Below are positions 1 to 64,000 of a stretch of DNA of 64,000 nucleotides, piece after piece. The stretch comes from Marsupella aquatica (taxonomy: Eukaryota > Plantae > Marchantiophyta): positions 10,444,286 through 10,508,285 of the forward strand of contig OZ316898.1 in assembly GCA_973895155.1 (NCBI GenBank), given 5' to 3'. The number at the start of each line of letters is the position of its first letter. Position 1 is the first letter of the stretch. The position numbers were made by a program, and so were the translations under genes. The notes beneath the pieces were generated by a model. The model had not been told where the DNA came from and ran no database searches. It was given only the letters and a program-made list of their open reading frames with translations.

Positions 1-233
1 TTGCGATTCTATTGCGATGCACGATACTTCGCAAAGCCGAGTTTTGTTTTTCGATTTCCTTTGTTGTTTGCGATGCTTTCAAGTTTGCAAACGGTGTTGG
101 TAGTGTTGTAGTGAATGTGAAGATAGTGGATATACTAGGGACTGAGGCCACAATTAAAATTATAATTACAAATCCCCCAGGACACTCCAAACAAATGAAC
201 AAAAAACAACAAATTGACAAAAAGTATGCAACA

Positions 234-371
234 TGTTATAAGATGTAGATTACACTCTAAGTGACAATTAGGAGTTAGGGCAGTTACATAACTGCCCATC
301 AATGTAACCCATATATTCTTACACTCCTAAGAGAAGTGTGATCATTGTTGGTGAATACATTGAATGAAACA
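234..371 (+). repeat. 5' LTR of Copia-1
   Basis: Direct repeat of 5462-5599, TG...CA ends. Confidence 0.97.
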
Positions 372-385
372 CGTTATCAGCACGA
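372..385 (+). promoter_or_regulatory. Primer-binding site complementary to the tRNA-Ile anticodon arm (half-tRNA priming)
   Basis: CGTTATCAGCACGA immediately after the LTR is the reverse complement of TCGTGCT(I/G)ATAACG of plant tRNA-Ile(IAU); tRNA sequence from recall. Confidence 0.8.
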
Positions 386-607
386 GCTGGTGTGTGTGAC
401 AAATTTTTTTTTAGATAGAGGCAGATGACGCGCAGTTAAACTTCAGCAGCACTATTCCTCGATTGGAACTGATTCTTGGAACTCGGTGAGAGAAATCCAT
501 CAGGTTTTGAACGATACCATCTCCTTAGCCATAAACGATTGCATTATCAAAGAACCTTATTACAAGCTAGCCAGCATCGGAACTTCCAATTGCAGCATTG
601 ATCAATC

Positions 608-3600
608 ATGGAGAAATTACATTTCAAAGCTCTCGCGATCGATGGCGCAAATTACTTGTCTTGGTCTTTAGATGTGGAGGCACATCTAGCATCTAAAGAC
701 CTGCAAGACACAACCTTAACCGATGCAGGTACTACATTACAACAGAAGGCTCATGCCTTGATACTAATCAGGCACCATCTTGCTGAACCGCTTAAGACTC
801 AATATCTCAATCACTACAACCCAAGGGTCCTATGGGACGAACTACAATTACGCTTCGATCATATGCGGACCATATCACTCCCGACAGCCCGCCACGATTG
901 GATAAACCTGCGAGTACAAGATTACAGCACAATTGCGAGTTATAACAGCGAACTGTTCCGAATTACCTCCCAATTAGCTGTCTGCGGTAATCCAGTGGAT
1001 GAGGAAGAGCAGATCGAAAAGACTCTGTCCACTTTTCATGTAACTAACATAGTTCTAGCCTCTCAATATCGAAACATGAATTTCACGCGGTATTCTCAAT
1101 TGATATCACATATGCTCCTCGCTGAGAAGCATCAGATAATACTGCTCAACAATGCTAAAACAAGACCACCAGGGAGTGCAGCCCCTCCAGCCAGACCAGA
1201 AACTCATCTTATGACCTCAAGATTCCGGGGGCGCGGACGTGGCAACTTCAGGGGGAGCCGAGGACGTGCATTTGGAAGAGGAACTTACCAAGGATACAGA
1301 GGCAGTGGGAGCTTCCGACAACAATCCCAAGAATTCCAGCGAGACCCCACTTGGAATCAACGCGGAGGTGGCGGACGGAATCGAGGAAGAGGCTACCAAG
1401 CACAACCAAGAGATAAGTTTATTACACCCTCTTGTTTCCGATGCGGTACAAAAGGACATTTACAAAAAGAATGTCGGGCTCCTGCACACTTGGTCAAGCT
1501 CTATAAAGAAAGTATAAACAGGCAAACAGAAGATGCACAAGGCAATTTTATGGAAATTCCTGAAGACATACATGCTTATACACATGATACACCCCTTCCA
1601 GAAACCCACGTTGCTCACATGGATGCACAATCACAAGGCAAATTAACACCATCTAATTGCATAGTAGATAGTGGGACCTCCCACTCCATCCTAAGAAATC
1701 GACATTTTTTTCGAACAATTATAGCTTCTCACAGAGCCATAACTACCATCACAGGACAGAATCATATTGAGGAAGGGCACGGCCCCGCATCAGTTTGTTT
1801 CCCCCAGGGCACAGTAATCAACATCTCCTCGGCAATATACGCACCTAAAGCCACACGAAATTTAATTAGTTTCCAAGACATAAGAGCTAACAACTTTCAC
1901 ATATATACAAGCAAGACCAATGAGGGTGAAGTCCTACACATTATTGACCATTCTCCACCTGGAATGAAAATCTGTGAAACCTTGCCTATCCACCCTCCCG
2001 GGTTATACATCACTACAATACACGCATTACATGTAGAAATAGTTCCTCCAACTCTCACAGAGCGCTGGCACAATCGGCTAGGCCACCCTGGTACCAACAT
2101 GTACCATAATATAATCCGGGATACGATAGGCATACCCCAAGGGGTGCGCCCATCATCTCTGAAGAGCCCCTGTCTTGCGTGTTCACAGGGAAAGTTAATC
2201 ACCAGACCAGCCACATCTAAAACAATTCACTCCATTCCTAAATTCCTCGAAAGGCTTCACGCTGACGTATGTGGCCCGATTGACCCGCCATCTGGTCCAT
2301 TCCGGTTTTACTTGGCCATTATTGATGCTTCATCAAAATGGTCCCAAGTTTCACTGATCTCGACCCGGAACCTAGTACTCCCACGGATTTTATCACACAT
2401 CCTCAAGTTAAAGCTACAGTTCCCTGACAATCCAATAAAGACACTCAGGGTTGATAATGCCGGGGAGTTCACGTCGAAAACATTCGATGATTTTTGTGAG
2501 ACTGCCGGCATAGAAACCCAATATTCGGTACCGCACGTTCATTTTCAGAACGGCATAGCAGAATCTCTCATTAAAAGACTACAAATGATAGCTCGACCAC
2601 TCCTCATGCAAACACAGCTTCCTCCTACAGCATGGGGACATGCAATATTGCATGCAGCTGCTCTCCTAAAATATAGACCTTCCGCATTTAATACCCATAC
2701 TCCGCATTACCTTGCATTTGGTATACCACCTAACATTTCTCACTTGCGGACGTTTGGGTGTTTAGTCCTTGTCCCTATCCTAGGCCCAAAACGCACCAAG
2801 ATGGGCCCCCAGCGCCAACGAGGGATTTATGTTGGTTTTGACTCACCCTCCATTATTCGGTTCCTGGAACCATCCACAACAGATGTGTTCAAGGCCAGAT
2901 TCCTTGACTGTACCTTTTTTGAAGACGAATTTCCGAAACTAACTACACATCCATCCGATGAGAATGGCAGAAAACAATTATTACAATGGCAGACCATCCT
3001 ACCGGTGGGACTTGATCCACGTACCAGACAAGCTGATGCAGAAGTCAGACGCATATTACATCTCCATCAGATGCTGGAAAAGCTCCCGGACGCTTTTAAT
3101 GATGCAGCTGAAGTAACCCGTTCACACACAGAGGCGGCCAATACTCCAGCCCGAATACTAATACCAGACCAACTTGCCACTGAAGCTGCCCCAAGAGCAA
3201 AACGAGGTCGACCACTGGGCTCTAGAGACAGCCAACCTCGCCAACGACGACCACCAGCTAACCCAACGAATGTGCCACCTCCACCGGTACCATCTACCCA
3301 CTCTCTCACTCAGCCAGAAGAAAATCAAGAAATATCCATCAATTATATGCATACTGGTCGATTATGGCATCGAAAGGATACAATTATAGATGATATATTT
3401 GCATTCGATATATCTCAGGATATCACCAATGACACCCCAGATCCCCTGTCAGTCCACGAGGCACAGCAGCGGCCTGATTGGCCCCAGTGGGAGATAGCAC
3501 TTAATTCTGAATTGGACTCATTAATTCAACGAGAAGTCTTTGGTCCGGTCATTCCTGCCCCTCTACACACATCACTTATCGGATATAAATTCATTTTCAC

Positions 3601-5227
3601 ACGGAAAAGAAACGCTCGAGGAGAGATAATTCGGTACAAAGCACGACTGGTTGCTAAAGGCTATACGCAAATCCCAGGACGTGACTTTGACCTTACTTAC
3701 TCACCCGTGATGGATTCGATAACTTATAGATACATGATAGCGTTTGCACTTACGCACAAATTGACACTAAACATACTAGATGTTATCACAGCCTACCTTT
3801 ATGGCATATTGGACACTACAATCTACATGAAGGCTCCTCCTGAGTTAATCACACGAATGACATTTCGAATTCAGGGGGAGAATAAACATAATACAAACCC
3901 TGATCTACAATCAGGGTTAACAAGGAAAACTCCTATAGAGTACCTTCTAAAGCATGCACATGAAAACGAACCTTCAGTTCTTCATGAATTACAGGTGCCG
4001 AGTGCACATCAAGCGAGAAGTCGACTTCCCAGATCTGCTATACAGACAAAACAATTGGCAGTCTAAGTACTGCGATCCCTATATGGGCTCAAACAAAGTG
4101 GTCGAACCTGGTATAAAAGATTTAAGGCAGAGATGCTAGCTCTGAACTTTGTCAATAACGACATTGCTCCCTGTCTTTTTCTTAAACAACATGACACAGA
4201 TTACATAATCGTCGCTATTTATGTAGACGATATTAACATCTTCGGTACACCTACAATAGTTAAAGAAACAATGGCAACATTGAAAACAACATTTCAAATG
4301 CGAGATCTAGGAGAACCCAAGTACTGTCTTGGACTTCAATTTGACTATGTGCAGGGCGGCATACTTATTAATCAAGCGACTTATGCAAGAAAGATTGTAA
4401 AGCAGTTCAACATGGATAAAGCTCATCCAGTGAGCACTCCAATGGAACTGAGATCTCTGGACCCGAATCGAGATACATTCAAGAAACGCACAGAAACAGA
4501 GCAGATACTTGGAGCAGAAAAACCCTATCTTTCAGCAATTGGTGCGCTCATGTACTTAGCGAATCACACACGCCCTGACATTTCATTCGCTGTTAACCTT
4601 CTTGCTCGTCATAGTTCGCAACCAACAATAAGACACTGGAATGGCGTAAAGCGAATTTTTCGATACATACAGGGCACACTTGACTTGGGATTGTTCTTTC
4701 CCAACGATGCTCCTTCTGAACTCATCGGATTTGCTGATGCTGGATACCTTTCGGACCCGGATGACGCTAAATCACAAACCGGGTATGTATTTCTCCAAGG
4801 CAGCACCGCGATATCTTGGCGAAGCTCCAAACAGACCCTCACGACAACGTCCTCGAACCATGCAGAAATCATTGCCCTTTACGAAGCAAGTCGTGAATGC
4901 ATCTGGCTCAGACAACTCATTGATCACATTAATCAGCATACAGGTCGTCCACTTCTCAACGCTCCAACAACTATCTACGAGGACAATCGCCCTTGCGTCG
5001 ATCAAGTTACACAAGGCTTTATCAAAGGAGATCGGATAAAGCATATTGCCCCCAAATTTTTCTACACTCACGAACAGCATGGCGATCAGATTCAAGTTCA
5101 TTGGATTGCAAGTAAAGATAATCACGCAGATCTCTTCACTAAGCCCCTCCCACCTTCAGTTCACCACAATCACACACATGGTATCGGGATGCGTCGTCTA
5201 TCTACTCTACTACAAACTCACAGCTAG
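608..5227 (+). pseudogene. Copia-1 gag-pol polyprotein with a single in-frame TAA at 4064-4066
   Basis: CCHC knuckle CFRCGTKGHLQKEC, protease IVDSGT, GAG-pre-integrase WHNRLGHP, integrase D-D-E core, RT (KARLVAKG, SLYGLKQSGR, YVDD), RNase H (ADAGY, KHI, ADLFTK). ORFs 608-4066 and 4133-5227 are in the same frame. Confidence 0.95.
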
Positions 5228-5452
5228 AACTAAAACTCTCGAAACTGCACGAAACTTTCACTATAAAATTCTCATTAGATTACCCTAAATGTATTTCGAT
5301 GACCTTATTACTTGTACAGTAGTGGCACTCTTTCTTTCAGAAGAAAGCGGGAAAGTTTTAATGAGGCCATACTACTTATAAGGATCAAATAATTAACACT
5401 TAGAGTTACAATCTCCATAGAGTGGTTCTTTTTCTAATCACTTCAAAGAACC

Positions 5453-5461
5453 AAGGGGGAG
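5453..5461 (+). promoter_or_regulatory. Polypurine tract of Copia-1
   Basis: AAGGGGGAG abutting the 3' LTR. Confidence 0.9.
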
Positions 5462-5599
5462 TGTTATAAGATGTAGATTACACTCTAAGTGACAATTAGG
5501 AGTTAGGGCAGTTACATAACTGCCCATCAATGTAACCCATATATTCTTACACTCCTAAGAGAAGCGTGATCATTGTTGGTGAATACATTGAATGAAACA
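5462..5599 (+). repeat. 3' LTR of Copia-1
   Basis: Direct repeat of 234-371, followed by TSD CAACA. Confidence 0.97.
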
Positions 5600-5813
5600 C
5601 AACACTACATATAGCTACAATTTCCAACAATTTCCAACTAAAAATGATTAATTACATGCATGCATCACTAAAGCCCTAGCACAAAATCATCAATTCCACT
5701 CCTACCTACCTATGTACAAATGCCAAAACCTCCTTCTACCCAAGTCAAACATCATAACAAATGAAGGGAAACATATTAAAACGGGTAACTTAAAGTGCAC
5801 ATACCTCTCTGAC

Positions 5814-7388
5814 CTCCATATCCAAACGGTCAAAAAGAGCTTTTGCCCCATGCTCAACACCCTCATCAAGCTCAGCACTTGATGCTGTCCGGCCCTTTCG
5901 AAGTACCTGACACCCACAAATTAACACGATGTAACCCAAACCACGCCCTAAAATGTTTTCAATAATCCAATAGTAAAAGCATTGGAACATAGAGTTTTCC
6001 GATTCAACTCTAATTGGAATCCGCCCTTCTTACTCTAAACCTCACGTCCGATTATGATTCCAATGCGGGTCTAATTGGACCACAATTGGAAGCTTTCCGG
6101 CACTAAAGCGCAAACCCTTTGCTTCCAATTCTGCTTACGATACGGGAAAAATTGGAAGGAAATTGGACCATGGAACTTAAAAAATACAAGTCCAGGCTGA
6201 ACGTTTTCAACGGTCATAGCACTACTGCATGCATTGAAGATAGGCTTCCTGCAACAAAGCTCTTTAGACTGCATGCGAGAGGAGGAGGAGGCTTACAAAT
6301 TTGGCTTGTAATTTCTTGGTACCTCCCTGTCCAAGCTTGTGTGTGGATACTTTGCCTCGTTTCTCTGCCCTGATCACGCCAAGCTGCAATGCCTTAGGAG
6401 GATCCCCAAGTTTTGCTGCAATCCTCTCACACATGGCCTTCTTTCCGATTGCAATGCTCAACAGTTCTGGTTGTGGTGGTTCTTTAGCTTGCAATGCCTC
6501 AATTTCTGACTTAAGTCTCCTTATATTGATCCATGCTCTCATTTGCAGCTCCTCCACAATCATATTGTCCCAACATCCCTGGTCAATGGTGCCACTGGTA
6601 GGACAGCCTGCCCTCTGGATCTCGTCTGCAGTCTCAATTCACCTTTCGGGAGTCTGAAGGTACTCTCGAATCATGGTCCTTTGATGATTTTGCTTATCAA
6701 TCAAGCTCTTCAAAATTGCATTGGAAATGTATGTAGCTGGGATGGCAGTTCCATTGCAAAATCTGTCCTGGACCCGAGCAATGATCCTATTTCTCTCTTC
6801 TTCGCTCCTTCTAGTGCCATTCGCTGCAATAGACCAAAGCTCATGCAGCTGAAAATTGGCTTTTACTACTTGCCGTAAGTTTGACTTGAATAGATAGTAT
6901 GATGAGGGCTTAACCGTCAGTCTCTTACTCAAATCTATGAAAGGCATTGATCTCCTTCTTTTCTCTCGTTCTCTCTCCTCCTCCCGTGCCTTCTTCAATC
7001 CCTCTCTGTGTTTGCGTTTCAGCTCCTTCTCCCGGGCTCCTGGTGACAGAGAATCAAGGGGGACTATAGCTCGATTCCTCCTCTCCTCCTTTTTCTTCTT
7101 CCTCTCCTCATCTTTCTTGGCTTGCTCCTCCTTGAATGCTTTTCTAGCTAAAGAAACTGAATCCAAGCAGCCCTTCTCCAATAGGGAAGATATAAAAGTG
7201 GCCAAGCCAGCAGCCTCGCCCTCACCAACATTGAATTTTGCAGTCAACATGGACAGCAAGCCCTCTATGATCCCTTCTCTTCTTGTGCTCTTTGTGTTCC
7301 CTTCGGGAATCCCTTCTCTTCCTGCCGACCCCTCTCCTATCTCTTGCACCATGGTTATGTAGCTAGTGCTTGTTTCGTTTCCTTGCAA
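5814..7388 (-). pseudogene. TnpA-like (ORF2) gene of CACTA-1, spliced, divergent from the transposase
   Basis: ORFs 6639-7388 and 6264-6563 are in one frame separated by TGA. Exon end RGKVSTHKLGQGGTKKLQAKF|gtaagc (6297) parallels CACTA-2 RGKVKHLSQAGRGSYAPVKEQL|gtaagg. Next exon 5906-5814 (VLRKGRTASSAELDE) parallels KKLTGEEPSAQEVRE. Confidence 0.65.
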
Positions 7389-8992
7389 TCCCGTCCTCTA
7401 TCTTCGATCCTTCCCTGCAATCCCTCGCTATAATCTCTCCATTGAAATCTCTTGAGAAAGCTAAGAGTAGTAGCTGTGAGCCCTAGTCCGATTCCTTGTC
7501 CGACATCTATCCTCTTCAGCTAACAATGCCATGAACGGAAGGAAGAAAAAGGCCCAAGAAAGCGCTAATATCTCCGCTGGGATCCCCGAACAAATTCAAA
7601 CAAAATTGGAACTTCCAATTATACTTGAATCGGAACCATAATTGGAAACCTAAAGAGATGGTCCAATTCGTGTGCAATTGGACCAAGATAGTTCCAATTC
7701 TACAAGAATTGGACCGGTTTGTTGACCAAATTAGAGTATTCCCCCTTACGCATTTAGGCTCTTTTTTTGTTAATGGAGGTAGTAGGGACCATGTGAAAGC
7801 ATCATAGGTATTTTATGGGTGAGACTTTGTTTTTACTAGGGTGCTTGAAACTCAATGCAGGTCCAAAATAAGTTTGCGGCAAAGTATTGCGGAACTTGTG
7901 TGTTTGTTTTTTGTTTTTGTTTTTTTGTTTTGAAATTTTTAGATACTTATTGGGGGATGCGTAAGTTTGGCTATTTGAGGGGAGATATATCAAATTAGTG
8001 CATAGCCCCAAATATTTAAGAGGTACCTTTCCCCACCCTCCCAAGCGTATGACATGAACTTATTAATGGTTATTTCCCATCTTGAAAGTTTTATATACCT
8101 AGGGTCGTTCTAATTATAGTGTAGACCATGGTTGGCTTACAGCTTAGGATTGTCTGCTCAGCATGAGGACAACCTGGGGTACCGGTTCTTAATGCAGTAA
8201 GCATTGCGAGAGCCATCATATGTGAGAGGTACTAAGCTAATAAACTATATAACCTTGTTACTTTGTGCAACCAAAATGTTTATTATGTTTCTTTGTCTAC
8301 TGTAACTTGTGTTGCATTTCTTAGGGTTCTATAAAGTAGCTAGAACTACAGTTAAGTAGATATTAAAGGTTGTGGGCATTTATGTTACTGGAATGTAGAA
8401 TATGGGCAAGGGCAACAAACATGGTGCATGTGTTTTGGGGTGAGCGGAAGGGGTACCTGTTCTAAATGCAATATATGCACAGTGACAGCACAAACATCTG
8501 AGAGGTACTTACCTTGGATTATTTCTCTAGCCATGAATACTGTCTTGTTTTTTATTAAATTGTGCAAGTTTACTTATAAAATGAAATGGTTACTATCAAA
8601 CTTGGCATGGTTTGACTAACCCCCAATATAATGGTAAATAATCCAGGTTCCATCCTCAACCTTCAGATTCTCTTGGAGACCTATAGGCACTGTTGAGTCT
8701 GGGTGTCCAACAGGTAATAAATTAAGGGCATTCCAAACACTTTTCTAAGAATAGTAGTATATATATGGCCAAGCCAATACCTAGCTTGCAACTATTTTCA
8801 TGGGTGGGGGTTGTTCATGGGTCTGCAACTCCTCTTTTTAAAATTCTAAAAATCTTTTAATAAAAATTACAACATGTTAATTTGTGAATATGTTCATGGG
8901 TTCATATAACAATTGAAAATGAATTTTAATGGAGGCTCTTTGGGAAAGAGTGTATTTCTTATCACACTTTTGTCATCTTGTAGGTTGACAAC

Positions 8993-9211
8993 ATGTCTAC
9001 TTCTTCTAGTACAGAGGATGATACCGAGTCATCATCACAATCTGAGGATGAGCACAATGTGCCACATCCTATTGTTCAACCCGGGAAGGTGATGTGTTGG
9101 TGCACTAAATGTGTGGGGATAGTTCGACAACATGGATGGAAGGCAGATGAGCATATCCAGAACTGGGGCCGCCACCAGGGGCAGTTTCCAGGAGCATCCT
9201 CTTCCCAACAG
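8993..9211 (+). CDS. First coding exon of CACTA-1 (transposase-associated Cys/His domain), shared by the SET exon and the TnpD exons
   Basis: Acceptor ttgtag|gttgacaacATG (8983). CWCTKC-x12-H-x6-H resembles CPCTQC...HLLRHERH at the CACTA-2 TnpD N-terminus. Phase-0 donor CAG|gtatag at 9211. Confidence 0.7.
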
Positions 9212-9345
9212 GTATAGAATACATTTACATTGTAACTTGTGTATAAGATGTTTTGGTAGTATGTTAGGTGCTATATACATGGATATGATGAAGGTTTGTG
9301 TATTTTCACTTTCACATGCCCGACTGTTTTTCCTCAATTATATAG

Positions 9346-10137
9346 GTTGTGCGTAAACCATCGTTGGAGTATTCAATGGAGGATCTTCTTGGTGTGGTAG
9401 CAAAAGTGGTGAGAGAAGTCACTGCAGCACTACCATCAGAGTCATGCCCACTCCCTCTTCACCCACCCAGACCGCCTCGCCATTGGAGTAGGAGAACACC
9501 CTTGGTTTGTGATGATGTTGATTGTATTGAGGTGGACGGTAGACTAGTGAAGGCATTGGTCACTGGAAAAGCGGCTAAGGTCTTGAAAACTTGGGCTCCA
9601 TCAGTATTTTGTTTCCCTCCTACAATTCCGGTCAAGGAGGAGATAGTTCTTGGGGGCCGACGTTGGATAGTTAGAGACACTACCCTTGGAATTGGCCTTG
9701 GTTATGGATTGTTTGCATGTGACGACATTCATGTCCCCAACAATCTAGGGAGTGATATGCAATATGCCCCCGGACTATTTCCTTATGTTGGACCAGTTTA
9801 TACATCAAAGGCATGGAAGTTGCTTGTGCTCCAACACCCATCTTGGAAAGTGTACCAACTTGATATGGATTGTTGGCCCGGAAGTCACAAGAGGAAGGAG
9901 CACACTCGCACCATTGATGGTGATCCAGTTCGATTTCCTAACATAGCTGGGTACATTAATAGTACCAAAGGGACTAAGCCAAAAAAGATTCCAAATGTAG
10001 AGTGGGTTACAGTAGATGGAAATCCACCACCACCCTTTAATGGCAAATGTGTAGATGATCACATTATGACCGTGGCTATTCGACCAATTAGAGCCAGAGA
10101 GGAGCTATTTTGTGATTATGACTGGACACCCATGTAG
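9346..10137 (+). CDS. SET-domain (lysine methyltransferase-like) exon inside CACTA-1, open reading frame
   Basis: GLGYGLFACDDI (GxG motif), NIAGYINS...PNVEW (RFINH...PN-like) and IRPIRAREELFCDY (ELxxDY); phase-0 acceptor tatag|GTT at 9345. Confidence 0.8.
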   Translation, partial: VVRKPSLEYSMEDLLGVVAKVVREVTAALPSESCPLPLHPPRPPRHWSRRTPLVCDDVDCIEVDGRLVKALVTGKAAKVLKTWAPSVFCFPPTIPVKEEIVLGGRRWIVRDTTLGIGLGYGLFACDDIHVPNNLGSDMQYAPGLFPYVGPVYTSKAWKLLVLQHPSWKVYQLDMDCWPGSHKRKEHTRTIDGDPVRFPNIAGYINSTKGTKPKKIPNVEWVTVDGNPPPPFNGKCVDDHIMTVAIRPIRAREELFCDYDWTPM

Positions 10138-10147
10138 AAATTGCCCC

Positions 10148-10182
<35 letters not shown>
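10148..10182. repeat. (TA)n(GA)n compound microsatellite
   Basis: Read directly, just downstream of the SET stop codon. Confidence 0.9.
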
Positions 10183-10283
10183 AACATGAGTTTTGACCCT
10201 GTTGTCACTTTAATTAGTGTAGACTTGTACCTGTATTGCTTCCAATTTTTGGGCATTTGAACAATGTTTTTCAATGAATAATT

Positions 10284-10420
10284 TGTTATAACCCAGGTTA
10301 GAACCAGGTTAAGTATACTCTACTAGGGTTAAGGATAACTATCTTACCCGTTCCTCCTTAAGGAACCTATATGTATTTACTCAAGGATGAAGGAAGGATG
10401 ATTGTAGTTCACGTTCAACA
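10284..10420 (+). repeat. 5' LTR of Copia-2
   Basis: Direct repeat of 15933-16069. Confidence 0.97.
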
Positions 10421-10878
10421 CATTATCAGCACGAAGGGCTCACGTGCAATTTTTTTTGATGACTGATATTGGGGGAAGCGATCGGGCCTCGACGAAGGGA
10501 AGAATACCATCACCAAGAAATTCTCCATTCTTTTTCTCTCTTACAGCAATCAAGAACGTAGAGACCTTACCAACTTGTAGGGAAGACCCGAAGACAGCAC
10601 CGGGACGAGACAAGTCGCAAAAGCAATCGGACACGAATCAAAGGAGCACAACGATTGAAGGAGATCCAGCATACTTGTAACTGATTCCGTAACATACCCT
10701 CCAAAATTTCTTTTCGATAGCCATGAACATTGCATACAATAATCCCTCTTCTGCCAGTTGAACATGAACAACGCTGAGCACTGAAGAGAGACGAGAGGAG
10801 ACATCGATTCAATGATATAAACAGTGTACACAAGTGGCGCAGATTTCCCCTTTTCAATTGCACACCCTACCGATAATC

Positions 10879-13800
10879 ATGAATTCTATTGAGAAACTCA
10901 ATTTCCAAGCTCTAAAGATTGACGGCTCTAACTACTTGTCATGGACACTAGACGTTGACTCACACTTGGCTGCCAAGAACCTACAAGATACAGTAATCAC
11001 CGATGCCGGAACGACGCTACAAGAGAAGGCCGAGGCCCTGATCCTCATCCGCCACCACCTCGAAGAACCTCTCAAACGGCAGTACATGAACGAATACAAC
11101 CCAAGGAGACTGTGGGACGACCTCAGCGATTCGACCACACACGAATTATCTTCCTGCCAGCGGCAAGACATGATTGGGTTAATTTGCGCGCCAAGACCAT
11201 AAAACGATGGCTGATTACAACAGTGAGCTATTTTGAATCGTAGCCCAACTGGCCATATGTGGGCACCCAGTGACGGACGAGGAGCAGATCAAAAAGACAT
11301 TATCAACTTTGCATTCCACAAACTTAATACTCTCGACCCAGTATCAGAACATGAACTTTACCAGATACTCCGAACTAATGGCGCACATGCTACTGGCGGA
11401 AAAACACCAACTCCTGTTACTACGGAACACCCAAGAACGCCCACCAGGCACGCTTCCACCTCAACCAAACCAAGAGTCCCATTATATAGCACCACGTTTG
11501 GAGAGGTGGAATACCACCAGAGGGAGAGGGAGAGGAACATACATGGGCCGGAGCTCTTACAACCAGGGAAGAGGCCGGAGCACCACATACTCGGGACGAG
11601 GACGAGGTCGAGGAAGATTCGGATACAGAAACAACAACACCAGAAAACCTTGGGACAGAGACACAAATAATATGAGAACCAGAGACACCCGACAACCCCC
11701 AACGTGCCACCATTGTGGAACCAAGGGCCACATCAAGAAAGTATGTAGGGCCCCAACACACCTAGTAGCACTCTACCAAAAGAGCGTATCTCCCAATGAC
11801 ACAGCCACCTACAGCACATTCATGGACTCTAGTGAGATCCTACCTGAAATCCACATTATAATCCACGATGCCAAATCATCCTCCCTTGACGAACCCAACC
11901 ACTATATTGTCGATAGCCCAACATCACACTCCATCCTGCGGGATAGAGAATACTTTAGTGAAATCCACCCATCCAACCGCAGAATCACCACAATAATGGG
12001 ACAACAGCAAATAGAGGAAGGACACGGCCCAGCGACAGTGATACTACCTGGGGGTACAACCATCAGAATACAATCCGCAATTTACGCACCAAAAGCAACC
12101 AGAAACCTGCTTAGCTTCCGTGATATCAGGGCCAATAACCTTCACATTTCTACTGGCACCCTCGACAATGAGGAAGTCCTCCACATAATCTCCGAAACCC
12201 CGACAGGAAACCAGACCAAAGAAACCTTAAAATCCTTCCCACACGGCTTTTATGTCACTCGGACCTACAACTTATACACCAATGCCACCCTACAACCCAT
12301 CACCAAAATCTGGCACAAAAGACTGGGACATCCGGGCACTACAATGTTCCAAAGAATAATTTGAAGCACCCGGGGCATCCCACCAACAGTCCACCCAACA
12401 TCAATGAAACTCGGCTGCATAGCCTGCTCCAAAGGCAAGCTGACAATAAGACCAGCACCTAACACCACTGAAAGAGAAATTCCCAATTTTCTCGAGAGAC
12501 TCCATGCGGATGTATGCGGACCCATAACCCCGCAGAGTGGCCCATTCCAATTCTTCCTCGCTATCATCTGCGCGTCATCAAAGTGGTCCAGAGTATCCCT
12601 ACTATCAACTAGAAACATGGTATTCCCCCGAATACTCGGACACATACTCCGACTAAAGGCACAGTTCCCAGACTATCCAATCAAAACATTACGAGTCGAC
12701 AACGCCGGCGAATTTACATCCAAGCACTTCGAAGACTTCTGTGCAACAGCGGGAATAGACATACAATACCCGGTGGCACATGTCCACTTCCATAACGGGA
12801 TCGCAGAATCCCTCATAAAAAGACTCCAGACCATAGCCAGACCACTCCTCATGCACACATCCCTCCCCACATCTGCCTGGGGACACGCCATATTGCACGC
12901 TACAGCTCTCCTAAGTTACAGACCATCCGCCTTTAACACTAATACACCCCACCACCTTGCCTTCGGCAATATCCCGTCCATCTCCCACCTGCGAACTTTT
13001 GGCTGCCAGGTCTTAGTACCAATTATGGGCCCCAAATGAACTAAACTGGGCCCACAACGACAGGAGGGTATATACGTTGGTTTCGATTCTACTTCCATAA
13101 TCCGATACCTAGAATCGACCATAGCAGACGTCTTCAAGGCCCGCTTCATAGACTGCCACTTCTACGAAGAAATATATCCAAAACTAAACACAGCCAACAC
13201 AACATACATGACACCAAAGACGAAGCTCACTTGGCAATTACAATCCCCATTCTGGAATGACCCGAGAACCAACCAAACAGACACAGAAGTACAGCGGATA
13301 ATACACCTCATGCAAATGATGGAAAGACTACCTGATTCCTTCGCAGATGCAGCTACAGTCACAAGATCACACGTACCAGCTGCTAATGCACCATCGAGAA
13401 TACAAGGCTTAGAACCTCCAGCCATAGAGGCAGCACCCAGGGCAAAGCGTGGGAGACCTCTCGGATCAGGTGACAAGCAACCACGCCAACACAGGTCTGT
13501 ACCCCCTACACCGGCACCCCCAACAGCACTGCTCACCATCGAACCCACTAAGGAGCATGAGGAGATAGCAATCAAATATAATAGTACCGGACACATCTGG
13601 AATCGAGAAAACACACAAGTAGACGAGCACTTTGCTTTTCATATCTCACATCAAATAGACGACGAGATCCCTGAACCAAAAACTGTACAGGAAGCACAGA
13701 CACACTCAGACTAGCCAGCTTGGGAGACGGCCATCAACTCAGAATTAGACTCACTCATATCCAGACAGGTCTTTGGACCCATCACTCCCGCACAACCCGA

Positions 13801-15421
13801 TATACATTTAACCGGATACAAGTGGACATTTGTCAAGAAAAGAAACTCTAAGGGTGAAGTTATCCGCCACAAAGCACGGCTCGTAGCCAAAGGATTCACA
13901 CAAATTCAGGGACGAGATTATGACTTAACTTACTCCCTAGTAATGGATGTAATCACTTATCGGTACCTGATAGCCTTCTCACTATACTATGGATTGATGA
14001 TGCACCAACTTGATGTGGTCATGGCTTACCTCTATGGGCACCTGGACGTCATCATACATATGGAAGCCCCCCCAGAACTGATCCAGCGCGTTGACTACCA
14101 TTGTTAGGGGAAGAAAACACCCCGAATCAAGGCACAAAACTCCACTTTCGAGCATACAAACAGAGAAGTCCTTCAAACAACCTCACAAGCAATAGCACTT
14201 CCAGCTCATTCAACACAGAACAACCATACCTCAGGAAGACCAAGACAATATGCTATGAAAGTGCTTTGATCGATGTATGGATTGAAGCAAAGCGGGCAAA
14301 CATGGTACCACCGCTTCAAGGCAGAAATGACAGCATTAGGGTTCAAGAATTCTGACATCGCACCCTGCCTCTTCATTAAGCAAGAAGACAGCAAATTCGT
14401 CATTGTGGCCATATACGTAGATGACTTAAACCTATTCGGCACCAGCCAAATACTCCTGGAAACAATCCAGCTACTTAAACGTGTCTTCAAAATGCGGGAC
14501 TTGGGGCAGACTACATACTGCCTCGGATTACAATTCGAACACCTCCCCACTGGCATTTTCCTCCATCAATCAACCTACACGAGCAAAGTCCTTAAGCAAT
14601 TTCATATGGAGAAGACAAAGGCAGTAACATCACCAATGGATCTACGATCCTTGGATAAGGAAAAAGACATTTTCCGTAAGAAATCAGAGGGAGAGCCACT
14701 ACTTGGCAGCAAAAAACCTTACCTATCTGCCATCGGAGCATTGATGTTCCTTGCAAATCAGACGAGGCCTGATATTGCATTCGTAGTGAGCCTGCTAGCT
14801 CACCATAGCGCACAACCTACAATTCAGCACTGGAACGGAGTAAAGAGAATCCTCCGTTACCTAAGCAGCACCATTGACATGGGACTACATTTCCCGGCAA
14901 ACAAAGCACACATACTAACTGGATACGCTGATGCAGGTTACCTCTCTGACCCTGCAGATGCAAAATCGCAAACCGGATACGTCTTCCTCATCGAAGCCAT
15001 AGCAATCTCATGGAAGAGTAGCAAACAAACACTCACCACGACTTCTTCCAACCACTCGGAAATTATCGCGCTTTATGAGGCAAGCAGAGAATGCCTATGG
15101 CTCCGTAATGTCATCGACCATATCTCAACACACACAAGTAAACCGACATTAGACACTCCAACTGTTAACTTTGAAGACAATCGACCATGTGTGCAACAAA
15201 TAGCCGCTGGATTTATAAAAGGTGATCGAACAAAGCACATTGCTCCTAAGTTCTTTTTCGCACATGAGCAACAGGGAAAACAGATAGACGTCCAATGGAT
15301 CCCATCACAAAATAACTGCGCAGACCTCTTTACTAAGTCACTACCGCCCACGCTCCACAAAGAACTCTCATACTCCATAGGCATGCATAGACTTTCAACA
15401 TTGCTGCAGGAACAAACCTGA
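10879..15421 (+). pseudogene. Copia-2 gag-pol, disrupted (frameshifts near 11120-11200 and six in-frame stops)
   Basis: Colinear with the Copia-1 polyprotein; stops at 11234, 12362, 13037, 13712, 14105 and 14267. Confidence 0.93.
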
Positions 15422-15932
15422 ATGCACATGAACGAGCAGCAGACAAAAACAACAAAGAGCGCATTTTGATGGATCCGGCCACTTCACGAACACAAGACAC
15501 GAACATCGATCAGGGGGAGACTCAAATTAACCTAGCACTCACGAACCAGTGAAGAGGAACACCAGCTACAAGCGGATGGAGACGAAGACAATATCAACCC
15601 AACGAATCGTTCGACATACACCTACGACTTACGGGACTTCACATAAATTAGAGTACCACTTCAATACTTTAGTCCAACGATAAGATAAATAGAACTAAAC
15701 GATTACAAACATTTTTCAGTACCTACTGTGTACATTTCACACTATAGATTAACTCTACCCACAATTGGAGAGGGATGGTGATACTCTTTCCTCCCACAAG
15801 TGCGAAGGGGAGGTTTTAATGAGATTACATCCCCCCAACAATAAACACCATACTACATGGGATAGAGTTCACATTAGAGTACACTTACAATGGCTGCCAC
15901 ATTTTCCCCCAAATGTTACACCCAAGGGGGAG

Positions 15933-16069
15933 TGTTATAACCCAGGTTAGAACCAGGTTAAGTATACTCTACTAGGGTTAAGGATAACTACCTTAACCGT
16001 TCCTCCTTAAGGAACCTATATGTATTTACTCAAGGATGAAGGAAGGATGATTGTAGTTCACGTTCAACA
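15933..16069 (+). repeat. 3' LTR of Copia-2
   Basis: Direct repeat followed by TSD TAATT. Confidence 0.97.
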
Positions 16070-16183
16070 TAATTGTCCATATATCCTTGGAAAAATTTGT
16101 ATCAACATTTGACTCCAATCATATCATGTAATGCCTTACTAAACATGACCCATATATATGTTTTGTTTTGTTGTTCATACCAG

Positions 16184-19100
16184 TTTTGCCAACCAGATCC
16201 TTCTGTATTACCTACACGCATGAGGGAATTACAAAGAGAAGCTTGGAGACAAGAAGCATTCTCAGACTCCGATGAGGAACAAGATGACTTACCCCGAACA
16301 GAGGCTTCTGTCCAGATGGATGAGGAACGTGCAATGGATGAAGTCACACTCAATTATTTTGCGGATAACGATATGGAATACGAAGGAGGACATGTGCAAC
16401 CTCGACAAGGTCATCCACACGAAAAGCTTTGGGAGGCAGCTAAGCAGCATGCAACAACTCGGATATATGAGGGAGCAAGACTTTCCCAACTTTCCACCAT
16501 ATTGGAGTTGTTGAACTTGCAATCAAAGTTTAATGTGAGCAACATTGTGATTGATTCTCTTCTTCGATCCATGCATGATCTTATTCTACCTGAGGGAAAT
16601 ACTCTGCCATCATCATGGAAGGAGGCAAAGAAGATCCTTCGTTCCATTGGAATGAAATATGAAATCATCCATGCTTGCCCGAATGATTGTATTCTTTATC
16701 GGAAAGAATATGCACATAGCACTACATGCCCAGAGTGTGAGACACCTAGGTACAAGTCAAATATGGCCACTGAGAAGGTGCCCTAGAAAGCAATGAGGTA
16801 TTTCCCCCTCATCCCTCGATTGCTTCACACATACCGTTGCTCTGATTTAGCAGAGTATCAAGTTTGGCATGCAAACCATAGGTCAGAGGAGGGTATCATG
16901 CGCATGGTAGTGGACTCACCGGCAAATAAGTTTGTAGAACAAAAATGGCCAGAGTTTGGAGGAGACCCTCGAAATGTTCGACTTGGTTTGGCCACAGATG
17001 GCATCAGACCATTCAATATTGTAGGCAAGGCGCAACCTTATTCAGTGTGGCCAGTAGTTTTAATGAACTACAACATTCCACCATGGCTCTCCATGAAGAA
17101 GGGATATTTGATACTCTCCATGATTATCCCAGGCCCTAAACAACCATCAGACATGAGTATAGAGTCGGATGTTGTATCAGAAGTATTATACCTGAAGATT
17201 GCATTACTTAGAAGTATGGATGGCTTGATAGGTGCGGGCCCTAGACTTAGGATATGTTTCAGGTCTCCAAACAAAGTGCTTTATATAGATAGTGCACACC
17301 TATCCAATTAAAATTGAAAGTATTTCCTATGATTGATTAACCATGCATGTAATTGGTAATATTTTATAACTTTTTTTTTGGTGGCTATGGTGTAGGCTTT
17401 GGATATTTGTCTGGACTCCAAACAAAGGGCTTCAAGGCTTGTCCAAGTTGTGGCCCAGACCTTGATGATGTTTCAAGGTACTCTAAGGCATGCAAAAAAT
17501 GTATTTATCTCCATCATACCAAGTATTTGGCTGCTGATCATCCATATAGAAAGGACCCATTGTACTTCCTTGACCCTTGGAATGGAGCTGATGATGATCG
17601 TCCAAAACCAAACCCCAAAGGACCTGCATATTGGAGGGATGTTTGGGAGAGAGTATCAAACCTAGGTGACCCTCTCCAATATAACAGATGTGGGATGGTA
17701 TTTTTGAGTGCATTGAATCAATTGCCATATTGGAGTGAGATGAAGATAAACCATTTGTTGGATCCCATGCACATTGAGGGTAACATTGGAAAATCCCTTA
17801 TCAAACACCTTTATGGGGAAAAGGGTGTCAATTGGAGGGAGGCTTGTGTGGAGCAAGACATGCATCTTGAGGTTTGGCCATACAAAGATGCAAGGGGACG
17901 ATTAGTACAACCATCCGCGCCTTGGGTATTATCCAAACCAGAGAGGCAGGAGTTTCGTAGATGCATTGGGGCCATGAGATTTCCCACAAACTATGGTGCC
18001 AACCTTCATAAAGCATTTGGGGAGGATGACCTGAAAAATTGGCCAAGCTATTTGAAGACGCATGATTGGCATCGCTTGTTGCAACACATAATTCCAGTAG
18101 CTATTATTGGATTGGGTACCCCAAAGCTTCAACATGCAATCTGGTCATTGGGCAAATTGTTGAGATGAATATGTGGTAAGACTGTGAAGGAGGAAGAGAT
18201 CTCACACATGGAGACCTTTGGTGCTGAGGTTCTATGTCACTTGGAAAGGGCATTACCCCCTTCTTTCTTTGACTGTCAGATTCACTTGCTAGTGCACCTA
18301 GTTCTTGAGGTTGCGTTGGCAGGTCCGGTGCATTGTCGGTGGATGTATTGGGTGGAGCGTTATATGGGAGTGCTTAAACGGCATGTGAGGAACCGGGCTA
18401 GGGTTGAAGGCAGCATAGTTGAGGGACATCTTGCAGCAGAATCCATGTTTTACATGACAAACATCATCTCTACTATTGATCCAAAAGCTCCTCGAGCTTG
18501 GGAAGAGGTCATTGATCCAGATGATGATAGATTGACCGGTTCTCATAAGAAGCGACAGTTGACCCCTACTGAGGTATCACAAATCACCACCATGATGTTA
18601 TGTAATAGTGAGCATGCAGAAAAATGGAGAGATGTGTACGAGTCTGAAAAGAGCCAAGCACGGAGGCAAAGGATATTCCCTACATTTGTGGAATACATGA
18701 GGAGAAAGGTTGAGGAATTGGAACTCATGGCACAAAGGGGGGAATCAGTTTCACACTACCCTGAGGTGTCTCCACATCTTCAGACTTTGCTTCAAGGCCC
18801 CTTATTGACGGTGTCTACTAGAACTGCCATGTGGTCAAAGGGCAGACACTTCCGGATTGCTAGAATTGATAACACCAAGGTTGTGACATTTGATTGGGTG
18901 TTACATCTCAGTTCACACAAGACTTTCGAAGTAGTCGACATGACCGCAATGTGGTGACAATTTTGGTCTCATATTATGGGAAAATTGAGGAGATCATGAC
19001 TGTGACCTATGCTTCACATACGGAGATGGAGGAAGTTCTCTTCAAGTGTAGGTGGTTTAAGAGTAATCTAGTAGGGGCCAATGCTACAATGGTTGAGGAT

Positions 19101-19327
19101 GAGTGTGGTTTCACTAGGTTGAAGACCGCTGCATCTAGCACCATCAGGCAAGATTGGTCAACTTCTGACCCATTTGCCTTTCCTCACCAGGTTGAACAGT
19201 GTTTCTACCTAGCATACCCCCCGACCCTGAGGAATGGTCAGTTGTCATCCCTTACACACCTCGTACTCGATCAGTTGTCCAGGGGGCCCCTGAGATTGTT
19301 TTAGTTCAGAACCTTGACGAGGAATGA
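16184..19327 (+). pseudogene. TnpD/TNP2-like CACTA transposase of CACTA-1 (Transposase_21, DUF4218, DUF4216-like), disrupted
   Basis: IHACPNDCILYR..CPEC, RYFPLIPRL, RNVRLGLATDG, WPVVLMNYNIPPW, DPMHIEGN, LKTHDWH, PPSFFD..HLLVHL, WMYWVERYM, YYGKIEEI, DPFAFPHQVEQCFY. Stops at 16784 and 18166, frameshifts, and an apparently missing segment near 17160-17395. Confidence 0.92.
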
Positions 19328-19647
19328 TGTGTAGTTATTAAATATGGAGAGACTAAATTATAGTTAGTATTGCACACCCCAAATGTGTTTTTTCATGATG
19401 TTTACTTGAAAGAGACCATTTAATAAATTTTGATTGTTCCCCCGCGAAAAACCCCACGGGAAGGGCGAACAGAGAAGGCCCAAAAAGGCCAGACAACAGA
19501 CCCCGCCACAGGGCAGCCCCACTAGTGTAGGGGCAGACCAAGGGCACAGGATCAACAAGCACAAAGCACAAAGCACAAGGAAAAAGAACCGCATCTACCA
19601 CCTACTCATCACATGGGCAACGAGTCACATCACAAACAACCAGCCAG

Positions 19648-22600
19648 TCACATCCCAGTGACAATGCAACCTCTGCCAAAAGAGAGCCAACCCCTACGTC
19701 TCTCATCAATCCAGGTTTTGGCCCTAAGAAGTCTGGTGCATTTCCTACCTGGAAGAGAACGGCGACTAACTGCATACAGATTCTCAGCCGCCTTAGTAAG
19801 AACCAGGCCCAAATCAAATGAGCGTCTGCCATGCAAATGGAACATATGTGTGTTCCGCCCCATCCAAAGTCGCCACAGAATCTGATGCAAAACAAAAAGT
19901 TGTGCAACCTGTTTCTCATCTTTCCCATAAGCAGCCTCCAACAAGACATTCAGACCTTGACCGAATGGCATACCCAATCCACTAAGAAAGGCCTGACATA
20001 TGCTCCAGCTTCTAACTGCATGTGTGCATCTGAAAAAAATATGGGGAATAGTCTCCAATACCTCGCAGCAAAGTTTGCAGTCTCCATTGCTTACATTGAT
20101 TTTGAGCGCACCGCTCTCCAGAAAAAAGACCCCCTACAATAATCCTCCATATAAAGGTCTTGCCTCTGACTGGCAAATCAGAGCTCCATAGCTTGGTCCA
20201 TCCCACATTCCAAACCAGCTCCGGTTGGGAGAGAGACCAAATCCTGTTCAGCCTCTCATGAGTAGAGGTTTTGGGTCTCAAAAAATCGTATACTCGACAG
20301 TTCTCAATCCTGAAGTTCCTCAGACCAGCTCCTGCATTGTCACTCCAGCGCCATTGCTTGGCATACAGGAAGTATTCAGTACAACAGAAATCTGTGCTCC
20401 ACAGACGCTCTAAGAAAGACCTGGCCAACAGCCGATGCTCAGCCGAAATACTTCGAATGTTGTGCCATCTCAAAGGAAGGTCCTTCCAGCATCCATCCTC
20501 CGTCGACCATCCATCCCCAATAGTCCTCATTCCCAGTCTGCCACAAATCGCAGCAATAGTTGTAATTGTCGCATTGGGTAGCGAATTGAAGCCAACCATG
20601 CATCTAAGAGTGTTAGAGATGCTCCACCTTGCTGGCGGTCCCATTCGTCCAGGTTCAAATGAAAGATGAGCCCTAACCAGTTCCCAACTCTTCCACAAAC
20701 CTGTCGTGTAAGGTAGACCACTAAATGAACGAGGTGAACAGAGTAAGAGCTGGTCTTGGAAGGAATAGCCATTTCTTCTAATAACCTTATAGTTCATCCA
20801 TCCCATCAACGATAAGTTTGCTGCCAACATCCGAGACCATTCCAGCTCCTGGAAGTTAAGTGCCTTAGTGAACCATTGTGAAAGAAGAGCATCAGAGTGG
20901 CTGCAAAAATCCCTGAATCCAAGTCCACCCTCCACCCTTGGACGTGCCATCCTATCCCAAGCCACCAGAGGAATTTTCTTGCCTCCAACCGCATTATAAC
21001 CCCATAAAAAGTCTCTGCTGAGAGCAATTACCTTCTTTGCTAATCCAGCAGAGGCTTTGCAGTACATAACATGATAAATAGGGATAGCAAGCAAGACTTG
21101 CTTCACAAGCAGGGAACGTTCGGTGAAAGAGAGTAATTTGTTTGACCATGCTGACAGCCTAGAGCTGATCTTGTCAAGGCAGAACTTGTGGAGTTGCTTG
21201 TGGAGCAGCCCCACGCCCAATGGAGCACCAAGGTACTTCTGAATCTCCCCTCTCCCGCTAATAAGGCAACCTGTTTTTCTCAGCCACTCTGGTACAATCT
21301 CCATAGCCAAGGGAATCACCACTGATTTCTCCAGATTCAGCTTCGCACCGGTGGCTGTCTCATAGCATTCCAGGGCAGTTTTTGTATCCTCAAAATCCTG
21401 TTCTGTAGCCGGGATAAACATCCCCACGTCATCCGCAAAGAGTCTATAGCAAATCTTGAAATCCTCTCTAATCTGCAAACCATTTAATCGTCCTCCTTCC
21501 ATCTCCACAGCAAGAAAATCCATGAGTGGCTGAGTGGAAATCACAAACAGCAGCGGCGACAGGGGGCAGCCCTGTCAAACACCACGCTTCAGCTCAAAGG
21601 AGTTAGAGAGGAAGCCATTCACCAGAGCACGAGAAGAAGCCTGTGCCAGCAACGCTTTTACTAGCATAATAAATCGTCCACTAATCCCTAACAAGTGCAT
21701 GCACTCCCAAATGTAATCATGACAAACTCTGTCAAACGCCTTTTCAAAATCAAGCTTCAGGAACAAGGCTTCTCTCTTCCGGTTGTGCACCCAATCACAT
21801 GTAAGCCAAGCAAGAGAGATGTTCTCCAGAATATGTCGCCCCGGGATAAATCCAGTCTGTTGGGGGCTAATGATCCTGTTAAGAATAGGTTTCAACCGCA
21901 GCCCAAGGATCTTTGCAATCAGCTTGTAAATCGTGTTTAACATGGTTAATGGTCTCCAATCTTTTAAAAAGCGCTTATCAGGTTTCTTAGGTATAAATTT
22001 AATTATCCCCTCACAAATTCCAGCATCTAGAGTCCCAGAAAGCCAAAATTCCTGAATCATATCCACCAGGTCTTGTCCCAGAAATCCCCAACAAGCTCTG
22101 TAGACCTCCGCAGTCAATCCATCTGGGCCAGGGGATTTGTCATTCGGTAGTAGCCACAGCACATCCTTTATCTCTTGGTAGGTTGGTAGCCTGTCCATCT
22201 AAAGGATCTCCTTGCCAGAGAGCGCAAATTGAGTATTCCTCAGCAATCTTGCTCTGGCAGCTCTCCTCACCTCCGTCTCGTCCACTGTAGAGGCAGCAGG
22301 TGAGTACAGGTTCACACAAAAATCTTCAACTTCTTTAAGGATTAACCGGGGGTCCGAGATAGATCTACCGTCCCTCCCGATCAGAGAAGTCATCGCTTCA
22401 CGAGATCGCTTAGCTTTCACAGTGGCAAAGAAGAATTTAGTCGATTCATCTCCCTCACCTAACCACTTTATTCTGGCTAGCCTGCGACCCCTGTGAGCTT
22501 CCTCTATCTCCATTGCATGTAGAGTATCTTCTGCCTCCATATAATCTGCAATATCAACTTATGAGTGAGCTTCTAAAATGGCCAACTTGAGCGAACGAAG

Positions 22601-23587
22601 TCGTGCCCAAAGAAAAGCCATCTCCACCTCCGCCGTCCTTGGTTTGGCTTGAATAGTTTTGTATGTGTGGCGCATTTTCCAGCTCCCATTTTGAAAACGT
22701 CTGAGAGGCTCTACACAGTCCCCACGTCCCTCCACCCAGGCCTCTTCAAGCAGTAGCAAATCCTCCCTGCACCGCAAAAGCGCCGGGTTTGCCATAAACA
22801 GTCTCACTTTCCCTTTCTCGTTCATCTCTTCTTCCCCTGCAAGCTTAACACTTAGTAGCACAGGGTCGTGATCCGACAGCGCAGAACCTCCCTCATGTAG
22901 AAGCTCCGCTACCTCACTCAACCAACATCCCATTTCACTTAAGTAGAACATGTCGAGCCTAGATTGTACTATCTCCCCATTCCTATTTCTTCTCCACGTG
23001 AAAGGAGGGCCCACTGCACCACCTCTGATCTCCCAAGCATCGATCAGATTGAATCTCATTTTAACGAATCTCCAGAATTCCGCCTCCCTTCCTCGAATCA
23101 ATGGTGAATTTCCCGTGGAGTCAGTTCTGCGTTTTGTCATGTTAAAATCCCCACATACAATCCAGTCGTTGTGAGGGAGCAGAGTTTTCAGGTCATTCCA
23201 AAGTAGAGCCCTTAATCATGCAGAGTTGGGAGCATAGATACTAGCAATCCCAAAACTCCCGGATCCCGTCTCCACCTCCACCCATACCGCCCTGCCCAAG
23301 TCCAACACCCCCATTCGCACCACCTTCAGCTCCGGGTGTACCAGTAGTGCGGTTCCACCCCATCCATCGTCTGGTGCTGCAGAAAAATGCTGATACGTAG
23401 GAAGAATCGCCCTGAGAGCCATGTCAAGTCGAAATTGATCCCCTTTCACTTCTTGTAATGCTAGAATTCCAAGGGGAGTCTTCAGCGATCTCACCCAATT
23501 TTTAACCACATGTTTACGATTTGGCTCACACAGGCCATAGACATTCCACGATGCTAGTCTTAAAGTGCCTTCCATCCTCCCACTCAC
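19648..23587 (-). pseudogene. LINE ORF2 (APE endonuclease, reverse transcriptase, zf-RVT), disrupted
   Basis: SWNVYGL, LQEVK, IYAPN, SRLD.FY, SDHDPV; KSPGPDG, WRPLTMLN..YK, QQTGFIPGR, KLDFEKAFDRV, FADD, KYLG; ETIPHIFFRC; several stops and frameshifts. Confidence 0.93.
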
Positions 23588-23635
23588 CCTTGCTTAATTC
23601 ATGGCACAGCACCGCTCCCCTTGGTGACAAGGAGT

Positions 23636-24566
23636 TCACAACCTATTTCTCCCTCCCGGAGACATCCCCGCTCCCAGGTGTCCTGTGGGTCCACTTATGT
23701 ATCCACTTAAAGAGCGAGCAGGCGAGACTCTAACTCGCAAAATAGTCTCCATCTTCTCCCTACCACGCAGGGCAGACAATTGGCCCACCGTCTCCCCCTC
23801 GTTCGAACTCCGAGTAGGAATTCCCTCTCCCTCTACATCAGACATGAAACCACGTGAGAACCTTAGATATCTTTGCTTCTTTGCTTCTCCTTTGGCTTTC
23901 TCAGTCTTATCATTAGGGGGGGTACGCAGCTCTTTCTTCCTAGCTCTGGCCTTGAATTTACTATGGAAGATATACGCTTCATACTCAGACATCTCAGCAT
24001 CCGATTCCTCATGAAAGGAGAAGGTCTCGTCTGCTCCAACACACAGATTGGAAGTAGGGGTACATCCTGCCATCCCGATCGGAGCCACAGTGAGGGAAAA
24101 AGCCGGCCCAAAGCAGGGCGCATTCGCGTCCAAAGGAGGGTCCCTGTCAAACTCATTCCTCAGCATATCAGATGGGTTATCCAACCTAATCGTTTCAGAC
24201 TGTAACGCAACTGTCTCCGTAGGGGGGCACAAGTCACATACACCCACATCCACGTTTGTAGTGATGCTCAAAGGGTCCTTGTCTACTTGCTGCACCGTGT
24301 CCTTATCACGAGCCACCGTCTCTAAGGGCACAGGATTAAGCAATGACTCCACCTGCTCGCTATCATCTTCAACCGATACAGTCACCGGCCTTGGTGGGGG
24401 CACCTTAGCAGCACAAAACAACGCTCTAGCCTCAGTATTAGCCTCTGCTCTTCAGATTTCCTTGGGGTCAGCCTCCGAGTGGCGCTTATTGTCCTTCACT
24501 TCTGGTGGGTCAACTTCCTTCTGAGTCTTATCTGCCGTCTCTAAATTCTCTTGGCAGTTGCGCGCC
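23636..24566 (-). pseudogene. LINE ORF1, C-terminal part
   Basis: Continues the zinc knuckle (…LARNCQE) after the CACTA-2 insertion; low-complexity tail runs up to ORF2. Confidence 0.75.
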
Positions 24567-24599
24567 AGGCACTAGTAGAAACCGGGGGGTATTTAGACC

Positions 24600-24900
24600 C
24601 CATTAAACGACTATTCAGTACCGTATAGGACTTGGAAACGACTGGGAAGGACTCCAGTCCTTTATAGGACTGCGAGTCGTATGTTTTGTTACTATAATCA
24701 ACTGAGTCCTTTATAGAACTGGTTTATAAGTCGTTTAATAGACTGGATTTTCAGTCTATTTTAGTCTTTGTGTGGGTAGCTTTGGTGAGTCGTTTTCAGT
24801 CTTTTATGGGCTGAGATGGTGAGTCGTTGGGAACGACTAAAAAGGTTATGGAGGGTAGTCTTTAAATATACTTTGTGGGGTATGTATAAGTCTTTCATGT
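24600..24900. repeat. Left subterminal repeats of CACTA-2 (AGTCGT/AGTCTT and ACGACT/AGGACT cores)
   Basis: Many AGTC/GACT copies in both orientations; a similar cluster lies at about 40670-40880. Confidence 0.7.
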
Positions 24901-25396
24901 CAACTGGATATGAGTGATGAAGACCCCACTATACTACTTGGAATGAACCCACTCTTGTGCACAAATAACATATTGCATTCATGTTTTATTGTGTACTTGA
25001 ATGAACTCACTCTATAAGTTCACCATTCATCATGTTAACATTAGAATACATAGTTTCAGAAAGCCATCTTCTATACCATGTACACTAATATGAATTCACA
25101 GATTCAAACTTCATAGACTACAAAGAAGGTCACAAAGTATTCCTCTATACCATACACACTAATACTGAAATGATACAAAACAGATTCAAGTATCATAGAC
25201 AATCACCATAGAGCCATAGTTTGACATCAATCACTTGTTTCATACATACAGAATTCAGAAATATCAATGTCACACACAACGGCTCCTTCATCCTCTTTAC
25301 CAAATGGAAAAATTGGTACAGATATTTCTTGGATCTTTCCAAGGCAATGTCAAAATGTGACACAATTCACATGATTCTATCTACACTTGCATTCAG

Positions 25397-28300
25397 TCAC
25401 TGCAGACTAACACACTCTGATGGCCAGAGCACAAGAGATCCTACTGCATCTGCAATTATTTCCTGAGGTGGATCATCGTCTCTATTCAGAAATGGCAAAT
25501 TACAATCAAATACAATCACTGTAGTCAACAACACTACTACATGGTCATCCGGGACCACTTTGCCATGGAATTTTGCATGATCCGGTCGCAAAATGCCTGT
25601 ACCCACACATACCTGCGAGTCATCCTCCCATGATAGAAGATTATGGACTGGCTCTGCTGTGGCTATCACCTCCACCTTACCCTGGCTGTTTTTCTTGGCT
25701 TTCCTGGGTGGCTTATACATGACATTATTCATACCTTGGTTGCGAGTCATGACTTTGGCACGAGTGTTTTGTGCTGATGATCGAGAATTGGCTACACTCT
25801 TCTTCAAAGAATCTGCATCCATATTTGACACTTCTGATTGTGTAGCAGGATTTCCCTGCGACATCATCTCAGTATCTGCCAACATTGTACTTGCTTCAAT
25901 TGAAGCATCTACAATCTTACTTGCATCCAATGTTGCTCCCAAGTTTCGACGTCGCTTCACCCTGCTCCCACTTGGTTGAGAGTCTATCAACTCTGCATCA
26001 ACTACAATTCAGTGTCATGTCCAACATAAGTGAATCACTCATCACATGTGCTAAATGTACATGTCACCAACCACAAAGTTGTCACTATCTCCTTACCATT
26101 ATGAACAGCCTTCTTCCCCTTCTTTGCCATTGCCATATGCTCTATGTCTGCTTCTGTTGATCAATAAACACACCACAATATTCATGTTGAATCTATTAAC
26201 CACTGAATTGTTGCTCAACATTCATATAGAGGAATTTAAAGCATCAGCTTACTTGATACCTCCTTGGCTATGGTCACTGAGGCACTGGGCACATCTTCTT
26301 CATTATTGCTCTTTGAATCACCTGATACATCAATCATGATGTCACTTCAGATCCCAGTTCATCCAACCAGTTCTTACAGAAAAGATTACCTCCAACCGGC
26401 TTAAGCTTCACAAAACTCCATGCACTTTTCAAATGTAATGTACTGGATCATAGCAGGTTACCTGTCTCAGCAACCTTCTTGCCCTTCTGCTTACTGATTA
26501 CAGGGTCCTTCTCTGCCTCCACTCTTCCTGCATTCAAACCATTCACTCAATTCATGAAAACTTACTTCTAACATTTGAACATAGGACACAATGAACAATG
26601 GGCCGGTGTCATTTCCATACCTGTGTCAAATTTGCCAATTCCCTTTTTTGTTAACAAGGGCACACTTTGTACAATGTTGCCCTCATTGTTTGGTTGGGAA
26701 CCACCCAATTTTTCAATCACAAGCTTGAAATTAGATTCCACTGATGCAAGAAGGTTCGCTACAGATGCCTCCACAATATCCAAACGATCAGCCAATTTAC
26801 TTTCCACTCGAGGGAGTCCACACTCTAATGACTTCAACCGTTCACACATCTCTGTGAGAGTTGTAACAGTTCCCTGTCATAACACAACTTACATATCTTA
26901 GATAACTGTCCCCAAGAACTGGTTGCTTACTCCTACTACATTTCTTTCTGATGCTCAAGGCCAAATAGTCACAGAACATACAGAATTACAACATAATCAC
27001 CTATTTGGAAGTTACACTTGTCACCTCACTCCTTTGTTTCATGAACTCCTCTCTCACTTCTTGTGCTGATGGTTCTTCACCTGTCAATTTCTTCTGCAGT
27101 CCACATCAACATACATATGAATGAAACCAAGTGTTGATTGTCAATGAAAATGTAATAATGGTAGCAAGATGATAAGTTTGAGGCTTACTATCAGGCATGT
27201 CACTGCCTTACCAATTGTTCTTTCACTGGAGCATAACTTCCTCTCCCAGCCTGTGAAAGGTGTTTCACTTTGCCTCGAGCATTTGACATCAGTTCACTCT
27301 TGCTCTGTCCAGCCTCCGACATGAACCCTTTGATTAACCGTGTCCATTGATCCAGTTCCAATGATGGGGGTGGTGGCATTCTCCTGTTAGAACCATTGTC
27401 TATCCACATCCTTTTCAACCTATGCCTCTCTTGTTTCAAAATCCTCATTGCATAATCTGATATGCAATCTTCAACTGGGCCCTTACCATCATTACCAACA
27501 TACTCCCACCGTTCAAGAATGTCCTTGCAGATAGCAGCCCAATCAGCTTTGTTCTGACTCCTAAACTCTGTAATGCTCAAATCTAACCAACGCAATACTT
27601 CTCCTCTTAGGTCAGAATGCCAACGGTTCTTACCATCACATGTGGGAGTTATCCAACCTTCGGAATTCACTTCTACTTTACCAAATTTGTTACTGTCTCC
27701 TGCCTTGGTACTCCCTGAAGCGCTACTAGGTGTCCCTCCACGGCCTGGTGTCCCCCCACGGCCTGGGGTCCCTCCACGGCCTGATCTCCCCCCACGGCCT
27801 GGATTGCATTGTCCAAACCTCCCTGGAGTCCCTGCACATTTACAGGATCCATTTACAGTCACTTACATTAGGTAAGTATGAATCATAAATCCCGCTGCCA
27901 AATATACAATGGACTTCAGAGCAATTCTGTAATGACCAAGTTACCTCTCCCTTGGCGCATAGATGGTTCTAGACCACCTGTCCTATTGCTTTGTCTTGAT
28001 GAATTAGGGGCGTTTCTCCCGCCTGTGAATGATTGCCTCCTATCTGAACGTGGATGGCCTTTGTTGTTTTCGTGATTGTCCCAATCAGAGTCTGCATACC
28101 AACAGGTACATGCCACACTCATGGACCTGTAAGATAAACTCTTTGCCCTAGCTACACATCAGATAAGTGCATATTGAGCTAAATCTCTACTACCATCACA
28201 AAATCACTAGCACAAGGCACTTACTTGTCCAATCATCCTCCTCACCTTTCCATTGCCCTCTGTACCCGTCTCTACCACGCTCTGGGTGTTCATATTCATC

Positions 28301-28567
28301 CCATCCATCTTCTGCTCCATCATAGTCATCATCATAATTATCAGGCGTCCCTTGCCAATAACTCTGGCTCCTTCTAGGGTATGGATTATGTGATTTCTCT
28401 CTAGCTGCCCACCTACCTGGGACTTGATGAGGGCCCTGTGCATCTTGCACAGGTGCATTTTTCTGTGAGCCCCCTGCATCTGGGTCTCCATCCATATCCA
28501 ATCTTTCCTCTTCACCCCACTCTCCAAGCCCCATGTCTGTCTCCATGTCATCACCCTCTTCCCCCAT
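25397..28567 (-). CDS. TnpA-like (Tnp1/En/Spm) multi-exon gene of CACTA-2
   Basis: Acidic N-terminus, PGRGGT repeats, helical core WHSDLRGEVLRWLDLS...PPSLELDQWTRLI, C-terminal FHGKVVP..VVVLLTTV...LPF...DAVGSLVLWP; GT-AG introns. Confidence 0.75.
27725..27805 (-). repeat. 18-bp coding tandem repeat (PGRGGT/RGG)
   Basis: Repeated CCACGGCCTG units on the + strand. Confidence 0.85.
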
Positions 28568-28744
28568 AGCTTCTGCACAGCACCCACAACCAAACAGGGA
28601 GAATCAGCACACTAAATTCAAAGTATCAATCAATTTCATGCATATCCAACTATCCTAAACATCATTCCAGGCAGCAATTCCCGTTCTGTGACTCTGTGCA
28701 GGTAGTCATCCTCAACCTCATACTTGCCAATCGCCAGCTGTTGC

Positions 28745-31700
28745 CTATTGCAAATCATCAACCTCATCATATTCCATTTGCCCAGGTTCATCATATGTCT
28801 CTCTCAATGTTAAGGGGATGTAGTCAGTCCCTGCCCGAGTTGGAAGTACAGTCTCATGACTAGGATGCTCGAATGCAGCATGGTCATCCAAACTGAACTC
28901 TACTTTACTTCCATCCATCCGCCTGTTCCGTGCTTGGCTATGGCATACCACCCTCCAGCCATGTGACTCCTCCATATCTGCAAAGAAAGCCTGTTCAACT
29001 TGGCTAGGGAAAACAAAAGGCTCAGACCATTCTGGTACTCTGGACCTAAAATTGGCCAACAAGAACCCATCATGATCACGCTTCATGGTGGCCCTTGGTC
29101 TCTGCCACTCTGATTTCACCCATGATCCCTTCATCAATATCACTGGGACACTTGTGTTACCATAATTCAACACCCAAATGTCGGTCAACTCCCCCACGTA
29201 ACCCATCTTCATCCACCCCCTCTTTTCTTCAGAGGTTCTCTGCTCAAACACAGAAATCAAACCACAATCATATGATACACAATGGTCACCCTGCTCATCC
29301 CTCACTCGATAATGATTTCCATAAGCTCTCATCCGTTTGTAGGTCAGAATAGACAATCGTGGTGGCACAGATAGAAGATACAAATCCTTCTCCATATCTG
29401 GGTGATGTCTACTATGCTCTCGAATTGTCACCCGAATCCACTGCTCGAACTGTGGGAAGGGATCCTACTGCCCAGAGTGTGCAGCTTTTTGCATATCATA
29501 TTCCCTGCAATATGAGGTACAGGCATAGTTAGGTCTAAACAACACATGACAACCTAAGATCACCCTTGGAACAGACAAGAAGCATCACAACAAAGGCAAG
29601 TCAATTCAATCACTCACCTCCACCATGGTTGCATAGGCTCTGTGTTTGCCAGCACATATGAATGAGCCTTGTCTCGAATCGCAACAGGCAACTGAACAGC
29701 ACGTCCCACACCTTCAACAACCTCACCACTCACTCCATCATCTTCACCAGATTTCCAAACTCTTGTCATAGCTTCACCAGACCCAGCCATGTACTCTGTT
29801 AGGAATCCCAACGTCTCATCCTTAATGTACCCCAATGCCATGGAAGCCTCTGGCCTGTAGTATGTTCTCACATGACCTTTCAACAACTTCATGTATCGCT
29901 CCATAGGGTACATCCATCTGGTACTGACTGGCCCATACTGCCCTAGCTCTTCTACCACATGGATTAGGAGATGAGTCATAACATCAAAGAAAGCAGGGGG
30001 GAAGTATATCTCCAAGTCATAGAGGACATAAGCAGCATCCTGCTTCAACTGCTCCAATCCTTGGGGATCCCACACTTTCACACATATACGGCGAAATACA
30101 TTGCACAGTCGAAGAATGACATTACGAACTGGTTTCTGCATGAGACCTCTGAGGCATAGGGGCAGAATGTGCTGCATCAACACATGGTAGTCATGTGTTT
30201 TCATACTGCCAAGTTTATTCTTTGTAATATGCTTCTTGAAGGCACCAGCATAGCCAGAGGGCACTTTCAGACAGCTCAATCTATACAAGAATGTCTTCCA
30301 TTCATCCTGTGTGCACACATAGGGAGCTTGGAACTTGAGAAGTACATTGGGATTGCTTGCATGGGGCTTCAACCAAAGGTGAGGGCGAATCCCCTTCTGT
30401 TGCATATCAGCTCGAACTGCTCCTGTATCTTTCTCACCCGACAAGAACTTCAGCAAGCTCTCACAAATATTTTTCTCAATGTGCATGACGTCCACATTGT
30501 GTTTGCTGGGCTCGAATTCCTGCACTCCACAAAGCAAAGAATTCAACAACAGAAACACTAATTAACCACATAGGAGGATTGTAACCAACATCAATCCACC
30601 ATTGCTCCAATCTAAAATTGCAATCATACAGGGGTTGGAGGCTAAGTACATTACCCTCCAGTACTCCAACTCCAAGTCCATCAAGGTCTGTCTTTTCACA
30701 CCGTGTTTCACCACTGGATCCTCAGGTTCTCGATCAGTGGCACTTCTCTTGTCCCAATCAGCCTTCCTGGCTGCCCACCTCAGGACTTGCTCTCTGGTGA
30801 CCCTCTGTGGTGGGCCACGAAGCTCTGTTTTGTTGTTGAAGTGTGCAATTTGAGACCGTGTGTGCCTGTAAGGATGATCAACAGGCAGATACCTTCTATG
30901 CCCCTGAAATTTCATACTGTGCAGGGCATGCGACCACTCACTTGTCACATTTTTCCCACATGGTGTGCACCCCACATAGACCTTTGTCACTCGTCCAGAT
31001 ATGATGCCATGGCCTGGGTAATTTGCTATATCCAGCAAACAAATTGCATGCAGTCTAAAGGGGCTGGGTCGAAGAAGCCCCTTCAGAACATCATGGGTTA
31101 ACACCCCTTCTATCCACAAAGTCTTCCACTCTTCCACTGCTGGAGCCAACATGATATCTATGAATTGCTCGGTCACAGAAGCTGATCCAGGGATTAACAG
31201 CACCATCATGACAAAAAACCTCTTTGTAGTCATCCATGGGGGAAGGTTGTAATTTAGCAGCGTAACCGGCCAACATGAATAATGGTTGTTTTTGTCTCCA
31301 AATGGGTTTACTCCATCCAGTGATAGACCAAATCTAAAGTTCCGCTTCTCTACAGCAAACTGTGGCCACCTCTCATCAACAAATTTCCAATGGTTGGAAT
31401 CTCCAATGTGACGCTGCAGGCCATCACTGCTCTTGTTATCAGGAGTCCATGTCATCAGCTTGGAAATGGCAGGGCATCTAAACAGACGTTGTAGTCTAGG
31501 AATGAGAGAAAAATGACGAAGAACCTTGGCAGGGTGTGTACATTTCCCTACATTCTTGTACTTGTGCTTACCACAATGAGGGCATGTCAATTTATCTACA
31601 TGCTCTTTGCGAAAGAGAACACACCCATCAGGGCATGCGTCAATAGACACATAGTTCAGCCCAAGGTTAGACATCAATTTCCTAGCCTCGTACATATTTT

Positions 31701-32445
31701 TTGGAATTGAATTACCATCTGGTAACACATTTCGGCGCAGGAAGGTCAACAACTCTGTCACAAATATATTGGGAACATTGTGATTGCCACAGATGTTCAA
31801 CAACAACACGACAAAACCCAGCTTGGAGCAGTTCAACCCCTCATAGATAGGAATGCAAGCTTCTTTGATGTGTTTTGGGCCCCCAAACACCCACTCCCTC
31901 TTTGCTGCACCTTCCCCAATGTCAAAGTCAGGTTCAGCTTGGCCGTCGCCAATGTGTGGCTGCGGTTCATTGTCCTCTTCTGATTCCACTGTGTCGTAAA
32001 AAGCATCAAGGTCTTCAAAAATCTCTTGAACCATTCTTGGGACATCCATCCCACCGTCCTCAGTGACTGCCTCTCCATCTCCATCTTGGTCATCCACGTT
32101 CTCATGTTGGACCCCAGGACCATCCTCTGCACAGTCTATGTCCTGCTCTACGTAGTCTCTACGCCTAGCTGTATTAGAATCCACAAAGTCAGCTCTCCAC
32201 TCTTCATCAGAGGAGTCTTCTTCTGCTGGTACATTCCAAACCCTCCATCGAGGGTGCCTTTCATGCCGCAGTAGGTGAAGGTGCACAGTGTTCAAACTCA
32301 ACGACTTGAATCCTTGGCACTGTGTGCATGGGCATGTCATCCTCCTACTCCTACCTTGGGCGGCCCGGGCTTGTTCACGCATCCACAATTTAGAATCATG
32401 ATGCCTAATCCTAAATGGGTTGTGAAGAGGCAACCTTGGATCCAT
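28745..32445 (-). pseudogene. TnpD/TNP2-like transposase of CACTA-2 (exons about 32445-30655, 30519-29618, 29504-28745)
   Basis: CPCTQC..HL, IDACPDGCVLFR, RNFRFGLSLDG, NYNLPPW, DVMHIEKN, MKTHDYH, RWMYPMERYM, EPFVFPSQVEQAFF. One TAG at about 29465; the expected catalytic D appears as N in LDIANYPG. Confidence 0.92.
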
Positions 32446-32771
32446 CACTATACACACGCACTCAGCACCCTGTCATTTTATTATGCAAGTGAAAAATACA
32501 CTTCCTGTTAAGGATTTCACCCCCGACTGTACTTGCCAAAATACGTAACGTTCCAAAAAAACAAAAAAACAAAAAATATAGGTGCCTGAGTCATGTACCT
32601 ATTCTCAAGTGAATGAGACAAAATTCCTAAATGTTTGAGGGTGTCAACTCCTCCGCTGTCCTCACATGTACTGCCTCTGCACGTACATCCATGACCATAT
32701 CAGAGTCCAATCATGTATAGTCATAGACACAGGTGCCAGGTGCGAGACCGGTGTGAGATGTCCTCATCTTA

Positions 32772-33305
32772 CTACCACATCAAATACGGATACCAATCCT
32801 GTTGTCGATGCCACTCAGCCCTGAGGTACTCAGGCATGTACATTAAGTCATCAAGGTCTAAACCCTGCTCATGCCATGGTGGTCTTCGATCCGTGCCTAC
32901 AAGCAGTGGCAGCAGTGCCCTCCATGGTGCACATGTTGCTACCAAGTCCCTCCACTGGGTACTAATTAGTCTATATTTGCAGATATCTTGTGCGCCAGAC
33001 ACCACAAGAACCCTCGGCCAGACATGTGCAAGAACTATATCATCTGCCAAATCAGGCAACAAGGAACCACCTACAGCATCGTGCTTGTCTAACTCATCTG
33101 CTGAAAAGTAAATGTCCTCTTTCGACTGTGCATCCTCATTCACCACAACATTCACAACACATCCAAGGTCTGTAGGCATTATCTCGGATGGAGCTACACT
33201 CTGTCTGGTTACCAATCCACACAAGTAAGCCCAAGCAGTAGCCATGCACGATGCAACCCGTAGGAGGACCCTACATAGGGCCTGACGGTCTGGAAGAGGC
33301 AACAT
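32772..33305 (-). CDS. F-box-like protein (CACTA-2 cargo)
   Basis: SLLPDLADDIVLAHVWPRV...KYRLISTQWRDLV matches the plant F-box pattern LPGLPDDI...R.V...WR.LV. Confidence 0.65.
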   Translation of the reverse strand: MLPLPDRQALCRVLLRVASCMATAWAYLCGLVTRQSVAPSEIMPTDLGCVVNVVVNEDAQSKEDIYFSADELDKHDAVGGSLLPDLADDIVLAHVWPRVLVVSGAQDICKYRLISTQWRDLVATCAPWRALLPLLVGTDRRPPWHEQGLDLDDLMYMPEYLRAEWHRQQDWYPYLMW

Positions 33306-33481
33306 ACCCACCAAAGTCTTCAGCCAAACAGAGCCCAGCAAGTAGATTCACAATCACACCCCACGCAGCAAGAAACAACAATCACTTCAACTGCGACCAA
33401 CCATGACAAGATGAGTTAGTTCAAGGATCACATTTATTACAAAATTGTGATTTATACAAAAATATGAGGGACTCCTACTCC

Positions 33482-34330
33482 TCACTCTCTCCCACCTTTG
33501 CTAAGCATACATCTCCGCTGAATCTTGGAGGGCCAGGCCTCAAAAATATCAAAGTCCCAAGCATTTTGTCGCTTCCCTCTAGCTGCTGATTCCAGAAGCC
33601 AATCAGGGGAAAGCACCCAAAGATTGTTGTTCATGACAAAATCACGCACTGTTGTCTTAAAGAATTTTCTGCATATTTTCATGTATGACAGACCTACAAC
33701 ATGAGTGGAGGTTTCTGTTAGACTCTCCTCCACTGTCCCACCTAGCTCAACAACTATAGACTTGTACAATCTGCACTTAGTCTCCCCAATTCCTTCTTCT
33801 GCAAATACCACACTGAACCCCTTCATAATGGTATTTCTCTCCTTGCCATGCTCATTCAATATAGCATCTGCACGCATAGGATGGTGTCCTATGTTGACAA
33901 CAGGTCCATATTGGACAGAAGCAAAGTTGGGTTTCTCTGCCGCTGCTTCATAGGCTTCCTTTTCAGCCAAAGCCTCTGCAGTGGCCTCCTCACTCTCCCA
34001 CAACTCATATTGCTCAGTACTCTGTACACACCTATGTTTAACAGAATCGGTCAGCCAAGAGACTTCAACTACTTTTAGACCTTGGTTGGTAATGGCAGAA
34101 TCAATGAAGGACCATGACCAGTTGTTCATCACATCCAGCCATGTCCCCGCAACAACATGTGTAGTCTGTGGAGTGATGTCCTTGACTTCAGTCCCATGGA
34201 ACTCTGAGAATCGTTTTTGTACGATTGGCCAACTCACTTGGGTGAACCCATAGTGGCCAAGAATCAAAATGGCTTTGATTCCAGCCAACAGAGGCGGGTG
34301 GTAAACCTTTGTACGTTTCCTAGAGGCCAT
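33482..34330 (-). CDS. Tandem BRCT-domain protein (CACTA-2 cargo)
   Basis: Two repeats with BRCT hallmarks: G...G.V......THVV...V...WL.(D/E)S. Confidence 0.8.
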   Translation of the reverse strand: MASRKRTKVYHPPLLAGIKAILILGHYGFTQVSWPIVQKRFSEFHGTEVKDITPQTTHVVAGTWLDVMNNWSWSFIDSAITNQGLKVVEVSWLTDSVKHRCVQSTEQYELWESEEATAEALAEKEAYEAAAEKPNFASVQYGPVVNIGHHPMRADAILNEHGKERNTIMKGFSVVFAEEGIGETKCRLYKSIVVELGGTVEESLTETSTHVVGLSYMKICRKFFKTTVRDFVMNNNLWVLSPDWLLESAARGKRQNAWDFDIFEAWPSKIQRRCMLSKGGRE

Positions 34331-34928
34331 GTACACACGGGCCACCTAATCACTACAAACCGGAAGATAATGCGTTCACCTGATAATCGGAGGGCCCTTA
34401 AAATGCTGCGTTTATAACTTGGTCCAGTCCAGTCGTCTGGTGAGTCTCTGCTCCGATTCCAAACGGGAGAAATATTGGGACAAACGTACTAGACACCTGC
34501 AAGCATGCACCTCATAGTTCGAATATGTGCCTTGACAATATTGAAGGTGACAAGTGCAATTGTTTTGTGATGCCACATACAGATGTTGTAAATGGGCAGA
34601 CATTCAATGAGAATAGAAAATGTTGGTACACTTTAAGGGAATTCTCGCAAATTAAATAGCCTTGTAACTTATATGCTCATAATGAGAAGTCATGATTTAA
34701 TTTAAGCAGTGTCATGTAAGTCGTGATCAAAATGATTGCAGAGTTAAAAAAGTTCCTAGAAGGCTTAAGGGGAGTTTTTGAAGGCATGTACCCAGGAACA
34801 AGTAATGAACTTAGGGTACTTGTTGCCTAAGCATCCTCTCCTACAGAGGTCCTTCTTCTCAAAATTGGAATGTCTGCAATCTCCAAGGTATCCACATCAG
34901 GTGCACTATGCATGTACATTATTCAGGT

Positions 34929-35609
34929 TCAAAGCCAAGAAATGTGATCTCTCATGGGAGTGTGCAAAGTAGGATCTATGGCATGGCGATGACAATAGAA
35001 GATCCATCGATCAACACCATGTGCAGAGTGATGATAGATGTGTCTGTCACAAGCATAGCCTTCTGCTTGACGCTCCTTCAAACAATGAAAGTGCCACATG
35101 GTGGGACACCTAACACAGTGGACTATGTCCACCCAGAAATCTTCATCGTGCTGACCACATGCCTTGCACTTATGAAGTGGGCAAGCTGTGTCAAGATCGG
35201 GCAAACATGAAAAACAAAAGAACCTCACACAATATCTGTCAGGGCATTTCCTAACAAGTGGTGGAGCATCAACAGAGCCCTCATAAGACCCCAACTTCCC
35301 ACACTGTGCACACTTAGCCTGCTTCTCCAAACAATCAGTGCACATCCAGCCTCCCTGGTGTGCTGACGGGAGGCCCACCCCTGGACAGTTGTTTTCTGCA
35401 GCAAGGTCAGACTCCGGGTTGAGGTGGAAATGCCTCATGCAAGGGCCCTCACATATGGCTAAGCCACCACCATCGTCACAAATGGCACAACAATGAGCTG
35501 CCTTCTGGAAAATCTGACTTGCGGAGAAGTTACTACCATCTGGCCCAACTACACCTGTGTTGCTCACCTCTGTCCCTCGCTTCTTGGCTCGGATTTTAGG
35601 GCGTGCCAT
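34929..35609 (-). CDS. EDM2-like composite PHD-finger protein (CACTA-2 cargo)
   Basis: CAICDDGG..ICEGPCMRHFH...C..C....KCAQCGKLGS...C....C..FF...CPLHKC..C...HCVRCP..WH..CL...IFYCHRHAIDPTLHTPMRDHI matches the EDM2 PHD region as recalled (CAICDNGG..CCEGSCLRSFH...CPLHKC...CRRCPKSYHRKCL...LIYC..HEIDEELLTPVRDHV); basic N-terminal NLS-like RPKIRAKKR. Confidence 0.85.
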   Translation of the reverse strand: MARPKIRAKKRGTEVSNTGVVGPDGSNFSASQIFQKAAHCCAICDDGGGLAICEGPCMRHFHLNPESDLAAENNCPGVGLPSAHQGGWMCTDCLEKQAKCAQCGKLGSYEGSVDAPPLVRKCPDRYCVRFFCFSCLPDLDTACPLHKCKACGQHDEDFWVDIVHCVRCPTMWHFHCLKERQAEGYACDRHIYHHSAHGVDRWIFYCHRHAIDPTLHTPMRDHISWL

Positions 35610-36278
35610 GCCTACGCCTGAGACAGATAGTACAATTTAGTAGAGTGCACAGACAATACAATTTAGTGCAGTGTACAAAAAGTACAATGTAGCATATAGA
35701 CTAGAGTGGCAATTGCTACTGCAATGAAATGTTCACACACATGTGCAGAGTAGACATACTTTTTGGTTTATTGAGCCCACACTAAAAACTGATCCCCTTG
35801 TACAATAGCTCCACCTACACCTCAATTTTGTGGCTATGATTCACCAAAGGAGATCTGCAACAAGATTTAATGCATTTGAATCACATATAACAGTCGTGAC
35901 ATGTAAAACAGGCATTTTTTGAACAGGATTGGTATCAAGCAGTGTGATCAAGGTTGTAATTTATACATCCTAAATAGGCTATGATAGTGAATGAGACAAA
36001 TAAGTTAGGCATAAATCACTTTTTCCAGGTTATCACATGGCCCATTAATTCCAGTCTTTGAAAGGAGACTTTTAAGTGAGCTTGCTAGCCTCTTAAATTA
36101 GGATATTGTACTTAGTGCAGCCATAATAGGATAAGTTATGTACTGTTGACCGTAAACCCTGGACCCAAAATTGCTCATAATTCAAAATCTTAAGTAAATA
36201 TCCTCTCTGTTCAAGTCAAAGTGTTAAGTTATAGGTCAATGGTCTCTGGTCTGTGCATGCGGTGTGACAAGTGGTCTT

Positions 36279-36863
36279 CTACAGCGTGTGATCCAAACAT
36301 GTATAGACACCAAAGTGACCGGTGGTGGGGTCTGGGAGGGCAGGACAAGTGACATCGCCAGGCACACTGCAGGATGGCGAGTGGTTCCAGATGATACATT
36401 GTGCTCTGTGAAAAAACCGACATCCAAGAGAACAGTCATCCAACTCTAGGCCAGAAGCCCTACAGGCAGGACAGTCATACTGGCAACTGTGCACACACCC
36501 TTGGGCCCTAATTTGTGGCGGGTCATGTACGAGAGACAAAAATACCAAGGATGTTGGGAAGGGTGGAGAAGCAGGTACAGGGCGGCTATAGTTATTCCTG
36601 ACAACAACTGGGTACTCAAAGTACCATGCAGACTGGGCTGGAAGGATCCCAAGTCTGACATACTCAAGGTGCAACATCTCTACCTTGCGTGCAAGCCGCA
36701 CATGTTCAGCATTGCGGGTCCTCACCATAAGTGTTGCTTTTGTGGAGTGTCGTGTGTTCACGTCCTCTGATAAGCACCTTCGATCAGCAAGGTGAGCAGG
36801 AGCTGTACTTGCCTCACCAACAACAACCAACCTTAAATTATCAGTTCCCACTCACTGTGTCAT
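36279..36863 (-). pseudogene. Cys/His-rich ORF of unknown function (CACTA-2 cargo), probable early TGA at 36852-36854
   Basis: ATG ACA CAG TGA GTG GGA is in frame with the 190-aa ORF; Cys-rich C-terminal half; acceptor cctag| at 36878. Confidence 0.45.
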
Positions 36864-38269
36864 TCCATTGGTTCCAGCTAGGGGTCACAATGTAAACATA
36901 GCATGAAACACTCCTAATCAACTTGCTTACAAACTACAATATCCAGAAAGAGTGAAAGTCTCACCCTCCAGTGAGCAGCAGAGAGGTAGTTCACTGGATG
37001 TGTTGATGTGCAGTTAAACCTCCACTATTGCTTACTTCCGGTGTATGCTGCTCAGTCGGAGACATATTAGTAGCAGCAAATTGCAAATAATGGCCATAAG
37101 CAAACCGTGAGAGTTTGCAGAATGCTACGACAACTATTCATCCATCACAACAGTGCTCCACAGGAATGAAACCAAGCAAAATTTGGTGACCTCGGCCAAT
37201 GACAAGGCCAATGTAGTTCACAATCCTTGACCGATCAGGATATGGATTGGAATTACAATTAGTCAGCTCTTCTTCTTCTTTGTTTTCTAACTCTGGGGCA
37301 AATGAGCATGACCAGGGAATTCTCTGAGAAATAGAAGTGCACAGGGAAAATGAAATTGGCTCATTGAGTTGCGCAAGACCGCCCACTGCAGCATAAACAA
37401 ACTCATGAAGTGGCAGAAAGGATAGCGTCGCCACAAGCGCAAAATCCCGACAGGTTTAAGCTGCAAAAAACTAACCCATCCAAATGTGATTGCAATGGTG
37501 TTGAGGTCGTCTATTCACCACCCCACTCCACCGTGGGAGCATTGGGCACAAGGCATGTTCGGATCCAGGGAGGAGCAAAATAGTCATGTGAAGCAACAAG
37601 TGTGGAGAGACCAATAAGTAAACAAAAATAGGGAAGAACAATGCGGTGATCATGAGCAGCAGGAAACAAGGAAGTTGATTTGGGAGGGATTGTAGGGACA
37701 GAGCTTTTGGTGGGCTTGGCTGCGCGTTCATATCGGAAGATAGATGCGAGAGAGTGTGAAGAGGGTGGCAACCAACAAAGGCAGTGGCAAGCAAGCAAGC
37801 AATACACGATGATAGCGGCAATCGGCAATGGCGGTGGGAGGCAGCAATAGGCTAAATGACTATTCAGTACCAATCCGCAGCTCGTCCGATGAGAATGAGT
37901 GACATGAGGAAAATGCCAACACACTGACCCACTACCAAGAAGAAAGAAAACCAATCTCAACCACCCTCTATCATCAATGACAGGACATATATTCAAAAAT
38001 CCAAGCTGCAATTGACGGAAACAATAACATAAACAGAATTCTGAACATAAACTGCTCATGAAGCTTTCGGGATCATATATTCCAAGAGCAAATGTGAACA
38101 TGCCAATATATGAAAGCTCTGGCATATAGGGCATTGCATTCCATAGAGACGTCTGCACCAAAGAGCTTGGAAGCAATTGCCTATCTGCTGGAAGCAGGAA
38201 ACATATATGTAAATCCCAAGCCCATACTACATTGGAGATGATCAGCTCACTCAGACAGACATTGCATTT

Positions 38270-38422
38270 TGATTAACCAAATGTAGCAGGCTAGCAGAGG
38301 GATGAAGGATAGGGCCAACACTAATGCACAACAGTGAACAACTATGATTAACCAAATGTCAGTAGCAGGCCAGCAGAGGGACGGAGGATAGGGCCAACAC
38401 TAATGCGCAGTTGTGAAAGACT
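38270..38422. repeat. Tandem duplication of about 75 bp
   Basis: TGATTAACCAAATGT..AGCAGGC.AGCAGAGGGA.G.AGGATAGGGCCAACACTAATGC occurs twice. Confidence 0.85.
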
Positions 38423-40928
38423 GACAAATAGAAAGCAAACGAGAGCTTCAAATATAGAACATCAAACCTTCAGCAGCGGTCAATGGGCTTTGATTCACAG
38501 GTCGCCTGGCTTGGTCCCTTGTCGCAGCTCGCCCAGCTCCACAACACCGTAGACAAGGAGTTGGCTGGTCCAATTTCCACCATGCAGCGTTAGCAAAACT
38601 GCAATGCTTGATCTTCGCCCTCCGCCCTTTGCCCGAACCCCAAAATAGACCTCAAAGTAGAAAGCCAGCAAAGGGTTGAGCAGAAATCCCTAGAAAATCC
38701 CGCCTCTAAAGTCCATTGCTCGTGGTTACAAATGATGGCAATGGAACATTCGGGCAACCCAACAGTTGAACTGACCTCAATCACACCTACACCTGGTTGG
38801 CAGCTCCGCAGACACTAATTGTAGCTCTAGTTGAAGACATCATTTGAACAGCAAATCAGTCACAGCTCATGAATCCGTTCAGACTAGCATCATGGGTACT
38901 ACGTCGGAGCACTGCGCAAGAAGCCAGGAAAAAACTGCAAACATGGGGACCCACAGGCAAGAAATCTGGACCTCCGACACAATCTGGAAATCCTTTCGCA
39001 AACAACTGGCCCTCTCCTCAACAACTTGCGATGGTAGTAGCTTGCAATGGTAGCAGCTCGCGATAGTAGCTCCCTTCAACAAGCTTGGTAGTGCGATAGG
39101 AGCAACAACTTACAGAGAAGACAATGACCTCCCCTATGAGACTGATTGAAAGACCTCAATACAATTACTGAAGCAGGGATACAGAACGGGGAGAAGCCTT
39201 TCGCAGTTTGGGACGGCGAGAAGTGTGAACACTTAGGGCAGGGCCCGCAGGAAGGTCACTCAGTCCGAATGAGCCACAAGCTTATCGCCCAAAACCACGC
39301 AAACCTGAAGTTGAAATTAGCACTATGAGGTAGCAAGCTACAAAATAGCATTTCCCACATTCTTAATGCATGGCATCGGAGCTCATTCCGCCTAGAAAAC
39401 CAAAGCCACTACCAAAACTAACTTGCAAATGGAAGTTTGGACTAACCAGGGTGATTCAGGGCAGTTCAATGTCACTATGGCAGGTGCATTGCTGCTCGTA
39501 GCTGCAATGTACCTTAGCGCTCCCGGTCCCTCCACGGCTGCAACTTCCCAAGACCGGTCGGTCCCAGCCAGTCAGTCTTCTCTGAATCTTGGTGCGCCCA
39601 CGTTGTCTCAATCCGAAGCTGTCAGCTCTCAGGCAGGAGACAAATCTCCGCTTGCCTTCGCGCCAAAAGCTGTCACTGGCCTCAAGAGCCTCTAAGGCAA
39701 TGTCCGCAACGCCTCAATGTCTCCAACACCTCAATGTCCTTACCATCAAGCGCTTCTCAGGGATGCCTCAATGTCCTTACCACCTCACGACTGTCAAGGT
39801 CCCAAACCAGCGCAAACCACTTGCTGAACTCCTTTGTCCAAACAATTGTAAGGGGCATGCAGGTAGAACTGTCAAAAGCGCTCGCAGGAGTGGATGGCAA
39901 CAATTGACTACAATCGCCTCCCAGCTTCCCTCGCAAAATGTTAACCCTAAACCCTACTCGTATGCTCCACTCATAGAAGCAAAGCACAATGTTCTGTCGC
40001 ACAATGGGGCCCGAACACATGGGCGCAAGTACTCGATAGTTCCCTTCACAAAAACCCAATAATCACCTGATGACCAAAGCACACTCACCCTAACCCAATA
40101 CTTAGTGCAAGCAGTCATGTAAGCTCGTTTCCATTGAGGTGACCCGTTGAGCATAATAAGTACGTTTGTGCCAGAGTGTTAGGCAACACACAAAACTAAA
40201 GAGGGTTAAGGATAACTTTAAATAAATCCCTTTGGTGACAAAGTCATGGCCACTTAATTAGTTGTGGGCCCCCCTAACCCTCCCCCCCCCTTGTGGAATT
40301 AATCTTGGATCAAAAGGCACCATCATTTACACTCAGATCCAACAACATGTGGACTGTTCATTGTGTCAATTAGTGCCCATGACCCTGTCAAAACAACACT
40401 AGTTGGCAATGCGGAATATATCATGGTGTGGGAGTTGTACCTAGCTAGGGTTATAGTGATGCATTAGTTCCGGTTCTGGTTAGAAACCACCCTAAGCCCT
40501 CCAGTACAGTTGTACCCTAAGTTATGAAAAGTACCCGTTACATGGATATTTATGGTGCAATGTTAGTTAAGGTTGGTGATATATACAAGGCATGTCCTTA
40601 AGCACTTAGGCCCAAAAGTAGGATGTCGCCCTGTCCTTCTTAAGTATACTCTTATCATGAACCCTTGTAAGACTTTGTCTTATACTAGTCTTTGTGTGGA
40701 CCTTTAGAGTGATTCCAAGAACAAAACCCATGATGTCCTAGAGTGTTCACCCTTCACAAAGTAGCAAGGTTACTTTTCATAGTCTTTAACTAAACCGGAA
40801 AACACTCAAAGTCTTTTATAGTCTTTAACAAAACCTTGGCAATGGGTGCAAGTCATTTAAAGTATGGAAGAAGGACTTAGTGGGCTTAGTAGGTATGGTC
40901 TAAATTACCCCGGTTTCTACTAGTGAGG

Positions 40929-42087
40929 TGTCCTCTTTGGTTGCACCTAAAGCAATGATAAGGAATGTTTTTAAATGTCACTGGTTGCCAGATTACAATG
41001 TCAGCTCTGATTCGAATCCTTACACTAGCCGGTACTTCCCGATCCGTATCCCAGAGGATACAAGCTCGGTCATGGGGGTAAGAGCTAAATTCATTCCCTG
41101 AATGTAATATAGAAGGGTGCCCAGCGAGCTCGAGATTCTTCTTCTACATCCTTCTAAGGCAAGGTCTCGAAAGGGAATCTCGATCCAAACAGGAAGCTTA
41201 GTGAAGCTCTCACACTTCACATTGAATGTAGGATCCCAAGGGAAGGTGTAGACAAAGTGACGCTCCATAAACCAAGGCGCGAAGCTGAGCGCCAGGTCCC
41301 TGTGATCAGGGTTCTCAAACACAACCATGTAAAAATTCTTCCCGACAAATTTGACTTGTAAAATAGGCCAGTTCCCCTGACTCATCATCACGTCCTCCAC
41401 CCAGGCCCTGAATTCCGAAAGGAGAGGCGTTCTACCCGTGAAATAACAAATCAGAGCACAAGTGTATAGTTGTCTCACATTTCTTGCAGCTTCTGGCAAA
41501 TTCCATTCTACATCCGCGTATAACTTCTTATCAAGATTGCCCTTTGATCTGAGGGCAATGTTTCATAGGATTCTAATACATTCTTCTGATTCATCCTCCT
41601 CAAGAGCAAACTTCTTTACTCCAGCATCATCCCTTGGCCGCTCCCTATCCTCCGGTGTCTCCCCCGCTCCAACATCACAATTGTTCCGCCCAATGTCCAA
41701 GTCCGGCTGAGTTCCCCCCAGCCCATTCATGGTACTTGGTAAGTCGATGTCCATCCCTGAGTAAGATCCAGATTGCGCCCCCGTATGAATCCCTCCACCT
41801 CCCTTATCATTGTGCCGGATAGCTGCAATGCCAATCGAGGAAGTGCCTCTCAGGTCATTTCCTCCCGAACGCGCATCTTGCGCTGAGAAGATCCTCTCAG
41901 ACTCCCTGTTTTCCCCCCGTAGACCAGTCATGCACCCATTCACAGCTCCATTAGCCGTTCCGTTCCCATTGCCATCGCTAATTGTCTCCGGGAGAGCCAT
42001 AGTCACTCGGGCAGCACGACTTCCCTCAGGGCGGCCTCCCTTGGCATTCCTCCGTCCCGAAGGTCCATAGTAATCAATGTCTCCCAT
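40929..42087 (-). pseudogene. LINE ORF1, N-terminal part (DUF4283-like plus first half of the zf-CCHC)
   Basis: FVGKNFYMVVF...PWFM...FPWDPTF...LPVWIEIP; HCFRCNQRGH| at the CACTA-2 junction. Confidence 0.85.
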
Positions 42088-43639
42088 TGTCGCTCAACCG
42101 AAGAATGAACCAACAATAAGAAAAATAGCTAGTGCCTTCCCGAGCTTACCTGTTTCAGTCGTAATAAATTTCCACCTTCACTCCATCTCAATTCTGATCT
42201 TCTAGAACGACAACAATGCCCGAAAGGTATACTCCTCCGTGGTCCCAGTCCTCCCGCGGCCACAAACAAGTACATCCTCCTTCCTCCATTGAGTTAGACG
42301 GCCCTCACTTTAGCTTAGCCAGTTCACTTCTTTGATTAGGCTCCCGGCTCCTTCTTCCTGCCACAATCCACCACTCGCCCCTTCCATTCGCCCCCGCCAA
42401 GCAAAATAGGACAAGGCCACTACTGTTCCACTAATTCAGTCAAATTCCTTCCGCCGCTCGCCTCCAGTCCCAAATACGTAAATGCCAATCCCCTCCACCA
42501 CAGACAATCTTACTTCGGTTGGTGGCAGTCACGATGTACCCGATCTGCTAGCTTTCCCAGATCAAACAATTGGCCTCCCCTCTATTCTCAAATTATGATT
42601 TCTCTCACCCAAATCTCTACAGCTTCCCCCGGCAATAGAGCGAACGAATAACAAACTCTTCCGCCAGCATGCACAGCCCTCTCTTCCCACCCTGATTTTG
42701 TCGCACACTGTAGCCACATTCCCCGACCAGCTTTAGACTAAAGTTTACCACTTTTCCACCGCGCTTTGCTTCAAATGTGCACTGTAGCACACCAGCCCAA
42801 CCCGCTCAGCTTCCCCTTTGATGAATAACAATTTAGTATACTCCTAGCCTGCACTCAAAGAAGAGGAAAAATCCTCCCGCAAGTCATCCACCTCCGTGCC
42901 CACTCCCTCCCGTGTCCGGTGACACAAGGTCCAACGCCCTTCTACTGCGCACAAATCACCCGAATACCTAATAAAACTCACTAGCCGTCCCAAGCAATGC
43001 GATGATGATCGCAAGCAAGATTAGATTCATTCGCAGGAGGTGTCTCTCATGTTCCAAATTCTTCCCCCTCGGGAAGCAAAGCCCACACTCGATCCAAGCC
43101 TGGGAGAGTCCAAGCTCCCAAGAGCGAGCACAAGTCAGAGCCACCTTTGCACCCTCGAAGTTCCTTAGTTCCAATACATGCACACCCGTTTTTTCATGAT
43201 GTTTGAGAAGTTTGCAACATTTGCTGTCAATTATAATGAAGCATTATGATTGTGATTTTATGTAAGGGTACAAAAATTAAATGTATTCCTTATCCATTTC
43301 TTTGATAAATTACTTCAACCAAGCCAGGTTGCAATACAGTTAAAACCCAGACATCACCCACAACAAGGTATGTACCATTTTGTGAAAATCTTTCATTGTG
43401 ACCTAATGTATAAATCCTCCTCTTCAACCCCCATTGTACCCAAGTTTGAGAAGCCCTTAAGTAGGGAAGCATGCTTTAGCCGTAGCTAAAAACATAAGAG
43501 TAAATCTCCTAGTTTGCGTCCTCATAAATTTTTCTCTTCCTAGCAAAATGCATGCCCATTTAATTTGTAAGAAAACCCATAACACCTTGCCTTGCACGTG
43601 TTTGTTCAACCTCACATCAAGTCTCACATTATTATCATT

Positions 43640-44563
43640 AATTCCTTCCAAAACAAGAAATAATTAACAAAGATCTTTCCAGCAAATTAAATCCAGATTT
43701 TACAACTTCCATGAGAAATTAATATATTAGATCCTTTTATCCAATTAGACATCAAATGGACCTTGAAATTCATTCCATAAAGCATTCAAAGACTTTCCAA
43801 TTCTAAATCAAATGCAAAAAGGCTTCCAATTTCAACTCGCTTGGACAATCTTGTCCATTTTAATCTCAATCGGATACCCATCCCATTGCGATGACATTAC
43901 AAATAAGTTTGCAATCCAAAAACCAACACAATTTGCCTTCCGTTTAGAACACAATCGGAAAACTATCTCATTCTCCTTTAATAGGAACACTGATTCCTAT
44001 TCCAGTCCAACGGGAAACTATAGTCCAATTCAAAACCAATTGGACAAACATCCCATTGTACTTAGATCACACATTTACATCCTAGCTTAAACCGATCGGA
44101 TTCCAATGTTTGATTCCTCCAAAATTGGAACATGCTACCAATTACGTTTTCCATGAGAACGTCTTTCTGTTTGACATTGAATCGATAAGAGGTAAAATCC
44201 AATTCAGGTTGAATCGCAATGTGCAATTTGTACCACATTGGAACTTGCAATTGTAAATTGATCGGAATGTACAACATACATTTTTCTTTGTTAAAGCGTC
44301 TCCGATGCATTTTGAATGACATAACAATTGCATTGATCAATCCGTTTGTACGCAACACGCAACAAACATCTGATTGTATATGATTCACACAATGTTTCCA
44401 ATTGTTTTGGTGTTGGAACCTAATGTTTTCAATGGTGAAAGAATGGCAATGTCCGATTCGCGTAGGATCGGACATTTAACAAGCCAATACAATTACAACA
44501 ACATCGGAAAGTTTGGCATTGTGGGAAAATGAGAATCGGACCAGGCCCCAATATGTACTAGTG
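43640..44563. repeat. Right subterminal repeat region and TIR of CACTA-1
   Basis: Dense AATTGGA/TCCAATT/ATCGGA/TCCGAT copies ending in TACTAGTG. Confidence 0.8.
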
Positions 44564-45134
44564 AGGGCTTGTGCATCCCTTTAATTTGATGCTTTTGAGT
44601 ATATTATGTTTGGGGTTTTGTGAGAGTTGCTGGTGACAATGAGGGTTTTGGTGGGGATGTCGCTGGTTATGCCTATGTCATGAGTTTCTCTGCCTGCTGA
44701 TTCCAGCTTTTAGCGAGTGCGGAGGTTGGCATTGCGGTTCGTGTTTCTGAAATTTTTGATCTCTTCTTTAGGGTTGCCTTACGGTTTTTCCTTGAACGTA
44801 TTTGATGGCAATCAAGGATTGTTTGGTAGCAGTCGAGAAATGGGTCTGGCATTTCTATTGTTTCTTATCCTATTTGCGGTGACCTATCGAGTCGGCTTCT
44901 CATGTTCATTAGGTTTATCATTTGAAATACAAATCTTTGTCAACTTTCTCTATGGCAAGGATGAGCGTTGGCCTCTCCTCTCTGTACGTATGACAATCGT
45001 TAGCAATTAACTTGTTACAGAGGGAGATAAAATTTCATTCCTAAGACATGCACCTTTGTCTCGATGATTTGGGGAGGCTCGGCTACCAAACCCGTGGATA
45101 AGCTGAGTTTGGCTGTTTGTACAGTCCCTGTCTT

Positions 45135-45312
45135 TTCTCAACCTGGCAACAAACATCTTCAGTGGGGCAATACCTATCAGGTTCAGGTCACCAAGCTCGA
45201 CTCCCTTGATCTCTGCTCCAACAAGTTTCTGGGCTGATCCACCTGCGCTTGGTCATTTGATGAATTTGACTGTTGTGGACGTGCTCAACAATAGTCTGAA
45301 TGGGGCGGTTTA
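45135..45312 (+). pseudogene. Fragment of a plant extracellular LRR (RLK/RLP-type) gene
   Basis: Across frameshifts: LNLATNIFSGAIP…KLDSLDLCSNKFLG…PPALGHLMNLTVVDVLNNSLNGAV, matching LxxLDLSxNxLSGxIPxxLG. Confidence 0.65.
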
Positions 45313-46650
45313 CTCCGAACGTGAGAATACTCAAGCTAGGTTTTCCAAAGGTTTTGCACCTCTGAATGCACTGGATTCCAGAGGCTAGTTTTTCTAAGGT
45401 AAACTTCCAAGGGTGGCATGCTGGAGCTCTTGCCTCAATTTGATCATACTGCCTTTGGGCACCATTTTTTAGTTGGGGCTCGCTAGAGTCCATGTGTAAT
45501 TCATCTTTGAAGAATATTGTCATGCAAGGCATCTATCATACTATAACCTGAGAAATGTAGTTAGCAAACCAGGCGACCTTACATAGAATCTTGGTTGAGA
45601 AATTGAACTGAAGTCCGAAATACCGGCCATTTTTTAAGGCATGGAGAGTTGCTTAGACTATTGTCAATCTTCAAGTCAAAATATTGCTAAATTATAACCA
45701 GGATCATTCAGCATTAGGGAGCAGGGATAAATCCCAGGAGGATGACAAAACTGAACGTGATGGTCAAATAGTGAGTTTTGGGGCCGCCCTCCGACATGAG
45801 TGCCTTATCCTCACGCTGTCTCTGCCTGCCAAGAACCATTCTACAGTTATCATGACTATTTATGATGAGTTGTGGCAGCTAGGATAGGTTTGTTGTGTAT
45901 CAATCGTGGCAGAGACAACAAGGGCTGTTGGGGCAGAGATAACAGGGTTCTACCAATGCTACATTTGCGCAGAGCAATTCTTAAAGTTCTAACTCTTATT
46001 GTATTCTCCGAACCAATCACAAAAATGACTCCAACAAGCGGCTTTGCTTCAGTTTACACAAAAAAGAAAAAAAAGCATTCTTTGCCTTCTTTTCATTCAA
46101 AAACCAATGAGAGATTCATTCATTTCACTTACTGTCATCATTGGTTTGGTATAATAACATTTTTACATCCGCCTTCCAAAAGAAGGATAAGTAGAGTCCT
46201 AGATTTGTAATGAGAAGCAATTGAAGTCCTTCAATCCATTCAATCCCGTTCATTGTGTCAATAACATTTTGCCAAAATAATGGTCGTGGATTCTCTATAA
46301 TTTCCACCAATTGAGTGATGTCTTTCTTCGGCAGGCAGTTTAGTCCATTATCTTGTGAACTCTTGGCAACTTAGAAGAATTATAAAAATGAATCATGTAT
46401 TTATGTCACCTTGTGCAAATTGAAGTGCAAGCTGCGGAGGATCAAAGAGCTTAACTATAAGCTATTCATTCTAAGGACCACTGCACTTAAGGTCGAGTGA
46501 GTGCCTCATATGTGAGTTTTTTTGTGCCTTCTTGCTCGATTGTTTTCATTGGCCATTATATAGTGTTTTGAGTCGTGCTCACTTGTCTGGCTTCAAAGAA
46601 GAAAGTTAGATCGAGATGAAATATAGATCTCCTGATAATTACGTGATTAC

Positions 46651-46811
46651 GTGATCCTCAGTATGACCTTGAGAAGCAAGGCGACACTAGAGGTCAAGCG
46701 TAGTGCTACAAAGTTGTTGTGGGAGCTGGCAATTTGGGAGCCAAAAGCTGTAGGTAGCCTGGCTCAGGAGGATGACAGCTTTAAGGAGTTACATATAGTT
46801 GTCAAAGGATG
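46651..46811 (+). pseudogene. Possible ARM-repeat-like coding fragment cut by the insertion at 46812
   Basis: LRSKATLEVKRSATKLLWELA is amphipathic and ARM-like; weak. Confidence 0.3.
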
Positions 46812-48329
46812 TGTTGACTTAGGTGTTGATGAAACAGAGTTGCGGAACTCGACTACCTTAACACTTAGCTCCGGGGTGGCTGACTTTGACGCCGAGCTCC
46901 CTTATGGTCCAGGCCCGGATAGGCCATCCGGGGAGGACTTAGCATGGGGGGACTTGTGAGCGACAAGACATGACGCTAGCAGAGGCAAGGAGCCAAGCTG
47001 GTGACACACACTAAGGACTTGGACTAGCTAAGAGCTGATCGGGTCAAGGAGAAATGGGCCGGGCTTAAGAATGACCTTCCGGACCCCCAAATGGACTTTG
47101 AGTTTTGAGGGCTTGAGTGTGAGCTCCTCTTGGGCCCAAGGCCCATGGAGTTGACGCCATGGGCAACGGACGCTTGGGGCGCAAGTTATGGCCCGATCCA
47201 GGTTGGGCCGATCGGGGGCCCCGAGCGGCAATGAGATATGAGGGCCTAGGCATGAGCACAGGATCGGCCCGATCACAACGGGCTAAGGCACTCCGCTTGC
47301 GGATGCCTAACGAAAAAGTTATGTGTGTTGCCAATTGGTGGCGCGCACATTATGCGCGATAGGATCCGGGTTGGGGGCATAATGTTTAGGGACCAAAGCT
47401 GGTCCGGGGGTGGCAGGTCTCCAGAAGCATATATGAGGGGAGTGGTGTCTCCTTGGGGGCTAAGGTCGAGCCGAAGTCGTGAGCCGCGGTGGTCGCGACA
47501 CTAAGGGAAATTGCCAAACGGAAATGTCGATATCTTCCCAACAGGAAGTCCATTGGAGGACTTCTTGGGTGCATTAGAAAGCTCTCAAGAAGGGCTACGC
47601 CCTCCGGAACTCAGCTGGATCTGGGGGTACTTTGGGTTCTCGAGGTTTGTGATGCCTAGACAGGAATCACTCAGCCAGTTAAGTGGGTAAAGCAGGAATG
47701 CACCCTGGAAACACCTTAGTATAGGGACAAAACAAGGAAAATATAAACAATTAGGGGCGACTATGGAACCCGGGCCAAGGCCGGAGGTAAGGACGCTGGG
47801 GGTGAAAACTCGATTAGGGTTAGGGCGCGCTAAGCGTCGGCGGCTAGGAAGGATCAACGGGAGGAAGGACCGGAAGAGGAGAGGGGTAAGGAGCGCTTGT
47901 AGGAGATGGTGGCTCATTTGCGAGCACGAACTAGGCAGACGACTACGGGAGGCCAACTACTGTCAGCTGCTTAGGCAAGCACTCGGGGAGAGAGTAGATA
48001 CCGACTGTGACGCCAATGACATGGTCCTTATTTTGTAATCTGATTAAGTAGGTTGCTGTATGCAAGGAGTAGCTATTGATACCGCATAACAATTAGCAAG
48101 ATGGCAAGAATAAGGGCAATCATGGCGTTAAGAGTAGGGAAATAAAAGCTATGTCGTGGGTGGTCGACGACCATATCTCTTTCAATATGTCACCAAATCC
48201 GGATCTGTAAAGAGCATTGGAAAGATATGGTCAAGGTGAGTAAAATCGATATAAAACACTCGGGAAACGGAGGTGTATTAAGGAAGATACGGCCTGATTA
48301 GTGTGACGGGTTAACTTGTGGCCGGAATT

Positions 48330-48722
48330 AGCGGGTTCGGCTTCAGTTTCGGGTTAACCCAAGCTCGACCACGGCTTAGCTCAGGTAAGCACGGCTTCAG
48401 CTTAGCTCAGGTAAGAACGGCTTCAGCTTAGCTCAGGTCAGCATAGCTTCAGCTTAGTTTAGGTCAGCACAGCTTCAGCTTAGGCTTAACCCGGGTTCGG
48501 ATTAGATTGATCCCGGATTAGACTGAACTCGGGTTAGCCTAAACTCGGGCTCAGGTTAGCATAGGTAAGCTCGAGTTCGGGCTCAGCTTAGGCTAGGTTA
48601 GCGGATAGCGGATAGCGGATAGCGGGTAGCAGCCTAACCCGAGACCACGGGTTAGCTCTACTCGGGTTAGATAGGATAGCTAGGTTAGCTGAACTCGGGT
48701 TAGCTATGTAACTCGGGTTAGC
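48330..48722. repeat. Degenerate tandem array (about 26-27-bp CGGCTTCAGCTTAGCTCAGGT(A/C)AGCA units, TAGCGGA x4, CTCGGGTTAG units)
   Basis: Read directly. Confidence 0.85.
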
Positions 48723-50443
48723 GCAGCAGTGAGTACCCCCTCTCGGTTGCAGGGCATAACTCTCTGTGTATTTGACCAAATCGGCTATAATTGACCTCGT
48801 TGGAAAGAGGAGCTCAAGCCGCTTCCAATGCTGCTATCCATGCAGCAAATGGTTGAATAGAGAAATCGGGAGAGGAGGCGCAAGCTCGCGAAAACCATGG
48901 AGGAGGGCCAAATCCAAAGTACATAGCCAATTCGAGATAGAAATAAAGTTGCGAGTTAGGGTTCAGTAGTTAGAGATAGTGGCGGCTCTGTTTGGGCTGG
49001 GATGGGGCTCCAGTAGCATAGTATCCACCCATTTGGGCTCAGTATGAGAGTATATAGAGCAGCCCCCCGGTAGAGGCAAGGGGGGGGACTTCAGTTGTGT
49101 GATCTCACTTAGACTGAGCAGCAGGGAGGAGCTCTGTGCAAGCAAGGCTGGACTTGGACGCTGCGTGTTGGGGAGAGCTTGGTTGTGCTATTACTCAGGG
49201 AGTAATCAGCCAAGCTTCACAGCAACGGGTTGCTAGGTTTGCGAGTTGGATTGTGGCTCCTTCTAGTGGGCAGCACAACTGGGTTCTTTTCCCCCGATAC
49301 AGAGCCTTGGTGATAGGTGATGTATTGGTGATTGTAAACTGTGGGGAGGATTTTGATTCGATTTGCGGTGGGCACATTAGGGAGGCTGAGATATTGATTA
49401 AGGGGCAACAGGAGGAGCATTTACAGTTCAGTCTGGCAAGGCTACGTGGTCCATGGGGAGTCCCGGCCTTTGTCTGGTGGAGAGCACTAAGGGATCTATG
49501 GCCAGAGCTGAGCTTGCAGGGCAAGCGTGAGGTCGGGCCTCATTGCAGTCTGGGGTAGATCGCCGTTAGGCCTGGTACCAGCTTTGAAGTCGAGTCAACT
49601 ATGCATGCGTAACTTGACGTTCTGAATTGGAGGTGTGAGATCTGTATGTGCCCCCAAGAATGAAGTGCAGTGAAGGAGGTTGAGTTCAGGATTGAGTTTG
49701 CAAGGCAAGTACGGGATTGGTTCGAGTCCAATCTGCCGTCGCAATCTGGAGTGAGCCGGGCTCAGGTTTAGGATTGAGCTTGCATGGCAAGCACGGGGCT
49801 TGCGGGGCAAGCACGTCGCAATCTGGAGTAGACAGCCTTCGAGACTATTGTTCGAATCAAGTGTTCTCAGTGAACTATTGTGCACATCTTTGAATCTAAT
49901 TGAGTTTTCCTCTCAGGCCTCATTTCTCTCATGGATGTGTGTGTGAGTGAGGCAATCTGAGTGTATGATGGGACTAGCAGCGCCACTGAGAGGTGTATGG
50001 GGTGCATTGAAGCGGGCTGGGTGAGGACTGTCATAGCTCTGATTGTTGAGAGTGGAATGGCAGAGTGGTGGGGCAATGGCTTAGAAGTCCCTAAGCCGGG
50101 AATCAGTCAGGAGTCACTGGTTTATGGGTACATTCCAGCGGCGGAATAGAAACATACCTATGACAGTAAGCATACGTATAGACCTATGCGCATTGTAGCG
50201 CTAGGCCCTGTGTGTACGGGCCCGATATGAAGACCCCTTCTCACCAGAACTATCATGAGCGCAGATCTGATCCCCAACCTTGGTTCCTTGGGATTGAGCT
50301 TGGGTGATGTGTGATAGAGTCTTGCTATGATAGTCTGGTGTTAAGGGCATAAATTGGTGTTTACCGGCCTTCACAACATCCCTTCGTGATCCTCAGGTAC
50401 AAGGAGATGGTTTTGGCACCCATAGTGACGTTTTTGGTGTTAG

Positions 50444-53400
50444 GACCCATGTCAATCGCGTGACACCGACGATCGACCTAAGGAGGGTATAAGCAACGTC
50501 AATCAAGCGGCACATTTCTGGGGATGCCTGTTCGAACGGGCAACTGAGTACATCAAGACTTACGAGGACGAAGAATTAGAAAGGGCAGCTCGAGAATGAC
50601 AGGAGCTTGCTCGATTGTGGGAGCTGCAGAAGATGGCTTTCTTAGGAGGCAAACTCATCAAGGACGAGTTCTTGTGGACTCCTACTTCCAATCAGCTCGA
50701 TGATCTTCTGTTTTGCAAAGACAGCATCATCGGCATTCGAGAGGCCATCAAGAATTGCAACGACATACACTGGGAATTGAAGGGTAGCACGGAAAGGTGG
50801 ACCCAGGCAACGGTGCTAGGAGAAACCTCCACGGCAGCAGAGATGAAGAGGAAGGGAGCCGTCAACGATGAAGCCACCCCGGCAAAAAGAACGAGGTCGG
50901 CGGCACCAAAGAAGCCAGCCGAGCAGCAGAGCAGGAGGCAGGGAGAAGCCAAAGAGGAGGAGGTCGATCCCATTAATGCCATTCCAACCAGGGATGACAC
51001 CTGGAAAGGCTGGGCGGCAACCCTACCGGTGGAGGTGCAACTACATTTTGCACGGGAGGAGGATGCATGCTTTACGGCCATGCAGACCAAGAAGTACCAA
51101 GGCTTCATGGCCGGATCCGGCTTAGAGGCCTTTGTAAGATTACCATGGCTAAAGCCGGAGGTACCGGATTCAGACCTATTAGAATTCGTGGGGTCATGGG
51201 AACCCGAGACCAATTGCACGAGGATATATGGAAAGGATTTCTATCTTACTCCCAAGGTGATTGCCGAAGTGTTTGGCTTGCCGATACGCAATAAGACCAA
51301 AGTTGATACCAGGAAGACCTTGCCTGACAAGGAGTTCCGGTCGTTCATGGCTTCTTTTGGAACACCTGCACCAACCCACACATAGGAGAGATGATCGACT
51401 TCTTGCGGGTGATCATGCACTGTAACTTGCCGAGGGCAGAGATCGGCAAGGCACAGGTCTATCTGGCAGAGAGGCCAGACCCAAGCCGGGACTACAACGG
51501 GTACCTCCTCAACCAATTGAAGAAGATCTTAAAGGAGGAGCAGCAGGTAATCGGCATGGGGAGCGTGTCGCGGCTTGGCTATCACATGCCGCTGTTGTGC
51601 CGGTATGCCAGAGGTCAGACTTTTGCCCCAGTACTTCCCCTGTAGGTAAGGGCACCCGAGAAAGCTCCAGTACCGAGGCCGGTAGCAGAGAAGCCTCAAC
51701 CACCTGTTAGCCCTACGATCAAACAGGTGTTTAGGCCAAGGAAGGAAGACTTGCCGATGCAGCAACCAGGCATGCAGAGTCTGCTGAAACTACTGGAGAA
51801 AGAAAAGAGATCGGCATCGGCAATGACAACGGCAACGGCAACAATGCAGGACACTACTCCAGAGGTAGGCCTACACCGGCTTACAAGGGAAAACCCCTTT
51901 GCTGGAGACAAGGAGAGAATCAGGCAGGAATCCAAGCCAGGTGTTCGAATGTATGTGGGAGTCTCAAGCTTTGAATCTGAGGCAGAATTGCCTGAAGCTC
52001 CTACCGACGAAGAGGAGAGGGAGAAGCCGGACGACCAAGAAGTATAGGAGGCAGTGGAGGACTGCAGCCATGATAACTCCGGCTATGGGTCAGACCATCA
52101 CGTTCCAGGAGTAAGGACCTGTGGCCGGTTTGTCCCCACACTTCCAAGGGTAGTACGAGGGGACCCCAACCAGTAGAGTAGCCCTGAGTCTCCCCCACCA
52201 GATGTTGCTCCCCCGAGCTTTGACGGCATAAAACAGACGGCGCAGGAATTTCAGGAGCGAATCAGGCAGGAAGAGGAGGCAGCCCTGGCTAGGGAAAAGG
52301 ATTTACCAGGAGGAGATTGGCCGGAGGACATCAGGCGGCTAGCCGAAAAAGGAAGCAAACCTCTAGCCACGATTGAAGAGATCCGCAAGACGGGTTGGGA
52401 GTAGAGGCCGCGATGGGCGATGCCGATCACTTCTACTTACTCCACCTACGCTAAGAATAGAGCCATGGAGTATGGTGAGATGTCTGGGGAACTTGCGCTC
52501 GGCATCTTTGGGGAGGAGTTAGAGGTAGGACCCTTTTTCCATAGGGAGCAGTTGGAGAAGCACCAATTAGAAGAAGCGGTGGCTTTAGAGAGAAGCAAGA
52601 AGGACGAGGTCATCCGGCGGGTTAGGAGGATGGAAGCCAAGATTGAAGATCTAAGGGTGGCCAAGAAAGCCCAAGATGAACTGCGGATTAAACGGCATGA
52701 GCTAAACATCATGCAGGGGCAGTTGGACACCGCGCAGGTTGATAATCAGAATACCAAGGATAAACTGACTCAGACCCAGGGAAAGTTGGCCGATACAATC
52801 AAAGAGAGGGAGAAGTGGAAGCGAGAGCTGAGGAATGCAGAGGAGGCCCACATAACAGCCAACAGCCGGGCCATGGCGGAGACCCAAAGAAAGGAATGGG
52901 CATTGAAGGGGGAGCTCAAGAAAATCCGCGGAGCCCTTGAGCAGAAGGAGGCCGAGTTAGGGAAATCCTATCAAGGGATTATGGCACTGCAGCAGGAGCT
53001 TGCATCCCTGACGGCCAGCTTCAAAGCCGACCTAAGGGAGAAGGACGAGATGCTCGATCAGACTTACGCCAAGATGAACCAGATGGAGTCTGTCATCATT
53101 GCAGAGCTCGACAAGGAGCTAAGAGCAACCCGGGAGGAGAGGGCTACCTTGAAGAAAGAACTGGAGGAAGCCCACAGGGAACGGGAGGAAGCCCAGAAGG
53201 AACTAGAGGAGGCGCGCAAGGACCTGGACGAGGTGCAGGAGGAGTTGGAGGAAATCACGAGGAAGATGGAGAACCTACAGCGGCGGGCCGACAACCAAAC
53301 AGAGCGGCTGAAGAAACAAGCCGCAGTATTTAAGTGCTTGTCTTCATTAGGCCCAACTCCAATTGGGGCAACCAAGTTACCAGGAGTGGTACTGACCGAA

Positions 53401-53864
53401 GAAAAAGCCGCGCCACCTGCACCATGCCGGAAGTAAGTGGGAAGGGGAAGGGACCAGCTGCCAAACCAGAAAAGAAGAAGAAGCGGAAACCTTCAGGGTC
53501 AAGGAGTAATACGACTCCACAGGCCGTGGTGACCAAGGAGGTAGACCCAGCACCAACCTCCGGCATGAACACGGCAATAGATCCCGCTATCATCAAAGGT
53601 GGGGATGGTGCGGCCCAAGCCGAACTACTCAGTAATGAGGCCGGTATCCCAGATCCGCCTCTTGAGCAGGCCGGGGAGACCGTAGCCGAGGCTGAGGCCG
53701 TAATCGATTCCCGAGCTGATGCCGACGCCGATGGTGGACCCAGTCAGGCCGATGGAGAGTTGACTCAGTCAAGGGCAGGTAATCTGTCAGAGAATGAACC
53801 TACGGCAGTGGCTGAGGAGGAAGCGTTGGGGGCGTCCATTGAGGATCCACCACCGGTGTCGTGA
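50444..53864 (+). pseudogene. Decayed accessory protein of about 1100 aa (PMD/Transposase_32-like segment, long coiled coil, acidic tail), typical of gypsy extra ORFs
   Basis: GLEAFVRLPW...LLEFVGSW...IYGKDFYLTPKVIAEVFGLP; ORFs 51391, 51727 and 52420 share a frame and are split by stops; heptad-rich 52560-53330. Confidence 0.6.
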
Positions 53865-56800
53865 CGGTGCAAGGGCGCCGTTCCTTTTAGGAAGGGCGGA
53901 CGTGGAGGTAGGAGGCGTGAGTGGGCAGGGCGGGCGCTGATCTTCAAGTTTAAGATTAGGATCGGGACCAGGAGCGGCCCTGACACTTAGCTTAGTGGAT
54001 TGCGGTTCCACTAGTAGGAGCAACACTTGTGCTCCTGCCTTGCTGTACATAGGTAGATCCGGGCAGGTAGATTACTGTTAGGTAGATTAGGCTTACGCTG
54101 CAAAGAATTAGGCGGATCCACTACCAGGATAAGTACCTGGGCAGCGGGGAGCTCAGGGCCTCTTCTTTAGCAAGTTTTTAGTTTGCACCAGCCGGGCTGG
54201 GATCAAGTAGTAAGAGAAGCTCTCGGTTAGTCATACAGTGACCCTTGTGTATATTCATGTTTCCTCATGCCTAAGAGTTGAATAGAGTTGGCCTCACGAC
54301 TTAGTTCGCAGAGCTTGTGTATGAGATGTACTGTTTGTATGGCAAGTGCATGGTATGACTCAGTCAGAAGGAGTCATTTTGCTATTTGTGTGTCGCATTA
54401 ACTTGTGTGAAGAGTGCCCACATCAACTAATAGAGGAAGGAAAGTAAGCAAGGGAGTGAGAGTTGGATGTGTCGAGCTGAGAGAGGTCTTAGCGGCTTAA
54501 CCAAGCATATTGGGGATCATTCCGGCGGCAGAATCCAAACATACCTAACCAGAAGGAGAGGAAGACAAGGGAAGGCCTAGATTAGGCCGGCTATGTATCT
54601 CATGACCCGCTAAACCCTAAACCCCAGCTCAAGCCGATTCCCGTAGGTTTTGCGCTTGGTGAGGCTGTTTCCGCGGCTTAGCGGCATGGGACGTTGCTAA
54701 ACTCTACTATTTCTATTAGCCTTTTACACACAAGGTTTGCGGGTGTTAACTCGTTCACTTGCCAAATCCTGCCGAATAGCAGCCAAGCCGCGTTCAGTCT
54801 CCCAAGGGAGCTTGCATTGGGGAGGCAAGGCCAAGTAGCTGTGGAGGTTGAGTTCCAAGAGTGTTTGGTCCCTAGATCGTCAGTGAGGCAAATCGGGAGT
54901 TGGTTGCTAGAGGCGGGGCCATTCTGGTCCCGGCGTGTCGGGACAAGCTTGGGACAAGCTTTAGAACAAGCTATGCTATTTGGGCCATGAGCATGTCCTG
55001 AGGTCAGGGCGTTCAGTTGGTGATGGATAGGTGCGAGGGGGAATCTGGGCCACGCCCAAGGAAGGAGCTGTTCTGGATGGACAGTGGGCGTGGGTTCTGG
55101 TTCCGGCTTATGGCATTGGGAGGACCTATCTCTGACCTATTTACCAATGTCTATTGAGCTTGAGTTAGGATGCTAGACTTGGCGAGTTCTAGATCCTGAA
55201 GGGTTACTTACCGAGGTGTTTGGTTGCTTGTGCAGACAGTGAACCGTTGAGTAGCGGTCGTGTAGGTGAGCAAGTGTGGCTTCGTATGGGAGGGGCCGCT
55301 GGTGGTGCAAGGGGCACTAGGGTGTTTGCTCAAGGTATTCCGTGGAGGTGTTCAGGCACCAGGGGTGTTTAGGCGTGAGTGCTGGGATTGGTGAGGGCGT
55401 TGGGTGGCAAGGTCCACCACTAACAGTATGTTGAGGGGAAATTGATGTGGAGACTCAACAATCTTCTTCTAAGTGAAGTTATAGCATTGTGTACAACAAG
55501 GTTTGGCACTAGCTGCATCTATATTTTCTCCTTTCTTCGATGCTATCCTATGAGGTGCATACATTCTTTATCAATAATGTCATCTGATACAATTGGCTTC
55601 CACCCTCTTTGTGTTTTGCTAAATTGTCCCGTAAATTGTAAAGCTTTAAATCAAGTTGTTATTTCTGGATTAGTCATAGTTTCTTGCTTAACGGTCAAAC
55701 AAGAAGCTGACATTATCTGCCTTCATGGTAGAGTATGTCACTTTGGATTTTGTTACCTACGATCGGAGCATAGGTTTGGGCATAGGTTCTAATGCTGCAA
55801 AATGTACTGGTTATTGTCTTGAAGGTACTAAAACAAGTCATATTGTAAAGGCAGTGTCCCAATAACACTCTTCACAAATTTGACAGAGGTAGGTCATTCA
55901 TTCAAGCTTCATCATATCATTCTATTATCTTGTATGTTATTTTATGACTAAGGTGTTCTAGTTGTTTAAGATGACTATTCAATTCAAAAAAAATTCTATT
56001 ACACCTAACGACAAGAAGTGTGCATGTTACCCAGGTGAGATTAGACTAGGAGTCATTTATTTCTTTCAACTATTTCTTTTCCTGCACTTGCATGTGTGGG
56101 CTGGCAGGGATACTCAAATCTAAGTAGACCCCAGGGAAGTCATGCCCTTGGTGGAGACTGTTGGAAAGTGATGCCCCAACAACCTAATGCTACTTAGAGG
56201 AGAGACAGGTTGCCTGTGAGGGGGAGGGGGCCTTGGAGGTGATTGCCAATGGCAGAGAGTTTAGAGCCTAGTCCTTACATGTGGGTGGTCCAGGAGATAT
56301 TCTTGGTTGTGGATCATTCAACTTACAGAGTGGAAGTCTGTGAGTAAATGTCAAACAAACCCTCCAACTCAGAGGAGAGGGATTGGAGTGTGGGCTTGGC
56401 CCCGACTGCACATGGATCTAGCACAATTGGGACAAGCTATATCTGGACAAGCTAATGAAGGCCATGTGCAGATCCCATACCCTCTTGTGCTTACACTGAA
56501 GCAAGAGTCCTTGCCAGCAAAGGGCATGACCCTTCCCACCCGAACAACTTTGGAGAAAGCTGCATGGATCTGAAAAAGTGAATCACCAAGAGAAATGGCC
56601 GGGATGGGGCAAGGCTACTCCTTGCCTTTGGAAGTATTTCCAATTGTAGAGGAATGTCCTCTGCAATTGTCATCTCCTTCTTCACATTCTTGATATCAAC
56701 CTTTGATGTCAAGTGCTTTGCTAACATCTGCAAATGCTTCTCTTCTCTTAAGAAGTTGTTGTGTTGCATCTGTTCATCACGTTTCCAAGCTTGTATCCCC

Positions 56801-57253
56801 TGAGGAATTGTCGCTTGTCCTAATAATAATTCCTTCATTTTATTGGCACCTGTTTGCAGAGGAACATCTTGTGCAATTTCTCTTCCTTCCTCCACCTTCA
56901 TGTTAGCCTCCATGCCTAGATGATCAACACTCTCTTCCATATGCTTTGCTTCTCCTGGAGAATTTAGTTGCTTCTTTTCTCTGTCGAGTTTCTGAGGCTC
57001 CAAGCTATTGCCTGCCTTAAGGAGTATTTCTAATCAAAATTGAATTTTGCTAAACTGGGCATTTTGACGGATCTGTTGCAACTCCAACACGTGCCTGTCT
57101 ATTCGTTGTCTATTAACTACATCCATGTATTTCTGCAATTCTCTGACTTTTCTTCGTGATGTCTCAAGTTCATAACACATGGCTAGCTATAGCTCAGTAT
57201 AAAACATGATCATTTTTGGTAAAATCTTGGAATATTACCCACCATTTTAGATG

Positions 57254-57563
57254 AGGCTTTACATCGTGCCAGGAAACAAGAAAATTATTTCCTGTTATGA
57301 GCAAAACTTTACTATTACGAGCAAAAATGAAATATAAAAAATATCTTATTTTTGAAAAAATTTGTGAATTTTTTTTTTTGAATTTTTGTTTGTTTGTTTG
57401 TATTTTTGACATTTTTTACTAGCGCCCAAAGCTAATAATAGTAGCGCCTGGCGCTAGCCAAAAATGATTGTTTTTAAAAATATTTTGAAAATTTTGCTCG
57501 TAACAGTAAAGTTTTGCTCATAACAGGAAATAATTTTCCTATTTTTTGCACGATGTAAAACCT
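57254..57563. repeat. Foldback/MITE-like inverted repeat (about 74-bp arms)
   Basis: 57254-57327 (AGGCTTTACATCGTGC...AAATTATTTCCTGTTATGAGCAAAACTTTACTATTACGAGCAAAA) is inverted at 57491-57563. Confidence 0.8.
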
Positions 57564-57859
57564 AAAATATTGGGTTGAGAAAGCTCACTCTTTTAGAAAA
57601 TTAAGCCCACTGTTTTGGATGTTAGACCCAATATTGAAATGAATAATTGAGACCTTGAAATAGTACAAATTGGCCCAAAGAGAGAAATCAAGGGCATTAG
57701 AGGGAAGCAATATCCAAGTGTTATCAATTATTTTACAAAATTTATGCTCTATGAGTGTAGTACGACATTTTTTCTAAGTGTAAAATGATCGATGCGACTA
57801 CAAAGAAATGACGATGGGGTAGGCAATAAGCACGTGATGCTTCATGGCTGAGTGGAAAA

Positions 57860-58640
57860 TTGAAGCTATGGTGAGCTACAATGTTGGCAGGCTGATTAGG
57901 AGACGAGAGAGGCTACGAAGGTAATAGACCAATAGTGATTGAAGTTGAAGGGTGAGCTTAAACTGAGCTATGGCTGATATGAGTCAAAGTTATTGTATGG
58001 TTGCTATTGGGCTACAAATTAGAAGGGTTGGCTGATTAAATAGAAGGCTGTTGTGTGCTTATGGAGATCTATGGCTGGCTACACGAGGTGCTACTATAGC
58101 CAGCCTCTGAATTAAAGGAAGGGCAACTTGAATTGACCTGGCTCGATGTTGCTGATTAGAACAGAGCTATGGCTGCAAATTAGGAGTGTTGTTGGCTTTG
58201 AATTAAAGAGCTTGTTGCAAGCTATATAAGGGCTGCAATTACTAATTAGAGAAGAGTAGCTACAAAATTGAATTGAGCTACTATAGCTTCAAGCACAAGA
58301 TGCTGAGTGTTGGCTGAGCTGCAGAAAGAAGGGATGGTTGGGTAATTAGTAAGCATGTTGCAAGGCTCAATAGTGTTGCTACAAAATTCTAGCTGCAAAA
58401 TTGAGAGGGCTGGCTACCAGAGAATGGAGCGATAGCTAGCTACACTAGGTGCTGCTATAGCTAGCCTGCTAATTGAGGGCACAGCTGTAGAATTCAAGAT
58501 CAATGCATCAATTAGAAGAAGTGTTGCCTCTCAAATTAATCTGTGAGCTATGAATTGAAGAAGCTATGGATAACTGCAAAATTGACCAAAGTAGCTACAA
58601 ATTGAGCTACTAGTTGCAAGCTATGGAAGACTATGGCAAA
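57860..58640. repeat. Degenerate AGCTA/AATTG-rich array
   Basis: Recurrent GAGCTAT, TAGCTAC, GCTGCAA, AATTGA. Confidence 0.6.
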
Positions 58641-58786
58641 CTGTTGACCAATAGCACGAGATCCATATTGCTGCTTCATCCATGGTGCTTCTTCATCCAC
58701 AATCTTGTTATGAGAAAAGAACCATCTCCCTAGTAAACTATGCCTTGAGTGATAAGAAACGTGGTCCTTATGAGAGTCGTGGCCCT

Positions 58787-61700
58787 TGTGACACTTGGAA
58801 TCCCCAAAAGGGGTGTGTAAGGTTCAAGTGTAATCGGGTCACCGCTTATACCCACTTTACACCAAAAATAGACCTTAGAAAAATGGGCATAACTTGGGCT
58901 AGGGACATCTGTTGGGGCCCAAAGTTTTGTGTGCTGAGTAAGGGGAAGGTAAGGCACCCCTTGGTGAAGGTGAAAACCCCAAAAAAGAACCACCAAATAG
59001 ATTTTTAGCCGAGGTCAAGAGGGGGTCCCAATAGCTTCAAAATCGGAGCCGACATAGGGAAATGAACACCAGATTTAGGGACTGATCTTTCTCGCACCCA
59101 TACCACTTTACTTAGACTCTAGGGAAGGGTACTTATCTTCTGGCAAAGGTGTAAGGCCATCAAGTTAAGAGAAGTAAGTTGTGACGGGGCCAATGGTCCC
59201 AAAGAATGATTTTAAAGGGTAGTAGTGACGCACACATGTAAATAAATAGATTTGTGTCAAGTTTTTTTGCTTTTGCTCTCTTACAACCTCGCCAAAAGAT
59301 AGTTTACGTACAATAAGATGAGGTGAGTATTGATGGTTTTTATGTCCTCTTAATTTTAGTTGTCGGCCAAGCCTCAGAGTTGGGGGGTTGGCCGCTGGCC
59401 GGTCCGGGCCAAGGCATGTGCCCTATTGCCATTCCATGCTGGAGCCGGGAGATTATCTAGCTTTACATTCTTTATCACCAGCCCTAGTATTTACGTATGG
59501 GGGCCGGTCGAAGAAGTTAGTGGCCAAGCGTCGCATGAGGTGCCCCGACCAGCAACACGGACACCAACACAAATTAGCCCCGGCCAAAAGAAGCTGGCCA
59601 TAGCAAGCAGGAGGCCCAGGAGAGGGAGCCGGCCAGGAAGAGCAGAGGGAGCCGACCAAAGGGAGGCCCGGCCTTAGCTTGTAGGGGTACAAAGGGGGGA
59701 TTAAATTCCCCTTTCAAAAGGAGTTGGCCAAGGGCAGGAGGTCCGGGAGAAGGGAGCCGGCCAGGAGGCCTTGCAAACCAAGGGCAGGCCCGCGCAAAAG
59801 GGGGTCGGCCATAAAGATGCCCATAGGGGCGCGTGCCAAAGGGTGCACGAAGGGGCAAAGAAAGGGGAGGCCTCGGCCATAAGGGAGCAAGCATAGGGCA
59901 CCGGGCCCCCAAAGCACAAGCCAGGGGGGTCGGCCATAAAGACGCCCATAGGGGCGCGCCCCAGAGGGAGTGCGAAAGGGCGAAGCAAGGGGGAGGGGAG
60001 TAATAAATGCCCTGACCTTGGGAGAGCAGGCACGTAAGGAGGAAGGGGGGAAGGGAATTAAAATCCCCCAAACCCTGGAGGAGAAGGTTCGAAGGGGGAG
60101 GGGAGGCAGTTAAAGGTCCCTGGATCCCAGGGGGATCCCCCTAATTTGGAGGCGTAGGTACAAGGAAGCTGGTGGAGAGGCGCAAATAAAAGCCCCCAAA
60201 TTCTGGGGCAGGGCAGGTACAAGCGAGGCAAGAGGAGCAGTCTTAAAGACTCCCCAAGCTTGGAGGCTCCCTGCACTTGGGGGAGGCCTCGGCCATGGGG
60301 GTCCGCACCCTGAAGGAGGAGGCGAGTAGGTGAGGAGGGGCTAATAAAATCCCCCATATCCTAGAGGATTTTCAAAGCCTCGATGAAGGACTTGGCCATA
60401 TATTAGGAGCGAAACTTGGGGGGGAGGAGCGACTTATTTAAGTTGCTCATTTCTAACTTCTTTCCTCAAGTTTTTGCGCTCCTCACACATTGCCGAACCT
60501 CATTTTCTCTCCTCATCAACCTTCCTCTTTGTGCCATGTTCTACCTCTATTTTCCTTGAGTGATTCTGAGAGCGGCCATGGAGTGAGCTGGAGTGGGGAT
60601 TGACAAGGACTTGGAGAGGGAACCTGATTTATTTTATCGTGGTTGGGTACGGGGGCCGCACGAGGCCAAGCTCTGGGAATTGAGGAACGAGAATCGATCA
60701 CCGGTTGTGCTCTTGAGGGGGAGTGGAGTGGATGAGATCCCAAGACAGACCTGAGTTCACCAATGCTCGCATTAGGAGGTACAAGGCAGCCTACCGGGAG
60801 TACATCGCTTTGCAGCTAGCCAGAGAAGACGAAGAGAAATTGGCAACCAGGGCCACAATGTCAGGGACCAGTGAAGCACCCATGTCACAAAGGACTCAAC
60901 GACGTTCATACCCCAAGACATTGGCCAAGCTTCTGGACGATAGCCGTGAATTATTTGAATCCACCGGGATTATCAATTTAATGCGAGTGGACATGCGTGC
61001 TCCAGTGGATAGGCATTGGAAGATTGAGGATGTGATGGAATTACGGGATGATGGATTACACTTTGCATGCATCAAGCGCACCCTCCCTCATGACGAATTG
61101 ACTCGGTTGCTGATGTTGCACAACCAGGACCTGACATTCTACCCCATGGAGCCACCAGGGACACTCACATTGGAAGAGCTGCCCATGTACGTGAAGGAGG
61201 CTACCTCTGTGGTACACATTTCCCTTGCATCCTTCAAGGACCCAGCGCTCAGGGGTTTTGTTGGGAAGGTCCATCAATGAATACTCAGTCGGGTGCAATC
61301 AGGTATAATTACAGGGGAACACTTGGCCATTGCATTGGACATCAAGCAACATCCGGAGCACACATACGGATGGTGGGTGTTTGGTTTGAGGAAAACGCTG
61401 ACCGCAGATCCCAAAGGCCAAAATTCTGGAGGAATCATCCATTTTCTTGGGTCATTTCTCTTGAACAGGATGGAGGGGCTCATCTTAGTTCCCGAACCAG
61501 AGGAAGGAGTATTGCCCTCCTTCCCCACCGTCTTACAAAAGATTGCCACCACCATCGTACAGAATTTGACCACGGATTCCACCAAGGAACTGGCCACTGA
61601 TGTCGTGGTGGAGGGGGCACCGGACGAAGAAGAGGATATGAATGAAGAGTTTACCATGCAGTGGTTGGAGTCCTTGATTGGTAATCCCGAGGAGCCCATT

Positions 61701-63280
61701 GTGTATGACATTCCAGAGGTATACTTGGCGGAATTGCAAGAGTACCGTGATGCTATTAACGAGGGCTGGCAATTGTGCAAAGCCATGAAGTGGGCTCTGA
61801 GTAGGGCCAATGCTAAGGTGGCCACCTTGCAAGTTGGGCACAAGGCGCTGAAGGAGGTCATACTGTCCAAGGAAGAGACTATTCAAGAGAGGAGTAGGTT
61901 GTTGAAGCAAGCCTATGACCAAGTTGGCCACTTGCAAGGAGCCCTGTCCACCAAGGCCAAGGAGGCCGAGGAAGTAGTTGCTTTGAGGAACGAGCTGGTA
62001 ACGATGAAGCAAGCCGAAAAGGGTGTGGATACCCTCAAAAAGCAGATTTCAGAGTTGCGTGGCCAGGTGAGTGCTTACGAGACAAGGGCCAAGAGAGCCG
62101 ACGCCCTGAGTCTAGGGAAGAAGAAGAAGCCCTGTCCACCCGGTGTTACTCCTGTTGCTTCGCCAGAGATGTTGGCCAAGGCCATTGATGCAGTGGTCAT
62201 CGAAGTAACCAAGACTTACGGGCCAATGTTGGAAGCGGCCAAGAAGGACAAGGAGAAGTGCAAGAGCCTGGAGAATAAGTTGAAGTCAACCCGCAAAACA
62301 CTAAGGAACGCAACATCTGGCCAGGGAACCACTGGTATGCCACCTAGGTCGGTGACCCCGGGAACTCCCATGGCCATGGGCCAGGTCTTGCCACTGGAAT
62401 TGCGGGGTGATGAGGAGACAACATTGTGGAAGGACATCATCGGTCACGGGTACATCAGGGCTTGGCAGGATTTGGCGGCATTATGGAAGCAAGGAACCTC
62501 GGGCCAAACGTCGGGAAGGGCCACCCCGGGGAAGAGTAGGGGAGGAGGTGTTGCATCTACCCAGGGGGGTAGTGAGGCCAGTGATGACTCTCGGGGATGG
62601 AGCCCTGGCACCGTAAGTGAGTCCGAGGAGGATTAGTAGTGGTATGGATGTTGACCATACGGAGGTTGGTTTTGGGCACATGTCCAACTGGCCAAATCTT
62701 GGGCTTATTGGAAGGAGCTCGTCGAGCTGAATCTAACGATGTAAGACACGCCTCAATCGGAGTTAAAATGAGAGAGATACGGACCGGAGTGTTTTGGTGA
62801 AGAATTGGGGTCCGACGCCATACGGACGTCCGTACGGCCTTCAGGAGAGTGACCCGGTCAAGTCAGGGCATGTGGCCATGGCCAGGGTACCTCAATTTGA
62901 GGTCGTGATGGGGGGCCGGGACCGTACGGACTATTTGGACGCGACGGTGGCCAGGGTAGAGTTTGGGACTCGGTAGGCCATATCTCGGGCGTCTGATGTC
63001 CGTTTTGGGAGCCGTTTTCAGGGTTACGATCAGGATGGCCGTGGCTACTCATGAAATTTCTCAGGACCAGAATTCGATCAATTTCTACTTTCGGCTATTT
63101 CCATGGCCAGGGTAGTGGGAGGCGTTGGCCACCACGTAGCAGGGAGGTAGGCCATGGCCTACTCATATAGGACTTAGTCTAGTTTTTGATAAACATACCT
63201 ATTTTGCTTTCAAAATTTTGTTTCTTAACCAACGCATCTACCGCACAAGACATTGATCGTCCAATGTTAGACACTTACAA
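58787..63280. mobile_element. LTR-retrotransposon-derived segment (boundaries uncertain) with GGCC-rich arrays and an accessory ORF
   Basis: GC-rich, YGGCCA-rich, internal duplication 59800-59833/59925-59958, shares the CGGA-N13-AGWTAYG motif with 46812-55425; no TSD confirmed. Confidence 0.45.
60723..62636 (+). pseudogene. Accessory coiled-coil protein of about 637 aa with one in-frame TGA (61278-61280)
   Basis: ORFs 60723-61280 and 61293-62636 are in the same frame; coiled coil about 61730-62310; no gag/pol motifs. Confidence 0.6.
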
Positions 63281-64000
63281 ATGTATCAATGGTACATGTA
63301 AAATGCAACTAAGGTTTGACTCAATAGATTGTGACTTTGCAACATAGGATACTGATGTAGACACCCTTTAGACAACCCTTTAGACAACCTGTAGGTGACC
63401 TATCTCTTATTCATGAGCGCAAGATGTTGGGCATTACTTCCAACAATCTCCAAAGGGGCATATATAATTTCCCTTTGGGCTCTAAATTGGGCTACATAGA
63501 TTTTGGTACCCTCCATGCTCACACATACATACTTGCAAAATGAACATAATTTAAGGTAGGAGAATTTATTATTTCTAAGACTTTACAATCATGCAAAATG
63601 TGTTTGGAGAAAGCTTTCCATGATTAAGGTTAAATGTACTTTTTCATCATGCAACACATGATGGTCGACATAAATCTTCAAAATATACAATAGCAATTGA
63701 AAGAAATATATATGGGAAAGATCAGAGCTAAGTACCATAAGTACAGCAGATATGAACATAAATTGTCTCCAATAATTATCATGAGAGTACCCTGTCACAA
63801 GACAACCATGATATAAAGTTAGTCTCCAAACACGCAAGATTAGTTTTTGTAATGCAAAGGTGAAACTGCAAAAACCTTTTTAAAAATTGGAATTGAGTGA
63901 AAATAAAAAGTTACCTGTTCATGTGTCCATGCACTACACATGTGAATAACCTTACTATGCATTTTGTAAGGTTACATATTCCACCAAATTCTGGTGTTCT

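What the first reader, a model, noticed from the sequence alone, without database searches (positions are those of the whole stretch)
28567..36879. Six co-oriented ORFs, each with a 3' splice acceptor 5-24 nt before its start codon
Minus-strand acceptor/ATG pairs: Cys-rich AG 36879-36878/ATG 36863; PHD ctcag 35619-35618/35609; BRCT attag 34347-34346/34330; F-box gaag 33319-33318/33305 (weak); TnpD gacag 32471-32470/32445; TnpA tgcag 28574-28573/28567. Known: Spm TnpA and TnpD come from one promoter by alternative splicing. Inference: a shared non-coding leader near the right TIR is spliced to alternative downstream ORFs, like a viral late transcription unit, which would let captured domains be expressed as soon as they are acquired.
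Basis: inference. Interest (0 to 1): 0.78.

Follow-up and report, generated by a model that had tools for sequence, protein, structure and literature searches.

The report
Plant transposon with four passenger genes
A 16-kb plant cut-and-paste transposon carries four old, intron-free passenger genes ahead of its two core genes; only the two core genes have strong splice signals before their start codons, so the proposed six-way splicing from one shared leader is not supported, and the passengers are likely expressed as separate genes.

Summary
The stretch lies in a 16,356-bp plant CACTA element (24570-40925, minus strand) with 18-bp TIRs, a 3-bp TSD and an empty site in three DNA runs. All six AG/ATG pairs are literally present, but only two hold up. 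The AGs before TnpD and TnpA rank in the top 1% of 389 background AGs under a model built from the element's own 10 predicted introns, as expected for En/Spm splicing. The four cargo pairs are not significant together (Fisher p 0.11-0.21). The Cys-rich 'start' opens a 3-codon frame; relatives start 135 nt further on. The PHD 'AG' is private to this copy in 5 of 5 runs. The BRCT acceptor was misplaced by 7 nt, and the F-box site is a weak AAG. Long AG-free tracts before PHD and F-box keep the idea alive (post hoc p 0.012). TATAAA boxes before three cargo genes point the other way (p about 0.05). No RNA run was listed. The cargo genes are conserved single ORFs, not fresh captures. One is a stand-alone EDM2-type PHD module, already noted by earlier scan reports on other copies.

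The parts
24570..40925 (-). Whole CACTA element, 16,356 bp, inserted in a LINE
   Evidence: TIRs and TSD; empty-site joint 24566->40926 in X1, X2, X3; LINE domains either side
40908..40925 (-). 5' TIR (18 bp perfect, starts CACTA); TSD copy at 40926-40928
24570..24587 (+). 3' TIR; TSD copy at 24567-24569
37426..39925 (-). GC-richer, less CpG-depleted 5' region; candidate promoter/leader of this subfamily (inferred)
   Evidence: CpG o/e 0.56-0.65 in 4 of 5 windows versus 0.07-0.48 downstream; telo-box 39956, donors 39780/39743/40088; lower contig depth
37030..37035 (-). Strong donor-like site in the part covered at high depth; candidate leader or 5' UTR donor (inferred)
   Evidence: score 5.3, at the top of the element's own donors
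36878..36879 (-). Claimed Cys acceptor; weak score, not next to the true start
   Evidence: AG kept in one divergent X3 contig that lacks the claimed ATG (table 7)
36279..36728 (-). Cys/His-rich ORF, 149 aa, single exon, function unknown; true start 36728
   Evidence: no Pfam or fold match
35612..35619 (-). Claimed PHD AG (35619-35618, private to this copy) and family AG (35613-35612)
34929..35609 (-). Stand-alone EDM2-type PHD module ORF, 226 aa, single exon
34346..34354 (-). Claimed BRCT AG (34347-34346) and better family AG (34354-34353)
33482..34330 (-). Two-BRCT ORF, 282 aa, single exon; TATAAA at 34416 upstream, TGTA/AATAAA 24-44 nt after the stop
32772..33305 (-). F-box-like ORF, 177 aa, single exon; AAG at 33319-33318, TATAAA at 33456
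   Evidence: F-box only in relatives, best E 0.0011, below Pfam cut-off
32470..32471 (-). Strong predicted acceptor before TnpD, without a good local donor
28745..32445 (-). TnpD transposase, three predicted exons (32445-30655, 30519-29618, 29504-28745), one in-frame stop at codon 911 of 1151
28573..28574 (-). Strong predicted acceptor before TnpA
25397..28567 (-). TnpA-like gene, nine predicted exons, one stop at codon 401 of 748 (fourth donor uncertain)

Best explanation
This is a multicopy plant CACTA element in which TnpD and TnpA are likely spliced, En/Spm-style, from one upstream non-coding exon, while the four intron-free cargo ORFs (Cys-rich, EDM2-type PHD, two-BRCT, F-box-like) are old accessory genes that are likely transcribed from their own starts. 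Shown: the element's ends, the six ORFs and their starts, strong acceptors before TnpD and TnpA only, and conservation of the cargo proteins. Inferred: the splicing itself, separate promoters for the cargo, and the place of the leader donor (unknown; candidates 37035, 39780/39743, 40088, or 33212 inside the F-box ORF). The cargo likely serves the element against the host: the PHD module would read or mask methylated H3K9, BRCT would engage DNA-break repair, and the F-box would target a host protein. None of these functions was tested.
For: Acceptor model from 10 frame-checked internal introns (leave-one-out percentiles 87-100): TnpD 0.8%, TnpA 0.3% of 389 background AGs; cargo 77, 12, 41 and 11%, Fisher 0.20. 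A YAG-tolerant model gives 0.19 for the cargo. Best local donor for TnpD is -1.6. No TATAWA and no poly(A)-like motif between TnpD and TnpA. One TATAAA in each of the PHD, BRCT and F-box spacers and none in the Cys, TnpD or TnpA spacers; P(3 or more of 6) = 0.046. Cys start and PHD AG refuted. Cargo relatives are whole single ORFs with matching ends. Maize En/Spm, soybean Tgmt* and Arabidopsis EN/SPM3 and 7 use alternative splicing for TnpA/TnpD (PMC2613891, PMC13547354; passages).
Against: AG-free tracts of 87 nt (PHD) and 65 nt (F-box) are longer than background (Fisher 0.012 over four cargo ORFs), and family letters improve the BRCT acceptor. The BRCT-F-box spacer is only 176 nt and holds BRCT's poly(A)-like signal, leaving little room for a promoter. 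Two of the three TATAAA read TGTATAAA, which also fits plant poly(A) upstream elements (recalled). All cargo spacers are CpG-depleted like the element body, and only the 5' region is not. The acceptor model rests on 10 predicted sites, all CAG. Four Arabidopsis EN/SPM families encode TnpD and TnpA as separate genes (PMC13547354).
Confidence: 0.5

Rival explanations
1. One reading: one promoter and a non-coding leader are spliced to alternative acceptors before PHD (35612), BRCT (34353), F-box (33318), TnpD and TnpA, each cargo ORF being an alternative last exon with its own poly(A) site.
For: All six ORFs are co-oriented and the cargo ORFs are intron-free. Long AG-free tracts before PHD and F-box. 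The family BRCT site is a TGCAG. AATAAA follows 3 of 6 ORFs. Only the 5' region is CpG-rich. No upstream ATG lies between acceptor and start for 5 of 6 ORFs. One divergent contig keeps the 36879 AG while neighbours change.
Against: Cargo acceptor scores are not above background on two models. The Cys pair is wrong. The element's real acceptors have AG-free tracts of only 3-88 nt (8 of 10 under 30), and the PHD tract lies in a 26-bp tandem repeat. The tract statistic was one of three tried. TATAAA precedes three cargo ORFs.
Confidence: 0.2
2. Split-gene architecture throughout: all six ORFs have their own promoters, and the TnpD and TnpA acceptors close short local 5' UTR introns (for example 32598->32470, 28723->28573).
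For: Arabidopsis EN/SPM2, 5, 6 and 9 have TnpD and TnpA as separate head-to-tail genes (PMC13547354). Each candidate acceptor has a GT 80-170 nt upstream, the element's normal intron size (Fisher 0.052).
Against: Local donors for TnpD (-1.6) and TnpA (1.3) are weak. No local intron in the 5' half reaches the scores of most internal introns. The TnpD-TnpA spacer is 177 nt with no TATA or poly(A) motif.
Confidence: 0.2
3. The cargo block is read as long read-through RNA with several small UTR introns (acceptor-like sites at 36159, 35855, 35719, 34497, 32677), and downstream ORFs are reached by variable splicing, as in soybean Tgm-Express1.
For: These spacer AGs score higher than the claimed cargo AGs. 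CACTA cargo is spliced erratically in soybean (PMC1947982, abstract).
Against: Minus-strand intron-like pairs in the 5' half are barely more frequent than on the plus strand (11 vs 8 at score 3; 6 vs 2 at score 5). The cargo ORFs are conserved whole genes, not fragments.
Confidence: 0.1

Closest known systems
Maize En/Spm; soybean Tgmt*; Arabidopsis EN/SPM3 and EN/SPM7 (PMC2613891 and PMC13547354, passages)
   Same: CACTA TIRs, 3-bp TSD, TnpD upstream of a multi-exon TnpA, strong acceptors before both, no poly(A)-like motif between them.
   Different: Four extra conserved ORFs lie ahead of TnpD; no transcript evidence here. That Spm exon 1 is non-coding is recalled, not read.
Large EnSpm/Plavaka elements with accessory genes: Chondrus 16-20 kb En/Spm with 4-5 ORFs (PMC6431247, passage), Bostrychia Plavaka PAG1-3 (10.1101/2025.02.11.637652, passages), fungal TET/JBP-carrying EnSpm (PMC12730594, passages)
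   Same: Size, a stable cassette of accessory genes, chromatin-related cargo.
   Different: The cargo here is an EDM2-type PHD module, two-BRCT, F-box-like and an unknown Cys-rich protein, in a land plant. The passages read do not describe how those accessory genes are transcribed.
EDM2 (Arabidopsis; PMC7529245, passages)
   Same: The 2.5-PHD module through its C-terminal motif: 30% identity over 211 columns, E 5e-19, to an unnamed plant RFD+PHD protein (L002) that has EDM2's architecture.
   Different: No RFD and no methyltransferase-like domain; 226 aa only. No named EDM2 sequence was compared; the label rests on architecture and recall.
Pack-CACTA / soybean Tgm-Express1 (PMC1947982 abstract; PMC13317346 passages)
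   Same: Host-derived sequence inside CACTA ends.
   Different: Those carry gene fragments spliced erratically; here the ORFs are whole, intron-free and conserved.
Adenovirus major late transcription unit (recalled)
   Different: An acceptor before every ORF was tested and not met.

Membership tests
CACTA/EnSpm superfamily | TIRs beginning CACTA and ending TAGTG | tested here: met
   18-bp perfect TIRs at 24570 and 40925
CACTA/EnSpm superfamily | 3-bp target-site duplication | tested here: met
   empty-site joint with 3 shared letters in 3 of 4 runs laid
CACTA/EnSpm superfamily | TnpD transposase (Transposase_21, DUF4218, DUF4216) | tested here: met
   E 1e-57, 8e-26, 1e-5; spliced frame of 1151 codons with one internal stop
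CACTA/EnSpm superfamily | TnpA-type second gene (Transposase_24) | tested here: inconclusive
   PF03004 at E 0.044 only, below cut-off; position and multi-exon layout fit
Spm-type single transcription unit | Acceptors before both TnpD and TnpA | tested here: met
   top 0.8% and 0.3% of background AGs
Spm-type single transcription unit | Shared first exon in TnpA and TnpD mRNAs | not testable with these tools
   needs RNA
Leader-plus-many-acceptors unit (viral late type) | A real acceptor just above every start codon | tested here: not met
   Cys fails; PHD, BRCT and F-box are individually p 0.10-0.29
Leader-plus-many-acceptors unit (viral late type) | A poly(A) site after each ORF | tested here: inconclusive
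   AATAAA within 450 nt after 3 of 6 stops; plant signals are degenerate
Leader-plus-many-acceptors unit (viral late type) | One promoter and one leader exon | not testable with these tools
   needs RNA; several donor candidates
EDM2 family | 2.5 atypical PHD fingers | tested here: met
   35 invariant columns across 4 element-type and 2 plant proteins, most Cys/His kept
EDM2 family | N-terminal RFD and methyltransferase-like domain | tested here: not met
   the ORF is 226 aa and ends right after the PHD module, as do 5 of 5 relatives
EDM2 family | Binding to H3K9me2 and suppression of proximal polyadenylation | not testable with these tools
   function of EDM2 from PMC7529245

The most novel reading that the evidence does not exclude
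The element is one transcription unit in which a 5' leader is spliced to five or six alternative downstream exons, and its own EDM2-type PHD protein reads H3K9me2 on the element to set how far transcription runs past the internal poly(A) sites. That would choose between cargo mRNAs and transposase mRNA: a transposon carrying its own copy of the host's intronic-heterochromatin read-through switch.
Probability: 0.12. Interest if true: 0.8.

Novelty: new variant of a known kind. Interest (0 to 1): 0.4.

Why it matters
The splice pattern as reported reduces to the known TnpA/TnpD case, so by itself it is ordinary. The element still matters as a high-copy plant CACTA with a stable four-gene accessory cassette. 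If TnpD and TnpA are spliced from a leader above that cassette, their pre-mRNA must pass 4-8 kb of silenced DNA with internal poly(A) signals, the problem host EDM2 solves, and the element carries an EDM2-type PHD module. One long-read RNA experiment would settle how multi-gene DNA transposons express their cargo. The ten literature searches returned no paper describing either a multi-acceptor leader in a plant transposon or an EDM2-type PHD cargo; the library lacks most subscription journals.

Tried and rejected
RNA test: no RNA holder listed. All five runs laid are contigs that behave as DNA (empty-site joint, long records) and show no minus-strand intron joints at the candidate sites among the joints displayed (15 of 98 and 15 of 18 shown); this says nothing on expression. 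No whole genome is held. DNA upstream of the divergent cargo relatives could not be obtained, so acceptor conservation at depth is untested: the TnpD metagenome scan found 0 of 160 candidates, the F-box viral scan 0 of 70, and the PHD metagenome scan 9 of 221, those inspected (3 of 9) being cellular plant or protist PHD genes. The cluster look-up could not be made. I first read the Cys AG as the end of an 87-nt coding intron and dropped this when relatives showed the start at 36728. I suspected the F-box ATG was only part of a donor motif; relatives keep it in 2 of 3. My first TnpA intron-1 acceptor (28127) broke the frame and was replaced by 28092. The Cys ORF gave no Pfam hit, no Atlas hit for a homologue, a model of pLDDT 59.8 and no fold match (Foldseek best E 1.6, VIA best Z 4.4). 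The Atlas did not read the F-box ORF. Rfam: 0 hits. The sigma-70 scan is irrelevant to a plant and was ignored. Variant tables showed only 40 of 1102 and 40 of 118 rows, so an unlisted site is not proven invariant. Supplementary Fig. 4 of PMC13547354 (EN/SPM architectures) is a picture; only its legend was read. bioRxiv supplements were not seen.
Full report
Setting. The finding lies in a CACTA element on the minus strand, 24570-40925, with 18-bp perfect TIRs and a 3-bp TSD. It splits a LINE (DUF4283 at 41023-41562, RVT at 20015-21574). Contigs of three of four DNA runs join 24566 to 40926, the empty site. Five runs from three coded organisms hold the stretch, and they show many variant copies. 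The host is a plant by its elements; earlier AI notes call it a leafy liverwort, which I did not test. The order from the 5' TIR is: about 4 kb without a recognised gene, Cys-rich ORF, PHD ORF, BRCT ORF, F-box-like ORF, TnpD (three predicted exons, one stop at codon 911 of 1151), TnpA (nine predicted exons, one stop at codon 401 of 748).

Observation: starts. All six AGs and ATGs are where stated. The Cys-rich 'start' at 36863 reads MTQ-stop. Of six aligned relatives (a seventh hit, P0012, is a low-complexity repeat and was dropped), two begin at the Met matching 36728, three have unrelated extensions above it and one starts six residues later. A 1-nt insertion between the two ATGs is at full depth in X1 and X4 and a minority in X3. 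So that pair is not an acceptor-start pair. The PHD, BRCT and F-box starts are supported by relatives.

Observation: acceptors in other copies. The claimed PHD AG reads AT in 99-100% of depth in all five runs; the next AG lies 2 nt before the ATG.

Statistics. I trained an acceptor model on the element's ten frame-checked internal acceptors (all CAG; introns 93-140 nt where the donor is placed) and scored 389 non-coding minus-strand AGs. Leave-one-out percentiles of true sites were 87-100. TnpD scored in the top 0.8% and TnpA in the top 0.3%. The cargo sites scored at 77, 12, 41 and 11% (Fisher 0.20; 0.11 with family letters). Taking the best AG within the window above each true start against random anchors gave 0.21 and 0.18. 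A version tolerant of TAG, using recalled plant frequencies at position -3, gave 0.19, and 0.10 without Cys. An AG in such a window is present at 77% of random points, and six of six has chance 0.11. It was chosen after the fact, 8 of 10 true acceptors have tracts under 30 nt, and the PHD tract sits in a 26-bp tandem repeat. The background may include real leader acceptors, which makes the test conservative; ten training sites give limited power.

Other signals. TATAWA occurs three times in the element's interior, once each in the PHD, BRCT and F-box spacers. P(three or more of six spacers) is 0.046. Two of these read TGTATAAA, which could be poly(A) upstream elements instead (recalled). AATAAA follows BRCT, F-box and TnpA; nothing poly(A)-like follows TnpD; the AATAAA at 35772 is altered in most other copies. 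Local donors 80-170 nt above the acceptors are strong for Cys (37035), middling for PHD and BRCT, and weak for F-box, TnpA and TnpD. No normal-size intron in the 5' half matches most internal ones (those scores are not leave-one-out). Only 39925-37426 escapes CpG depletion, as a promoter region might. Contig depth over 37768-40552 is about 5- to 30-fold lower than over the body in all four runs. Depth is not copy number, so this is only a hint that the 5' region differs between subfamilies.

Cargo. Each ORF has intact single-ORF relatives: BRCT 1 at 61%, PHD 5 at 38-81%, Cys 6 at 28-54%, F-box 3 at 52-53%. They are long-kept accessory genes, not new captures. The PHD profile pulled plant transcripts from metagenomes. 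One encodes a 1295-aa protein with RFD and PHD domains and a methyltransferase-like motif visible in the translation, the architecture of EDM2 as described in PMC7529245 (passages). The window's protein aligns to its PHD module over 211 columns at 30% identity, E 5e-19, to the last motif; NSD2/3 match only the first 170 of 217 profile positions. EDM2 binds H3K9me2 and suppresses proximal polyadenylation in heterochromatic introns (PMC7529245; 10.1101/2022.09.21.507229, passages). I reached this reading before seeing that earlier unreviewed scan reports on two other copies say the same; that is not independent support. Those notes also place an EDM2-type PHD gene in P-like elements of this genome. 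If true, it travels as a self-contained gene, which I could not check. F-box is below Pfam's cut-off even in relatives. The Cys-rich protein has no family or fold match.

Mechanism. Most likely (0.5), TnpD and TnpA share an upstream non-coding exon as in maize En/Spm and soybean Tgmt* (PMC2613891, passages; PMC8195511, passages), and the cargo genes have their own starts. A corrected shared-leader model for five ORFs keeps 0.2. A fully split architecture, shown by long reads for Arabidopsis EN/SPM2, 5, 6 and 9 (PMC13547354, passages and section 10), keeps 0.2. Erratic read-through splicing as in Tgm-Express1 (PMC1947982, abstract) keeps 0.1. No step of splicing or initiation was observed.

Comparison. 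The element meets the CACTA tests. Large EnSpm-type elements with several accessory genes are known from red algae and fungi (PMC6431247; 10.1101/2025.02.11.637652; PMC12730594; passages only). PMC4158355 and PMC13317346, read as passages, describe two-ORF CACTAs and fragment capture. Ten searches listed no paper on a multi-acceptor leader in a plant transposon or on EDM2-type cargo. The adenovirus comparison and Spm's non-coding exon 1 are recalled.

Verdict. Observation partly confirmed (two of six sites strong, three unresolved, one wrong). Interpretation partly supported, for the part already known. New variant of a known kind; interest 0.4. The bold case, a self-regulated single unit using its own EDM2-type reader, has probability about 0.12 and would deserve 0.8.

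Noticed in passing
window 9346-19301 (+): A second CACTA: SET-domain ORF at 9346-10134 (E 1.4e-5) and TnpD domains at 16787-19301, interrupted by a copia element with LTRs 10284-10420 and 15933-16069. Matches the SET-carrying CACTA of earlier scan notes.
   Followed up: partly
window 234-5600 (+): Copia element with 99% identical 139-nt LTR match and a 1154-aa gag-pol frame broken by a stop.
   Followed up: no
window 37400-40550: 5' region with much lower contig depth than the rest of the element and a loose end at 37395 in three X3 contigs: subfamilies may have swapped their 5' or promoter region.
   Followed up: partly
window 34950-35629 and 36310-36819: Contig depth over the PHD and Cys ORFs is 2-4 times that over BRCT and F-box, a hint that these two genes also occur in other subfamilies or elements.
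   Followed up: no
window 37138-37455 (-): 105-codon open frame with in-frame indels in other copies (37134, 37268) and a GxxG-like stretch recalling a KH loop; no meaningful Pfam hit. Possibly a fifth cargo or a coding leader.
   Followed up: partly
window 27729-27802 and 39525-39549: 18-bp tandem repeat coding RGG repeats in TnpA exon 3, with an 80% copy in the GC-rich 5' region.
   Followed up: no
window 33212 and 32469-32446 (-): A donor inside the F-box ORF after 31 codons (score 3.5) would join in frame to the TnpD acceptor, whose 24 nt before the ATG are open; an alternative place for the TnpD leader.
   Followed up: no
L001:679-1665: A plant transcript encoding a stand-alone EDM2-type PHD protein of 328 aa that also begins MAR-K; its genomic context is unknown.
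   Followed up: no
window 48361-48722 and 57274-57544: Tandem repeat cluster and a 53-nt inverted repeat pair, probably ends of other elements.
   Followed up: no
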